Assembly: GCA_964572255.1 (NCBI GenBank)
Contig: CAZNEE010000003.1
Coordinates: 118,539-182,538, forward strand
DNA: 64,000 nt
Origin: an uncultured Planctomycetia bacterium
Lineage (GTDB): Bacteria > Omnitrophota > Gorgyraeia > Tantalellales > Tantalellaceae
Reading direction: 5' to 3'
The notes under the pieces were generated by a model, which saw nothing but the letters and a program-made list of their open reading frames with translations, did not search any database and had not been told where the DNA came from. Shown piece after piece: positions 1 to 64,000 of this stretch. The position numbers were made by a program, and so were the translations under genes. Positions within the stretch are counted from its first letter, which is position 1. Each line of letters opens with the position of its first letter.

Positions 1-3000
1 ATCAAATTCGCGGCTTTGAGTTCCCTGCCTAACAGGAATTTTTCCCCCATCAGCTTCGCCATTTTTACCAGAAAAATATGCATTCTCTCATCCATATCCT
101 CAACTTTTTCTTTGGCGTCCTCATCTACAAGGCCATTGGCCAGATCGTTGATTTCTCCGTTTTTATATGTCCCCGCCAAAACCGCGTTTATTATCTTCGT
201 ATTCCATTCTTTGGAGAGCCAATACTCGAACGCCTTCTTGCAATTCTCAGCTATCAGCAGGAACCACAGGCCTGAAAGAAAAACAAAAGTGCTTAATAAG
301 GCCGGAACCGCGGTCAATGCCCCCGGTATCATAAAAGAAGCCGCTAAGGAGATCACAAGACCCACAACGCCTATAATGAGCGATCTCTCCGACCACCTGT
401 AATAAGTCCCTATAGTTATGCCTTCCTCATATTGATCATATCTTTTTATTATCTCCTTTGCGTCGGCAGGAGAAAGACCGATCCCTGAATCCAAAAATCT
501 CAAAAACATCTTATTCTTGAATTTTGTCTGGTCATTACTGCTCGCAAATATTTTCTGTAACTTCCCGAGAATAAGAGGATTATTCCTTGAATCCTTGAGC
601 ATGTTCAGGAACACACTGAGAGCTTTCAAGGTTTCTTCGCCGGCCTGCTCATTCTTTTCAATATCCTGAATTATGAATTTTATGGCCTCCGGGATGGAAT
701 CCGGATTTTCCCTTCTCAGATCTTCTCTCACGCCCGGATCGAACCTGTTCACGGCGGTATTTGCGATCCTTATTATTGATACCAGCTGCTTCATTTTCTC
801 GGGATTAATTGACGACTGCATACGGATGAGCATCTCATCTTCCTCGACTTTTCTGCAAAATTCCCTGTAAGTGCCGTAATTGAAAAGCAGCATCCTGACA
901 TCTTTCTTTATCTCTTTCGGAAGACTGATATCAGTAGCTTCCAGCATTCTTACCGCAAAAGTGTTCACCCCGAATACTGACCAGACAACTTCTTGTTGTA
1001 ATTTATTAAGTTTCCTGCGGGGTGTTTTCAGTAATTTAGCGATCTCTTTACAAACGCGCTCAAATTGTTCGTCTATAGGAAGCCCCTCAGCGCCTATTTC
1101 TTTGATCAACGCTCTCATCGCTCCCTTTATATGCCATACTTCCCCTTTTTGGGCAGGATATTTTTTCTTAAGCGCGGCTCTGATCTCCAGAAAATCATTC
1201 CTGTGACTTCCCATTCTCGGGCCAAGGCCCAGATGATGCACAAAGATCGCAAGTTTTAAGGTAAGTATGTCCTCGTTCTGGAATTCTTTTTCTTCGGCCA
1301 TCCTTCTTGCCATTTTTTCGGCAAGTTCGGCTTCGAGCAGAACATGCGGATACAGGTCCACTAGCCCGTGACTGTTATATAGTTCCTCTATCTTGTTTAT
1401 TATCCCTTTTCTCACGCCCGAGGGGGCCGCGGGAGCGCTTTTTCTGAGAACACGAGTGTGATCTATGCGTATCTTATCGGTAATATCCTTGTATATCCCC
1501 CTGCTTTCTTCCGTCAGAAGCGTTTTCTGATCAAAAATATTCGCAAACCTTCTTATCCCCAATCTCCCGCCTTTTACCCCGAGGTCCCCGTTCCTAAAAA
1601 CATAAAGGTTGGTTTCTTCCCGCCCGGATATGGCAAATTCCATCTTTCTTAAATTTCCGTAATCCTCGCGCATCTCATGATTTAGATCTTCGTATTCCCA
1701 TTCTCTCAACGAATATCTTGTTTCCATGTCACGGCTTATTTCCCATTCGAACTTCTTTATGGAAGACATGTTCTTATTCAAAAACAACTGCGCCAGATCT
1801 CTTACTTCATCAAGGTTTACACGCGAAACACATGTATATATTTCAACATTTTTATCCTTGCAGTGTTTTTTGACCAGGTCCAGCGCCCGCTCCAGCTTCT
1901 CAGACTTTTTCTGTACCTTGAAAGACACCTTATTCACATATTTGGTCATTTTTGAACTGATTATGTTCCATTTATCCCCCACCTCATCAATATTTTCTAT
2001 AAATCCGGCGAACGAAACAACTACTGTCATTTTCTTACTTGCGTGTCCGAGAAGCTCCTTCAGGGCATCCATCTTTTTCTCATCATCGAGCAATCCTCTT
2101 GATATATCGAAAATGAAATTTACCCTGCTTACGCCTTTTTCGGCCAATAGATCAACCATTTTTATTTCGCTTGCCGGGTCTTCCCTTATACTTGAAAGAT
2201 CAAAATACACGCTGGGCGGCAGCAATCCGGTTCCTTCGGCTTCATAAAAATTTCTTTTTATTTCACCGCATATAGTCCCGAATTTTTCATGCTTCTCACG
2301 AAGAACGTTTATGTTGGAAAATATTCTTTGGATATCATCGAGTTTGAACTTTTTATAATCACCTTTTCTGTAGAACGGCCAGATCCCGCTCATGGCTACA
2401 GGGCCGACTTTTTCCACGCTTTTGGAATCGGTAAAATATTTCGCATGGCCATGCCTTTTCGGAAAAAAGTAAACCGTCGCTCTTTTTTCCTTATTAACCG
2501 TAACGATCTTATCGACAGTGTATCCGTTGTCTCTAAAGATCTCTTCAACGTCATAGCATCTGGTACTCAACAAATTAATATCACCGGTATTATCAACGCG
2601 CCCGTTGACAGCGAAAACGGCAATAGGATTCTCTGTGTCCGGATATCCTTTTACCGTAAATATTACATCATCTCCGTCACGCTCAGTACATAACGGTTCC
2701 AGTTCGTACTTTTTAATAGGAAGCGGATCGTCCAGTTTAAACAGGTGAAAATGCAGATTCTTGGTATTATCGGCAGCCAACTCGTTCGTCCAGGATAGTG
2801 TTTCCCCGGATAAATTCCTTAATATCTCAAACGCGTCACGGTAATGTTCCCTTTCAAATGAGTTCTGCGGGATATTCTCCTGTGTTTCAACCTCTACTTG
2901 CGAGAAAAAGATCCCGTCCTCTTCCAATTTGAAATGATAGCCTCCCCTGTCCCTCTGTTCGGGTGTTTCACTTGTGTTCCTTCTGCGCGCAGGAGTATAT

Positions 3001-6000
3001 TGCTTGGTCAGAAATGTATCGCTGATGTTTTCGCTTTCCCAACGATGTTCCCTGAGTTCCGCTTTTTTGCCCTTTTTGCGCACCTTTTTGCTTATTTTTC
3101 CCCTTAGATCCTGCAGGTCCTTTGCCAAACTTGCAAAATCCCCCTGTTTTATGACTTTCACCTCTGTTTTGAGTCGATTTCTTTTTATCAAACGGGCTAA
3201 AGTATAAAAACCCGGCATCAGGAAAAACATGCCCCAGAATTCTTTTTTAAATAATTCATGGAGTATGATCTTGCTTAGATCTTTTTCGCGGACGATATTC
3301 CTGATAGCGTCATGATACTCAATACTTCCGTCATGCTGTCTTTCAGCTATTGCAGTAATTAAAATCTCATCGCCGGAGAAAGCTTCATCTCCGGGCGTGG
3401 GTGGCACATACCCCCTCAAGGCCATTCTGGCCAATTTTCCCAGGCCTAAAAATCTGCCGGCCGAAACAGCAAAAAAAGCTCCCAAAACGGCGAATCCCGT
3501 CCAAATGCCATAATACAGAACATGTGCTTCCACCATCAATCCTATAAGTATACCGACCAGTGCGCCCGCAAAACTGACCGCGCTCAGCATGGCCATGATC
3601 TTACCCCACAATGAAGCGCTTTCAACGGTGAACGGATGGGCCGGCGGGATCTCCGGAGGATCTTTCTGCCTCTGCGTTTCCATGAATTTTATGTCTTCTG
3701 GAAGAAATTCACTGCAATGACGGGCATAAGCAGCTAAAGATAATAATTGTCCGTCCTTTTCCGATATCAATTTTGCTAAAGCCTCCAAGGCCCTTCTGTC
3801 TTCAATACCTTCTTCGTAATATTTTTTCTCAAGAAACTTGAATGAATCCTCAAAGGATTCAAAAGGTCTTCCTTCATGGAACAAATTCATCTTATCGACA
3901 TTGTTGCCGTTTTCAAAGACATCGGCCGTAAAAAGTATCGTTAACAATAAACCTAACTCTTCGGGAGTAATGGGCAACTTGCCCCTGGAATCATCTTTTG
4001 ACGCGAAAAACTCTGAAGGAAATTGATGGTACTTTATTAAAAGTTCGACTTCCAAAGGCATTTTAACGCCAAGAGACTTTATGTCTTCTGCTGAACGTGT
4101 CCCATGGTCATAAAAATCTCTTGCTACATTTTTCTCCTCACTGGTTAATGCGCCGCCTTTTTTATTCTCAACGAATCTGTAGAAATCACTTATTGAAAAA
4201 AATGCTCTTCTGCCTTCCTTTGAAAGTTTTTTGCCGATATACCTTTTAACGTCATTGACTACCGCTGGGTCGAGAACTTTTCCGTCATGAACTTCCCCGG
4301 CAGCCATTAATATTTCTATCAACCGATCAGACAATCCTATTCTTCTGGCGATCAGCTCCGCCATTCTTGAAGCACGGGCAACATGTTCCATATGAAAATC
4401 TGTCTCTTCCGTTTGGATCGACTCTAAGCATAACTCTAACCGTTGTTCACGGTTCATTTGCATGATATCGTACTTTCCTTTAGCAAAAACAAGAAGTGAT
4501 AGAAACCTGTCTCTTCCCTGAAAGGACCTGATTATGAACTGACCATCTATATTCATCATGGCATCTGCACCGTTATCAAAAATGATCGCATCGGTAATGC
4601 CCATCTTTTCCAATCTTTGCTGCGCTTCTTTGAATGTTATGCCGATCCGGTTCGACTTGCCTTCAACGATTATCGAAACAAGATTTCCATCTTTGTCTAT
4701 AGCGCAAATATTATGGGGGTTTATGCCTCTTTTCAGGCCTATGGTAAGTTCGTTATTATCTTTATCAAGAAAGTAAACGCCGTATTTTACTTCACTTGCC
4801 GCTTCTGCTTTAATATAATGTTTTTCCTCCCGTAAATTCTCATCCAGCTGCTTTATCTGATCATCTGTCAGAGGGGCCTCTCTTTCTTCAAGTTTTAAAG
4901 TAATGAGTTTTTCTTCTATCGCCGGCACAATAAGATCTTTTATTACTTTCCCTGTTTCATCATAGAAATGGCTTACTCCGAAACTGATCTTCCCGTCAGG
5001 TATAAACGGAAAATCAAGATAATGCCTTACGTCATAATCGTGTTCGTAATGCTCGGCTAAATCGTACGGCCGGCCATTCTTAAGGATCCCGATACCGGAA
5101 TTAGTTGATACAACTTCACCTGTTATATCTTTTCCGGTACTCTCTTCTATGATCCTTTCACCTCCAGTAAACCTGACTTCTTCTATGCTGATATGTCCGT
5201 CTTTCCATATTACCAGTGACGGATATACCCGGCTATTACCGCTATAGATCAGCTCTTTTTCAGCTTCAACAGCATGAAGTCTTCCGTCAACATAAGAAGC
5301 GAGATGCGCATTCGCAAGAATGTTACCGTTGCCGGTAAACCCGATTATCTCGAAATTAGGATAGTCTTTTCTGAATTCCTCAAGATGTCTCTCGATATCC
5401 CATACATCTTTCCTGGCATTTTCATAATCCGGAGCTATATCATCAACATCTTGTACCTCTCCGCCCTCTAACTGATATTTAAAATGCATCGTGGCTTTAT
5501 CTCTTAACATTCCCCAGCTTCTTGCCATATTTTTCTGAAAAACCGGATAAGCTCTGGCTTCTGAAGGATCATATTTAGCCACTGCCATACGTGTTTCAGG
5601 GCCGCGTTCACTGGTAAAATCAACAAGCGCAACCGGTAAATGTACTTTCTCGTAAGCTTCATCGGTTATCTCTAATATTTGACCGTACTCATGCAGAGTT
5701 GAGTCTGTTAAAGCACTAACGGCTTCATCCGTCATATATTCACTAATGTTGATGCCGGATCTTTCAAGATCATCTCTTATAAAGGAAAAAGAATCCTTAG
5801 GAGATTCTTTTTCCTTTTCTTCCTCAGCTTTCAGCCTCCTCACTTCAACTCTTCTTAAATAATCCGATCCCATCTCTATTGAATCAACAGCCGTAAAATA
5901 TATATACATTCTTTTTAATAATTTTCTTATTTCAAAATCTCTCTCGTGACCATAACCAAACACCGTCTCATCTATCACATCAAAAGCTTTCTTCTTGTCC

Positions 6001-9000
6001 CTAAAAACGCTTTGCTTAACAGGCTTTTTGTCTTTATCTTGAATGGTAAATTCATCCAAAAGGATCTTTATCTCGGCTGGGACAACTATATTATTACTTG
6101 CAAATATCTGGAGGGTGTTATCCGTCGGTTTTTCAAGCGCAGCCATCTCGGGGCTACCATAAGAGCTTCCGATCGCATGAGCGATAATAAATTTATGGAA
6201 GATATTTTGGAAGTGTTCAAGGTCATCCTGGTTTTCATCTTCCCTTCCAAGCGGCCATATAATATCGAACATCCTGATAAGTCTGGTTATATGGGTTCTG
6301 TTAAGTTCATGGGGAATGATCTCCAAAAGCTCACTGTCATTAATATCCATGATGTTCCGACGCGGTTGTGTCCCCGGTTTCCCTCTCCCCGGCTCACTCA
6401 TATCAACAAATGAAAGACCGCTAAGCAGGGATAACAATAAAAGCGTCCTGGAAGTGCCGCCCGGCAGCATGGCAGCTTTATCGATCGATTTTTCTTTGAC
6501 CTCGTAATATTCCGGATCCGTGAGCCATGACAGCATCCAATTTATCACTTCCGAATTATTTCTCGGATTAACGCCTTCAAATATGGCTATTCTGATAAGC
6601 AAGGATCTGTACTGCTGGGGATATGAGACTCCGATAAGTTCCATCTTGAATGCCTCAAGAAGTTTTCCGTCGGAAGAAGTGAAATTAGCGAGCATTTTAA
6701 AATTACTGTAATGAGGTGATCTGCGGTTGTACGACGCGGCGCAATGCTCGAAATATTCTTTTAAGCCGGAGAAGCCCTTTTGTTCCGCGATATATTTGCG
6801 GTACTCGTTCTGGATCGAATACGCCTCATATTCATTCTGCATCTTCCGCGCAATGAACTTTTTGAAGTCTTCACGAAGTTTTTTGCTTTCATCGGTTTTC
6901 TGTAAAAATTCCGACATCTTTATACCGGCGATTTTTTCGCCCATTTCGATCTCTGCCTGAGCACGTTTGTTCTGATGCGGAAGCATATGAACTATTTCAT
7001 GCACGATGGCCGACTCGATCTCAGGATCTGAATATTCGCCGACGAATGCGGCATTGATCCGAACTATATCACCCCTATTTTCGTCGGTCTGCAGTATATA
7101 GGGCTTAGAGGGGTCATTAACGACTTCCAAACGGGATTTTTTAAACTCATATAATAGTTTGAGAATTTCCTTTGTATGTTTGGAAAAAGTCCAGCCGTCT
7201 TTCTCGATATGATTTATGGCATTACCGGTAAGTTTTAATATCCTCCCTTCAATAGGTGACGGTCCGGCCGGTTCAGCTTCTTTAATTTGTTTTTCGGAAG
7301 TTTTCTTGATTTTTTGCGAAATATCTATTTTTTTATCTTCCGAGCTTTCTTTTGATATCTCGGCAGACGGTTTTACCGGTTCTTGTGATATCGGTCTTTT
7401 CGCAAAATAAAATACCAAAGTTGCGATGATGCTGATCAAAACGAACGCAACCGCCATGACAGCTATTGATATTTTTCCGCTTTCACCGGATCTTTTCTGC
7501 GAAACGTCATAATATTCAGGGTCTGATAACCACTCGAACAGCCAGTTTCCGAAAACTGCCGGATCACTCTTGCCTTCAAGAGCAGCCGCAAAATAAACCG
7601 GTTTTCGCGTCCCGGGTGCGATCGCTTGCTCGAATAGATCTATTTTATATCCCTCAGGTAAAGTCCCCCCCGGATATACTATTGAAAGAAGATTGGCATA
7701 ACCTTCCTTGAAGCCCGGATCATTTGTTTTCGATCCGAGATATTTTAAATACCCTTTTAGATCGGAATAACCTTTCGCCTTTGCCTGTTCGTATCTGTAC
7801 CTGTTCTGTATGCTGTAAGCTTCAAATTCATTATGAGTAGCTACTGCTGCCGCTATTTTTATGCTTGTTGAGATCCTTTTGGTGAATCCGTCAATATTTC
7901 CCGAAAGAACAGCCTTAAAATACCCCAGAAAATTCCGTATGACCCCTAATACCCCTTTATTCCTATGTTTATCAAATGCCTTCTGCCTCTTGACCTGCAC
8001 CTTAAGAAAGTGTACCATCTCATGTAAAAGTATCGCTTCAATATCCTCTTCGGGTATATCCCGCAAAAGAACCGGATTTACTCTTAATTCCCTGTTTTTT
8101 GCCACCGCTTCTGAATGAGCTTCAAAAAGCGCATTTTTTATAGTAGTTTTGCCCGGACTTAAGAACGGATCTTTGATGAAATCCTTAACCAGTTCAAGGA
8201 GTTCCTGGCGGTGTTCAAAATCAGGAAGCCAGCCATCATGTTCAATATGGCCGGCAATATTCCGGGCTGACTGGACAATAACCTCCTGCACATGTTCAGG
8301 AGGGGATCTCTTGGCGCGGTAGATCATATAGATCGCGCCTGTTATTAATATTATAATACCTATATAGAGGACTGCCGGATTGGTAAAGTAAGTTGAGATA
8401 TCACTTTTAACAAAAGGAAAGGCAAATACGCCTAATGCCCCGGCATCAGATGGCCCCGCTCTTTTATCAGGTCCTTCCCCTTCGGGCCCCTGCTCCTTTT
8501 CTTCATCTTCTTTTACCCCCGTCATCGGCGTCACTTTGGACATTTTTTTATTCAGGATGCTGTTGAAAAGTTCCTCCCCTAATATCCTGTTCATTCTTAT
8601 CAGCGCTTTTCCGGTAACTATCTTATTGAGCTCTTCATTTGACTCATCAGTGTTGGATAGTTTAAGGTCTTTAAGCATTTCAGCAACGGTTTCGGCGTCG
8701 GTAAATTCAACTTCAGTCTTGAGTTTGGGGACCAGTCCCTGTATAACGCCGGGTACGATCAAAACTCCGTGCTTTTTGTAAAGGTAAATACTGAATATTA
8801 TCGTCTTATCAAAGCGCGCGTGGTCGCCGCAAATGCTGACATCCAGATCCCTGGCTTTTGCCGCTTTGACTATTTTCTCCAGAATTTTCAGCATTTCATT
8901 GTCAAAATGGCTGTCCTTAAGATCGTGTCTCGGCAGCTTCTTCACATCGGAAGTGAGGTCATTAGAGCCTATACTTAAAAAACTCAGGCTTACGAATTTT

Positions 9001-12000
9001 TGATCCAGGATGGCATCCAGATCTTTGATCACTTCTTCCGTTTCGACCATTATCCCCACGGGCATCCCGTTGAGAACTTCTTTTTCGATCGCGGAATACT
9101 TCTTAACTATCTCCTCTTTTACTTCGTCGATCAGCTTGCCCAAAAATTTCATGTCATCAACGGTCTTGATCATGGGGATCATCATTTTTAAGTTTTTATA
9201 TCTTGACTGAGCATAAGCGACAAAAATGGCCATTATTTGTATTTTTAAAACTTCTCTCCCCTCCGGTTCTTTATAGTAACCAAACCCATAAACCCCGGGA
9301 ATGTCAGGTAATGCAATACATTTTTTATCATGCTCCTTATCAAAGGTCCTTATAGCAACCTCTTTATCTGCGACATTGGCAACGCTAAGATATACCTCCC
9401 TTTGTCTTTCAAATTCCAGAAATGCTTTTCTATTAAATGCATATTCCGTTCTGACAAGAGCCACCCCATTAGCTCCGAAATCATTATAAAGCTCTTCAAC
9501 AATATCAGCTGCACCCGGCCTCAAATAACCGTTATCATTTTTTCTTGCATGAGCGGGTAAAATAATGTTTCCGTAAATGGACACCTCAACGCCGTCTCGC
9601 GTCTTAGCCACTGTTCTCTTTTTGCGGAGTTCACGTTCCTTTTCGACATAATAATCCTTCATCGTCTGGCTGGTGATAACCTCGCTCACCATATCCCAAC
9701 CTTTTTTTGTCCTTGGATTCCCCGCCAAAAATTTAGCTTGTTCCGTCTTTGTCATGCTCACACTGCTGATAGCCGCAGGTTCCCCTGTTGCGCAAAAATC
9801 ATCAAAGATCACCTCGGGCAGATCCACAAGCAGCATCGCGCCCGCCGCCGTGGCTAAAATAGCGACATGCTCCCGCATTGACCCGTGGCAGCTGACAAAA
9901 TATTTTATCCCGTACCTCTGCGTCATCTTCCTGAGTATGATCTCATCCCGGACCATGTCCCTGGAAACAACAACGATCTCCCTGTCTTCCTCCCTGGCCT
10001 GTTCGACTATTTCCCTTAAACCTTCTATGGCTACATCTTCTATATCAAGCTCGACAGAGAGTTTATTCACGACCCTTTCCGCTAAAGCCGCTTCATCCCT
10101 TCTTCTCTGGCCCTCAGCTATGGGATACTTCTCGCTGAGCCATTCCCAGATAGCGAAACGCGCGGTATAATTATGTTCTTCCATTTTTTTCTTGGCGGAT
10201 TCTATCGCTTCCGCCGCCAGTTTGACCTCATTTATATGCCCGAAGACATCATTTTCCCGCGCTACGGAAAAACAATTCACGAGTTTCTGCTGTTCCGTGC
10301 TTATATCCTCATCGGACACTCTATACCCCTCAGCCAAAGTTATTAATATCCTTGCGAAGATATTCCTTATACTAGTGCCCTTGTCATGTCCGATGGATAA
10401 GCCCTTAAACACATCATAAGTCCGCTTCATCTGGTAAGTAACGCCGGGGTTGCCTTTTTCAAGTTCAAAATTCAACCCTGAGATCAGGCTAAGCAGGTTT
10501 TTATCCTGATCCGTATTAACGAGGCCGACTGCCTTCCTTATCTTCTCCTGGAACTGATATTTTAAGGGTTTAAGTATACTATCTAAATGTATGCGTTCCC
10601 GGTCAATATTCTCTTCATTTATCTCGTACTCTTCGGGCATGATACTTTCATCGAAATGCAATTCTCCTTCCCGGACCGTTTCATAATTAAAGATAACCGC
10701 GTTCCAAACACCGCCCGGTATGCCGTTTGAATTGCATCTTTCAAACGGTTCAAGATGATAGACCGAAGTCAGGGACAGGGCCTCTTTGTATGATCTTTTT
10801 GTCCTTTCCAGGTCAACGATCTCGAAAGATTGCAGTAATCTTTTACGCTTATTTTCCGACAGCACCTCTCTCGTCTCCGCGTTCTGCTGCAGGTGATAAA
10901 CGGAGATCGCCACATCATCGTATACCATGCCTCTTAAGTGTTCATAGTAGATGTTAAGTTTTTTAAGCTTTTCGAGTATGTAATTTTCACAGCCTGTCCT
11001 GTTCTGCGTCGTTACGATTATCCGCGTGTAAGATTCGCCGTTTATCTCCACATCGTTGACAACAGTGAAATAAGGTTCCTTTTTCTTGGCTTCTTCTTTA
11101 CTCGTCTTTGCATCTTCAAGCGTGATCTGTATCAGTGACCATATCGTAAAAAATTCATCATACAATCTCTCTTTATGCCTTATGGTCTCCCCGTCATCAA
11201 AAAGCGATTTCTCTATACACGCATCGATAAATTCAGGCGAAACAGGCGTTACGTCCTTGTAAGTCTCCCCGTACTCTTTGGCTATATCGTGTATGTACGT
11301 TCCAAGAAGTGCATATTCGCCTCTCGCTCTTAGTTTGATAAGTTTTTTTACATCTTCCGCGCTGGTCGGCTCTTCCAGAATGACTTCTTCTTCGGCTACG
11401 TCCCCTTGATCTTCTTCCGCAAACTGTTCGCTCTCTTTTTCTTCCGGGATGGCCGGTTCTTCAAAAACGGACGGTTTTTCCTCATCCGGCGCGGCAGCAT
11501 CAACTTTTTCCTTTTGCGTGAATTTTTCTTTAACTTCCCCGATCACATCCGAAGCCGCATCCGCTACTTTCTTGAGAAAACCTTCATGCGCGCTGTTCTT
11601 CTCGATAAGTTTCACTTCACCTTCACTGACAACATAGATATTCCCGTCAAAATCAACCCTGCAGGTCTTGCCGCTTTCATCCGCCTCAGCCTTCGACCGC
11701 CCGAGATACAGCCTGAAGATCTCCGGATCGATGCGGTCATATTCAACTGCCGTGAGCCTTTCTTTGGGGATGCTGTTGTACGCCGCTTCATAATTATCAG
11801 CCCAGTAATCAACTACGGAATTAAGGTCTTTACCTTCAAGAGCGCATTTTCCCAAAGCATAGACTATGAGTTCTTCCAGCGCCGTAAAATCTCCCGTATC
11901 AAGATAAGCCTCGAGAGCAAGATCGTACTCCCCGGCTTTTACGAGTTCCCTGTAGGGGCCCGTCTTTTTCGTAAGAATGGCAACATACGGACGTATGTTA

Positions 12001-13412
12001 TCGCCGGAAAACTTCGGCATCAGAACAAGATAAGAAAGGCCTTTCTCTTTCATGAGGTCCGTGAGCCCTTCCGAGTGGTGTCCTCCGGAAATAAGCGCAG
12101 CAACACGTTTCCTCTCACGGCGCATCGAAGCTACGGTATTTGCGAGCATAGCGCTATTACGTTTTTCGGCCAACTCGTAGAACTTTAAGGCCTTTTTCGC
12201 TTCTTCGAGGATGGTTTCGGAAAGACCGTCAACCTTTATTTTTCCGATCATTTCGCGAAGATCCTCTGCCTCGCAATCTGTAAGCTGTATTTGGAAAAGG
12301 CTCTTCAAAAGCTCGATAAAATTTGTCGCCTCGTATAATTCTCTTTCCTCTTTACCGGTGAAAAGTTCGCTGAATACTTTCTCTTCCAGCTGATCAAGCT
12401 CATTTTGAAGGCCCGTTACATCAAGACTATGATATTTCCTTGTATAATCCACAAAGCGTAAAAGCTCTTTATATTCGCCGCAATCTACGCCTCTTTTTTG
12501 CGCAAAATCCACAAGCCAGCCGTGATAAACAGCCTGATCGATCCTGCCCTTTTCAAAATAAAGGGATTTAATGGCTATTTGTTCCAGGTCTTCCTTGACG
12601 GCGGATTTTGAAATGCGGTTTATTAAAAGCGTTCTTTCATCTGTAGCTTTTGAAAAATCGACCTCTTTCTCCAGATATACCGAATCGATGAACGCTTTTA
12701 TATTTGGATAACTTTCGGTGGGGATCCCTTTTTCCTTACAAAGCTTCTCAAGAAAATCCCAGTAAACATCAAAACTTATTTTTCCTTTTCGGTGGAGGCG
12801 CGATTTAAACACCATTCGGCTGAGTTCGCCGGAATATGTCTTGTCCTCTTTTTCCTTTAAAGCGGCGAGCAGTTTGTTCAAAGAAACAAGAGATCCGCGG
12901 TTTTTCCGGAATATTTCTCTGAAAACCTTAAGGTTCTCCTGATATAAACTGTTATCCTCGACTCCGTAAAGAGCAATATCTTCATCCTGTGTTGCAGTAA
13001 AAAACTCACCTGCCGATATTTTCCCTTCTTTCATCAGGTAATCTGCGGTCTCCTCCCTCAGTTTTTCATCGGGAAGAGTTTTAAGCAGCGATGTATCGAT
13101 ATACCCCGAAGCGCCTTCAACGGCAACAACGCGGACATCGTATTCGCTCATGAGGTTCTTTAAGATCTCCACTATGGAGTACTGCGCGGAAAGCGATGAG
13201 TGGCAATCCTGGATATTGATGATCGTCTCGTTCTTGCCGAGCAGGCCTTTTTTTTCGATATCGGCAAGATTTTTGGGGATATTAAAATTTTTGTTTATTT
13301 TTGGGTAGGAAGAGATATCACCGGCAGCCCATACGATCTGCTGGTGAAAAAAGATGAGGGCAACTATGGTTGCCGTGACCTTAAGAAATATATTATATCG
13401 TCTTATCCCCAT
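1..13412 (-). CDS. Giant multidomain membrane protein, 3'-truncated by the window edge (>=4470 aa in window). It has an N-terminal signal anchor and a domain paralogous to the 7013-aa neighbour. It contains a PEP-utilizing-enzyme module, two HExxH zincin-like modules and an HD domain.
   Basis: The gene is missing from the supplied ORF track because no stop codon lies inside the window. I translated the minus strand by hand from the ATG at 13412-13410, which is the first ATG after an in-frame TAA at 13418-13416. The translation begins MGIRRYNIFLKVTATIVALIFFHQQIVWAAGDISSYPKINKNFNIPKNLADIEKKGLLGKNETIINIQDCHSSLSAQYSIVEIL. This aligns residue-by-residue with residues 34-130 of the 7013-aa ORF (MADWRRRHVFFIKCVSVLVIIFFLHQQIGW...IIQIQDAHASLSAQYSIADLL). 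Internal landmark codons at 9887, 8024, 7001 and 4289 are all in frame with 13412. No minus-strand ORF >=60 aa is reported in this frame anywhere in 1-13412, which fits one uninterrupted frame leaving the window at position 1. The plus-strand ORFs here are short, S/L/P-rich antisense artefacts. Confidence 0.65.
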   Translation of the reverse strand, partial: MGIRRYNIFLKVTATIVALIFFHQQIVWAAGDISSYPKINKNFNIPKNLADIEKKGLLGKNETIINIQDCHSSLSAQYSIVEILKNLMSEYDVRVVAVEGASGYIDTSLLKTLPDEKLREETADYLMKEGKISAGEFFTATQDEDIALYGVEDNSLYQENLKVFREIFRKNRGSLVSLNKLLAALKEKEDKTYSGELSRMVFKSRLHRKGKISFDVYWDFLEKLCKEKGIPTESYPNIKAFIDSVYLEKEVDFSKATDERTLLINRISKSAVKEDLEQIAIKSLYFEKGRIDQAVYHGWLVDFAQKRGVDCGEYKELLRFVDYTRKYHSLDVTGLQNELDQLEEKVFSELFTGKEERELYEATNFIELLKSLFQIQLTDCEAEDLREMIGKIKVDGLSETILEEAKKALKFYELAEKRNSAMLANTVASMRRERKRVAALISGGHHSEGLTDLMKEKGLSYLVLMPKFSGDNIRPYVAILTKKTGPYRELVKAGEYDLALEAYLDTGDFTALEELIVYALGKCALEGKDLNSVVDYWADNYEAAYNSIPKERLTAVEYDRIDPEIFRLYLGRSKAEADESGKTCRVDFDGNIYVVSEGEVKLIEKNSAHEGFLKKVADAASDVIGEVKEKFTQKEKVDAAAPDEEKPSVFEEPAIPEEKESEQFAEEDQGDVAEEEVILEEPTSAEDVKKLIKLRARGEYALLGTYIHDIAKEYGETYKDVTPVSPEFIDACIEKSLFDDGETIRHKERLYDEFFTIWSLIQITLEDAKTSKEEAKKKEPYFTVVNDVEINGESYTRIIVTTQNRTGCENYILEKLKKLNIYYEHLRGMVYDDVAISVYHLQQNAETREVLSENKRKRLLQSFEIVDLERTKRSYKEALSLTSVYHLEPFERCNSNGIPGGVWNAVIFNYETVREGELHFDESIMPEEYEINEENIDRERIHLDSILKPLKYQFQEKIRKAVGLVNTDQDKNLLSLISGLNFELEKGNPGVTYQMKRTYDVFKGLSIGHDKGTSIRNIFARILITLAEGYRVSDEDISTEQQKLVNCFSVARENDVFGHINEVKLAAEAIESAKKKMEEHNYTARFAIWEWLSEKYPIAEGQRRRDEAALAERVVNKLSVELDIEDVAIEGLREIVEQAREEDREIVVVSRDMVRDEIILRKMTQRYGIKYFVSCHGSMREHVAILATAAGAMLLVDLPEVIFDDFCATGEPAAISSVSMTKTEQAKFLAGNPRTKKGWDMVSEVITSQTMKDYYVEKERELRKKRTVAKTRDGVEVSIYGNIILPAHARKNDNGYLRPGAADIVEELYNDFGANGVALVRTEYAFNRKAFLEFERQREVYLSVANVADKEVAIRTFDKEHDKKCIALPDIPGVYGFGYYKEPEGREVLKIQIMAIFVAYAQSRYKNLKMMIPMIKTVDDMKFLGKLIDEVKEEIVKKYSAIEKEVLNGMPVGIMVETEEVIKDLDAILDQKFVSLSFLSIGSNDLTSDVKKLPRHDLKDSHFDNEMLKILEKIVKAAKARDLDVSICGDHARFDKTIIFSIYLYKKHGVLIVPGVIQGLVPKLKTEVEFTDAETVAEMLKDLKLSNTDESNEELNKIVTGKALIRMNRILGEELFNSILNKKMSKVTPMTGVKEDEEKEQGPEGEGPDKRAGPSDAGALGVFAFPFVKSDISTYFTNPAVLYIGIIILITGAIYMIYRAKRSPPEHVQEVIVQSARNIAGHIEHDGWLPDFEHRQELLELVKDFIKDPFLSPGKTTIKNALFEAHSEAVAKNRELRVNPVLLRDIPEEDIEAILLHEMVHFLKVQVKRQKAFDKHRNKGVLGVIRNFLGYFKAVLSGNIDGFTKRISTSIKIAAAVATHNEFEAYSIQNRYRYEQAKAKGYSDLKGYLKYLGSKTNDPGFKEGYANLLSIVYPGGTLPEGYKIDLFEQAIAPGTRKPVYFAAALEGKSDPAVFGNWLFEWLSDPEYYDVSQKRSGESGKISIAVMAVAFVLISIIATLVFYFAKRPISQEPVKPSAEISKESSEDKKIDISQKIKKTSEKQIKEAEPAGPSPIEGRILKLTGNAINHIEKDGWTFSKHTKEILKLLYEFKKSRLEVVNDPSKPYILQTDENRGDIVRINAAFVGEYSDPEIESAIVHEIVHMLPHQNKRAQAEIEMGEKIAGIKMSEFLQKTDESKKLREDFKKFIARKMQNEYEAYSIQNEYRKYIAEQKGFSGLKEYFEHCAASYNRRSPHYSNFKMLANFTSSDGKLLEAFKMELIGVSYPQQYRSLLIRIAIFEGVNPRNNSEVINWMLSWLTDPEYYEVKEKSIDKAAMLPGGTSRTLLLLSLLSGLSFVDMSEPGRGKPGTQPRRNIMDINDSELLEIIPHELNRTHITRLIRMFDIIWPLGREDENQDDLEHFQNIFHKFIIAHAIGSSYGSPEMAALEKPTDNTLQIFASNNIVVPAEIKILLDEFTIQDKDKKPVKQSVFRDKKKAFDVIDETVFGYGHERDFEIRKLLKRMYIYFTAVDSIEMGSDYLRRVEVRRLKAEEEKEKESPKDSFSFIRDDLERSGINISEYMTDEAVSALTDSTLHEYGQILEITDEAYEKVHLPVALVDFTSERGPETRMAVAKYDPSEARAYPVFQKNMARSWGMLRDKATMHFKYQLEGGEVQDVDDIAPDYENARKDVWDIERHLEEFRKDYPNFEIIGFTGNGNILANAHLASYVDGRLHAVEAEKELIYSGNSRVYPSLVIWKDGHISIEEVRFTGGERIIEESTGKDITGEVVSTNSGIGILKNGRPYDLAEHYEHDYDVRHYLDFPFIPDGKISFGVSHFYDETGKVIKDLIVPAIEEKLITLKLEEREAPLTDDQIKQLDENLREEKHYIKAEAASEVKYGVYFLDKDNNELTIGLKRGINPHNICAIDKDGNLVSIIVEGKSNRIGITFKEAQQRLEKMGITDAIIFDNGADAMMNIDGQFIIRSFQGRDRFLSLLVFAKGKYDIMQMNREQRLELCLESIQTEETDFHMEHVARASRMAELIARRIGLSDRLIEILMAAGEVHDGKVLDPAVVNDVKRYIGKKLSKEGRRAFFSISDFYRFVENKKGGALTSEEKNVARDFYDHGTRSAEDIKSLGVKMPLEVELLIKYHQFPSEFFASKDDSRGKLPITPEELGLLLTILFTADVFENGNNVDKMNLFHEGRPFESFEDSFKFLEKKYYEEGIEDRRALEALAKLISEKDGQLLSLAAYARHCSEFLPEDIKFMETQRQKDPPEIPPAHPFTVESASLWGKIMAMLSAVSFAGALVGILIGLMVEAHVLYYGIWTGFAVLGAFFAVSAGRFLGLGKLARMALRGYVPPTPGDEAFSGDEILITAIAERQHDGSIEYHDAIRNIVREKDLSKIILHELFKKEFWGMFFLMPGFYTLARLIKRNRLKTEVKVIKQGDFASLAKDLQDLRGKISKKVRKKGKKAELREHRWESENISDTFLTKQYTPARRRNTSETPEQRDRGGYHFKLEEDGIFFSQVEVETQENIPQNSFEREHYRDAFEILRNLSGETLSWTNELAADNTKNLHFHLFKLDDPLPIKKYELEPLCTERDGDDVIFTVKGYPDTENPIAVFAVNGRVDNTGDINLLSTRCYDVEEIFRDNGYTVDKIVTVNKEKRATVYFFPKRHGHAKYFTDSKSVEKVGPVAMSGIWPFYRKGDYKKFKLDDIQRIFSNINVLREKHEKFGTICGEIKRNFYEAEGTGLLPPSVYFDLSSIREDPASEIKMVDLLAEKGVSRVNFIFDISRGLLDDEKKMDALKELLGHASKKMTVVVSFAGFIENIDEVGDKWNIISSKMTKYVNKVSFKVQKKSEKLERALDLVKKHCKDKNVEIYTCVSRVNLDEVRDLAQLFLNKNMSSIKKFEWEISRDMETRYSLREWEYEDLNHEMREDYGNLRKMEFAISGREETNLYVFRNGDLGVKGGRLGIRRFANIFDQKTLLTEESRGIYKDITDKIRIDHTRVLRKSAPAAPSGVRKGIINKIEELYNSHGLVDLYPHVLLEAELAEKMARRMAEEKEFQNEDILTLKLAIFVHHLGLGPRMGSHRNDFLEIRAALKKKYPAQKGEVWHIKGAMRALIKEIGAEGLPIDEQFERVCKEIAKLLKTPRRKLNKLQQEVVWSVFGVNTFAVRMLEATDISLPKEIKKDVRMLLFNYGTYREFCRKVEEDEMLIRMQSSINPEKMKQLVSIIRIANTAVNRFDPGVREDLRRENPDSIPEAIKFIIQDIEKNEQAGEETLKALSVFLNMLKDSRNNPLILGKLQKIFASSNDQTKFKNKMFLRFLDSGIGLSPADAKEIIKRYDQYEEGITIGTYYRWSERSLIIGVVGLVISLAASFMIPGALTAVPALLSTFVFLSGLWFLLIAENCKKAFEYWLSKEWNTKIINAVLAGTYKNGEINDLANGLVDEDAKEKVEDMDERMHIFLVKMAKLMGEKFLLGRELKAANL
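4000..4420 (-). other. HD-domain (metal-dependent phosphohydrolase) within the 1-13412 giant gene.
   Basis: I verified the translation against DNA at 4201-4400. It reads HMEHVARASRMAELIARRIGLSDRLIEILMAAGEVHDGKVLDPAVVNDVKRYIGKK. This fits the HD-domain pattern H..V...A..IA..lGl......l..AallHDiGK. The HD codons are at 4289-4284 and in frame. Confidence 0.45.
6500..7470 (-). other. TM-anchored HExxH zincin-like module B, a tandem paralog of module A.
   Basis: In order, the module has the TM helix ISIAVMAVAFVLISIIATLVFYFA, then HIEKDGW, then DPEIESAIVHEIVHMLPHQNK with the HExxH codons at 7001-6987 and in frame, then QNEYEAYSIQNEYRKYIAEQKGF, then WLTDPEYYEV. It has the same order and spacing as module A about 930 bp upstream. 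Confidence 0.5.
7480..8400 (-). other. TM-anchored HExxH zincin-like module A (putative metallopeptidase).
   Basis: In order, the module has the TM helix AVLYIGIIILITGAIYMIYRA, then HIEHDGW, then RDIPEEDIEAILLHEMVHFLKVQV with the HExxH codons at 8024-8010 and in frame, then HNEFEAYSIQNRYRYEQAKAKGY, then WLSDPEYYDV. Confidence 0.5.
8750..10000 (-). other. PEP-utilizing-enzyme module (phosphohistidine swivel domain plus PEP-binding TIM barrel, similar to Enzyme I / PEP synthase / PPDK) inside the 1-13412 giant gene.
   Basis: I translated it by hand and re-verified against the DNA at 8815-9672. EIVVVSRDMVRDEIILRKMTQRYGIKYFVSCHGSMREHVAILATAAGAMLLVDLPEV matches the swivel consensus ..GGRTSHAAIIARELGIPAVVG. 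The His codon is at 9887-9885. GVALVRTEYAF matches GVGLYRTEFLF. VAIRTFDKEHDKK matches VIVRTMDIGGDK. NLKMMIPMIKTVDDM matches KLRIMFPMIISVEEV. VGIMVETEEV matches IGVMVETPAA. SFLSIGSNDLTSD matches FFSIGTNDLTQY. VSICGDHA matches GMCGELAGD. The Cys codon is at ~8825. Confidence 0.6.
11600..13412 (-). other. N-terminal signal anchor plus the ~560-aa domain paralogous to 33000-34760.
   Basis: See above. I verified the translation against DNA at 13201-13412. Confidence 0.55.
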
Positions 13413-13555
13413 AACTTATTGTTATCCCCATAACATTTATGTACTTTTTAAAGTTATTAGCTAATTCAAAGTGTAAAAGTCCCTTCATGTTTTTCTTACT
13501 TACAGAAAGACATTAAAGAGCTAACAAGCTTTTTATTTATTTAATGACTAATAAT

Positions 13556-13583
13556 ATGTTAACACAATAAAAAGATTTGTCAA
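13556..13583 (-). promoter_or_regulatory. Weak candidate promoter for the 1-13412 gene: TTGACA (13583-13578), a 16-nt spacer, then TAACAT (13561-13556).
   Basis: It lies in an AT-rich spacer ~145 nt upstream of the ATG at 13412. The -10 is poor and no SD precedes the ATG. Confidence 0.2.
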
Positions 13584-13687
13584 TTTGAATATCTAACTAT
13601 TTTGATTCTTAATTATTCGGCTTTATTTTGGGATAATTTTGAAATTTGTTAACAATACTACCTTTTTCAACAATTACATAATCGTCC

Positions 13688-13732
13688 AAAAAAAATAGAA
13701 CGGCCCTGCAGTGTATTCCACGGCAGGGCCGT
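13688..13732 (-). terminator. Putative intrinsic terminator of the 7013-aa gene: a 10-bp GC-rich stem (13700-13709 pairing with 13723-13732), a 13-nt loop, then tcta plus U8 on the minus strand (A8 at 13688-13695 on the plus strand).
   Basis: The plus strand reads aaCGGCCCTGCagtgtattccacgGCAGGGCCGt preceded by aaaaaaaa. It lies ~85 nt downstream of the stop and is the last of three consecutive stem-loops (13763-13797, 13735-13759, 13700-13732). Confidence 0.45.
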
Positions 13733-13816
13733 CTGAGATGCAGGAAGGTTTTGCATCTCAATTCACGTCGCAAAGATTGAGGGGAAGCGGCGTGAACTCT
13801 ATAAGATTTTTATTTA

Positions 13817-16800
13817 TTATAGCCTGATGATCACCTCCTCGTATCTCTTCATTTCTTCCATCAAGTTCTCGAAGTTGATAGGTTTAATAGGTTCAAATAT
13901 GAGCCAGTTCTTATACCCCTCTTTTGGATTTACCTCGCCCAGGCTTTCTGATATAACTCCTTTATTCGCAATGATTTCCAATATAGCTACAAGTCTTTGC
14001 GAAACCACGCCCTCACCTACCATCTGGACAAAAGTGGGCGCCCTGTCAGCCTGAATGATCCTCTCATCCGCGTCCGTTTTTACAAGATTCGCGATATCGC
14101 CTATGGCTAGCGCATCAGGATTTTCTACGATATCGAGTTCGGGGAATGTGCTCCGGGCTAATTCAAGCGTCCTTTCGAGGGTAAGATCTTCCTGTGTAAT
14201 TAAACGTATGTTCCCCCTGTCCAACACGTCGACTAATCCTGTTTCCTCAAGCATCATATCGAGATTCTTTTCCGTTATATTGGGGTCAAGCACCCTTACC
14301 TGTATGAATCTGGACGCTTTTTCCTTGTCAAGCCCCATTGATCTTATCGTGTCAGCGATAAGCCGCATCTCGCCGACATTTCTTGCGATCTCGCTGATAT
14401 ACCTCGGCTCGCCCTCGACCAGGCCTGTTGCGGCATATGCCTTTGTCCGGTCTGTAGTCCTTATCCTTGCGTAAATATCCTTATGCCTTATATCTATCGT
14501 GAGCCGGTAAATACTTTGCTCGCTTAATTCCATGCTCTTTATGATCTCGATGCCGCCGATGGACAGCTGGTGTACCAGGTCTCTCAATTCAAGCCCGGAC
14601 ATGGAAGGAACTAACCCTCTTATCGCGCCGACATTCATGCTCAATATCAGTTCTTCCTTTTGCCCCGTAAGGGTCTTTATCTTTGCGTCTATTTCATCTT
14701 TCTCTTCCTGGGTCCTCCGTATCATGCTCCTGACCTGCTGTAATCTGAGTATTTCGCGGTTGATTTTATCCAGCTTCTTCATGGATTTGGAAGTGAAAAC
14801 ATCCGCGCGAAGTTTGTTGGCCGTTCCTATAATAAGCTCGGTTGCCTCTTTCCTATTGTATCCGGCAATAGGGGTATCGATAAGAACGACCGCGTCTATT
14901 CCCTCATCTTTCGCTGCTTTACTAAGTTCTTCGATCATGGTTTCAGTTTTACCGGGCATTACTTCTACAACGCGTATAGAAGGATCGCTGCGTTCTATCC
15001 TTTCAATAACGACCTCATCTACTGTTCCTTTTAGAATCCCGACCACAATATCGGGTTTGGGCGCTGCTTTTCCCTGGAAGATTTCTCCAATCATTGTGAT
15101 CACTTGATATGCCAGAATTATTAAACTGGAAGCAATAACTGTTGCGCCCATCTCGGTAGGGCTGATAAACGGTAACGCTCTTGCTATAAAAGATTGGATC
15201 GCTATATTCAAAGGATAATATGCATTGAATATTATCGCCGTGCTTGCGAGCAAAAAGCCTATGCCGAAAACGGTCATAAGCATTACAATGTTACCTCTGC
15301 CGCTTATTCCCCTTGGTGCGGGCGGGACTTCCGGCGGTATTGCCGGTATGACCCTGGCAAGAAGAGGTCTTATTTGTCCTTCGATTATCGACTCTCCGAG
15401 GGAAGCCGAGATCTCAAGACTTTTTTCATCATCGGTCCTCCTGGCTACATTACGTATTGTCATGTCCCTGGGATCATCCGTGTGATATGCCACATAATCG
15501 CTTTCATTCCTGCCTATGTATTCTATCCTGAACGGTTTGCCCCGCAAAGGATCGCCGAAATATTCCCTTTCGCTCTTGCGGAAATGAAATTTTACGTTAT
15601 CCTTCGCAAAGAAAACAGATTCCAGAATATTGCCCGGAAAATCGACAATTTCCATGCCTGCGGCAGCGCGCCTTCTATTCAGCTCGAGTTTATCGTCCTG
15701 GGTAACATACCTGTATTCGACTTCCTCTTTTCCTTCAGCGTCATATACCACTACCTGGTCAAGCACCCAGTCCGTTATTACCGGTTCCTGTAGTGACGCG
15801 GTATGATCGTAAATATCGGTAAGGACATAAACCCATTCCTGTCTCTTCTGGTCCTCAGAAATGCCAGCAAGCTCTTCCTGTCCTGTTTCCACCTGGTAAA
15901 CACCTTCATATTCTATTATTATGTAAAGGTCTTTTTTGCCGATAGCTTTTTTAACCCTGTAAGTAAAATATTTTCCTTCCTGCGGATTGCAGAATAATAT
16001 TCTTCTTCCGTCCTTCGCGTATTCGGAGATCTTCCCGTCCGGTTCGATGATCCTTTTTATCTCGCGCGTATCTTCATAACGCTCGGTTATCGTGCCGTCT
16101 TCCGCGACCTGGTAAACCGGAGCCGGTTCAGCTTCTTGAGGAAGTTCCGGTTCTTCAGGCTCTTTCGGCCTGCCTCTGCCGAACAAGAACATACCTCCAT
16201 AGATTATTCCGACAAATATTGCCAATGTCAGTAATATATAAAAAGAATTGATATTGCCCGCGGAATTTGACAGAAAACCCGGCGGGCTGAAACCTTCGCC
16301 CTGTGTCAACCCGAACAAAAATACCGGCGCAATACCGAATAAAGGTTTAACAGGCGGTTTTACCACCGGGGGCACCACAACCGGCGGCGCAATAATTTCT
16401 TCCGCAAGACTTGCCCTCGGTACGATGCGCGGTACGCCTATACGGACCTGCCCTGAAGTGGCCTTTATAAAATTACGGTTTACCCTTATAACGAATCTCT
16501 TGGCTCTGGCCGGATTGAACGCGCTGCCAATAGGCTTTTCGGGTTTTATCCTTAAAGTGTTCAATTTCTCAAGAAGTTCTCCTTCCACTATTTCAAATTT
16601 GGATTCTTCGCCTCCGCTATAACCGGGCATCTCAATAATGGTCTGCGGCCTGTTCTCGTCATCGTAAGCCACGATCATTATGGTATGCCCCGCCAAATTT
16701 TCCCTATAGGCTTCCGGAATGAAAAATTCAAAAACGAATTCCCTGCCCCTCATGTCCACGGGTTCTTTCAGCTCGAATTCAAGTTCCGCAAGGTTTTCTC

Positions 16801-19800
16801 CCTGAACAAGATCAACATCGAATGTTATCGTACCGTCTTCATTTATTTCATAATCGGTCCCCCCGGGTTTTCTCGAAACGCGTATGCTGCTGTTCTCCTC
16901 ATCAATCTTTATTACATCATCGGGATCGATGCCGAATAATTTATAATATTCATCAAGCATCCCCAACCGGGCGAACATCTGCTGCAGGTGATCGGTGAAA
17001 TACTCGAAATCCCATCTTTCTCCTTCTCTTTGATATCTCTGCCTCAGAAACTCCGTATATAGGACTAATAGCTCAAAAGATCTCTGCGCCTCTGTAATTC
17101 TGTCTTCTCTAACGCTCTTTTCATATTCATCTACAAGCTGGACCATCATGGTTCCCCTCAGGTCCTTGACTCCTTCTCTCTCGTCTTTGAACAGGTCTTC
17201 TTTCTGTTTAGGCGTAAGATTTATATTTCCTTCGATATAATTTCTGATCGTGGGCTCGAGAACAAGCGCTCTTGCCTTTTCGGCACGGGCTGCTTGAACA
17301 TTGGACAAAACACTTAACCCGATGATCGACATGAAAGGCAATATAAAAAGAAGTCCTAAAATCACGCCCTGGTATTTTGTCCACAACCATAATTGCTGGA
17401 TCCTTTTCTTCAGCGTCCTTATTTCGCCAAGCGCGAATTTGACTATAGCCGCCCGCCCGCGTGTCCAGAAAAACTCACCTGCATAACGCGGCACAAAAGA
17501 TCTTTGTATGTCCTGTATGGAGGCCGGGGCTATATTGTTCCAATAATGGATCATCGCCGGAGAAAGTGCCCCGAACTTAAGCGCGTGTTTCGGCCTTCTC
17601 CCCACAATAAAAGCGTATTGCCTCTTTCCGACATACCTGACCAAGAGATCAACGCCCTTTAATGCCATGAGAATGCCTGAAAAGACCAACCCCGTGATCA
17701 GTACCCAGTGAGGCATCCATCCCCCGATATACAAGATGCCGGTAGTTAAGAATGAAAGGACGCCTACTACGCCGACTCCGGGACTTATATGTATCGCACC
17801 CAATGCGTCGCGGCGTATGCTTTCCACTTCCTCCAGTATCTCACCAAGCGCGCGCTGGAACCTTTCAATGTCTCTCCTCTCAGGATTTAAAAGAGATAGT
17901 CTAAGTTCACGATATGCGCCAAACGCGTAGCTCTTTTCCCTTATTTGATCGACTATCTCGTCCGGTTCAGTATCGGCTTCAAGTAATTCCCTTATCCGGC
18001 TTCTTACATCCGCCAGTTCCGCTTCATACGGGCTCAAAAGAGCGATTATCTCTTCCGGTTCGGCATAATCCGCAACATGTACATCTCCGATCCCTTTTAA
18101 TTTGCGGAATTGCTTGTCTTCTATCCTCTTTCTGAGCGCTTCCGCTGTCGCTTCTTCATCCATAATAGCCCGGGTAGCCGCCGTTATGATGACCATCAAT
18201 GTCAATGTAACTGGAGGCGTTAAGAAAAAGATGCCGCCGACCATTGTCGTTGGAAAATATCCAAACAGGACATTTAAAAACTCGCGCGTGGCATGCCCCA
18301 AAACGGATATCAAAATACCCGCAGGGCCCGCACCCGGTAGAAACGTGCTTTCCGCGGCAAGGGTAGCGAGAAAATATATAACGGGAACGCCTAACATGAT
18401 AGCGGTAAGAGTGCCGGCAAAAGTTGTTGAAGATAAATACGCCATGTGCTGAAATTTTCTCCAGCCCATGGTTTTTATGGGATCTACTTGCCATTGTTCG
18501 TTCCTCTCAAGGCCCGCGCGCGTGCGCAAAGTATATAAAGCTTTACCAAATTTATAGAAAAGTACGCCGAATATAAGAAATCCGGCAATTGACAAACCTA
18601 TACCGATAATCGATCCAAACCCCCCGAAAGCAAGCATGAGGTTCCTTGAACCGATAAGAGACCATACCGATCCCAGTCCTATATGCTGGCCGAAAAACAT
18701 CCAGAACGCCGGCCCGAAAGAAACTATCGACCAGAACGCCTGGAGAGTTATCCATCTTATGCGCTGTTTTAACCATCCCGGGCCGAGTGCCGGCAGGAGA
18801 TCCTCAAGCACCTGCGTGAATGATCCCACGAGTCTGGTCGCTTTTAATCTGTATAAAGCCAATCTGCTCCCAAGCTCGGCATCCTCTATCTGGTTCATGG
18901 CGTCCCATGCACCCGAGACCTGATACTGCGTGAGATGTTCTCTTAAAGCGGCGGAAGGTGTTTTGATCTCTTTATCGGGGCTTATCATCAATCCGAGACG
19001 CCTGAAAAATCTGCGCGCCATGGACATGGATCCTATCGATTCCTCACGTTTTGTCTCTTCAGATTGTATGGCTTCCCTTAAAGGCCTTAGAAGTTCCTGT
19101 AAATTCGCCCTTACTGAAAGAGGCACTTCCTCTAAAACTTTTCCCGTTTCATCCACTACGGGCTTTGTGTAGGCGAGCGTCTCCCATAAAAAGCCGTTTC
19201 CCGTACCGCCGAGGAATAAGAACCCCGCAACGGTCTGGCCGACCTGGACTGTCGCATGCCAGAAGAGATAGTCCAGATATGACAGTATTGACCACTTCGG
19301 GCTATAGAGCGGCACAAGACGAAGTTCCGTCTGGATAACAGCGGGAACATTTCTCAGGCGGAATTCACTGTTTATAAATTCTTCCGAGGGCAATATTTGC
19401 CCGCCGACAATTTCCGGCGGATAAGTCTTAAGGAACGCCCATGTCATGTAGATAACACGGTTTCTCGCAAGATCTTCATCACTTTGCCCTGCCTGCCTGG
19501 CAATGTAGTCCCGCATTTCATCCTGATCCCTGTCAAGCAGATCTATAATGCCGGCATCATCTGTCTCGAGCTGTTCTTTTAGCGAATTCACCGCTTTGGT
19601 GTATTCAGTTTCAAGTTCCTTTCTTTGCGGTTCGTAAGATATGAGCCAGCGGTCCTCATCCTCTTCGTTAACAATGCCGCTGATCTGTTCATTAACGGTC
19701 CTCTCGCGCATCGCCCAGACAGCGGTCTTCGCCCTGAATAAAAGGCGCGTGAAACGGTCTTCTTCATCGGCAAGTTCCAGATAATCCGGATCCGGCTCGC

Positions 19801-22800
19801 CCCTTTCGGCGTAAAAGAGCTGTATCGCCTTAACGGCCTCAGCGTTCATGGGAGGTTTCATCCTCGGTTTTCTCTGGAATTTAAGGTAGTTGATTCCGAA
19901 ATCCGATACCGGAACTATGTTGACATTGCCTCTGTAATCGGAAAGAGTGCCTTCGGGTGGCACCTCGCCTCTTTCGGCCATCAGATCCAATATGTATTTT
20001 CTTGCGGGTGAGATAAGCTTGATATTCTCTCCGCCGAGAACATACCTTATCTCATCCAATCCCCCCTGGATGCCGGTCGTAAGCTCATATTTCTTGTCGC
20101 GTCTTTTTTCATCCTTTTCATATTCCTCAAGAAGCATGACCGCCTGATCCTCTTCCATGCCTCTTGCTTCGCCGTATGCTTTTACTTCATCTAATATCTT
20201 TCCGACATCTATCGTTTCATCCGCGCGAAAAGCGTCTATTCTTGCTTCATCAAAAGCTATAAAACCCCTCTCTACCAATCCCCTTAAGACGCTTAAAAGG
20301 TTTCTCCTTGAAATATTCACCCTTAGGTAATCGTCATCGTCCATTACCGGGAATATATCGATCGGGCGTTCATAAACCTCTCTTGCGCTTTCCACCATTC
20401 TTACAAAATTAGCTCCGGCGCCTTTGCCGAATGTGGTATCCATGATGACATATTTGGGGAGAAGTTCTTCTCCGTATGTACTTATCATATACCTGACATC
20501 GTCCAGGCTTAAGTTGGCCATGACGTCTTCATGTGTATATCTTACAGCCGCCTCCATGTCATCAAATTCTTCCGGAGTGTAATTTGCCGCCAGGCGTTCA
20601 TCGCTTTTGATGATGTCTATCAGGCCCTGCCTGTCCTCCCTGTTGGCGATCGTTATAACTTCGAGTATAGGATACTCAAGGCGCAGACGGTTTAACGGCC
20701 ACTTGCTAGGTTCCACTTTTCCCCAGGAACGCATCCATCCCTTGAGGCCCGAGTATTCATTTGATATGCTTTCGATCATATCCTGAGAGACTAAACTGAC
20801 CACTTCGGGATCTTCAGGGTCATACCCGGTAAAGACACCTTTTTGAGTAAGGCGTTCGACGGATTCATTTTGCCTGCGTATGAATTCTTCTTCGCCCAAT
20901 ATTTCGGAAAGAGCTTCAAATGAGACTCTCGCGGATACAAAACGGGCAATGTCTCTGTCGATCACTCCCTCGTTCTTGGCTCTTTTACGGAAACTGTTAG
21001 CGAAAAGTACTACCTTCTCTATCATAACGGTGACCATGTAACCCATCATCGCGGCGGTAATGGTCGTAAGCACTGATATAACAGCGTTAAGATCAGGGGT
21101 TTCAGGTATCGATATCACTCTGGTAAGCATTATCCTTAAAAAATATGAAAGGAGGCCGAACAGAATAAGCGATACAAAAGCGCCTTTCAGGCGAAAACCG
21201 TGCCTTTCTACCCCTCTTGCGGTGCTTGACCTGGCGGGCCCTACACCGCCGTAACCTTTAGCCTGCCTGACAACCTGCTTAACGCGCCATTCCCTGCTCC
21301 CCGCATCTCTCTCAACAGCAAAATCCAAAGGTTTCCCCTCGCGATACAACGAGTCGATGCTCTCGATCCGTTCTCTAAGCCGCGCGGCGAAAGTGGGCAG
21401 GTTCGTCAAAGGTACCTGGTGCACCGGAGTAAAACCGAACCTTGAATGATACTCGCGCGGACCATTATAAGGAACGTCTTCGGGAACAGGTCTTTGCGCA
21501 CCGGGCAGAACTTCGGTAAACTTGTTATACTCATTATCCCTGTATATGGTGGTAAACTCTTTTCCTTTTAAATAAAAAGTGGGGAGATTCCTTTGCACAT
21601 CACCTTTGGGCGTGTGGAATCTTGAATAAAGAATATAATCTCCCGTATTGTTCTTTCTTAAAAATTCTATCCATTCGCGCGTATATCTCATGTAATCGTA
21701 CAGGTTTATCTCCATGGTCTCCCGGGCAATGATATCAGCGGGAGCCGCGTACCTGGGCTGGGTGGTAAATGTAAGCATCTTCTTCCATTCTTCGCCCGTA
21801 AAGCCATCCGCACCTTCGTCGATCAGTTTTTCCAGTTCCGAAATGATCTCATTAAGCTCGGGCTGGAGAATATCCATCGCCTCCGCTTGCCTTGCCAATT
21901 TATCCTTTTTGCTTCTTACAATATCCCTTATAAGTCTTGAAGCAGTAAATATCCCGTAAAGCAGAAGGATAGCACCGGCCGCCCATACGCTCCAGCCATA
22001 TCCTGTAGCCAGGCCGGTTTCAAGTGCATTCCTCATGTTTATGGATAAAAATCCTATGCCGGCAAGAAATGCCGGAATGCTCGTCCAGTTCATGAGCGCC
22101 GCGGGTTTCACTTTTTTCCCTACTCTATCGTAATAAATGGGTTCAAGTGCACCGTGCGCCTGCCAGAAAGTATCCGTGATGCGATCGACTATTCCCTCGA
22201 TCCTGTCTTCCGCGGCGTTAAAATCATATCTTAAGGGGGCCGTATTAATGAGATCCGCGGCTATATTGATATCCGTCAAAACGGGTAAAAGCCCCGGGGT
22301 TTCCTGTAAGGCCGAGATATTGGAGTCTGCAAGCCTTATCTGTTCGTCTATCAAACTTTTGTCCGGATAATCTTCAGGCAGGATATCGCTCTCGAGTTTA
22401 AGCGCGCCTCTGTGAAGCATGAGAGCGTGTTCTATTAAATTGCGGGCTTCTTCGGAAAATTCATATTCCATGACGCCTTCGGGCCCGGCACGCCTCCTGA
22501 GTGTATATTTTATCCAGTCCCTCGTATTCGGCCATACACCCGTTGTGTTCTCCACGTAATAGTTGTTGAGGCCGTCCACCTCATACAATTCATGTGCGAA
22601 CCTTGCCGCGAGGAAAAGATCCTCCCCGTTCTCTATGCCGCTCTCCAGGCCCAGCCGGCGCAATCTTTCAAATTCGTTCCTTGTGATGTGTATGGACTTC
22701 GTGCTTATGCCTATGTGAGTTGTCTGGCCGGTTATGAAAACATCCTGCGGCACCTCATAAATAAAAACATCGAATGTATTCAGCATCTCCAATAAGCGTC

Positions 22801-25800
22801 CGTCTGACAATGCTTCTATATCCCTGTAATTTTCTAAAGCCCCGGTTATTGCCTCTTTTTCTTCGGGGGTTATCTGCGTGAATTTGCCTTCATCGCGCAG
22901 TCCGCTTATTTGCCTGTTTATCTCTTCATGCCTTCCCAAAAGGTCTTCCGAGACCAAAGCCTGCGGCACTTCCCGCGAGATCAAAACCTGCGGCTCTTCC
23001 CGTTCGGCAAGCTCCGCTTCTTCGATCTGGTCAGGCGCTTCCGCTTCTTCTTTTTTGGCGGGGCGTAATTTAGCCAAGAGTATCGCTATGCCCAGGAACA
23101 GGATAAAGAACGCGCCGGTTATTTTTCCTCCGGTCACAAGAAACCTTACAAGGCGGGAGCCCTGGATATTCTTCTCCATCTGGCTTACGACTTTCTCTAT
23201 CCTTTCGCCGCGCGCGATCCTTATCTGCGCTTTTATCTCACCTTCTACTTCTTCGTCGGAATATCCCAGTCTTAACTTTTTGCCTGTCAGATCTCCGACG
23301 AATTTTGTGAAACGATAAAATCTTTCCGTATCAGTCCATCGTTCTGACCCCGGAACAGTTTTTAAATATTTCTTAACGCTGCCCCTTCCGGCGATATCAT
23401 TGAAATCATTTCTGAAACTTACATTGTCAAAATCCTCTATGCCATGTCCGCCGCTCCAGTAAATAAGCGTCCCCAAAACTTCCCTTCCTTCAGCTGTAGT
23501 TAAATTTATATCATCGGGAGTTATAGGCCTTTTCGGCGATGAATACATCTCTATATATCTTTCGATGGCTATGTCTTTGAGCCCGGCTGCCTCTCGCAGG
23601 ATCCTGTTCCGCGCGCGGACCGAATACTCTGAAAGATTCTTCTTCCACCCTAAAACCGTGCTGAATTCATCTTTGGTCATGGACGGGACCTCGGCATCCT
23701 CGCCGAACATCAGATCTCTCAGCGCGCCGCCCATGAAATCCTCAAACGGAATTCTTGCTCCTATATCCTGCGGCTTCACGTCTCCTGAATCCGGATCTAC
23801 CTGCACATCCTCCCTTATGCCTGATATTTCCGCTTCAGTTTCATAAGTGATCCAGTATCCCGCAGGAGCTACTTCGTCTATAAGTGTGTTCGTCTCAAAG
23901 ACCCTCGGCTGGCCGTTGATCTGGCCGTACCCAAAGCGGCGCGTATATATTTCTTTTCCTTCTTCATCGCTTAAAACTCTCTCTTTCACCCTTGCAGTGT
24001 AGCCATAGTATTGCGTTCGTTCGAGAGATCCATCCGCCCTCGTAATGGTGATCAGCCTGCCGATCTTCCTTCCGGGAAACGGCCTGTCTTCATATTCATA
24101 CCTGATATCGCCCGTTTCGGTCGGCTCGGTCAGGTCCTTGGCTGTTACCAAAAATATTTTTCGTCCTGTAAGAGGGTCTGTTATCTCTTCGCCTTCAAAA
24201 GCGGCGATAACATTCTTTTGCGAAGTATCCACGGTCCCGTCCGGATTTATCACAACGCCAGCCACCTGCTGTTCTATTCTGTTAAAATTATCCGCCGGGG
24301 TCATGATGGTTTGCCCGGCCAGATCAGGATCTTCTCCGACCTTCTCGAGAAGCTCCGCATCATCAACATACTGCAAATAGGCAGAATTGCCTTCTATTCC
24401 GATCCTTGCTATTATCTCTCCTTTCACGACCCGGTCTTCAAACTTGCCGAACCAGACCTCGCGCATATCCGTTGCCTCATGCTGCACATACACTCTGTTT
24501 GGGTCGGCTTCATCAACAGTATAAAAAATGCGGCCTATTACCGGATCGTTCATGTCATATACGGTTTTGGTCAAAGCGCCGCGCGCGTCATAAACTTCCA
24601 GGATATCCAAAGTGCCTCCCGTCTCGAGACTTTCATGTCCGCGTGATATGGTAAGTTCCGTGTAACCGGAAAATGTTATGTCATTCGCCTCGCTTATACT
24701 TACGCCTTCACCTTCCGCGAAGCCTTCCGGATTTGTGATAGAAACAAGAAGATGCCTGGGCTCACGGACCGTTCTCTTGAGGGGCGAATATATGCCGATC
24801 TCCGTAATCGTCTTGCCGTCTTCCGCATATGTATATGAGATGCCGGGCCTGTCAAGTATGTTCTGTTCCCTGAATTCAGTGAAGGGAAGCTCAAGCTCTT
24901 CTAATGCATCGCCTATTCTTATCCCTTTTACCGAACCCGGTACATCCAGGGGCTTGTGATCCTTGTAAAGACGTCCTTTAAAAAGAATGTCCCCTCCGCG
25001 GACCACCTCGATAATGTCTTCGCCTTCGGCGACAACGCCCACTTGCTGCTCCTCCGTCTTGTTTCCCTCGAATATATAGACCAGATTCGTGCCTTCAGGA
25101 TTGATGTAAGTGAGATTGCGCGCACCGTCGGGATTGAACACGATAAACTCTGTCTCCTCCAGGACCTTTTCGCCCTCTACAATAACAAAGCTTCTCACAC
25201 CGACAAGCCGTGACCCTTCCGGAACCGGACGTTCTCCTACAGGCATCTCGGCCGTGCCCTCGATACTGACGGATTCGGTGGACTCTCTCACTCTTTCATA
25301 TCCTGTAACAGATAACTCTACTTCGTCAAAATCAAGTTCGCCTAAAAACGGGGATTCGAATGAGACCAGAAGGTCCCGCTGGATGCCCGGCTTAGCAGGA
25401 GCCTCATATGAAACTTTCACTATGCGCTTGGCGTCGGGGGATTTTTCAACGACAGCGATACTTCCCGCCGGGATGCTGTAGCCTTCGACCTCTATATCCT
25501 CCGGGATATCAAGCGTGTACAGAATATTGACCGCTTCCGCCGTGAGCAGCGTATCTTCCGCGCTCAGCATAAGCGTGCCTACATCAACAGAGGCCGCTCC
25601 GAGCTCATCTCCGTAAGTCACCGATATTTTCCCCCTGAATCTTAAAGGCTCGATGATTCTGCCTCTTTCGTCCGTTCTTGCGGCTATTTCTTCAACAGAC
25701 TCCTCTCCGAGGCCGGGGGCTACGCTGTAAACTTTAACGACCCTGCCGGTACTATCCTGCACTGTCACATAGGTATTGATATGATTCCCCGTCGCGTTAT

Positions 25801-28800
25801 CGTACACATTCTCGATAATACGCGTTATCACTTCCCCTTTTTTATCAATAAGGCCTCTCTGGATATTTACCGTACTTGTGACGTCGGTGGGCTCTCCGTT
25901 CTCATAAACGATCTTTTGATATTTCATCCTTTCGGCCCGCAGGTCGGTAGGCTCGGGTAACAATATCTCCTCCTGGATGTTATCATCCTTATCGAATGAG
26001 GTCATTTTGGAAACATTACTGGTATTACCTTCGTATTCTATTTCCTGAGTTGATCCGTCCTCTCTTACAACAAGAGATACTCTTCCGATATTTTTTCCGG
26101 GAAGGATCACGTTATCATATACGTATCTAATATTGCCTGCTTCATCCGCTTCGGCTAAATTTTTTGCATTTACCACGAATCTTTTTGCACCTGTTTCCGT
26201 ATCCGTCTCTTCCTCTCCTTCAAATGTCGCCGTAATTTTGATCTCTTCCTTGTCCACAGTCCCGTCCGGATTAATAGTAACTCCTGTAACCTGCCGCACC
26301 AGATGATCAAGATCGTCCGCCATGGCAATTATTGTCTGGCCTGCCAGATCGGGGTCTTCCCCCGCTCTTCTAAGAGCTTCGGCATCATCAACGTAATCGA
26401 CATAAGCCAGATCGCCTTCTATGCCTACAGTTGCTACCAGCTCTCCTTTTTCGATAGTCCCGTGCCAGACCTCTCTTAAGCCGGTCTTTTCATGTTCCAC
26501 GTATACCCTGTCCGGGGCGGTTTCCGTGTAAACAACGCGGCCCCTTTCGGGATTATCTGTATCGTATACGGTCTTATCCAAAGCTCCCGTACCGTCAAAA
26601 AACTCCAATATGTCCACCACCGTTCCATCGTCGGTTATTTCATGTCCGCGGGAGATGGCCAGCTCCGTATAGCCTGATATTTTTATGTTCCTGGGATCAT
26701 CCAGATCCATCCCTTCGCCCTCGGCAAAACCGTCGGGATTTGAAATGGTCATAATGGGATACCTCGGCCGGCCTTCTTTTCTGTCTAACGGTGAATATAT
26801 GCCGACGCTCTTAACGGTCCTGCCGTCTTCCGCGTAAGTATATACGGCAACTGTCCCGTCGACTACGTCCAGGTCGGGATAACTTACGGAAGGAAGTTCC
26901 ACATCTTCAAGGCCTTCGGCAGTTTCCACGCCTTTTACCACGCCTGTCGCGGGTATGGGCACCTGCCGCATCAGTAGTTTTCCTTTAAAGGAAACGTCTC
27001 CTTGAGCAATTACCTCGATAACATTATCGCCCTCACCTATGATCGCTACCTGCTGTTTTTCGAACTGGTCGCCTTCCATTATATAAACCCTACTTGAGCC
27101 TTCCGGATTTACATACGTGATATTGCGCGTGTTGTCGGGGTTCAAAACCATGAATTCCATTTCTTTGGGCACTTTTCTGCCCGCATCATCGATCGTAAAG
27201 GTGCGAATTCCCCTTAAGCGGGAACCGTTTATCATTGTGCGTTCGCCCACAGCAAGCTGGGCCTTACCTTCGACCGCAACATCTTCCATGAATTCTCTTA
27301 CCGTCCGGTATCCTTTAAGCTGTAATGTTTTTTCATTAAAATCAAGCTCGCCTAAAAATGAAGATTCAAACGATGTGATGAAAGGCCTTCTTATCCCCGG
27401 CCTGGCTGGCCCCAAGAAAGTAACTTTAACGATCCTCCTGCCATCAGGTGACTTCTCAATATTAGCAACACTCCCTTCCGGGATAAGATATCCTTCAGCA
27501 TTAGCGGCCTTCTCGATATTTATTGTGGAAAGGACATTCACGGCCCCGCCGGTAAGTTCGACATCGGTCTGTGTCAATTCGACAGCTCCGCTTTCTATGG
27601 ACTCCGCTTCGATCCTTCCCGGGAAATTAACGGCTATCCGGCCCTTGAACTGATTTGCGATGACGATATTGCCTCTCTCATCGATCATCCCGGGGGTTTC
27701 TTCGATCTCCTGGGCCCGAAAATCAGGTTCGATCGTGTATGTCTTTATTATCTCGCCTTCGGAATCTTCCATCGTTATATAGGTTTTGGTAAGCCGTGTT
27801 TCATTGGTCGCCATGTTCACGTCATATATACGCTCTATCGTACGTACAAGTTCCTCCGGCAGGCCGTATTGAACTTCTATTGAACTCATTGATCCGGTGG
27901 GGTTACCATCGATCAATATAACCTTCTTATATTTAAAACGTTTTGCTTTAACGTCATCTTCCGTATGCTCTGCTGTTATCCTCACCTCCTGCACCCTGCC
28001 GTCGGGAAGTGTAGACCTCTTGATGATCGTGCCTTTATTATCCTGTATTTTTGTCTCGAATAGTTTCCCGGACTCGCTGTAATGCTCTTCTATTGTTGCC
28101 CCTATGTAATAAGGCGCATCCTCTTTCGGAGTGGTATATACGGGAATAAAAACCAGATTATCCCTTCCGTCGCGTGACTTGGCCGAACGGTTGATGCCTG
28201 TTCTCTGGCGGAATATGTTCCATATGGTCCTGTTCAGGAGATAATCCGCGGGTTTTCCGTCCCTGCGGAATTTTTTGTCGCTGGCATTCTCCCAGTCTTT
28301 CGACCTGAAAAGTTCATGAATGACATCCTCGATCGTAGCGCCTTCTTCCACCATGGCGTTGACCCTTTCAAGCTGCCGGAATTTCTCGCCCAACGGATGC
28401 CCGATAATACTTATGGCCATCGACTGGATCATCATCTCTCTTTCGGCCTCGCCGAGTTCTTTTAAGGGTCTGCCTTCAAGCCCCTCGACAGGAGATGAAT
28501 GGGCATCTATCTGCCTAATAAGCCTGTCGGAGATCTTCTGCTCTAAGGGAGTCCCTTCATAATACGTGGTGAACGTTTCCTCTCCCGGCTGGAACACTTT
28601 CAGGTTTCGATCCCTGTATTCATCCCCTCCGGGGAGATCTTTCACGGCCTCATTAACATCGTCCTGGATCGGGCCTCCTTCATAAGCTGAGTCCACAAGC
28701 GAAGCTCCCGCTCCGACTATGCCTACCGGTGATGGAACCATGAATAATATATGCTTAGCGACTATTCTCACTCCGTCCCAAAAATCCTCGGAATCGGGTT

Positions 28801-31800
28801 CATTGGGAAGGAACACTATAGGAACATCCCCCTGATCGGTTATGCCTCTTGTTATATGGCTGAAGATAGCGGCTTGCCCCTCTTCTATATGGGCTTTATA
28901 TTTCACTCCGGCCGTAAACCCGTTCGGATAGAACGTGAAGAACATGCCCCTTGTTCCCTTGGTATCACCGACGTATAAAGTAAGCCCTCCTGGGAGCAAG
29001 GAATCCAGCTGCGCGTCTGGTAGAAGTTTGGATTTCAAAACCATCTGTTTCAGGTCAAAATCTTTATTGCTGTAAGGTATCGGGTTTTCTTTTGAGCCGA
29101 GCACCATAGCCCTTCCGCTCGGACCGGCAAGCCTCAAAGACCTCATTATGTCATTAAAACGGAATTCTTCCCTTAGCTCGCTTCTGATATTTATAAGCTC
29201 ATGTATGATGGGGACCATGTCCCCCATCTCTGATTCGAAAAGAGGCAGGACCTTTGTATTCAACTGCTCGAGAACCGTTTCCTTTACGAATCTATCGACC
29301 TCTCTCTGCATGCGCATGAGGACTGTTACGGATTCTTCGGCATTTGCGAGGATCTCCCTGTCCGCTATCCTTGCTGTTCTCACGCCGCGGACTAGCGCTC
29401 TGTAAGCATCCAGGAACTTTCCTTCATCCGCCGCGGCTTTATACTTATCCATGTCATCCTGCGCCATGCCGAGAGCCATAAGTTCACCGGCAGCCTGGTC
29501 CATGGCTTCGGCAAGCATCTGATGCGCTTTGAGATGATCTCCGTTATCCATGTACGCTATACCGCGCTGGTACGAATACGCTGACATGTGATCAAAAGTG
29601 CGGATATTCGCGGGGAAAAAATTCTGTCCGCCTATTTTTTCCTCTTCTCCGGCCGCTCTCTTGTGGACCCAGATCACCTCCGGTTTTCTGACTATATAAA
29701 TATTGTTCGTCTCATTATCCCTGATCGCCTTGATCTTGCCTTCTTCTATCATCTTAACAACATCATCGCCGGTTATAAGTTTCCCTTCCGCATCTACGAG
29801 CTCTCCCGCTTCGTTCAGTTTGACCGCTTCAACTCCTCTTGAAAAAAGCCGGGGCACATTACTGTAAAGCTGCCATCTTACTTTACCTTTTTCGGTCTTA
29901 ACGGTAAGATCGAACATGTCCTCGGCTTTCGGGACAATAATGAGCCTGTTGCCCGACTCAAGGTACATCAGCGGCGTAAGGACTACATCCCCGGGGACTT
30001 CGGAGCTTTCCAGTCCTCCGACAAAGGCCTGGTGTATGCGCTCTGAAGGCATGTACCCGTGCCAAAGTTCTTCCTCGGTTACAGGCTCAAGTGTTACCGG
30101 AGGTCCTTCTTTTGCCGGTCTTATTTTGATCCTTCCCCCAAAAGCTTCCTCTAAACGCTCCGCTTCCTCAAGCTTAGCTTCGACATCTTCGGTCTCCGCG
30201 GCTTTCTCCTCCTCTTCGCCTTTAATGGCTACCTGCACACCCATGGTCGAGGGCTTGATGTTATGAACGTATGCATTCGGAGCGGTACAGCCGATCGACC
30301 CCATCGTAATAGCGGCTAAAATGGCAAAGATCGCAAAACCTCTCATGATGCCGCGCATGTTCGGCGTGAATAATCTTTCCCTCAGCTCGATTTTAAGCTC
30401 GGGGAATTCGCCTGCGAAAAGTCCGATCAATCTGTCCTCGAGACCTCTGAGCACTTCCTCCGTCTCGCGGGCTTTGGCGTCGATCCTCCTATATTCATCG
30501 GGCATTTTTTTATAACCGAGGTATTCTTTCTGAAACTCCATGAAGGTGAGATCAATCAGGTTTTCCGTCATCAAGCCCGAAATAACAGCAACTTCGTCCG
30601 CGATTCTTTCGAATCTCTCTATGTTATCGATATATATGCGCTCACCCCTTCTTTCCGGGTCGGGCGAGCTCAAAAAAGCGTTCACGATAAAGTCCAGCAT
30701 TATATCGTCCGACAGATATCCCTCCATGCGCGCTTTGATCTCCTGCTCCCTTTCAGCTATACCGTCAGCGCCTGGTATGAAAAGCCTGTCAAAAGCAGCT
30801 TCCAGCTGGATCTTTATTTGTTCGATATCTTTCGGAAGGGGCGGAGCTTTTTCCCTGGCTATTATTACTTCGAGAGCGAAATCCAGAATATCCAGCTTCT
30901 TCCCGATAAGTAATTCCAGATTATCCACCCTGTAATCCCTGGCTATCCAATACGCCAGGTTCCCCTGCACCAGATCGACCAATTTTTCTGTCTTCTCCTT
31001 TAAGGTGGGCTCTTTCGCTTCGCTTCTCGCCAGCTCCAGCCATTCGTCATACATCTCTATCACGGAAAAATAAAAATGCTCCTGCGAAGTGATATTCCCG
31101 CGGATCTTCCTGTTCAGCCCCGCCGCCTCTACCTGGGCGATCTCGAGTTCGTCGCGCGCCATCTGCACCCTTACGTCATCTTCCCTCCCCGCGGCTTCGA
31201 GGGCTTTGATCACCCTGTTTTCCGCCTCCACAACTCTTCTATTGGCTTCAACGCGCTCGTCCATCAGGGGATCCATTTTGGCAACAGCGATGCGCCACCT
31301 CTCGCTTGCCACTTCAAGCGGCGCCGTGACTCCGGGCTCCACTTCTTCGGCAAGTTCCGCGACCTCTACTTCCTCCTCGGTGAGCTCAGCGATCTCTATC
31401 CCTTCTTCCTCTTCAATGGGCTCGGCTACCTCCACTTCCTCTTCGGCGATTTCCTCGATCTCTTTTTCTTCGGCAATTTCAGCGACTTCGGCGGCTTTGA
31501 TCTCATCGAGTCTCGATCTGGCCATCTTTATAGCCCCCGCCGTCTGGGTTGCCAGATCTATATGAAGATTTCTCTTCATTCTTGCCTGTACTAATTTCGC
31601 GTCTACATCAGCTCGCATCTTGAAAGTTTCCGCTCTGGCTAAAAGTTCGGCGGCTTCATTTACCGCATCCTCATTTATTACTTCCGGAGTGAGTTTTTCT
31701 CTGGCGGAACGCGCCAGACTGATGGCTTCGTTATAAAGTTCTGTCGCCTGGTCGGCCAGTCCCCTGGGATATCTGGCTTCAATCACTCTTTCCGCGGCTT

Positions 31801-34800
31801 CTTCTTCTATTTCCGCCCTTCTTTCCATTGCCAATTCTCTTTCAATAGCTTCTCTTTCTCTTGTAGCGTAATCTGTCACTCTGTCCTCGGAGCTCCTTAG
31901 AAGTTCCGTAAAAAGCTCATCGCTTAGTTCGAAATTCCTGACCGTTACGGGAATGAGCAGCTCACGGGGATATTCCCGTCCGGGAAAAGCCATTTCAAAC
32001 TCTTCGGCGCTCACTCTGTTAAATTCTATTATGGCGTCCCTTTTCTCTATCATCTTATCCAGCTGCGCGACGCTTTTTGCGAGCAGGGACCTTCCCTCAC
32101 CCTCATAAATATTGGGTCCAATATCCCAGATCCTCTTCACTCTTTCCTTAAGGTCATCAACGGATATTGCGTCCGATGCCAGGATCCTCTTGATGTATGC
32201 CGGTGCCTCATCGCCGGTTTCGATGCCCAGGTTTTCCAAGACCTGTTCTTTTGTCGCGGCCAGCTCGATCCGCTCTTCCGGGCTCAAGGGTATAACAGCT
32301 TTTTTGCCGGCCTCCTCCAGGATATCAAGAACTCCGGATTCTATATCCTCTTTTATCTCGGTGTACCTTTCTTCCGACATTGTTAAGTTCTGTAGGTTTT
32401 CCATCAGGACCAAGCCAAGCGGATATTCTCTCCCGGGAAGAGCTCCGAGGAATAAATTCTGCATCTTTGAATTGAACGCGGTCATGTCTTCTCTTCTCTC
32501 GGCTATCAAGTCAAGTTGTTCCGCGCTTCTGGCCAAAAGCGACCTTCCCTCTGCTTTTTCGTATATCTTAAAACCAAGATCGGATATCTTATCAACGCGC
32601 GCCTTTAGATCATCAACTGTCACCCCGCTGTCAGCGATTATCGCCGTTACATACTGCGCGGCGCCTTCTCCTGTTTCAATGCCGAGCGCCTGAAAAACAG
32701 CTTCCTTGCTTTCCGCGCTCTGGACAAGCCCCCATGACGCAGGCCTCAATACATCCGCGGGAGATATCATCCTTTCCCGTCTTGCGAGGACTATATCCCT
32801 CTGCCCTCTCGAAGCCGAATGAAATTCTCCCATTCTGTCCATCGCGAAAATCCTTAGTTCATCCCCTACCTTATCGACAATAGCGACTTCATTTCCTATC
32901 GGGTATATTTCGACCCTGTCCCTCCAGAAAGCTTCAAAATCATCGGGATGGATCTTGCCTTTCATCTCTTCGGGGCCTCTTTCCTCAAGAAGAGCGAAAT
33001 ATCTTTCCCTATACGAGGCGGCCCAATCCCTTAAGGCCTCGTATGCCTCCTTGGTAGTCATGTCATTCTCTAAAACAGCTCTTCCCATCGCATAAAAAAG
33101 AATGGCCTTAATGGTCTCGAGCTTGTTCTCCTTATCCTGGAAATACGCCTCTATCGCCAACTGGTACCTCCCGGTCTCAAGGAGCTCTTCGTAAGGTTTT
33201 TTCTTGTTGGTAAGAATCGCTACGTAGGGCCTTTCCTTGCCCGCTTCGAACTTGGGCACGATAACAAGATACGAAAGCCCTTTGTCGCGTATAAGCTTGT
33301 TGAGGCCTTCCGTGTGGTAACCCCCGGTTATGAGCGCTGCCACGTGTTTGCCTTCGGTTCTCATTCGCTTGATAGTGTTCTCCAGTATCGCGCTGTTTCT
33401 GGCCTCGGCGTCGTAATAAAACTTCATGGCTTTATTGCGTCCGCCGACTATCCTCGCCAGGTCGTACCCTCCCATTATCGGGACGCCGTACTTCATGCAT
33501 TTTGAGCTTATGAACCCGGCGAGAAATTGCGGCCTAATATCCCCATATTCTTCTTTAAGAGCCTCAAATTCTTCATTCGTAAGTTCCATGCTGTATAAGT
33601 TCTTCAAAAGGTGCGCGAACCGGATCATATCGAACATCTCCCGTTCATCGTTATTGCGGTAGAGTTTTTCTCTTATTTCACCTTCAAACTCTTCCACCTC
33701 TCGATGCAGTTCGATAAGCTGGACCGATTCGTAAATATTTATATAACGGGTGAAATTTATAAGGTTTGAATATCCCGCCGACGGTATGCCGTATTCTTCG
33801 GCCAGATCTATCAAGTAAGAATGGAACTCACCCTGCGAGATCTTGTTCTCCCTGAAATCGAGCGACTTGATCACGAGTTCTTCAAGCTCATCTTTTCCCA
33901 TCTCCTTGCTCAAAGCATCCATGAGCTTGCGCCGCTCGTAATTGGCTCTTGCGAAATTTATATCTTTCTCCAGTTCTATCGCCGTTAAAAGCTTTGATAA
34001 TTCCCTGTACCGGGAAGTATCCAGGTTATGTATATTCGCGAGTTCTTCCGCAAAATGCCAATGGTCTACAAAACTCAGCCTGCCTTCTTTATGCAGTCTC
34101 GAGTTCTTGTTGAATTTCCTTAAATTTTCGGAAGATATCTTTTCATCGAGAAGCGCCAGCTGATCTATCAGCTGCTCTATGCCTTCAACCTGGTAAGCTC
34201 TTTCTTTCGCTACTTTCTGGAAACTTTCCAGGTTTTTCTGATACAAGGACTCATCCTCAATACCGTAAAGAAGGACATCCGCCTCATCATGGGTGACCGT
34301 AAAAAACTCACCCGCGCTTAATTTTCCCTCCTTCATGAGGAACTCGGCGGCTTCATCCCGCACTTTCTTATCGGGGAATGTCCGCAGTATCGATGTATCA
34401 ACAAAACCTCTTGAACCTTCGATCGCTATAAGGTCCAGATCATATTTACTGACGAGAGTATCCAATAGATCGGCTATAGAATATTGGGCTGATAAGGAAG
34501 CATGAGCGTCCTGTATCTGGATGATGAGGTCCTTATCCTTGACAACCCCGGTTTCCTGTACTTCGGCAATGTCATAAGGAACTTTTATTCCCCGGGGAGT
34601 CACCCCTTCCGCCTCAGGCAGGACATCGGCTGCTTTTCCATGAGACCAAACGGGGCTTCCATCCTGAGTCCAGCCTATTTGCTGATGCAGGAAGAAAATA
34701 ATGACAAGAACACTTACGCATTTAATAAAAAAAACATGGCGTCTTCTCCAATCTGCCATGCCTGATGTATATATACTATCACTATCCTTTTCAATATTAT

Positions 34801-34858
34801 TAGAAAAGGCTATAGAAAGAAAATAACTCAAGTTGGTCTTTGAATTAAACCACTTCAT
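13817..34858 (-). CDS. Giant membrane protein of 7013 aa. It has a signal anchor, an N-terminal domain shared with the downstream giant gene, internal tandem duplications and many TM blocks.
   Basis: ORF track. The ATG at 34858 is preceded by a Shine-Dalgarno-like GGAAGGTGAGGG, and an in-frame TGA lies 2 codons upstream. The TAA stop is at 13817-13819 (..EEVIIRL*). Translation shows a hydrophobic anchor (CVSVLVIIFFL), a ~560-aa domain homologous to the start of the 1-13412 gene, two ~157-aa GIETGEG units, an acidic EIAEE/EVEVAE stretch, two ~670-aa tandem modules, at least 6 hydrophobic blocks including a multi-TM block, and PPVVVPPVVKPPVKP-type Pro-rich linkers. Confidence 0.85.
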   Translation of the reverse strand: MKWFNSKTNLSYFLSIAFSNNIEKDSDSIYTSGMADWRRRHVFFIKCVSVLVIIFFLHQQIGWTQDGSPVWSHGKAADVLPEAEGVTPRGIKVPYDIAEVQETGVVKDKDLIIQIQDAHASLSAQYSIADLLDTLVSKYDLDLIAIEGSRGFVDTSILRTFPDKKVRDEAAEFLMKEGKLSAGEFFTVTHDEADVLLYGIEDESLYQKNLESFQKVAKERAYQVEGIEQLIDQLALLDEKISSENLRKFNKNSRLHKEGRLSFVDHWHFAEELANIHNLDTSRYRELSKLLTAIELEKDINFARANYERRKLMDALSKEMGKDELEELVIKSLDFRENKISQGEFHSYLIDLAEEYGIPSAGYSNLINFTRYINIYESVQLIELHREVEEFEGEIREKLYRNNDEREMFDMIRFAHLLKNLYSMELTNEEFEALKEEYGDIRPQFLAGFISSKCMKYGVPIMGGYDLARIVGGRNKAMKFYYDAEARNSAILENTIKRMRTEGKHVAALITGGYHTEGLNKLIRDKGLSYLVIVPKFEAGKERPYVAILTNKKKPYEELLETGRYQLAIEAYFQDKENKLETIKAILFYAMGRAVLENDMTTKEAYEALRDWAASYRERYFALLEERGPEEMKGKIHPDDFEAFWRDRVEIYPIGNEVAIVDKVGDELRIFAMDRMGEFHSASRGQRDIVLARRERMISPADVLRPASWGLVQSAESKEAVFQALGIETGEGAAQYVTAIIADSGVTVDDLKARVDKISDLGFKIYEKAEGRSLLARSAEQLDLIAERREDMTAFNSKMQNLFLGALPGREYPLGLVLMENLQNLTMSEERYTEIKEDIESGVLDILEEAGKKAVIPLSPEERIELAATKEQVLENLGIETGDEAPAYIKRILASDAISVDDLKERVKRIWDIGPNIYEGEGRSLLAKSVAQLDKMIEKRDAIIEFNRVSAEEFEMAFPGREYPRELLIPVTVRNFELSDELFTELLRSSEDRVTDYATREREAIERELAMERRAEIEEEAAERVIEARYPRGLADQATELYNEAISLARSAREKLTPEVINEDAVNEAAELLARAETFKMRADVDAKLVQARMKRNLHIDLATQTAGAIKMARSRLDEIKAAEVAEIAEEKEIEEIAEEEVEVAEPIEEEEGIEIAELTEEEVEVAELAEEVEPGVTAPLEVASERWRIAVAKMDPLMDERVEANRRVVEAENRVIKALEAAGREDDVRVQMARDELEIAQVEAAGLNRKIRGNITSQEHFYFSVIEMYDEWLELARSEAKEPTLKEKTEKLVDLVQGNLAYWIARDYRVDNLELLIGKKLDILDFALEVIIAREKAPPLPKDIEQIKIQLEAAFDRLFIPGADGIAEREQEIKARMEGYLSDDIMLDFIVNAFLSSPDPERRGERIYIDNIERFERIADEVAVISGLMTENLIDLTFMEFQKEYLGYKKMPDEYRRIDAKARETEEVLRGLEDRLIGLFAGEFPELKIELRERLFTPNMRGIMRGFAIFAILAAITMGSIGCTAPNAYVHNIKPSTMGVQVAIKGEEEEKAAETEDVEAKLEEAERLEEAFGGRIKIRPAKEGPPVTLEPVTEEELWHGYMPSERIHQAFVGGLESSEVPGDVVLTPLMYLESGNRLIIVPKAEDMFDLTVKTEKGKVRWQLYSNVPRLFSRGVEAVKLNEAGELVDAEGKLITGDDVVKMIEEGKIKAIRDNETNNIYIVRKPEVIWVHKRAAGEEEKIGGQNFFPANIRTFDHMSAYSYQRGIAYMDNGDHLKAHQMLAEAMDQAAGELMALGMAQDDMDKYKAAADEGKFLDAYRALVRGVRTARIADREILANAEESVTVLMRMQREVDRFVKETVLEQLNTKVLPLFESEMGDMVPIIHELINIRSELREEFRFNDIMRSLRLAGPSGRAMVLGSKENPIPYSNKDFDLKQMVLKSKLLPDAQLDSLLPGGLTLYVGDTKGTRGMFFTFYPNGFTAGVKYKAHIEEGQAAIFSHITRGITDQGDVPIVFLPNEPDSEDFWDGVRIVAKHILFMVPSPVGIVGAGASLVDSAYEGGPIQDDVNEAVKDLPGGDEYRDRNLKVFQPGEETFTTYYEGTPLEQKISDRLIRQIDAHSSPVEGLEGRPLKELGEAEREMMIQSMAISIIGHPLGEKFRQLERVNAMVEEGATIEDVIHELFRSKDWENASDKKFRRDGKPADYLLNRTIWNIFRQRTGINRSAKSRDGRDNLVFIPVYTTPKEDAPYYIGATIEEHYSESGKLFETKIQDNKGTIIKRSTLPDGRVQEVRITAEHTEDDVKAKRFKYKKVILIDGNPTGSMSSIEVQYGLPEELVRTIERIYDVNMATNETRLTKTYITMEDSEGEIIKTYTIEPDFRAQEIEETPGMIDERGNIVIANQFKGRIAVNFPGRIEAESIESGAVELTQTDVELTGGAVNVLSTINIEKAANAEGYLIPEGSVANIEKSPDGRRIVKVTFLGPARPGIRRPFITSFESSFLGELDFNEKTLQLKGYRTVREFMEDVAVEGKAQLAVGERTMINGSRLRGIRTFTIDDAGRKVPKEMEFMVLNPDNTRNITYVNPEGSSRVYIMEGDQFEKQQVAIIGEGDNVIEVIAQGDVSFKGKLLMRQVPIPATGVVKGVETAEGLEDVELPSVSYPDLDVVDGTVAVYTYAEDGRTVKSVGIYSPLDRKEGRPRYPIMTISNPDGFAEGEGMDLDDPRNIKISGYTELAISRGHEITDDGTVVDILEFFDGTGALDKTVYDTDNPERGRVVYTETAPDRVYVEHEKTGLREVWHGTIEKGELVATVGIEGDLAYVDYVDDAEALRRAGEDPDLAGQTIIAMADDLDHLVRQVTGVTINPDGTVDKEEIKITATFEGEEETDTETGAKRFVVNAKNLAEADEAGNIRYVYDNVILPGKNIGRVSLVVREDGSTQEIEYEGNTSNVSKMTSFDKDDNIQEEILLPEPTDLRAERMKYQKIVYENGEPTDVTSTVNIQRGLIDKKGEVITRIIENVYDNATGNHINTYVTVQDSTGRVVKVYSVAPGLGEESVEEIAARTDERGRIIEPLRFRGKISVTYGDELGAASVDVGTLMLSAEDTLLTAEAVNILYTLDIPEDIEVEGYSIPAGSIAVVEKSPDAKRIVKVSYEAPAKPGIQRDLLVSFESPFLGELDFDEVELSVTGYERVRESTESVSIEGTAEMPVGERPVPEGSRLVGVRSFVIVEGEKVLEETEFIVFNPDGARNLTYINPEGTNLVYIFEGNKTEEQQVGVVAEGEDIIEVVRGGDILFKGRLYKDHKPLDVPGSVKGIRIGDALEELELPFTEFREQNILDRPGISYTYAEDGKTITEIGIYSPLKRTVREPRHLLVSITNPEGFAEGEGVSISEANDITFSGYTELTISRGHESLETGGTLDILEVYDARGALTKTVYDMNDPVIGRIFYTVDEADPNRVYVQHEATDMREVWFGKFEDRVVKGEIIARIGIEGNSAYLQYVDDAELLEKVGEDPDLAGQTIMTPADNFNRIEQQVAGVVINPDGTVDTSQKNVIAAFEGEEITDPLTGRKIFLVTAKDLTEPTETGDIRYEYEDRPFPGRKIGRLITITRADGSLERTQYYGYTARVKERVLSDEEGKEIYTRRFGYGQINGQPRVFETNTLIDEVAPAGYWITYETEAEISGIREDVQVDPDSGDVKPQDIGARIPFEDFMGGALRDLMFGEDAEVPSMTKDEFSTVLGWKKNLSEYSVRARNRILREAAGLKDIAIERYIEMYSSPKRPITPDDINLTTAEGREVLGTLIYWSGGHGIEDFDNVSFRNDFNDIAGRGSVKKYLKTVPGSERWTDTERFYRFTKFVGDLTGKKLRLGYSDEEVEGEIKAQIRIARGERIEKVVSQMEKNIQGSRLVRFLVTGGKITGAFFILFLGIAILLAKLRPAKKEEAEAPDQIEEAELAEREEPQVLISREVPQALVSEDLLGRHEEINRQISGLRDEGKFTQITPEEKEAITGALENYRDIEALSDGRLLEMLNTFDVFIYEVPQDVFITGQTTHIGISTKSIHITRNEFERLRRLGLESGIENGEDLFLAARFAHELYEVDGLNNYYVENTTGVWPNTRDWIKYTLRRRAGPEGVMEYEFSEEARNLIEHALMLHRGALKLESDILPEDYPDKSLIDEQIRLADSNISALQETPGLLPVLTDINIAADLINTAPLRYDFNAAEDRIEGIVDRITDTFWQAHGALEPIYYDRVGKKVKPAALMNWTSIPAFLAGIGFLSINMRNALETGLATGYGWSVWAAGAILLLYGIFTASRLIRDIVRSKKDKLARQAEAMDILQPELNEIISELEKLIDEGADGFTGEEWKKMLTFTTQPRYAAPADIIARETMEINLYDYMRYTREWIEFLRKNNTGDYILYSRFHTPKGDVQRNLPTFYLKGKEFTTIYRDNEYNKFTEVLPGAQRPVPEDVPYNGPREYHSRFGFTPVHQVPLTNLPTFAARLRERIESIDSLYREGKPLDFAVERDAGSREWRVKQVVRQAKGYGGVGPARSSTARGVERHGFRLKGAFVSLILFGLLSYFLRIMLTRVISIPETPDLNAVISVLTTITAAMMGYMVTVMIEKVVLFANSFRKRAKNEGVIDRDIARFVSARVSFEALSEILGEEEFIRRQNESVERLTQKGVFTGYDPEDPEVVSLVSQDMIESISNEYSGLKGWMRSWGKVEPSKWPLNRLRLEYPILEVITIANREDRQGLIDIIKSDERLAANYTPEEFDDMEAAVRYTHEDVMANLSLDDVRYMISTYGEELLPKYVIMDTTFGKGAGANFVRMVESAREVYERPIDIFPVMDDDDYLRVNISRRNLLSVLRGLVERGFIAFDEARIDAFRADETIDVGKILDEVKAYGEARGMEEDQAVMLLEEYEKDEKRRDKKYELTTGIQGGLDEIRYVLGGENIKLISPARKYILDLMAERGEVPPEGTLSDYRGNVNIVPVSDFGINYLKFQRKPRMKPPMNAEAVKAIQLFYAERGEPDPDYLELADEEDRFTRLLFRAKTAVWAMRERTVNEQISGIVNEEDEDRWLISYEPQRKELETEYTKAVNSLKEQLETDDAGIIDLLDRDQDEMRDYIARQAGQSDEDLARNRVIYMTWAFLKTYPPEIVGGQILPSEEFINSEFRLRNVPAVIQTELRLVPLYSPKWSILSYLDYLFWHATVQVGQTVAGFLFLGGTGNGFLWETLAYTKPVVDETGKVLEEVPLSVRANLQELLRPLREAIQSEETKREESIGSMSMARRFFRRLGLMISPDKEIKTPSAALREHLTQYQVSGAWDAMNQIEDAELGSRLALYRLKATRLVGSFTQVLEDLLPALGPGWLKQRIRWITLQAFWSIVSFGPAFWMFFGQHIGLGSVWSLIGSRNLMLAFGGFGSIIGIGLSIAGFLIFGVLFYKFGKALYTLRTRAGLERNEQWQVDPIKTMGWRKFQHMAYLSSTTFAGTLTAIMLGVPVIYFLATLAAESTFLPGAGPAGILISVLGHATREFLNVLFGYFPTTMVGGIFFLTPPVTLTLMVIITAATRAIMDEEATAEALRKRIEDKQFRKLKGIGDVHVADYAEPEEIIALLSPYEAELADVRSRIRELLEADTEPDEIVDQIREKSYAFGAYRELRLSLLNPERRDIERFQRALGEILEEVESIRRDALGAIHISPGVGVVGVLSFLTTGILYIGGWMPHWVLITGLVFSGILMALKGVDLLVRYVGKRQYAFIVGRRPKHALKFGALSPAMIHYWNNIAPASIQDIQRSFVPRYAGEFFWTRGRAAIVKFALGEIRTLKKRIQQLWLWTKYQGVILGLLFILPFMSIIGLSVLSNVQAARAEKARALVLEPTIRNYIEGNINLTPKQKEDLFKDEREGVKDLRGTMMVQLVDEYEKSVREDRITEAQRSFELLVLYTEFLRQRYQREGERWDFEYFTDHLQQMFARLGMLDEYYKLFGIDPDDVIKIDEENSSIRVSRKPGGTDYEINEDGTITFDVDLVQGENLAELEFELKEPVDMRGREFVFEFFIPEAYRENLAGHTIMIVAYDDENRPQTIIEMPGYSGGEESKFEIVEGELLEKLNTLRIKPEKPIGSAFNPARAKRFVIRVNRNFIKATSGQVRIGVPRIVPRASLAEEIIAPPVVVPPVVKPPVKPLFGIAPVFLFGLTQGEGFSPPGFLSNSAGNINSFYILLTLAIFVGIIYGGMFLFGRGRPKEPEEPELPQEAEPAPVYQVAEDGTITERYEDTREIKRIIEPDGKISEYAKDGRRILFCNPQEGKYFTYRVKKAIGKKDLYIIIEYEGVYQVETGQEELAGISEDQKRQEWVYVLTDIYDHTASLQEPVITDWVLDQVVVYDAEGKEEVEYRYVTQDDKLELNRRRAAAGMEIVDFPGNILESVFFAKDNVKFHFRKSEREYFGDPLRGKPFRIEYIGRNESDYVAYHTDDPRDMTIRNVARRTDDEKSLEISASLGESIIEGQIRPLLARVIPAIPPEVPPAPRGISGRGNIVMLMTVFGIGFLLASTAIIFNAYYPLNIAIQSFIARALPFISPTEMGATVIASSLIILAYQVITMIGEIFQGKAAPKPDIVVGILKGTVDEVVIERIERSDPSIRVVEVMPGKTETMIEELSKAAKDEGIDAVVLIDTPIAGYNRKEATELIIGTANKLRADVFTSKSMKKLDKINREILRLQQVRSMIRRTQEEKDEIDAKIKTLTGQKEELILSMNVGAIRGLVPSMSGLELRDLVHQLSIGGIEIIKSMELSEQSIYRLTIDIRHKDIYARIRTTDRTKAYAATGLVEGEPRYISEIARNVGEMRLIADTIRSMGLDKEKASRFIQVRVLDPNITEKNLDMMLEETGLVDVLDRGNIRLITQEDLTLERTLELARSTFPELDIVENPDALAIGDIANLVKTDADERIIQADRAPTFVQMVGEGVVSQRLVAILEIIANKGVISESLGEVNPKEGYKNWLIFEPIKPINFENLMEEMKRYEEVIIRL
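17150..18100 (-). other. Multi-TM block of the 7013-aa ORF.
   Basis: The translation contains WITLQAFWSIVSFGPAFWMFFGQHIGLGSVWSLIGSRNLMLAFGGFGSIIGIGLSIAGFLIFGVLFY, then LTAIMLGVPVIYFLATLAAE, then GILISVLGHATREFLNVLFGYFPTTMVGGIFFLTPPVTLTLMVIITAA. That is at least 6 consecutive hydrophobic helices. Confidence 0.55.
23780..27790 (-). repeat. Ancient in-frame tandem duplication of a ~670-aa module (two copies, ~2,005-bp period, ~50% protein identity) inside the 7013-aa ORF.
   Basis: Copy 1 reads TYITMEDSEGEIIKTY...KVTFLGPARPGIRRPFITSFESSFLGELDFNE...GIYSPLDRKEGRPRYPIMTISNPDGFAEGEGMD...AYVDYVDDAEALRRAGEDPDLAGQTIIAMADD...GVTINPDGTVDKEEI. Copy 2 reads TYVTVQDSTGRVVKVY...KVSYEAPAKPGIQRDLLVSFESPFLGELDFDE...GIYSPLKRTVREPRHLLVSITNPEGFAEGEGVS...AYLQYVDDAELLEKVGEDPDLAGQTIMTPADN...GVVINPDGTVDTSQK. 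Mirror antisense ORFs at 27117-27653 and 25110-25481 have homologous sequence with matching motifs about 2,010 bp apart. Confidence 0.75.
31330..31500 (-). repeat. Acidic low-complexity coding stretch (EIAEEKEIEEIAEEEVEVAEPIEEEEGIEIAELTEEEVEVAELAEEVEP).
   Basis: Residues ~1122-1176 of the 7013-aa ORF. The plus strand is rich in ttcctc/ctcttc. Confidence 0.7.
32190..32760 (-). repeat. Two tandem ~157-aa units (~470-bp period) in the 7013-aa ORF: QALGIETGEGAAQYVTAIIADSGVTVDDLKARV...EGRSLLARS and ENLGIETGDEAPAYIKRILASDAISVDDLKERV...EGRSLLAKS.
   Basis: GIETG falls at residues 726-730 and 879-883. The antisense ORF 32112-32693 shows the mirrored SPVSMP motif twice, ~470 bp apart. Confidence 0.6.
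33000..34760 (-). other. N-terminal ~560-aa domain of the 7013-aa ORF, paralogous to 11600-13412. It may be Tiki/TraB/ChaN-superfamily-like, with two G/D-x-x-H motifs.
   Basis: The shared block runs from ..FFLHQQIGW through IQIQDAHASLSAQYSIADLL (coding at ~34516) to HVAALITGGYHTEGLNKLIRDKGLSYLVIVPKF (coding at ~33325). The other gene has IINIQDCHSSLSAQYSIVEIL and RVAALISGGHHSEGLTDLMKEKGLSYLVLMPKF. The superfamily assignment rests only on the paired xxH motifs and is tentative. Confidence 0.5.
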
Positions 34859-34870
34859 CCCTCACCTTCC
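34859..34870 (-). promoter_or_regulatory. Shine-Dalgarno site (GGAAGGTGAGGG, core AGGTGA 3 nt before the ATG) for the 7013-aa gene.
   Basis: The plus strand reads ccctcaccttcc immediately 3' of cat (34856-34858). Confidence 0.45.
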
Positions 34871-34928
34871 TGCACCATTAAAATAGGATAAAATTATATC
34901 TAACTTTACTTTATTTTACCCTACTTTA

Positions 34929-34956
34929 AGTATAGCACATAAAGAGCTGCTGTCAA
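34929..34956 (-). promoter_or_regulatory. Sigma70-like promoter for the 7013-aa gene. The -35 is TTGACA (34956-34951), the spacer is 16 nt, and the -10 is TATACT (34934-34929) with an upstream TGn.
   Basis: Minus-strand sequence ...tctcTTGACAgcagctctttatgTGcTATACTtaaag... lies ~70 nt upstream of the ATG at 34858. Confidence 0.4.
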
Positions 34957-35099
34957 GAGAACTAGCAAACTTTTTAAAGATTTTTATTAAGTGGTGAAAG
35001 CTTACTTTTCCCTCTTAACTTAAAAATATAAAATATTATAAATAAAAGACTTACAGGTGGAATCGAAAACGGTAAGATGTTATTTTTTAAAAAGATCAA

Positions 35100-35140
35100 A
35101 TAAAAAACAGGCTACTCTCTCGAGCAGCCTGTTTTTTGCT
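35100..35140 (-). terminator. Putative bidirectional intrinsic terminator after the >=9569-aa gene. A hairpin at 35108-35131 is flanked by an A6 run at 35102-35107 and a T6 run at 35132-35137.
   Basis: The plus strand reads taaaaaaCAGGCTactctctcgAGCAGCCTGttttttg. An imperfect ~12-bp stem is followed by a U-tract when read on either strand. It is the last of four stem-loops downstream of the TAA at 35262. Confidence 0.45.
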
Positions 35141-35256
35141 GGAAGCCAGCAGGTGTGGTAGTGGCTTCCTTTAGCTAGTATTGCATTTCCTGGTGCGGGG
35201 TTTTTCGCCCCGCACCAGTGCTGGAAGCTGGTAGGTGTCTGGCAGCTTCCATAAAA
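35139..35256. repeat. Cluster of three GC-rich hairpins directly 3' of the >=9569-aa gene stop. Two are copies of one ~30-nt hairpin element: ctGGAAGCCAgcaggtgtggtagTGGCTTCC at 35139-35170 and ctGGAAGCTGgtaggtgtctggCAGCTTCC at 35221-35250. They flank CTGGTGCGGGGtttttcgCCCCGCACCAG at 35190-35218.
   Basis: I read the inverted repeats directly. The two 8-bp stems are perfect and the central stem is 11 bp. Confidence 0.55.
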
Positions 35257-35261
35257 ATCCG

Positions 35262-38200
35262 TTAGAGAGCAATAGCTGTCTTCGTGATCGAATTAACAAA
35301 TCTCATTATGTTGTCCATGATATCGATCGCGCTTATCGGCATTAAATTGAATTTACCTCCGAGCATACTTCTGATCAGATCCATATCCTTACATGCCAGC
35401 GCAAGACCGGCCGGCATTTCATTTACCCTGTCCTTGGTGGCCATCCTTACCATAACGCTCATAATAGGCATTGCCGCTAATAGAGCATCCTTCCCTTTCA
35501 TGTTTTCATCATCGGTATTCGCTATCAGCATATTAAAAAGCTCTGATGCTTTTGTCACCTTATTACTATGGTCACGAATTGCTTCCAAGTCCTCTGTGTT
35601 CTCGGCAACGGCAATCGCTACGTAAGCCGCATCTGAATCGAATCTAAGGTCAGGGCGTACTTTCATCTCTTCAATACGCTCGTTAACTACTTCAACTATG
35701 GTTAAGCCTTCCTCAAACTCGACTATCTCGACTTCAGTGACCGGTATTCCCGTATCGGCAATAATGCCTTCAACCTTGCTTGTCATGCCTTTATCAACCA
35801 CTATAATGGGTCTAATAAGTTCTATTCCATATGCCTGTTTAGCCACATGTCTGATCATGTCTTCGTTAAACAGACGATCGCCCCTGGCATCAAACGCCGG
35901 GACCACGGTCTTCTCGAAAAGCCCTGCTTTATTAAAGAGTTCTGCAAGCGCAATTATCAGCTCTACGGGACTAGTTGCTGTTTCTATCTTACTTCGGAAC
36001 TTATCTATTTCTATTCTTCCGTCTTCAATGGCCTCCATGATCTCAGGTCTGGTCAGTGCCATGGCTATTCCGTCAATAAATTCGCGCGGCAAGCCCGTAT
36101 CGGAAACTATCTGCGGTATAAGTGTTGCAAGACCGGCTGGTGAAATGATCTCAGGCATTTCCATCGGAGCCCTTTCTATTATCTTCTCTATAGCCGGCAG
36201 GTGTCTTTCAAGCTCAGCCTTCTTTGTAGCGAGTATTACCGCTTGTCTATCCTGCATAAGACTTGAAAGTTCATTAAGCTCGTCGATTGATAATGACTGA
36301 ACGGCTTTATCTATAACTATATCAGTTGTTTCATGGAACATGAAACCAGCTTCAGTATATCTGGTTCCCTGTACTAATACCTTAGCCAACATATCAAGAT
36401 CGCCCGACTCGATCTGCCTTCTTATCCCGTTATTTAATATAAGAAGCTTACTGTTCAGGGCCTTCCTTGCACCGTTCCTTAAAGTAACCGCAAGTGAACC
36501 TTTCACATCATCATATTTTGATGTAATAGTATCTGTCGTAAAGAGCGCTTCGTTTATCCCGCCCGCTCTGGGTACTACACCTGTCTTGAGCCCAATAAAC
36601 ATATCAACAAGATCCCTGTCAAATATTTCGGGAACAATGTCTCTTCCGACCTCTTCAAGAAGTTCTCTTTGTGCTTGCCGTAAAGTAATGATTCTTCCCT
36701 TTAAGTTGTCCGGCAATCTCTCAATGAATCTGTCATCGACACTGACAGATTCAGCCCCAATATATCCAAGTCTTGTTATTCCGCGTTTAATATCGTCGCT
36801 TAGTTCTTTACCCTGCTGCACTGCGGTGCCCAAAAACTGCTGCGCAAAGAACGCATGTCCGACCGGCTTTACGCCCACTTTAATTCTTTCAGAAACAAAC
36901 TGTGCGCCCTTTGAGAGAACCGGAAGAACTGCTGCAGTTCCTAATGCGATAAGGGCGACTAACGCAACATTCAATCCGGCAGCCAGTGCTGTTAAGCTTA
37001 ACACGGAAATCGCGCTAAATACCATGAGTCCTCCGACTTGAGCGAATCCTGCTTCAGTCGGCGGAACTTCGGCTACTGCCTCTTCAGCCGGTTCACGTTC
37101 TAATTTTTCTATTGCACTTTCCACTCTTGCCAATTGCTGTCTGATATCACCGGCTTCGGTCATGATGCTCTCCTGTAAATTTCGCAGATCCTGTTCAGTT
37201 TTCTCCGGAAGCGCATTTAATTCTTCCACTAATTCATCTCGATTGCTTTGCATTTTTTCAATCTTTGGCTTTTCAGTTTCTAAAGAAGTTTTTAATGCTC
37301 CCAGCCTATCAATCTGGTCTTGTGGTACTGCCATGTTATTTCTGGCGTAGTGCTCCATTGCACCCTGCAGCTGATTAAATTCTGCTACATTAGCGTTATA
37401 AGATCTTGTCGCAAAATCAAGTGTAACTTGAATGTTTTGTATTTGTGTCCTTAGTGCTGCTTCGGCTTCTTTGGCCTTATTCATTAATGCGTTCTGCTGA
37501 TCTTTAAATTTATTTTCCAATCTTTGGATCTCATTCTGCAGTTCTTGACGTTTAGCTTCTAGCGATTCAATGTCGCCTTCAGGAGCCTTCCGTTTGGCGA
37601 TGGATATTTCAACAAGTTTATTTAAAGCAAAATTTCTTACATTTTCAGACTTCTTGGTATCTTCGTACACTTCTGTAAAGAAATCTTCATTCTCGCTTAA
37701 ATAATTCACGCCCAGCTCTGTTGCTTTTATGGCTTCCATAGCCTTTGCATGCATTGCTCCGGATAATTTTCTGTCTGAAAGCAGGCTTACAATAGCCTCT
37801 TCATTCCCGAGCTCGGCAAGTTCGATCTTCAACCCTCTGGCCTTTGTTGCCTGCACTGACGGGATATTAAATGCAGCAGAGAACCAATCAGCAACGGATG
37901 ATGTAGTCAGACTCTTACCGGCTTTCTTACTTAAAATACCGCTCATCAGCGCAGCGCCGGCCGGAACTATTATTGTCCACGGTGATACGGCAAAAACCGT
38001 AAGGCCGGCGAGGGAAAGCAATCCTTTACCGGCGATCATCGCGCCGATGCTCAGCGCCATTTTCGGTGTCATTTGTGCAATATAACCGAAAAGACGGCTA
38101 ATTGTCTTAAGTCCCCTTATTTGAGCCAGGCTCTGGGAGAACCTTTCAACTCTACCGGTCCTGGCATAAATATCACTTAAGGCAAGTTTGGCTTCCTGAA

Positions 38201-41200
38201 TAAGATCGTCCCTGTCAAGGCCCTCTAACGCAATGTTATAATCGCGCTCGGCATGCCATAACTGGCCTTTATCTTTATGCGCCATAGCTTTGGCAAGTGA
38301 ACCTAAGGCTGTTGCTGGGCTTATGGCTCTTCCTACAATATCGCCTGTCATAACGTCGTCGAAATCTTCCACAAATTCCTTCAGCTTATCCCGTCCGGCT
38401 GCTATTTCGGCTAATCTGTCAAGCGCTTCGGCTCTCGCCTTTGATGCCGCATTCTTATTAAGAAGCACGTCTGTGTATCTATCTACGCCCGCAACGCCTT
38501 CAAGATAAGAAGGCACGCTGTTCTGTAATCTCATTGTCAGGTTGATGATCTTTTCTCTATTCTCGCGGCTTATGTCTCTGCCAATAGAGGATATTCCTCT
38601 CTTTATAGCGCCGGGTGAGCCAATTAAAAGATCAAATAACGCAGCCAGGAAACCGTCTCTTACCGGCCTTACCGTATAATCAGTTACAAGTTCTTCCTCG
38701 GTTAATTTGTCAAGGAATGAGCTTGCGTTATATCTGTTCCCGTCCTCATCTACCGCAGTACCAATATGGACATTTCCGCTCTTCACATCCAGATTGATAC
38801 CAGCTTTCCCGGCTATATAATTTACAAATTCATCTCTTCCGCTTAATACAAGAGATTCCCCGGCGGTAGCGCTTCTTAATATTTTTACTCCGCTATCTGA
38901 AGCCCCAAAATCTCTTGTAGAAGCGAAAACAAAATCGCTGCCTTCGATACTTAAAACGCCGTGCTCTCTGCCTGCAATGCCGGAAATGGCTTTATCTATA
39001 CCTGTATTACCAGTTTCGCCGAGAAAGCTCAGTATTCCTATATCCTCATCGTTCAGAAGCATTATCGTGGGTTTAGTGATGTCAGCCGCGCCGCTGAATA
39101 TAACTATCGCTACTTTATTCTCAAGAGCGGCCGTTTGCGCAATTTCTTCAAGTGAAGTATCTTCTCCCTTAAGTAACTCATTTAAGGATATTATACGGTT
39201 ACTTAATACACTATTGTCATCGTCCGGCGCGCCAAAGAAAATAAGTTTCTTTTGTTCTTTAGCAGCCGCAATATCGCCTTTTGCCATCGCAATATTAAGT
39301 ACATCCGTGATCTGGCTGGTTTGGTTAATGCCGCTTGCCATATAGCCGTTTTCAGTAGTCGGCATTGTAACGCCTTCAACTCTCTGTTCCGATCTGGCAG
39401 CGTCAACTCTACTGCTGAGAAGCTCTTCCGCCACAGAAGCATCCATAACCTGCCTTGCCTGTCCGGCAATTGTTTGTGAAACGCGTACCATCTTAGCTCC
39501 GAAGAGTCTCTCACGAAGTGCCGCCAGACCTGTAGCTTTTTCCGGCGCCCTTAGATCTGTCTGACTGCTTACAACAGTTATAGCTGCCGGAACGATACCG
39601 AGTGCCTCGTTCAAAGAGCTGATCTCCTGCATAGCAGTATTTATCTCCTGTGAGTAATAATTCTCTCTTACAAAGTCAAGAGTCTTAAGTTCATTAAGGG
39701 CCATTGCCATGCTGTTCAATAGTTCGACCTTTTGTAGTTGAAGTTCCCGTACTTGTTCTTCAGCTCCGGCTTCCTGAGCGGTCATGATGTCAGCATCAAT
39801 CCTGGCGATATTTTCTCTTAATTCTCTTATGTTGGCGCTGTGGAATTCTATGCCTGAATTACGCCTTGCGGCTTCCTCTCTCTTTGAGTCAAGCATGTCT
39901 TTCACGGTTTCACTTGTAACTTCAACATTGGATAATTTATCCTTCGCGATATTGGCTTGCTGTCTTGCCGCGCTAGCCTGTTTACTCCATGCTACTGCAT
40001 CTCCTCTATTTGTCGCAAGCGTGGCTTCATGGAAGAACTCTTTTCTTATATCATTTATCTGATGATCCATACTTTCCCTTGCCATTATGGAAGTTATTAC
40101 TCCGGCAAGATTTGATCTGAATTCGTCGCTATTGATCTCGACCACCGTACCGTCTTCCATTAGCCTCAATCTGTCTATAAAATCTGCTTCGAACGGAGTG
40201 CCTATCTCATTTTCAAGCATTCTTGCCGCTTCTTCATTGGTCATACTTGTTTCAGATATATTCGCGGCAAGTTCCACGACATTTGCAGGCGCTTCTATGC
40301 TGTTTATAAGCTCGATGATCTCCTTGGATTTCGCGTACTGCACGTCTCTTATTTCATTTAATAGATCAAACTTAAGGTCGCCGCTTCTTCCGTTAGCAGT
40401 GATCTGTTGAATAAATTCATCCTCTTTCATCTGCTGGACAAGATCAAGTACTTCATCAAATTCATATGACTCTTCAATTCCTTTTTCTACCATATTATTG
40501 AACGCTCTGAGCCCGCCGGTAAGTTTAGCGGCTATTCTTCCATGGGTAAGATTCCAGATAATTCCCTTGGATTTGGCTCTTTCAATAGCGCTATCCCACA
40601 TATTCTTTATCGAGAAAGGACTATTGGCGTCAAGCGTTACATATATCTCCGTATCACCTTTTTTACCTTCCCTGCCGGTACGGCCCCTCAACTGCTGCTC
40701 GACCCTCTGGGAAGTATTAAGGCCGAGAGCTATGACCTGCATACCGTGTCTTGCGCCAAGAGTGTGTATGGCATAATCCGTACCGCGTCCGGATATTGCC
40801 GTAGCGACAGTTACCATGCCGGCCTGGCTTGCACGCGCTTCTATCTCTTCCTTATTATTCTGCTGCTTGGCGCTATAAAGCTGCATTTTCTTGGAAAGAT
40901 CAAATGTGCCTTCATATTCCACTCCGTAAACATCTTTCCATCTTTCCAGAATTGCATTTTCGATGCGGCTTCTGGCTTCTTCATTCTTGAAGAGTTCCTG
41001 TTCAATGAATTCTGACAGCTGCACGCTATCAACCGCGAGAAGCATCTGCCTGTTATGAACAATAGCATCAACGATTTTGTTCTCCACCTTATTAAGCATT
41101 GCCTCCTGATCAGAGAACATCAATTTAGGCATATCGATCCTCTTGCGCGCGGCATGTGCGGGCACTATCTGTGTGCTGAATTTATAAAGATCTCTCAAAG

Positions 41201-44200
41201 CTTTTGCTTCCACTCCTCTACCGGTTGTACCTGTCATGCCGACAACATCATGGAATACCCTGCCGAAAAGGTTTTTAGTGTTTATTTCTGAAGATGACTT
41301 GCCTTCCGCTTTAACTATCACTTTTTTGCCTGCCGCCAATTCTTTAGCTTCAATAAGCTGCTGTATACTCGCTTTATCGGTACCGTGCAAACGTTGTCCT
41401 GTTGACTGGACACCTATCATCTTCTGTATAAGAACGGCGTCACCTCCGATAACCGTATAATCAACGCCTTCTCTGTACGCACGCGTGGCTGTAATAGCAT
41501 CCTGCATAAGCCTGACATAACTCTCCCCGCGGTGCATCCTTTCAACTATTGCTTCTTCATTATCCGCATTGTTAGTAATGAACTCTATTTCTTCCATTAT
41601 ATCTTTTCTGATAGAGCTGACCGCGTTATTTATATCGGCTTCAGTATATGGGGTATTTGATCTATTTAGCTGTTCCATCAACATGCTGCGGAAAAATCCC
41701 TTACCAAGCTGTTTCTGCATGAGCCTTAAGGCATCAAGGCGTTTCTCCCCGTAAATAGTAGCACTATTGTGGGCAACATCAACAGCGGCTATAATATCAC
41801 CCATTTTTCTTGTACCTGTTGGAGGCTTGGGTTTCTGGGCTTCTTCAACAAGTTCTGACACATCATAATCCGCTTCCACACTCGCAAGATGGGCCGCTAT
41901 GATCCTTGCCGATGATTCAACATCCATTTGGTCCCTTCCTTCAACCTGTATGAATGAGGTAAGCGCCTGATCTATCAGGATGCTATCGATCTCGTCAACT
42001 ACCAAAGACATGTTCTGCAGATCTGAAAGATCCTTACGTATCATGCGCTTATCACTCTCTATCTCTGACGTGTTAAAGTCCCTGTCGACATCAAACGCGA
42101 GTGTATCTATGGCAACAAATACAACATCCTTATCATACTCGTTACTCTTCTCGTCCTGGGATAGTTCTCTGGATATTCTACCGACACTTAAACCGGCTCT
42201 TTCGAGCACATTCTTAGTAGCCCTGTAGTTCCTCTCGGAAAGTATATCCTGCGTATCAACATAAATGGTACCTTTGCCGTCAAGAGCTTTGATGTAACAA
42301 TCCATAAGTCCAACGATAGATTTACCTTCGCCGGTCAACAGTTCCGCTATTGTCCTGGCGCCTTTCCTTGTCATCGCCGAAACTGTGGCTACCTGTTCTT
42401 TGTAAGGAATGAACACGCCTGTAGCCAGGGTAAGAAGCAGTGATGAAAGCGCGATCCTGTGCGCCCTATCAAAACCGGCAGTATCAAGTTTGTTATATTC
42501 CGCTAATTTGCCCTCAAGCTCTCTCTGGTAATATTCGATATCCGCAAGAGTTTTTGCTTCCTGCACTCTCTTCTTAAGCTCTTCTATCTGCCTTTCAAGT
42601 TTAATGACCTCCTGATGCTTGCTTGTCATCTCGTTAAGCATGCCGAAAAGCTGTTCTTTTCCTAATGATGTCGCGGCAAGGTCCACAACAGTGAGTCTTA
42701 CAAAACCATCTTTATCTTGCTTGGGTCTTCCGTACTCATACCGCCAGATCTCATTCATATCGCTTAAAAGGTCTATTGTATATCCTTCATCCAGCCTTCT
42801 TGCTATCTCAAAAGTATCGACAACATTCCTTGCCATGCCGGAAGCGCCTTTTGCTATCGTAACTACCATCTGTTTTAACAGTAATGAAGTTTTTCCTTCT
42901 TCGAGTTTCTTCATCTGTGCTTCCACTGTTTCACGGGCAGTGATTACAGAAGACCTCATGGTGGAAGCCAGAATGTTCAACGCGCCGGCAACAGTGCCTT
43001 CGGAAGTCATGGCCTCTCTTATATGGCCGGCAGCATCTTTTTCAAGCATGGTGATCAGATCATAATATTTGCCGGCAAACTCCGTCCGAAGCTCCGGCGC
43101 CAAGTCAAGTGTCGCCTTTTGTATCATATTCACAGCTTTAGCAAGACCATGTTCGCTTGTTATTACTTCAAGGAAAATATCGATCGTCCCGAATACATTC
43201 ACTATTGCTTCTCTGTTCTTCTCTATATGTGAAAGGATGTTTATGTAAAGTTCTTCTTTTCTCATTTCATTGATCGTGCTTTCGATTCTTTCGGTGGTTA
43301 TTTCGCCTCTTGCTATAGCGATCGCTAGATTCTTAGCAGCCATTGAAGAGGTCTGAGCATCATCTGACCTTAGGTCATTTAAGACGCTCGGATCTATGCC
43401 TAACTGAGTTGCCAGACTGTCGAGCACAGCTTCATAAGCAATGCCTGTGCCGGGGACGATAGTCTCGCTAAGCTTTATAATGGCGGTCTTAAGCATATCT
43501 ACCTGTCCCTTTATAGTGGCAGGCGCTGCCTCAGTGGAAACTCCCGCCGCAATGGCAAAAACTACAAGATCCTGCGATGCTTGATCAAGTTTGTTCTCGG
43601 CAATTAATCCATTTATCCTTTCTATCAAAGCGTTTTGGAAACTATCCGTCCCTATATCCTCTCTCGTACTTTCAATTAGAATATCACTTATCTCGCGGCT
43701 AAAGACACCTTGCATGAAAGTCTCCGCCACTCCGGCTCTTAATTGAAATTCTTCTACAGCCTTATCTCTTGCGCCGTCAATATTGTTCTCAAGTTTGTTT
43801 ATGTATTCACGTACAACAGGCGAATTGACCAGCCCTTCATATCTGGCAACATATTGTTTGATCTCCTCAAGATAATCACTGAACAACGCTTCTTTCTGAC
43901 TTTCTCTATATCTAGCGAAAAGATCTATAAAGTTTTCCTTATTCTGCAGGTTGTTAAGCGCTTCCTGTTTTTGAATAGCTGTAAGTTTTTCGTTTGTTAA
44001 TATCTTATTCATATTTGAAGCTATTCTTCTTGCCTTAGCGCCTGCGGTTTCTATTCCCACCCATCCAAGCACATGAGTGAAGATATTCCTGCTGATGAGC
44101 CCTTTTCTGTCGAGATTTTTGATATTTTCCAGCATCTGCTCGTGGATCTGCCCTAACTCCTCAATATCTTCAAGCTTGCTCGCCTGATTCTGGTAATCCA

Positions 44201-47200
44201 TAAGGTTCTCATATGCCGTCCACATTGCGTCCATGTTTCTCATTTTTCTGTCTATCTGCCTTAAACCTCGGCTGGTCGGAGCGTTCTTATCTGAGAACGG
44301 AGTGAATGCGGATTCTACTTCTGCCACTTCAATACCTAAGGCCGCTTTCAGGCGTCCCCGGAAAACACCAAAATTCCTGTCAACACTGTCAATGAGGTTC
44401 TCTCGCCTTCCACCTGCACCTTCAGATATGGCGCTATATATATCAGCCCTTGAAGACGTTGCCCAATGTTTAATAAAACTCCAAGCGCGTGCAAATCCTT
44501 TTTTGCCCTCACTCAGTTTAGCCGCTACTCTCACTGATACAGTGCCAGGTATGCGAGCGGTTAACCTTGATCCGAACTCATGTCCGCGAACAACTATATT
44601 GTCACCGTTCAAAAGCTCGGTTATTCCTTTGAGATACTTCACGGTAGTAGGACTCAATCCGTCCATCTTGCCCATAGCGCCTCTAAAAAGAACATCTCCG
44701 AACTTGCCGATCTCTGTACTGCGCCTTTGAGCGACATCCACCATTGCGTCATATTCTCGTTGTGTAAGCTGGAGCGCTCCGGTTCTTTCCGCATTCGCAA
44801 GACCCAACGTTTCTAATACCTCCTGGGTTCTGGCCATCTCTTCGCCTTCAAAGCTCTTAGCGTCAGACATCCTGTCACGTAAAGCTTCTGCCAATCTCTG
44901 ATCGAGAGGCACTTTAGCCAGCATCGCAGCACTTAATGCATCATCAACTGTGGCTTGCTTTACAAACTGACCGGTGATAGCGTCATGGAATCTGCCCGTA
45001 GCATCGTTATATCTATATCCGGTAAGCTCGGCTATACGTAGTTTATTGGAAAGCCTTACAACTTCGGCTGCACTTATGAAATCCCCTTTCTTCCTTGTGC
45101 CTTTCGCAAGTGCTTCGTGGTCATGCCATCTCTGTGTAGCTTCATTGAACCTTATGCCCTTACTGTCAAGTAATGCTATATTATCTTCTGTAAGCTGACT
45201 TATTCCTTCTATTTCAACAAACTCTACTGGCGCTATCTCAAGCTCCATTGTTTCGGCTCTTTCTTCGAGCTCTTTTGCTCTCCCTTCAAGAACTTTTATC
45301 TCATTCTCAAGGTCCCTTCTTTCGGCAAGCTGTGCCTCTGTTGCTCTTTCTCCCAGTTCTCTTATCCTTGCTTCAAGGGCTCTTAGATCTTTTACTTTCG
45401 CCACAGCTGTTCTTCTTGCTAGCCTCGCCTCATTTATAATATTATCAACTTCTGTTCTTATCTCCCTTGCTTGAACCGCATCAGAAACAGCCCCGATATC
45501 TTCTGTCCTGAACTCTATGCCCAGTAATTTCGCCGCGGCGCTAAGCTGACCGGCAGTGATCTGCCCGGAAATGATACTCTTGGTAAGTGTGGTAAGTATG
45601 TAATCATAACTGGCGCCTGCGGCTATACCGGTTGTCCTGTGAACTATAGCCTGCCAAAGTTCACGCGTATTATGTGCACCCACCTTATTAGTTGCGCTCT
45701 TGTAATTATTCAGTCCCTCCGTTTCTATCAAAGCTTCCATAACACGCGTATTTTCTGAAGCCATAAGAACTACAAGACCCTTCACTACTTCCATAAAACT
45801 GTCGATACTGTCAGCAGTCATGCCTGGATTAAGCGCTCTAAATACATTACTGAAGTGCGTAAATTCTTCTTTTGTATCCATCCTGCGTATAGCCAATCTC
45901 ACGCCTGCTGTCGCTTCTCTTCCTCCGATATCTCTTAAGAGATGATCGAACTGCGCCTGTGTAGTACATCCCGCAACCGCCGCGAAATTAATGACCCGGC
46001 CGGCATCTTTACCTCCTACAAGACCTTCTTCTCCTCTTGGTGTCATCAGGCATTCTACTATGTGATCAGCGACAAGACTGTCCTGCATGGCGACATTCAC
46101 AACTTCCGCGCTTACGCCCTTTGCGCTTAACGCCTCGTACATGGTCTCTATGCTTCCGGATTTAAAGATCGCGGCGTCAACGACAGTATCGACCTGGGCC
46201 GAAAATTCACTCATATTTATAACGCCCGCATGCGAAACGAAAAGATCCGCCAATGCGCCGATAGTTGCAACCCCGGCGGCACCCTGTTTGGAAAGTTTCT
46301 CAGTCCTATTTACAAGTGAATTGATCTGACCCGTGGCTATTCCAAACTTCTGGCCGATCTCTCTTATCTTTGCGGTATTCTGCCCGTCTGCTTTGAGCTG
46401 GCTTCCAATGATCATATTCTCCATCGCTCTCATGGAGGTGCAATCAAGCTCGGAGGACTGTTCCGCTACAGCTCTTCTAAAATGAGTCTTTCCTTCGGTT
46501 GTCATCGCATCAAAAGCACCGATAACTTCCGTGTTAATACCTAATTTTTCAAGGAATTGGTTGCCCTTGACACTGCCGATAAGTTCCGCTACACACGTGG
46601 CAACAAATACCCTTGAATCCATCAGGTTGGATTTGACATCAATGCCGCTGGTCAATATAGAAGCGTTAAGCATCATATTGTTCGTCATTCTGCTTATATT
46701 ATTGGAAGTTATGGCTCCGGTAGATATGCCGCTGGTTATCGAACTTGCTATTGAGGATCCCCATCCATTACTGATAAGGAAGGTATTGGCATCCGCTATG
46801 CTCATTTTGCCTGTTGCAATGCCCGTCGTTGCAAGATCGAGCGCGGCTATAGCCTCTATCCCGGAGAAATCGATCTGTCCGCTCTCTGTCATGCTTATCT
46901 CGGCAAAACGGTTATTATTAAGAAGATCCGCCATTCTGGTGCCGACATTATCTCCGCGTTTAGCGGCTTCCTGAGCGGCAGTACTTGTCTGGTTGAAGAG
47001 CTTGGTCAGCACTTTCATATTGTCGGTAGCTTTTGCTGAGGCTACGCTATTAAGTAAACTGCCGAGTTTATTCTGCTGGCCCTGGGTTAATTTTCGCACA
47101 CCATCTGTACTGGCCAAGTTGACAAGGAAAATAAGCTGCTGCGCATCTCCTTCGGATACACCGAAGTCTCTGGATACCTGCGCGGCGCTTGAACCGCTTA

Positions 47201-50200
47201 CTTGAGCATTTAATTGATTGAGGTTCTTCTGGGCAGTATTCATCCTCATGCTGTGTACAGGCATGCCGCCTGAGGCGACATCGAACATTTCAACGAAAAA
47301 TTCCGCGTATTCATCAGGCATCCACGCAAAGAGCGTTTTCCCTATGATAACTTCCTTGATGCCTTCCTCATATACGCCCTTGATCATTTTGTCCCAAATC
47401 ATGTTAACGCCTCTTCCTATGGCGCTGCCAATAGCGCGAAGGCCGCTCCAAAAGGCAACACCTGGTCCCTTGCCGAAGAGAGAACCAACTATGCCGCTTC
47501 CTATGGCTCTGCCCAAATTGGCAAGAGGTTTAAATACGGTCTTTAAAACTCCACCCAAGAAAGAGCCGAATGCGTGTATGACTACAGGCCCGGCAAAATG
47601 GAACACTCCTATAAATGCCCATCCCATAGGCGTGCTTAAATGCTGCACAAGGCCCATAAGCGGCCCGGAGGTTGTTGACATCTGAAGCAGCATGCCTTGG
47701 ATGCCTCTTAATATGCCTTCACGCTTAGCCATGATCTGCGTCATGCTGGCGTCACCAAAGAACGGTTTAAAGAGAAGCGCGCCGGCATGTAAGCCGAACT
47801 GCATGCCTATGCCCATGGTCACAAATGTTGAAGCGGCACCTGCAATAGTGAGAGAAGCCACCACTCTTGTAGCAAATGCCTGGGCACCTCTCCTGGCACC
47901 TACTCTATATATGTTAAGGAACAGTCCCCTGCCGAAGCCACCCATTCTTTTAGCTACAAACTTAAAACCCGATCTTACTGCAAAATAAACCCTCTTCGCA
48001 ATATTGCCTACGGCAAGCCGGAAACCGGCCCTAACGGCTGTTTGTTTAAGAATATTGCTTGCTATCCTTGTAGCCACGGTATTAAGTGCTCTACTTGCAG
48101 GCCCTACCAACCCGAACATGACCATCGCGTCGATGAGAACATTTGCCAGATCGTTAACCGTTATGTTGAAAATCACTTTTTGGCTAAGATATTCATTTAA
48201 CGCCTTCTCTGTCTTATATTTTTCTCCGGCAATAGCTGCCGTTAACACTAAACCAAATCCTGCTAAAGCGGCTATCCCTATACTTGCACTGCAAGTAAGA
48301 CTTAAAAAGCTTACAGTAGCGACAGTGGCAGCGCTGACACTCGCTCCTGCCGCTGCAGCAGCGCCTCCTACACCTAATAATGTCGGTATGGAAACAGCAA
48401 ACCCAACGATAAGTATAATAGCAGCTACTACATATCCGGCTTTTACCCAAAATCCGCCTTCCTGCCAATTCTTTATAAGTTGTTTAAATCCGAAATTCTC
48501 GGCAAAATATTTAGCCGCTGTGTCTGACACGCTTATAGTGGATTTATTCACAAGACCATTCTGCAGGCTTGCGTTAAAGGTCTGCGTTATAGTGCTGAAA
48601 TCGACTCTTGCTGTCCATAATCCACCGGTACCCACGTTGCCAAAGACTTGATGAACCCATGTACAGCCCCAATCACCGCTGACGTTCACATTATTCGTGC
48701 CGTCTACAGATCCTATTCGTTTACCGGTTGCGTCAACAATATTGCCCGCGGCGTCTACTGTGCCTTCAAATCCTTTAGCGCTATGGGTAAGACCCCTTTC
48801 AAGATGGCGGTGAGATATGCTTTCGAGATGCATGGCGTTGTCAAAAACAAGTGTCGTTATCTCGCCGTTCTTTGAGTCCGTAAGATTATGTCCTTCTCCC
48901 GTCACCATATCTGCCACTGTTGCTGCGGCATAACCAGTGGCTATTATTAAAAATACAGGACCGATTACAGGAATAATGCTTAAAGCTACTATGCCTACCC
49001 CTGCGGTAATTCGTCCGAAGATACCCTTCTTGTCGGCCTCAACAAGCGCATATACATACTTGATCTCACCATCTGCATTGGTCAGCTTTGCCCTTGCTTC
49101 AACCTGGCCTATATTGTCCTTATTGGGACTATGGAGCGTCATAGAACAATCATAGATCTCAACATGCGCAATCGCTGAACCCGTTGCCTTAGCCATCTCG
49201 GAAGCTTTTTTTGCAACAACCCGATCGACCTGTACTTTTTGGTCATTATTAAGATTTCCGTAAGAGATCTTCCCGCTCACAGAAAAACTTGCCTGGGAAG
49301 CATCAAATATAGCAGAGGTGCTTTTCCCTTCCTTTTCAACGGTTCTTCCCGGAGTGAACTGAACAGTAAAACTTTCAAACGCGTCCAAATTATCGCCGCA
49401 AGCCTTGGTTAGCTGTTTTATATTGCAAGCTTCTACGCCCAGGGATTCAGCCATAGCCACAACCGCCTGAGCGCCCTTCATTCCGCCTTCTGTAACCACC
49501 ATTGTGCATGTAGCTGAAAAGAGTTGCGTCGCGAGTCTATCTCCCCTCTGCATAGCTATTTTATTTAATACAACACTAACATTTACCTTAACGCCCTCTA
49601 CCGTTACATCACCCTTAACAGCTACTGTCCATTGACTCAGTCTTCGGGTATCATCTTCGCCGTCACGGGTCATGTAATCACCAACAGACACTGTTTTGCC
49701 GGAATCATAATTTTTACTTAATTCCAATGTATGGAAAGTAACCCCATCCTTTCCCACTCTCATAAAACCAAGATCAATTTCGGCGATACTATTGCCGTCT
49801 CCGTATAGAGCCATTATCTGGGAAAGTCTCTCACCTTTTATATCGAGTTTAAACTTAAGATCAGATCCTTCGATGCTGCCTATAAAATCACTTGCTCTAA
49901 GATCCGGGACTTCCGCAAGAATCTCGCCAAGGCCCGAACCTCTGAGCATATTAGTAAATTCATTTCCAGCAACTCGGCTGAAACACCAGGATTGTGCATA
50001 TTCGTCGAAACTAAGGCTATCACCGCAATTTTTTAAGCCCGAATATGCCGTCTGACCTAAACGGTCTTCTTTCCCGGTTACAACATAATACGCGTTCTTC
50101 TCTTTAAGATATATGCACGACATTTTCCTGCCGCCTGCAGCGGCTGTCACGAGATTGTCCAGCACAATGTTACAATCTTGATAATCTTCTTCTCCTAAAA

Positions 50201-53200
50201 GTTTAACCGCATAATCGATCTTGGTTATACCCAGAAGTCCTTCCAGGGCAAACTGTTCGTCAGTTGTCAGCTCATCCACTCCATCAAGTTCAGCACTGGC
50301 GGCTTTCATGATCTTGATGCTCTCTATCTTGAGATCGCCTTCCTTCTGACTGCTGGCAATAACATCTTTTATGCTGGTAAGAGTAACCCTGCCGCTCGGA
50401 AGGTATTTAGTTATACTTTCGATCTCTTCCCCTCTTCCTATTTCAGTAGCAGCGTCAAGAACCGTAAGGTCCTCGCCTTCTCCTTTTAAAGCTGTGGTAA
50501 ATATGATGGATGATTCCTGATCCTTCTGATAAAGTATCATTCTGCCCTTTAACGGTTCACCGGTTTCCTGGTCTATTTGATACACAACAGCGATGCGTCC
50601 GCCACCAGAAAGCTCTGCAGATTTACCCGGGATCTGTACGAATAGCGGTATCTGGCCTACTTTATAACCGTTTGAATCTGCCTGATAAAAAGCGCTCTTT
50701 TCTGTAATGCCGAATGCACCGAGTACCGCTTCAGCAAACTTTCCATCTCCATATGCCAGCTCTTTCTTGTTGGCAATGGATATACTTTCCTCAAGGATAT
50801 TTTCCATCTTAACCGTTTCCGTTTTGCCTTCAACTTTGGTCGTCATGGAATACTCTTCATGATGTTTACTTGAATATTCAAGCCTTAATTCAGTGAATAC
50901 TGCCTTCGCTTTGTATCCTTCGGTGAATGACCCATCTTTCTCATCAAAAAGCGCATCACATTTTGCGATCGCAAGAATGGTCGCGACAAGGCTCATCGGC
51001 CTGCCATTATCTATATTGTATTTGGCCCTTGTAGCGTTATTTGCCCGGAAAATATCCACAACATCATACCCGTTTATTTTATTTAATCTGCCGCTTATCA
51101 TCTCGCTGAAAAATTTACTGTCAACGCTCCCGTCAGCATTGAACCCTTCATCCATCGATGCCATGAGCATAAGCGTGCCGAATGTGCTTAGTTCTTCCGT
51201 ATCAAATTCACCGGTAAATTTTTCTTGCGTGAGTGAACCCGCAATGATTTTATTCATAGCCGTCTTGAATTCAGCTGCTGTCTGCGGCCCTCCTTTATCT
51301 TTATCCGCGAGAGCTTCCATCCTTGAGAGGAACTGCTTCTTGTCCCCAGAAGAAATGATCCCCATGAATATCTGAAAATTGCTGATCTCAACGACTTCTG
51401 CTTTCTCGCCCAAAGCTTCATTAACAGCATTCACGGCTCCTTGCACCTTACCGATATCATCTTTGGTAACTTTAGCGGTATCAATGCCTTTAAGGAAACC
51501 GCTCATCGCGTCTCCCTCCATTCCGGAGAGCATCATAAATACCTGGAATGTATCCGCTTCAATATTTGCGACCTTGGCACCCTGGATCACCTTGTTTACT
51601 TTTTCATCGGTAACTGTACCAAGCCTTGCATTGCTTATTGTAGTTTCGCGTAGTTCATCATCCATGCCGGCAAGGGCCATGAATATCTGGAAGCCGTTAT
51701 CCTCGAGATTCATGTCTATTCCTTTTATATTGTTGGCCCCGTTAATTACATCTTTTACATCCCTTCCGCCCACCTTATTGTTTTTCATGTTATCAAGTGT
51801 AGCCCCGCGTTTCTCCCCGTCCATTGTTGCAAGCGCCATGAATACCTGAAAAGCGCTGGTCTTTATATTCTCCTTACCGGCTTTAGCCACGACCAGATCA
51901 ACATCCTCTTTCTTAATACTGTAAGCGTTATCGACAAGATCATCACGGCCTTCTTTGCCCATGCCTGCCAACGCCATGAATACCTGGAAGTCGCCGACAT
52001 CCGTTCCCGCTCCTTTTAATCCCCAGGCAACTTTCGATACTTTCTCTTTTGTGACCTCGCCGGCTCTTATATCAGCCAGGACCTCGCCTCTCTGTTTACT
52101 GTCCATGCCGGCAAGCGCCATAAGTACCTGGAAGCCTCCGGGTGTTTTGACCCCGGCATCCGTAGCCTTACCGATCACATCATTTACGTCTTTCGCGGTA
52201 ATAAGCCCCTTCGTTATATCGTTCAACGCGCCTTCGCGCTGTTCATCACCCATGCCTGCAAGCGCCATAAAGATCCCAAAACCGTCCTTTTCAAAAGTCA
52301 TGTCAAGTTTCAGCTCTTCCCCGGCAAACTTGATCACATCGCCGATGTCCTTACTGGTTATCTTTGCGCCTAAAGCGCTGGAAAGTATATTACCCCTCGA
52401 TTCATCTCCCATGCCGGCGAGAGCCATGAATACCTGGAAGCCGTTATCTTCAAGATTCATGTCTATCTTCGCGCCTTTAGCGCCATTGATCACGGCCTTT
52501 ACCGCATCCGCAGAGCTTATTCTCTTGCCGTTTACAATAGTATCTTTACCCATGCCGGCCAAAGTCTCTGTCCTTGTTTTGTCATCCATACCTGCAAGCG
52601 AGAGAAATACCTGAAATCTGTCAGCTTTTACATTAGCTCCCTCGGCTTTGGCCATAGCAAAATCGACATTATCCTTTGTTACCTTGCCGTCTCTGGTGTT
52701 AGCCCATGTAAGGCTTCTTGTATCATCATCCATGCCGGCGATAGCCATAAGCGTCTGAAACTCATTTATTTCCACTTCCGCTCCCGCGGCCGCCTTTATA
52801 ACCGAATCATATACATACCCCACCCTTGAAGAGAAAATATTATCAATGACTTTCGTGCGCGTTTCATCATTCATGCCTGCAAGCGCCATGAATACCTGAA
52901 ATTCACCGACTTCAATATTTCTCATTTTAGCTTCGAACATCACAGTATCTATTTGTTCTCCCTTTACTTTTGCCGCGCCTGCTAATACTTGAGCTCTTCC
53001 TTTATCATCCATGCCCGCAAGCGCCATGAATGCCTGGAAACCTCCCACTTCCATGCCTATCTCTTTAGCAGCATCGACAATCTTAGAGATATCTCCTTCA
53101 AATACCTTCCCGGCTTTGATATTGCCTATCATAGTGGCTCTGGCACCGGCATCCATGCCGGCCAACGCCATGAATACCCCGAAGCCATTAACTTCAACCT

Positions 53201-56200
53201 TGGCTTTCTCGGCGCCTTTCAGCACGTCATTTACCATATCGGTCTTAACTTCGCCTCGATTAATACTATTAAGAATTTTGCTTCTTGCAGTATCATCCAT
53301 GCCCACAAGCGCCATGAAGATTCCGAACCCGTTCGCTTCCATATTCATATCAAGACCGGCTTTATTGGCACCGTTTATCACCTGGTTTATCTGCACATCG
53401 GTCACCTTGCCGGATTCTATGACACTTAACATGTCGGAACGCGCTTCCGCACTCATACCGGAAAGCGCCATGAATACCTGGAAGTCGCCAACCGTTACAC
53501 CGACCTTTTCTGCCCCGCTTATAACAGTACTTATATTTTCTTTAGTTATGCCCAATTGCCCGGTATCTGCCTTAAAAACGAAATCGAACCTTGCCTTTTC
53601 ATCCATACCTGCAAGCGCCATGAATACTCCGAAATCATCAGCAATCACTCCGACTTTAGCTGCAGCCCCTTGAATCATCTCGACATAAATGCCCATTTTT
53701 GAAGTGCCTCTTCCGATCACCTCGCCGTCTATCACTATATCCTTCGCGGGTTCTAACTTGCTGATCTTACTCAAAAGATCTCCCCTGGCTTTGTCATCCA
53801 TGCCTATTATTGCCGTAAATGCTTGGAACCCGCTGATATCCAGTTTTGCGTCGCTGGTTCCCTTGAGTATGACCCCGATATCCGCCGCGGTTACCTTGCC
53901 GGCCTTAACATTGGCCAAAGTACCCGCGCGATCTTTATCGCTCATGTTGGAGAGCCATGAAACGATCTGTATATCCGAAACACCTTCACCGGTAATTCCT
54001 TCAACGCTGTCTCTTATGGGACTGATGAACTCGCTTCCTACCACGCCGAGGTTTCCGCTGTAGAATTTGCCTTCATTTTCTCCCTTACCTATTAATACGG
54101 TTCTGGGATTATAAAGCGCATCCAGCCCCCCCATGAAAGTCCAAACAGCATTGCCCGCACTGTCGGTAAGCACTGTGGAATCCACTGCGCCTGCCTGATT
54201 GGCCAGCGTTTTAGCTAATGCCGTCTCTTCAGCGCTTAGATCATCTGCATAAGTAACTTTGGCCTGGCTTACTATCGCCCTGAAAGTGTCGCCCATGTGA
54301 TCCACTGTGGTTACCTGTCTATCAAACCCGAAATTGACCAGGTGCTTGCCTTCGCCTTCTCCGCTGTAAATATCATTGGATGCGATATCATGGATCCCTC
54401 CTGCGGGAAGTTCGCTGAATCTTGCTCTTCCGCCTACAAAATGCACAACACCTGACTGTACATTCATCTTCTTCAGCCATCCCTCAACCATCGCTTTGTC
54501 ATTGCCAAGCAAACCTTTCAGGTCTATATTGGTTTCCCGCATCAAAGTCTGCACATTAAATCCGTTGAGGGTGAGTTTGCCCATCTTATTGTTATTTATT
54601 TCAAATGCGAACTTTTTGTCTCCCACATTTAGCTCAATGGATTGCGTCGTCAAAACCTGACCTAAAGAGCTGATGCCCCAGATCTTTGTCGTGGATTTCC
54701 CGACCACTTGCCCATCTATCTTTATGTCTTGCGGAGGCGTTTCTATTGCTGCACCACCAGCCAGTTTAAGGCTTCTTCCGCCGTCCTGGACGGTGAGTTT
54801 ATATTCTGTGCCTTTGACATTAATGGCAAATTGCTGTTTTCCGCCCAATAGATTTTCTTCGGTAAAGAGGACTTCTCCGTTCACCACATTTATAGTCACA
54901 TTTATAGTCACACTTTCACCGGGAATATGACCGGGAAGTATAACTTTTATTGACGCTATTGCCGGGCCGGAATCTGTAAATACCGGAGTCGTCCTTCCGC
55001 CTTCAATACCCGAAAGGTTCTTAAAGACTACGGCGCGTCCCGTGACAGCATGACGCACTTTTGTTCCGTCCGGGAAGATCGGCGTGCCTGCTTCATCAAA
55101 ATCTACCGTCACACTATCCTGATCGACTATATAACCTCCCGCTCCAGTTCCTCTCATGAAAGTAATATTATTTCCAGTTAGTACCAGGCTGTTCCCTATG
55201 AACCAGGCATGCCCGTTTTCTCCGATAGTAACGCCGTAAAATCCGCCCGCGGCCAAGCTGACTGTCAAATTCTGGGAAAGTTTTCCTCTTGGCAGTCCTG
55301 CACCCGCAGCGCCCTCCCCGGACATATTTATTGCCTGATCGGATGGGGTATGTAACAGATCTCTATCTGAAGCTGTGATCCTTCCAATAGCCGAGCTCAT
55401 TCCATATTCATCTATTTGTATGCCCCAGATCTCCGCATCAACATTCGCAATGCCCCCGCCGGCCGCGTCAAAAGTGGTTCTGGTCTTATAAGCCGCTCTA
55501 TCCGCCACAAGCTGTGTTACATTCCCTGAAACTGTGAATTTCATGCCGTTAATAGTAACGATCGAGCCGTCTCTTAATTCATCGCCCATCTGGTCCTTAA
55601 GGCTCTTAAATACAGAGTAAAGCAGTGCTCCGGATATTGCTTCATCAAAGGTGAGCGATATATCAACAACGTCTTTTACCGCGAAACTCTCGATCTCGCC
55701 TCTTAAAGCCGTAACTGCCGCCTGGAGTGCGCTCACTTCAGCTTCCGGCATCCTCTCCACGACGCCGCCGATTAACTCCCAATCATCAAAAGCAGCTGCC
55801 AGTTCCGTAGCCGCTTCTGATACATATTTACCTTGCGCACTGTACTCAGAAATTCTGGCCGAAAACTTCGCTGCTATTTCACCAAACTCTTTATTGATGC
55901 CGATAAAAGTTTTCTGTCCGAGTTCTGTCTTGGCAAGAGCATCCATGCCGAACAGCTCAACCATATTACTCATGAAATCCAGCCTGTATTGGTCTCGGTC
56001 AAATCCGGAAATACGCTCACCGGTTTTTGCGTCAAATGTTGCCACTTGATCACCTTCGGGTTCAAAATAAGAACTTAAGAAAGCTGTTTCTATGACATTA
56101 ATGCCTTGTAATTTTTCCGATTCAAATTGAAGGCTATTAGCCTTTGCGAAATTAGCCTCAAGGTTCTGCCCGAAAGCCAAAACGGCAACGCCTATCATCT

Positions 56201-59200
56201 GCAATGCATCCGGCTGGTCTTTGAACGCATTCATGAACCCGGTTTTCTTACCGATTGACGATGAGACCAGGCCGAGCCATCCGCCCAGCATCCTGAACTT
56301 GCCGTCATCATTGAAACCGCCGACCGAGATCAAATTAAGGAATGAATCGATGAACTTGCTGTCCGCCATTATGATCTCGAGTGCGTTCCTTGCGGTAATA
56401 TTCTTAAAATCTATGTTCTTGCCGACATATTCGTAGCTGGTCTTTATCTCCAGCATGGTGAACTCATTAAGGCCAGCAGCGCCGGCTTTATTAAGCAATT
56501 TGATATGCGCGCCTGAGAGAGCCGCGAATACATCGCCTGCCCCTTTAAGGCCTCTTAAATTATCAGATAGATACATCATGGAGCCCGCGATCATTGTCGC
56601 CATATCTCCGACTTTAAACTCACCTATGTGGCCTTTGAGTTTACCAAAATCCATGTCCATCAATGCTTCGACCGCGCCTACATATTTCAGCGCCACCATC
56701 CTTGTCATCACACCTTTGGCAATAGCCAAACTGAGGCCCGCTTCGGTCTTTTGCACGGCATTCTGGAAACTCGACTCTATCATCGCCAAAAGTCCACTGG
56801 ATATCTCTTCGCCGTTGGATAAGCCGGCTAAAATGGAATTGTTTACGCTTACAAGATTGGAATTAAGACCTCGCTGCGTATCGAAATAACCTTCGAGAAC
56901 TGAAGCGAATTGATCTTTTGTAAGGCCGCTCTTTCCTGCAATCTGCAGGATATTCCAGTTATTCGCCATGAGATTGTCCATCGTAGATATAGCCTTTTCA
57001 GCAACCTTACCGGTAAAAGAATTATTATTCTTTGCCTGCAGGATAGACTGTACTACATTGTTCCCGGCATTCTTTATAATGCCTTGTGCGGTTTTGATCA
57101 ATGCGACATTCCTGGGATCAGCCCTGACAATGTCTTCGGCAACGTCACCGATCTGATTATATATACCCAAAGCTAATTCGGTATTGCCTTCAGTTGCGTT
57201 CAACGCCTGAGCGAATAACGCCTGTGATAAATATTTGCCGAGCGCGTCCGCTCTTTCCGCGCCGGTCATCTCAATAGTCCCGCCTAATAGAGCCTGAACA
57301 TCTCTTTCTGTAGACAGCAATGCATTTGTGATTAATGTTGCGACCCAGCCGCCAAGAGCATCGACCTGCTGACCAAACCACTGTGCTGCCTGTGTAGAAA
57401 CCATTTCTAACCCTTTTTCTATAAGACCGGCAAACTTCATCCCCCATTCACCAAGGTTTCTCAGAAACATCGCGGCCTTGACTTCCGTAGGCGCCGCCTT
57501 TAATCTCAATTCTGTCCTGTATTGCTCGATCGTCTGGCCCGTTCTTGCAAGATGTTCTTCAACTCTGCGCTCTGCTATCGCTTCCATGATCTTCGGAGCT
57601 GAAAGTATAGTGGCAAACGCGCCGGCAAACTTGCCTGACCATATATCAAGCATTCTCTGGAAAGCTGTCTTCTCGGAAGATTCCTTATATGCCGCTTCGT
57701 GCCACTCTTCATCCTCGCCAAGTGAAAAATCGGCAAACAGTTCATACATCCGTTTAGTAATATACCTTTCCAAGCCCACTTTTGCGGCGGCAGTAAGAAG
57801 CATCAGAAACGGCGTTGCCGCTTTAGGTGCCATCGCAGCCATTTCAGGCCGATCGGGTTCACTTAATAATTGTCTCGTCTGGTCCGCCTGTGTTACAAAT
57901 GTGGTTACAAATGTGCCCCATACCAGGCTCCAAACGGCTATCTGCTCGTCATTCAAGCCCCAATCTTCGCCAAGGGTGGAGATTATTGACGTACCGATCT
58001 TGCTTAATGCATAAGCTGTTGCCCCGACTGTGAATTGTGTCGTGCCATATACCCCGAAATACTGACCTCCGGCAGATTGTATTGCTTGCCCTCCGGAACT
58101 TGCCAGAAGTTTATCTGTTGCAGTTTCAGGTGGCTTCGGGGAGTCTCCTAGCGCAGTCTCCAAAGCCGAAAGTATTGACTGGAACCCCAGACTGAAGGCG
58201 ACCATGCCTAACGCCTCATAGAAATCCTGTGCGCTTATTCCCAGGAATCCTTCTCTATCACTCATATCCTCGGCTTCACGTAAGAGCCACCTGCCGAGAG
58301 ATATGAAGGCAAGCCCTACTATGACCCTGAAAAGAACTTTTGCTGTTGTTGAAGTTATGGTGAAAAATTTCTCGATCGCCGCTAACTTGTCGGTGAACCA
58401 GCCGCCGATCCAGGAGAGGAGTATAGAGTTAAGTATTCCCTGGTACCACAATCTGAAGGCGGTGGCGTGGTCCATGCCGAACCAGGCGGTATTTATCTCC
58501 ATCCTTACAAGCTCGACTGCGGCGGTCACCATGGCTGTCGCCCAAAGGGCTGCCAGAGCTGTTGTCGCGGCACCCGCAGTATATATAACAAGTACTACTT
58601 CTATGACTGTAAGAAGTATCTGGATGAACTGCATGAAGCCTTTTCCGGTCACCCATTCCTTCTCCCAGAGGGTCTTGATGTCTTTCCTTAAGAGCACGCC
58701 CGTTATGCCGTAGAAGAAGAACTCTCTTTCCAGGCTCTTGGATTTGGCCGTCATCTTCCGGCTTACTCTCTGCTTGGAATATGTATATACGGTCTGGCTT
58801 AATGTATCGCCGAAGGCGTTGTATTCAATGTCTGACAATACCCGCAAAGTCTTGATCTTGTCGCCAAGCGCCTTGGTAGGATTCTGGCTAATATACGAAT
58901 ATATTGAACCAAACAAACCATAAGTACTCTCCGCCAGCCCGGCATAATATTCTGCAAGTTCCGAAAGGTTGCTATATCCCCTGTTTTCCCATTTATCCAC
59001 TTTTTCATAAGTAATGCTGTATGTGGTGTACCCTTTTACGCGGCCGAACATGTCATATTGATAATCATAGGCCCATGTTATCTGACCCCATTCATCGATG
59101 GTCGTTTGTTTTTCAAGCCTTCCGAACTCATCGTACTTGCTGTATTCAATTTCGACCGTTTCTTCGGTATCGGTCTCGACTTTGCCGCTTTCCTTGACGG

Positions 59201-62200
59201 TTTCCTCTTTTGTTATGGTGGTCGTTTCCCTGATAATAGCATTACCGAAGGCATCATAAAGAATGGTCTTCGTCCTGATGGTCTCTGTTATGAACTTGAT
59301 CTCGCCGTCATCGCCTCTTTCGATGCGGGTGGATGTTATGAGGCTTTCGATCGGTCGGTTATTCTGGTCATACGCGACAACCTGGGCGATCTCTATCTCT
59401 GACGTCACGGAATCGCCTATCGTATATGAGAACCAGCTTACGGGGTTATTGCTCTCATCATATAATGTGCTCTTCTGGACAGTGGTATTTGTGCTCCTTC
59501 TGGCAAGCGGGATCTTTACATTCCCGATCTCCATGCCCAGAGGATCAAAGCCTACATCCCTTGAAACTTCTACAAAATCCTGTTTATTGCCGTTCGTATC
59601 ATAAACAATGTCCGAAACCTTGGCAATGGAAGTAAGCCCCGTTATTCCCGCCAGCTCTTCTTCCCCGGCCCACTGCTCCGTCCAAAGCATGTCTTCGCTC
59701 ATATCCGTGTAGCTCTTGATATTGCCGCTCTTATCATCGTATACAGTGCTCAACCTTTCGGTGTAAGAGCCCGTTAAGTACCTGTCATCCTCCGGTATCT
59801 GGGCTTTTACAAGATCCGGAAGATCTTCTATATTAGAAGGGGTCACGGTTATATCTTTGTTCACGGTGATGTTAGTCTGCTTATAACCTATATTGTGATC
59901 GGATGAATCATATGCCATGTCCTCCATTATAAGGACATCTTTTGTGGGCACCCATTCATAATAATAAGACGAGCTGCTGCCTTCCGCGGATTTGATGCGT
60001 CTGATATATTCACTATGAGGTCCATCGGGACCACCATAAAATACCAGGTCACCCTGCTGTTGATATCCCTGAACTCTTGACATGACATCGTAAGAGACAT
60101 TAATGCGTTCTTCCTGAGCATAGCGGATCATTTCATTGTTCGCATCAATACCGGGCAGGTTCTCGGGATAATCATCATCTCCAAAATCCAGCCCGATCCA
60201 TCCGTCCTCATGCCTCACAGTGGTATGAGCATCCGCCCACTGGGATTCCTTCTCATCTTTAGTGTAAGTTTCCCACCCTGTCATCCTTCCAAATTCGTCA
60301 AACACAACATCTCTTTGTATGTATGTCTCCTGCCGCCAGGTCGGATATTCAACCAGCCACTCGCTGCCTCCATGCAGGTTAACGGCATTGTCATTTAAAT
60401 GATGTTCATTTACCGCATTGCTATAGGTAAGCGGTCCGATCGTATCTTCGGCCCAGAAAAGAAGCGCAGGCTGAAATCCATCAGTAACAGGATCAATATC
60501 AGCGATGAATTTGTTTTCGTAGAAATGTCCGAACTTGGTCGTGATCTTCCGGAAACTGGCCCACTCATTAAGAGAATCGTATTCTATATCGCTGTGGTTA
60601 GGTGTGATGCCAAGAATACCGCCAACCGTAGTAACAGTTATGAAATCATCATACCGCTCGACCCGATCCCTGGTCGGACTGTACCTTTCAAGATCTTTTG
60701 TCTCCGTAACGGTGTAGCCAGCAAGCCTGCCAAGATCGTCTACCCTGCCGTCCTGTTCGCTGGTCACTGTAACGTATTCACGATCATTGCCCGTAAGCAT
60801 CATATCCATAAGGCCGATAGTTGTGACAAAGTTCCCGTTTTTATAGCTGTATGAAGACATGTCCACCATCTGGCCGAGGCTGTCGTACACCAAGCCTTCC
60901 AGTCTAGTGTATTCTTCATTGAGTATACCGGTAATGATCGCCATCCTAAGGCCGATATCAAATCCCGGCAGTGTTATATCATCGGAGCTTCCCTGACGCG
61001 TTAATGTGCCGTTTGTCATTAAATTACCGAAGGAATCGTAAGAGGCCATGCGTGAATATTGTGTTTGCAAGTCAGTTAATGGTGCAATAATATCAATATC
61101 GTCAAGCGGAGGAGGAAGGGGCAAAGTGATAATATAAGTTAAATTTTCCTTCTTTGTTACGTCTGTTCTTAAAGCCCGGCCTGAAGGTGCGATAACATTT
61201 GTCTGTTGTAAATATGTACCTCCATAATTCATCGGCACGCCTTGTGAATCTTGACGGGAATGATCTGAATCTATTCCCCTCTTCCACTGATCTAAAGTAA
61301 CAGTTTTAAATCCGCTGTCATTTTCAATTACACTATAAAACTGTACATCAATAACGCTGGCATCCCATATCCCATTATATAAATGGGTGCCGTAAGCATA
61401 AGCGCCGGACTCAAACCATTGTTTTAAACGCTCCAGCTCGGCATCATCGGTCAGATCATATTCTGTAAGAAGATAATAATCTAACGGCCTGTTTGTCTCC
61501 ATTTGGAAGATCTTCTGGCCGTTTTCGTCATAAACAATATAGCTGCTGTAATTTTCGCCCCTTACCGGAATATCCACTATGACCAAGGTCTTTGTAGGAT
61601 CAGCTTGCGCGCCGGACCATTTTTGTATATTTGCAAGGGAAGACAAATTAACGCTTCCGTCAAAGTTAGTTTCACACACTCCTGTAACAATATCAGTTGT
61701 ATCGCTGACCTCAACATTGTAATTAACGTAGCCGGAGTTCTCCGTAAGTGTATTTGTCGTGCTTTCCCAGTTTCTTTGGGCCGTGCCCGCAAGAGCGGTA
61801 TCCACCAGCTGGCTTGCTATTTCGGCATTGGTAAATACCCCTGAACTTGCAATGATCACGGGGTCGCCTGTACGAAGGTCGGTAAGCTCCCCCCTGGCGC
61901 CGGTCTGCCTTATCGATATGGAACGGACATCGCCGAAAGAGTCGATGCGCTGGAGCATCATGGCAGATCGATCATCGTAGCCTATATGCGAAAGACTTAT
62001 CTCCTTATCATAAAAATATTCATCTGTCGTATTGGCCTGATCCGTGAATACATCGTGCAGGACCCCGTCACCGGAAGAGTTCTGATAAACGATGCCGCCT
62101 TTATTATTAACCGTTACAGGATTCCAGATGTTCCCCGAGGGTTCAAAAGTCTTATCGGCATATACCACATGTGATGTCTCTCCATTAGGAAGTTCAATAG

Positions 62201-64000
62201 CCTTGGTAAGTCTTAATCGAACATCACCGCCGGTTCCGGCAAGAATATATGCGCTGTACTCCTGGCCAAAAAGATTTATTACACCGAAATTATCAGGGTC
62301 ATAATCATAGTTCCATCCCCATGTTCCGCCGTAGCCAAAGGGATCCGGCCAAAATACATTTACCCCGTAATACACTGCATTACTGAAATCGACCGTTACA
62401 ACTTCTGTTCCGTAAGTGAACACCCATCTTGGGTAATCGTTGCTGCCGTAAGTCTGAAAATCGACCTGATACGTGCTTGGAAAGAATCCAAAAATACTGT
62501 CTTCATCATAAAACGTATGCAGTTGAAGTCTTTCATAATCATCGGGGTAATCAGAGATATACTCGATCTCGCCGGTTATTATGTCATTATCGCTTGAATC
62601 TTTTACTCCTATGACATTTCCGTCATCATCGAAATCAAATTCATAACCTTGCGCGGAAAATTCAACCAGTTTCGCGAATTCAAGCTCGATGTTATGGGCG
62701 TTCTCAAGTATCACGACATCGCCCGTACTGTTTTCGGTAATTATGGGGTCGGTATTAAATGTTATTGATCTGCCTGTCCCCCAATCTACCTCTATTTCAA
62801 CAGAGGAGGTATAAAAATTATCATCCTCGTATGTATTGCGTTCAAGGATCCTTGCATCGTGCCTTATCCCGCCTCCGCCTCCCGCAACTACAAAATTACT
62901 TCCGGTAGCAGGCCTGTCCACCTGATAACGAAGCATATCGGGACCGTTGCCTTTAAAATCTTCTCCCGGATCCGAATCATCGTTGAAGTTATAATACATT
63001 CTTAAGTCCTCTTCGCCGAAATCAACGCCATTCTCAAATTCATCCTCAGCCCTGCCTCCCGGGATAAAACCGGAGTCGCTGGTATAGAAAGCAACCTCGC
63101 CTAAAATACCTTCAAACGCCTGACCGCCTTCAAATCCGCCGCCCACGCTATCCTGGTCCTGTCCGAATACAAGCGTACCGCCGTTATTGATCAAAGCCCC
63201 TGTTTTAAATCTGCCTCCGTATTCCTTTATACCATCCACGTAAACTTCCAGATTATCCCAATCCGGAACCGTAGTGTTCCACCACCTTACCATTACGTGG
63301 TGCCATTGGCCGTCATTGACATCCACGCCCGTATCTCTTGAATCATTATCAATATGGATCCTCAAGTTATTACTATTATAGATCAGAAATTCATTGGTAT
63401 GGCCCGGTACAGCATAAGAGATTATGCCGTCACTACTGTCAGTGGTCTTGATCCAGAACGAACAGTCTAAGTTCCTTATGCCATTTTCTCCAGGCGTCGG
63501 CGGGGATGAATCGAAGAAGCAATCAACTGAACCGTCTGAAATAGCATAGCTGTCCACAGTCCCGTTAAACCCGAATCCTTTTTCAGGTACGCGCGCTCCT
63601 CCCCATGTCACCAAGGTAGGATAGCCATACTTTGTCAGCAGATAATGGCCCTGAAGAGCGGGATTATCTCCTTGATATTCCCTGCCGGCGGAATACGGAT
63701 CCCATCTCCAGGTGTTCAGGTAGTCGGTAAACTCTTTAAAAGTCGCGTTAGCTTCCTCGGGACCTGAAACATAGAAAACATAGTCCTGGCCTGAAAGCTC
63801 GTCAGTGATCGTGTATCTGAAATTACCTTTATATTTACCGCTTGTTATATTCTTTATCTTGGCGGTCGCCAGTGAAGTGCCGTCATTGGCGATGAACTCA
63901 TAAGGCACTCCCGTCATCCTGTCCAAGTCAGTATTAGTAGATGTAGGATAGATGATGCGGTTACCGTGCACATCATATAGTGTGGTTAAAAAAGCGCCTG
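35262..64000 (-). CDS. Giant protein of at least 9569 aa with a probably partial 5' end. Order of parts: pentraxin/LamG-like lectin domain, YD/RHS-like repeats, TM region, beta-rich adhesin-like region, ~18 tandem 50-aa repeats, hydrophobic Gly/Ala-rich blocks, coiled coils, embedded SecA-like ATPase, C-terminal TM region.
   Basis: ORF track gives 9569 aa from a GTG at 63971-63969. I translated 63972-64000 on the minus strand (..[18 protein letters not shown]..) and found no stop. The frame is therefore open to the window edge, and the real start is probably beyond 64000. The TAA stop is at 35262-35264. Confidence 0.85.
   Translation of the reverse strand, partial: [9578 protein letters not shown]
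40300..42660 (-). other. SecA-like preprotein-translocase ATPase module (NBD1, PPXD-like insert, NBD2, helical scaffold) embedded in the >=9569-aa ORF.
   Basis: Motif-level matches to canonical SecA. Walker A is ELLTGEGKS (coding at ~42325-42340), against [29 protein letters not shown] matches ITYGTNNEYGFDYLRDN. Walker B is [19 protein letters not shown], against [59 protein letters not shown] matches [45 protein letters not shown] matches [18 protein letters not shown] matches [40 protein letters not shown] (coding at ~40660-40720) matches [28 protein letters not shown]. Confidence 0.75.
47200..48700 (-). other. Gly/Ala-rich hydrophobic multi-helix block of the >=9569-aa ORF.
   Basis: The translation reads [71 protein letters not shown] and [30 protein letters not shown] and [26 protein letters not shown]. 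The antisense ORF 48004-48651 is A/V/L-rich as expected. Confidence 0.5.
51100..53930 (-). repeat. Coding tandem repeat array: about 18 imperfect units of ~48-52 aa (DNA period ~150 bp), consensus [43 protein letters not shown].
   Basis: The plus strand shows a recurring core, catgccggcaagcgccatgaatacctggaa, at ~51500, 51661, 51830, 51960, 52130, 52250, 52420, 52590, 52730, 52875, 53010, 53150, 53300, 53455, 53610 and 53800. In the protein, [45 protein letters not shown] and so on continue to [13 protein letters not shown]. Antisense plus-strand ORFs at 51379-54063 show the mirror repeat MPASAMNTWKP. Confidence 0.85.
58300..58720 (-). other. First TM cluster of the >=9569-aa ORF, immediately after the YD-repeat region.
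   Basis: The translation reads [44 protein letters not shown], then [14 protein letters not shown], then [19 protein letters not shown]. Confidence 0.55.
58800..62600 (-). other. YD/RHS-like repeat region, a putative beta-shell.
   Basis: Many YDxxG(N/R) repeats fall between residues ~450 and 1720: [72 protein letters not shown]. A DPLGM motif ([13 protein letters not shown]) also occurs mid-region. Confidence 0.5.
63070..63620 (-). other. Pentraxin / Laminin-G (ConA-like lectin) domain at the N-terminus of the >=9569-aa ORF.
   Basis: Residues ~120-300 read [127 protein letters not shown]. The GQDQDSxGGGF..F.G.lgEV core matches the pentraxin/LamG_3 signature; human CRP and SAP have LGQEQDSFGGNF..SFVGEIGD. 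The GQWHHV residues are coded at 63311-63294. Confidence 0.55.

Follow-up and report, generated by a model that had tools for sequence, protein, structure and literature searches.

A degenerate YD-like β-hairpin array and a pentraxin-type lectin domain in a putative surface module of a giant Omnitrophota-type membrane protein

INTRODUCTION

The RHS shell proteins, among them T6SS Rhs effectors (such as 7q97 and 8qja), TcB-TcC of the Tc toxins, and RhsA of Escherichia coli, contain runs of β-hairpins with YDxxG(R) turns. In the teneurins (7ban and 7bam), the YD shell is accompanied by an NHL-type β-propeller and a plug domain, with a toxin-like domain at the C terminus, and a YD-type array is combined with a membrane tether, presumably in the service of cell-cell recognition and not of toxin delivery. 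Giant proteins of the Omnitrophota, of the "Archaeovorin" and "Dockerin" types, have been described by West-Roberts et al. (bioRxiv 10.1101/2023.11.21.568195; see also bioRxiv 10.64898/2026.06.07.730766), whose preprint (bioRxiv 10.1101/2023.11.21.568195) reports RHS-like hollow antiparallel β-helices of about 1,500 aa in giant, TM-rich SecA_DEAD proteins. The giant genes of Omnitrophota-like bacteria carry hardly any annotation, and the region described here offers a handle on them that can be tested.

Here we analyze a stretch of 64,000 nucleotides (hereafter the window; contig CAZNEE010000003.1, positions 118,539 to 182,538) from an uncultured bacterium assigned to the Omnitrophota in GTDB. 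Its minus strand carries three tandem giant ORFs, of which ORF A (positions 35262 to 63998, minus strand) comprises at least 9,578 codons, ORF B is complete with 7,013 aa, and ORF C has at least 4,471 aa, with ORFs A and C running off the window. The 5' end of ORF A is open at the window edge, the reading frame remaining open up to base 63998. Residues are numbered from a GTG at 63971, which yields 9,569 aa, and since the frame is open at the edge, residue 1 is not the true N terminus of the protein.

An earlier note, made from the letters of this DNA, had proposed that the N terminus of ORF A pairs a ConA-like lectin domain with YD repeats in the manner of teneurins, Tc toxins, and RHS proteins, followed by TM helices and not by an RHS core with a toxin. 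What it took for the N terminus is the edge of the window. The first 120 residues (63612 to 63998, minus strand) form a conserved β-rich segment that continues a longer region upstream of the window, and residues 1 to 116 align with internal positions of two homologues (residues 32 to 139 of P0033 and 1524 to 1617 of P0030).

RESULTS

A pentraxin-type lectin domain in a rare scaffold

Residues 1 to 1750 of ORF A constitute a compositionally distinct block, with a sharp shift at about residue 1750: residues 330 to 1740 contain 6.5% Y, 9.6% D, and 4.3% A, compared with 1.7% Y, 6.0% D, and 11.1% A after residue 1740. Within this block lies a pentraxin-type LamG (ConA-like) lectin domain at residues 164 to 297 (63081 to 63482, minus strand). 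It is retrieved by the Pfam models Pentaxin (55.6 bits against a cut-off of 25; E 7e-15), Laminin_G_3 (45.2 bits against 27.6; E 1.4e-11), and Laminin_G_2 (23.1 bits against 22.9; E 1e-4), and its match in PDB is neuronal pentraxin-1 (NPTX1, 6ype; E 1.4e-16). The lectin domain proposed in the earlier note is thus real. It retains the pentraxin calcium-loop motif GQDQDSVGGGFEGGQAF, and in the alignment with neuronal pentraxin-1 its loop FGQDQDSVGGGFEGGQAF is paired with LGQEQDTLGGGFDATQAF, the loop that forms the calcium site of pentraxins; the form GQ(D/E)QDxxGGxFxxxQAF is common to the neuronal pentraxins and the ORF A domain. The domain is probably calcium dependent and may bind a ligand. 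A word-indexed protein search with residues 1 to 1740 retrieved only LamG/pentraxin proteins, which cover 7 to 15% of the query. Many multidomain bacterial surface proteins of the LamG_3 type possess the same domain; in contrast to these and to the pentraxins, ORF A carries a single copy inserted into a nonpentraxin scaffold.

The lectin domain lies within an inserted segment (residues ~125 to 380) that is absent from the homologues P0033 and P0030, and the homologue P0029 has a LamG domain at another position. This distribution indicates that the domain is a mobile insertion in the scaffold. A fixed architecture of LamG plus YD, as in the pairing put forward earlier, was rejected for the same reason: the LamG domain is inserted, missing from two homologues, and located elsewhere in a third.

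The scaffold itself, at residues 381 to 804 (61560 to 62831, minus strand), is a conserved β-rich region that belongs to no Pfam family and is homologous to P0028, P0030, P0032 to P0034, P0036, and P0037. At its border with the array described below lies a small α/β domain (residues ~770 to 860; AlphaFold pLDDT of 70 to 89). The family is rare: of 1.84 billion proteins searched in full with HMMER, 10 matched at E <= 0.001, all of them short or partial metagenomic sequences, and none of the five that were scanned for domains is identifiable as an RHS protein. The sole relative from a named organism is P0030 (MDP3789770.1 [Candidatus Omnitrophota bacterium]). No match was obtained in word-indexed protein searches with residues 330 to 1740 or with the family alignment, and no relative was found in a genome contig collection scanned with the single protein and with the alignment. 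The scan of metagenome contigs recovered only the already known contig SDBU01021829.1. Viral contigs gave no match by exact 40-mer or with the family alignment, nor did a tblastn search of phages or a megablast search of plasmids.

A degenerate YD-like array

Residues 805 to 1735 (58767 to 61559, minus strand) form an array of β-hairpins recognized by its motifs, by a profile derived from RhsA, and by Foldseek. Eleven of the 17 matches to a YDxxG-type regular expression in the 9,569 aa of ORF A fall within residues 814 to 1651. The YDxxG(N/R/Q) motifs are conserved among family members, and the invariant columns of the family alignment coincide with them. Their spacing is about 50 aa in the first half of the array, compared with 20 to 40 aa in RhsA, and 26 to 47 aa in the last part of the array. 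The RhsA-derived profile scores 16.7 bits on the array with 11 matches, against at most 2.9 bits for 20 composition-matched shuffles, and reported no match in the other 7,829 aa of ORF A or in ORF B.

The most RHS-like stretch lies at residues 1501 to 1635 (59067 to 59471, minus strand). With this stretch as the query, RHS_repeat ranks first among 24,736 Pfam models (E 0.0021; 18.9 bits against a cut-off of 22), and the RHS_core model NF041261 is the sole match among 18,950 NCBIfam models (E 0.0072; 14 bits against a cut-off of 2000). It aligns with E. coli RhsA by BLASTP (E 0.004) and is recovered by hhalign (E 4e-4; probability of 34%), both alignments holding successive YD motifs in register across about 130 residues. 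When residues 1 to 1990 are searched as a whole, no RHS_repeat or YD model appears at E <= 10 (Pfam) or E <= 1 (NCBIfam), and none of the curated YD/RHS models (PF05593 RHS_repeat and the NCBIfam YD-repeat and RHS models) reaches its threshold. Family profiles run against PDB sequences retrieved Rhs at E 0.09 only or gave no match, and BLASTP detected no internal repeats.

Taken together, the sequence comparisons indicate that the YD repeats are real but degenerate and that the RHS-like signal is weak yet specific. The repeats noted earlier are accordingly borne out as a region of RHS/YD-like hairpins with conserved YDxxG motifs, but at 18.9 bits against 22 they stay below the curated thresholds; of the profiles proposed for the region, Pentaxin and Laminin_G_3 score above their cut-offs, whereas the RHS_repeat and RHS core models do not. 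The parallel with RHS, Tc, and teneurin proteins therefore amounts to a resemblance, membership in those families failing the curated thresholds.

The DPLGM motif and the region after the array

In the earlier note, a DPLGM motif placed at about residue 1390 had been likened to the DPxGL autoproteolysis site of RHS proteins. The motif is found at residues 1476 to 1480 (59532 to 59546, minus strand), and it occurs once in 21,053 aa, where 0.75 occurrences are expected. Its position aligns with DEKGR in P0029 and ALRGQ in P0031 and is thus not conserved. Neither of the RHS-core motifs RYYxPxxGRF and ETGLxY is present, and the NCBIfam Rhs core models gave no match on the 120-aa context of the motif, which leaves the suggested Asp-Pro protease context without a counterpart here. 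Being unconserved and devoid of a core context, DPLGM was rejected as an RHS autoproteolysis site; judging from the alignment, it most likely corresponds to the FDxxG turn in one of the degenerate YD repeats.

Directly after the array comes a hydrophobic cluster of about four helices at residues 1778 to 1937 (58161 to 58640, minus strand), beyond which some 7,600 to 7,800 residues of the protein remain, in good agreement with the TM helices and roughly 8,000 further residues noted before. The cluster was called with a Kyte-Doolittle scan and not with a trained predictor, as were the others in this protein, and the count of helices is uncertain. The junction between array and cluster is conserved in the homologue P0029 (BLASTP alignment of ORF A residues 1418 to 1859 with P0029 residues 895 to 1396). 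Further hydrophobic clusters lie at residues 4984 to 5388 and 8644 to 9020 of ORF A, and ORFs B and C also possess such clusters.

As the earlier note had anticipated, neither an RHS core nor a toxin was found after the array. The only Pfam domains there in ORF A are SecA-like and belong to an ATPase at residues ~7117 to 7770 (40662 to 42623, minus strand), about 5,400 residues downstream of the array in the same ORF. It is supported by SecA_DEAD (E 2.8e-33), P-loop_SecA (E 5e-15), and SecA itself in PDB (E 3e-35). The SecA wing/scaffold and the preprotein-binding domain were not detected, no other SecA family appearing at a Pfam E of <= 0.1.

Predicted structure of the array

For the three-dimensional shape of the array, we infer what we can from two AlphaFold models with pLDDT values of 47 and 48, in which residues 880 to 1440 are unmodelled. 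Confident hairpins are limited to residues ~1500 to 1650, where the RHS-like stretch (residues 1501 to 1635) is predicted to form long β-hairpins with a pLDDT of 65 to 88. In a Foldseek search of 350,542 PDB chains, the top five matches consist entirely of Rhs and teneurin shells, with teneurin-4 among them (E 6e-7 to 7e-4), and the top two for the second model are Rhs proteins, although the scoring includes amino acid similarity, so that the YD motifs themselves feed into these matches. The matched shells do not superpose in three dimensions (TM of ~0.08; rmsd of ~35 Å), which we attribute to the poor quality of the models. Neither low-confidence model shows closure of a shell. About 55 nonhairpin residues with predicted helices separate the last two groups of hairpins.

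DISCUSSION

Functional interpretation and alternatives

On balance, we favor the view that residues 1 to 1740 constitute a β-rich surface recognition or adhesion module of a giant Omnitrophota-type membrane protein, made up of a YD-like scaffold with an inserted lectin and a TM tether, and that the module forms no toxin cage. The protein would be a giant multipass membrane protein that carries numerous TM clusters and, internally, a SecA-like ATPase, and its β-rich module is probably extracytoplasmic. The module would consist of a rare conserved scaffold of long β-hairpins with degenerate YD-type turns, its likeness to RHS being strongest in the ~230 residues that precede the membrane. Inserted into this scaffold is a lectin of the pentraxin type, probably dependent on calcium, and the conserved TM cluster would tether the array to the cell membrane. 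Such an arrangement would most likely mediate surface recognition of, or adhesion to, glycans or envelope polymers on another cell, with no cage for toxin storage or release. Residues 1 to 1740 would then lie outside the cell and the SecA-like ATPase inside it, with an odd number of helices in between; this location and the role between cells are inferred. Recognition fits the array better than toxin encapsulation does.

The resemblance to RHS proteins might instead be convergent or compositional, the region consisting of unrelated β-rich adhesin domains that use Tyr-Asp-x-x-Gly turns. We consider this unlikely. It is in line with the failure of all curated models, the lack of an RHS-identifiable protein among the five domain-scanned HMMER matches, the nonsignificant profile comparison with PDB, the absence of internal repeats by BLASTP, and the richness of the region in Y, D, T, and G. 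However, the composition-matched shuffles fall far below the array with the RhsA-derived profile, and it is hard to reconcile convergence with the first rank of RHS_repeat and the sole match to RHS_core for residues 1501 to 1635, with YD motifs that stay in register in both BLASTP and hhalign, and with five best Foldseek matches that are all YD shells. Quite unlikely, in our assessment, is a long hollow antiparallel β-helix "tubule" of the kind reported by West-Roberts et al. (2023), that is, a protruding stalk or conduit with the TM cluster as its base and the lectin as a targeting device on the membrane-distal half. The RHS-like β-helices of that preprint (bioRxiv 10.1101/2023.11.21.568195) sit in comparable proteins, with which ORF A agrees in length, in context, and in its Omnitrophota relative, and the AlphaFold model shows long regular hairpins. 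Against this, the predicted secondary structure gives no clear sign of exterior helices at regular intervals, and the individual ORFs of the window are far shorter than the giant genes of the preprint.

Known Tc and Rhs shells span a size range that takes in the ~930 aa of the YD-like region, and the array could in principle close around a polypeptide as a shell of the RHS, Tc, or teneurin kind, giving a noncanonical membrane-tethered cage and a bacterial analogue of the teneurin shell. The closed YD shells at the top of the Foldseek matches and the ~55 nonhairpin residues with predicted helices between the last hairpin groups would be compatible with such a cage, but the RHS core, plug, and protease motifs are absent, the motif spacing of the first half exceeds that of RhsA, and the models show neither closure nor superposition on the matched shells; we regard the cage as very unlikely. 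Its cargo could be the helical segment at ~1650 to 1705 or part of the upstream region. Equally speculative is a broader proposal, namely, that these proteins form a bacterial family, so far unclassified, whose YD-type array has no toxin and is fused at its C terminus directly to a TM bundle. The array would then serve as a hollow stalk or conduit, targeted by the lectin, on the surface of a giant protein whose export is driven by its own SecA-like ATPase. It would be a prokaryotic counterpart to the use of a YD shell by teneurins in cell-cell contact and might even connect a predator or epibiont with its prey as a channel.

The favored reading, a recognition or adhesion module, differs from the described systems in several respects. 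Compared with the RHS shell proteins, whose hairpin runs and turns it shares, ORF A lacks an RHS-associated core, a conserved DPxGL site, and a C-terminal toxin, its scores are below threshold, and a TM cluster and about 7,600 residues come after its array. With the teneurins it has in common a YD-type array with a membrane tether, but the anchor lies C terminal to the array, the protein is bacterial, and Pfam searches of residues 1 to 1990 give only pentraxin/LamG and none of the companion domains of teneurins. The rare scaffold family appears to reuse YD-type hairpins without the RHS toxin machinery, and the junction that joins them to a TM cluster is conserved. Should the array turn out to be related to RHS, the roles known for bacterial YD repeats would reach beyond toxin cages to surface structures tethered to the membrane; should it not, the case would show that YDxxG motifs by themselves overcall RHS. 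The lectin domain, which can be expressed alone, offers the testable handle in this protein.

Relationship to the giant Omnitrophota genes

With the giant Omnitrophota proteins, ORF A shares its great length, repeated TM clusters, largely unannotated sequence, and a divergent SecA_DEAD domain devoid of the wing/scaffold. The pentraxin/LamG domain has no mention in the preprint bioRxiv 10.1101/2023.11.21.568195, which reports type II secretion/pilus genes in the neighborhood of giant genes. The giant gene described there exceeds 90 kb and 30,000 aa, whereas here there are three separate ORFs of at least 9,578, 7,013, and at least 4,471 aa; ORFs A and C continue beyond the window. That the three are one interrupted gene was considered and rejected: a stop codon immediately precedes the start of ORF B and likewise that of ORF C, and the gaps between the ORFs contain promoter- and terminator-like sites, which are consensus matches only. 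A pyruvate-phosphate-dikinase-type domain is found near the giant Omnitrophota proteins, and in the window ORF C encodes a PEP-utilizers_C domain.

Boundaries of the giant ORF

The region at 58800-63620 lies on the minus strand, which is filled from 3 to 63998 by three consecutive giant ORFs, two of which leave the window. It corresponds to residues ~117-1724 of ORF A (35262-63998; at least 9,578 codons, with residue 1 being a GTG at 63971), which is open at the right window edge. The frame is stop free from 63971 to the window end, and residues 1-116 match the interiors of two homologs; in P0033 the match begins at residue 32, and in P0030 it begins at about residue 1,520. Hence, what the earlier note had taken for the N terminus is the window edge and not the start of the protein.

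A shuffled pentraxin/LamG domain

The ConA-like lectin domain proposed for this region is real: Pfam profiles match residues 164-297 of ORF A (minus strand; Pentaxin, E 7.3e-15, 55.6 bits; Laminin_G_3, E 1.4e-11; Laminin_G_2, E 1e-4), and a PDB sequence search retrieved neuronal pentraxin-1 (E 1.4e-16) and neuronal pentraxin-2 (E 1.3e-15), followed by SAP and CRP. Pentraxins were the sole matches in that search, with no Rhs protein among them. In the alignment with neuronal pentraxin-1, the ORF A loop FGQDQDSVGGGFEGGQAF pairs with LGQEQDTLGGGFDATQAF; in pentraxins, this is the calcium/ligand loop, and the ORF A lectin may bind calcium or a ligand through it. Relative to P0033 and P0030, ORF A residues ~125-380 are an insertion with conserved flanks on both sides, and in a third homolog, P0029, a Laminin_G_3 domain (E 1.5e-19) is placed differently, directly ahead of the block matching ORF A residue 957. 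These alignments indicate that the lectin is a shuffled accessory rather than a fixed partner of the repeats.

A degenerate YD-like array

The YD repeats claimed downstream of the lectin carry a genuine YD-type signal, seen both in motifs and with an RhsA profile, but they are degenerate, and no RHS or YD model matched the 1,990-aa N-proximal piece at an E value of ≤10 (Pfam) or ≤1 (NCBIfam). Of the 17 regex matches to YDxxG(N/R/Q)-like motifs in 9,569 aa, 11 cluster between residues 814 and 1651, and across four family members many invariant columns sit in five motifs, YDSFG, YDSLGQ, VDxLGR, YDSLN, and DxxGR. A 22-residue profile made from 19 repeats of Escherichia coli RhsA scored 16.7 bits with 11 matches on residues 800-1740, while 20 composition-matched shuffles reached at most 2.9 bits; homologs scored 10 to 14 bits, whereas neither ORF B nor the rest of ORF A (7,829 aa) gave a reported match. 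In a BLASTP alignment (E 0.004), residues 1521-1645 matched positions 562-685 of RhsA and the YD motifs stayed in register, and hhalign matched the family alignment to RhsA with an E value of 4e-4 (probability 34%). When residues 1501-1635 (135 aa) were searched, the top Pfam match was RHS_repeat (E 0.0021; 18.9 bits, below the cutoff of 22) and the sole NCBIfam match was NF041261 RHS_core (E 0.0072). Family profiles run against PDB sequences gave a best Rhs match with an E value of 0.09 or no match. When residues 541-1740 were used in a full HMMER search of 1.84 billion representative proteins, only 10 matches reached an E value of ≤0.001, all of them short or partial metagenomic proteins; RHS_repeat was absent from all five that were domain scanned.

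Compositionally, residues 330-1740 contain 6.5% tyrosine and 4.3% alanine, compared with 1.7% and 11.1%, respectively, elsewhere in ORF A, and the block 1-1750 differs from the other 19,000 residues of the window, with a sharp border at the first transmembrane (TM) cluster.

Two AlphaFold2 runs with shallow alignments covered residues 541-1740 (11 sequences; mean pLDDT, 47) and 1400-1735 (3 sequences; mean pLDDT, 48). The first model is confident in two places: at ~770-860, where it has a small alpha/beta domain, and at ~1500-1650, where it has long hairpins with strands of 9 to 16 residues and 5-residue turns (pLDDT, 65 to 88); the second recovered the same hairpins (pLDDT, 64 to 77). Residues 880-1440 have no confident part. 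In Foldseek searches of 350,542 PDB chains, with these low-confidence models (mean pLDDT, 47 to 48) as queries, YD shells ranked first: the top matches to the first model were the Rhs core 8qja_C (E 6.4e-7; probability, 0.98) and RhsA 7q97_A (E 2.4e-6), and the remainder of the top five were teneurin-4 (7ban and 7bam) and the Tse15 Rhs effector 8uxt. The alpha/beta domain (61392-61664, minus strand), the best-predicted part of that model (pLDDT, 70 to 89), bears the motif SYIVYDxxGQKxF, is kept in six metagenomic homologs, and matches no Pfam family.

Absence of the RHS core and the downstream membrane segments

As had been proposed, the canonical arrangement of RHS core plus toxin is missing: RHS-associated core models matched nowhere, the 120-aa context of DPLGM included, and the RYYxPxxGRF and ETGLxY motifs are absent from every ORF and homolog. 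The DPLGM motif itself (residues 1476-1480), which had been likened to an RHS autoproteolysis site, occurs once in 21,053 aa against 0.75 expected. Its counterparts are DEKGR in P0029 and ALRGQ in the homolog P0031, which have in common with it no more than the G and the flanking GF. Given this lack of conservation and of a core context, we rejected it as a cleavage site; it reads as an FDxxG turn belonging to a further degenerate repeat.

One further YD-like hairpin, EYNAFGD (~1712), lies just ahead of the TM helices, whose presence after the repeats was confirmed as about four hydrophobic helices at residues 1778-1937. The junction is conserved: the alignment of ORF A 1418-1859 with residues 895-1396 of P0029 extends through the TM cluster. 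Further TM clusters occur at residues 4984-5388 and 8644-9020, and between them lies a SecA-like ATPase (40662-42623, minus strand; residues ~7117-7770; SecA_DEAD, E 2.8e-33; P-loop_SecA, E 5e-15; PDB SecA, E 3e-35). Beyond these, the matches listed for this ATPase at an E value of ≤0.1 include no SecA family, and no preprotein-binding or wing/scaffold domain was detected in it.

Proposed role

On the whole, the earlier observation was borne out in part, as was its interpretation. We give somewhat better than even odds to the pre-TM block being a TM-tethered extracytoplasmic module for recognition and adhesion, in which beta-hairpins with degenerate YD turns would form a scaffold displaying the inserted calcium-type lectin domain and the conserved TM cluster would serve as the tether. 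We infer a likely location outside the cell from the need for the ATPase to be cytoplasmic, together with the amino acid composition of the block and its lectin domain.

An unrelated beta-rich adhesin that convergently acquired YDxxG turns would accord with the failure of RHS models on the long N-proximal piece, and we hold it to be unlikely in light of the RhsA profile scores and the in-register alignment. Less probable again is that the region forms the hollow tubule or conduit that West-Roberts et al. describe; the membrane-threaded architecture is shared, and the confidently modeled part of the array consists of hairpins. Least probable is a closed, noncanonical cage, to which the Foldseek ranking of YD shells would point and which would have to form in a protein with neither core models nor core motifs.

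To RHS, Tc, and teneurin proteins, ORF A shows at most a likeness in its YD-type hairpin array, and no curated criterion places it in those families. Giant Omnitrophota proteins are described as having numerous TM regions in mostly unannotated sequence, divergent SecA_DEAD domains without scaffold or wing, a reported RHS-like antiparallel beta-helix of ~1,500 aa, and PPDK-type domains (West-Roberts et al., bioRxiv 10.1101/2023.11.21.568195), and a 2026 preprint (10.64898/2026.06.07.730766) generalized the membrane-threaded architecture and reported a SecA_DEAD architecture cluster. The window resembles these in having clustered TM helices, an RHS-like beta region, a SecA-like ATPase, and, in ORF C, a PEP-utilizers_C domain. 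It differs in being broken up into three smaller ORFs, between which lie promoter- or terminator-like sites, and in its pentraxin/LamG domain, unmentioned in bioRxiv 10.1101/2023.11.21.568195. Proteins of this general kind have been reported before; the architecture here is unusual in that a giant membrane protein of the Omnitrophota type carries a YD-like array but no RHS machinery, and the family is rare.

Relatives and neighboring ORFs

The scaffold family is very rare. Members were found in deep-sea sediment from Loki's Castle (metagenome contig SDBU01021829.1) and in JGI and ENA metagenomes, and one is an NCBI MAG protein, MDP3789770.1 (P0030), labeled Candidatus Omnitrophota bacterium. 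Upstream of the shared scaffold, P0030 has ~1,500 residues (1-1500) of Tyr-rich repeats (…TKSITYYxGNVGEEQQDYTVRYSNG…YYYYG…) with an ILEI domain (E 1.3e-8), which hints that similar sequence may precede the window in ORF A. At 686-6283 of SDBU01021829.1, a separate ORF of 1,865 aa comprises LamG, the YD-like array, the TM cluster, and a short C-terminal stretch, and the next gene begins 20 nt after it; the module thus appears to exist outside giant ORFs as well. The TTG start of this ORF lies directly at the LamG domain, making the true start uncertain.

ORF B (13817-34858, minus strand) is complete at 7,013 aa, with ~15 hydrophobic segments and zero Pfam matches at an E value of ≤0.01; the identical protein is found in NCBI, JGI, ENA, and Logan on four contigs, the longest being 261,370 bp. 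Searches of genome, metagenome, viral, phage, and plasmid collections did not turn up the sequence from which the window derives. The membrane-threaded ORF C (3-13415, minus strand; at least 4,471 aa) exits the left window edge and has three domains, listed with the intervals 8805-9488, 7986-8120, and 4524-4748 (all minus strand): PEP-utilizers_C (E 2.7e-29), a SprT-like metallopeptidase motif (E 1.7e-7), and an NAGPA phosphodiester glycosidase domain (E 3.5e-8). GC skew is negative across the entire window, in which no tRNA or Rfam family was found. The A-B (34859-35261; 403 nt) and B-C (13416-13816; 401 nt) gaps are nearly equal in length and align with 65% mean column identity. The former has a terminator-like hairpin with a 16-bp stem (35137-35102) and, by consensus match, a near-consensus extended −10 promoter-like TTGACA-16-TATACT (34956-34929); the latter has, likewise by consensus match, TTGACA-16-TAACAT (13583-13556).
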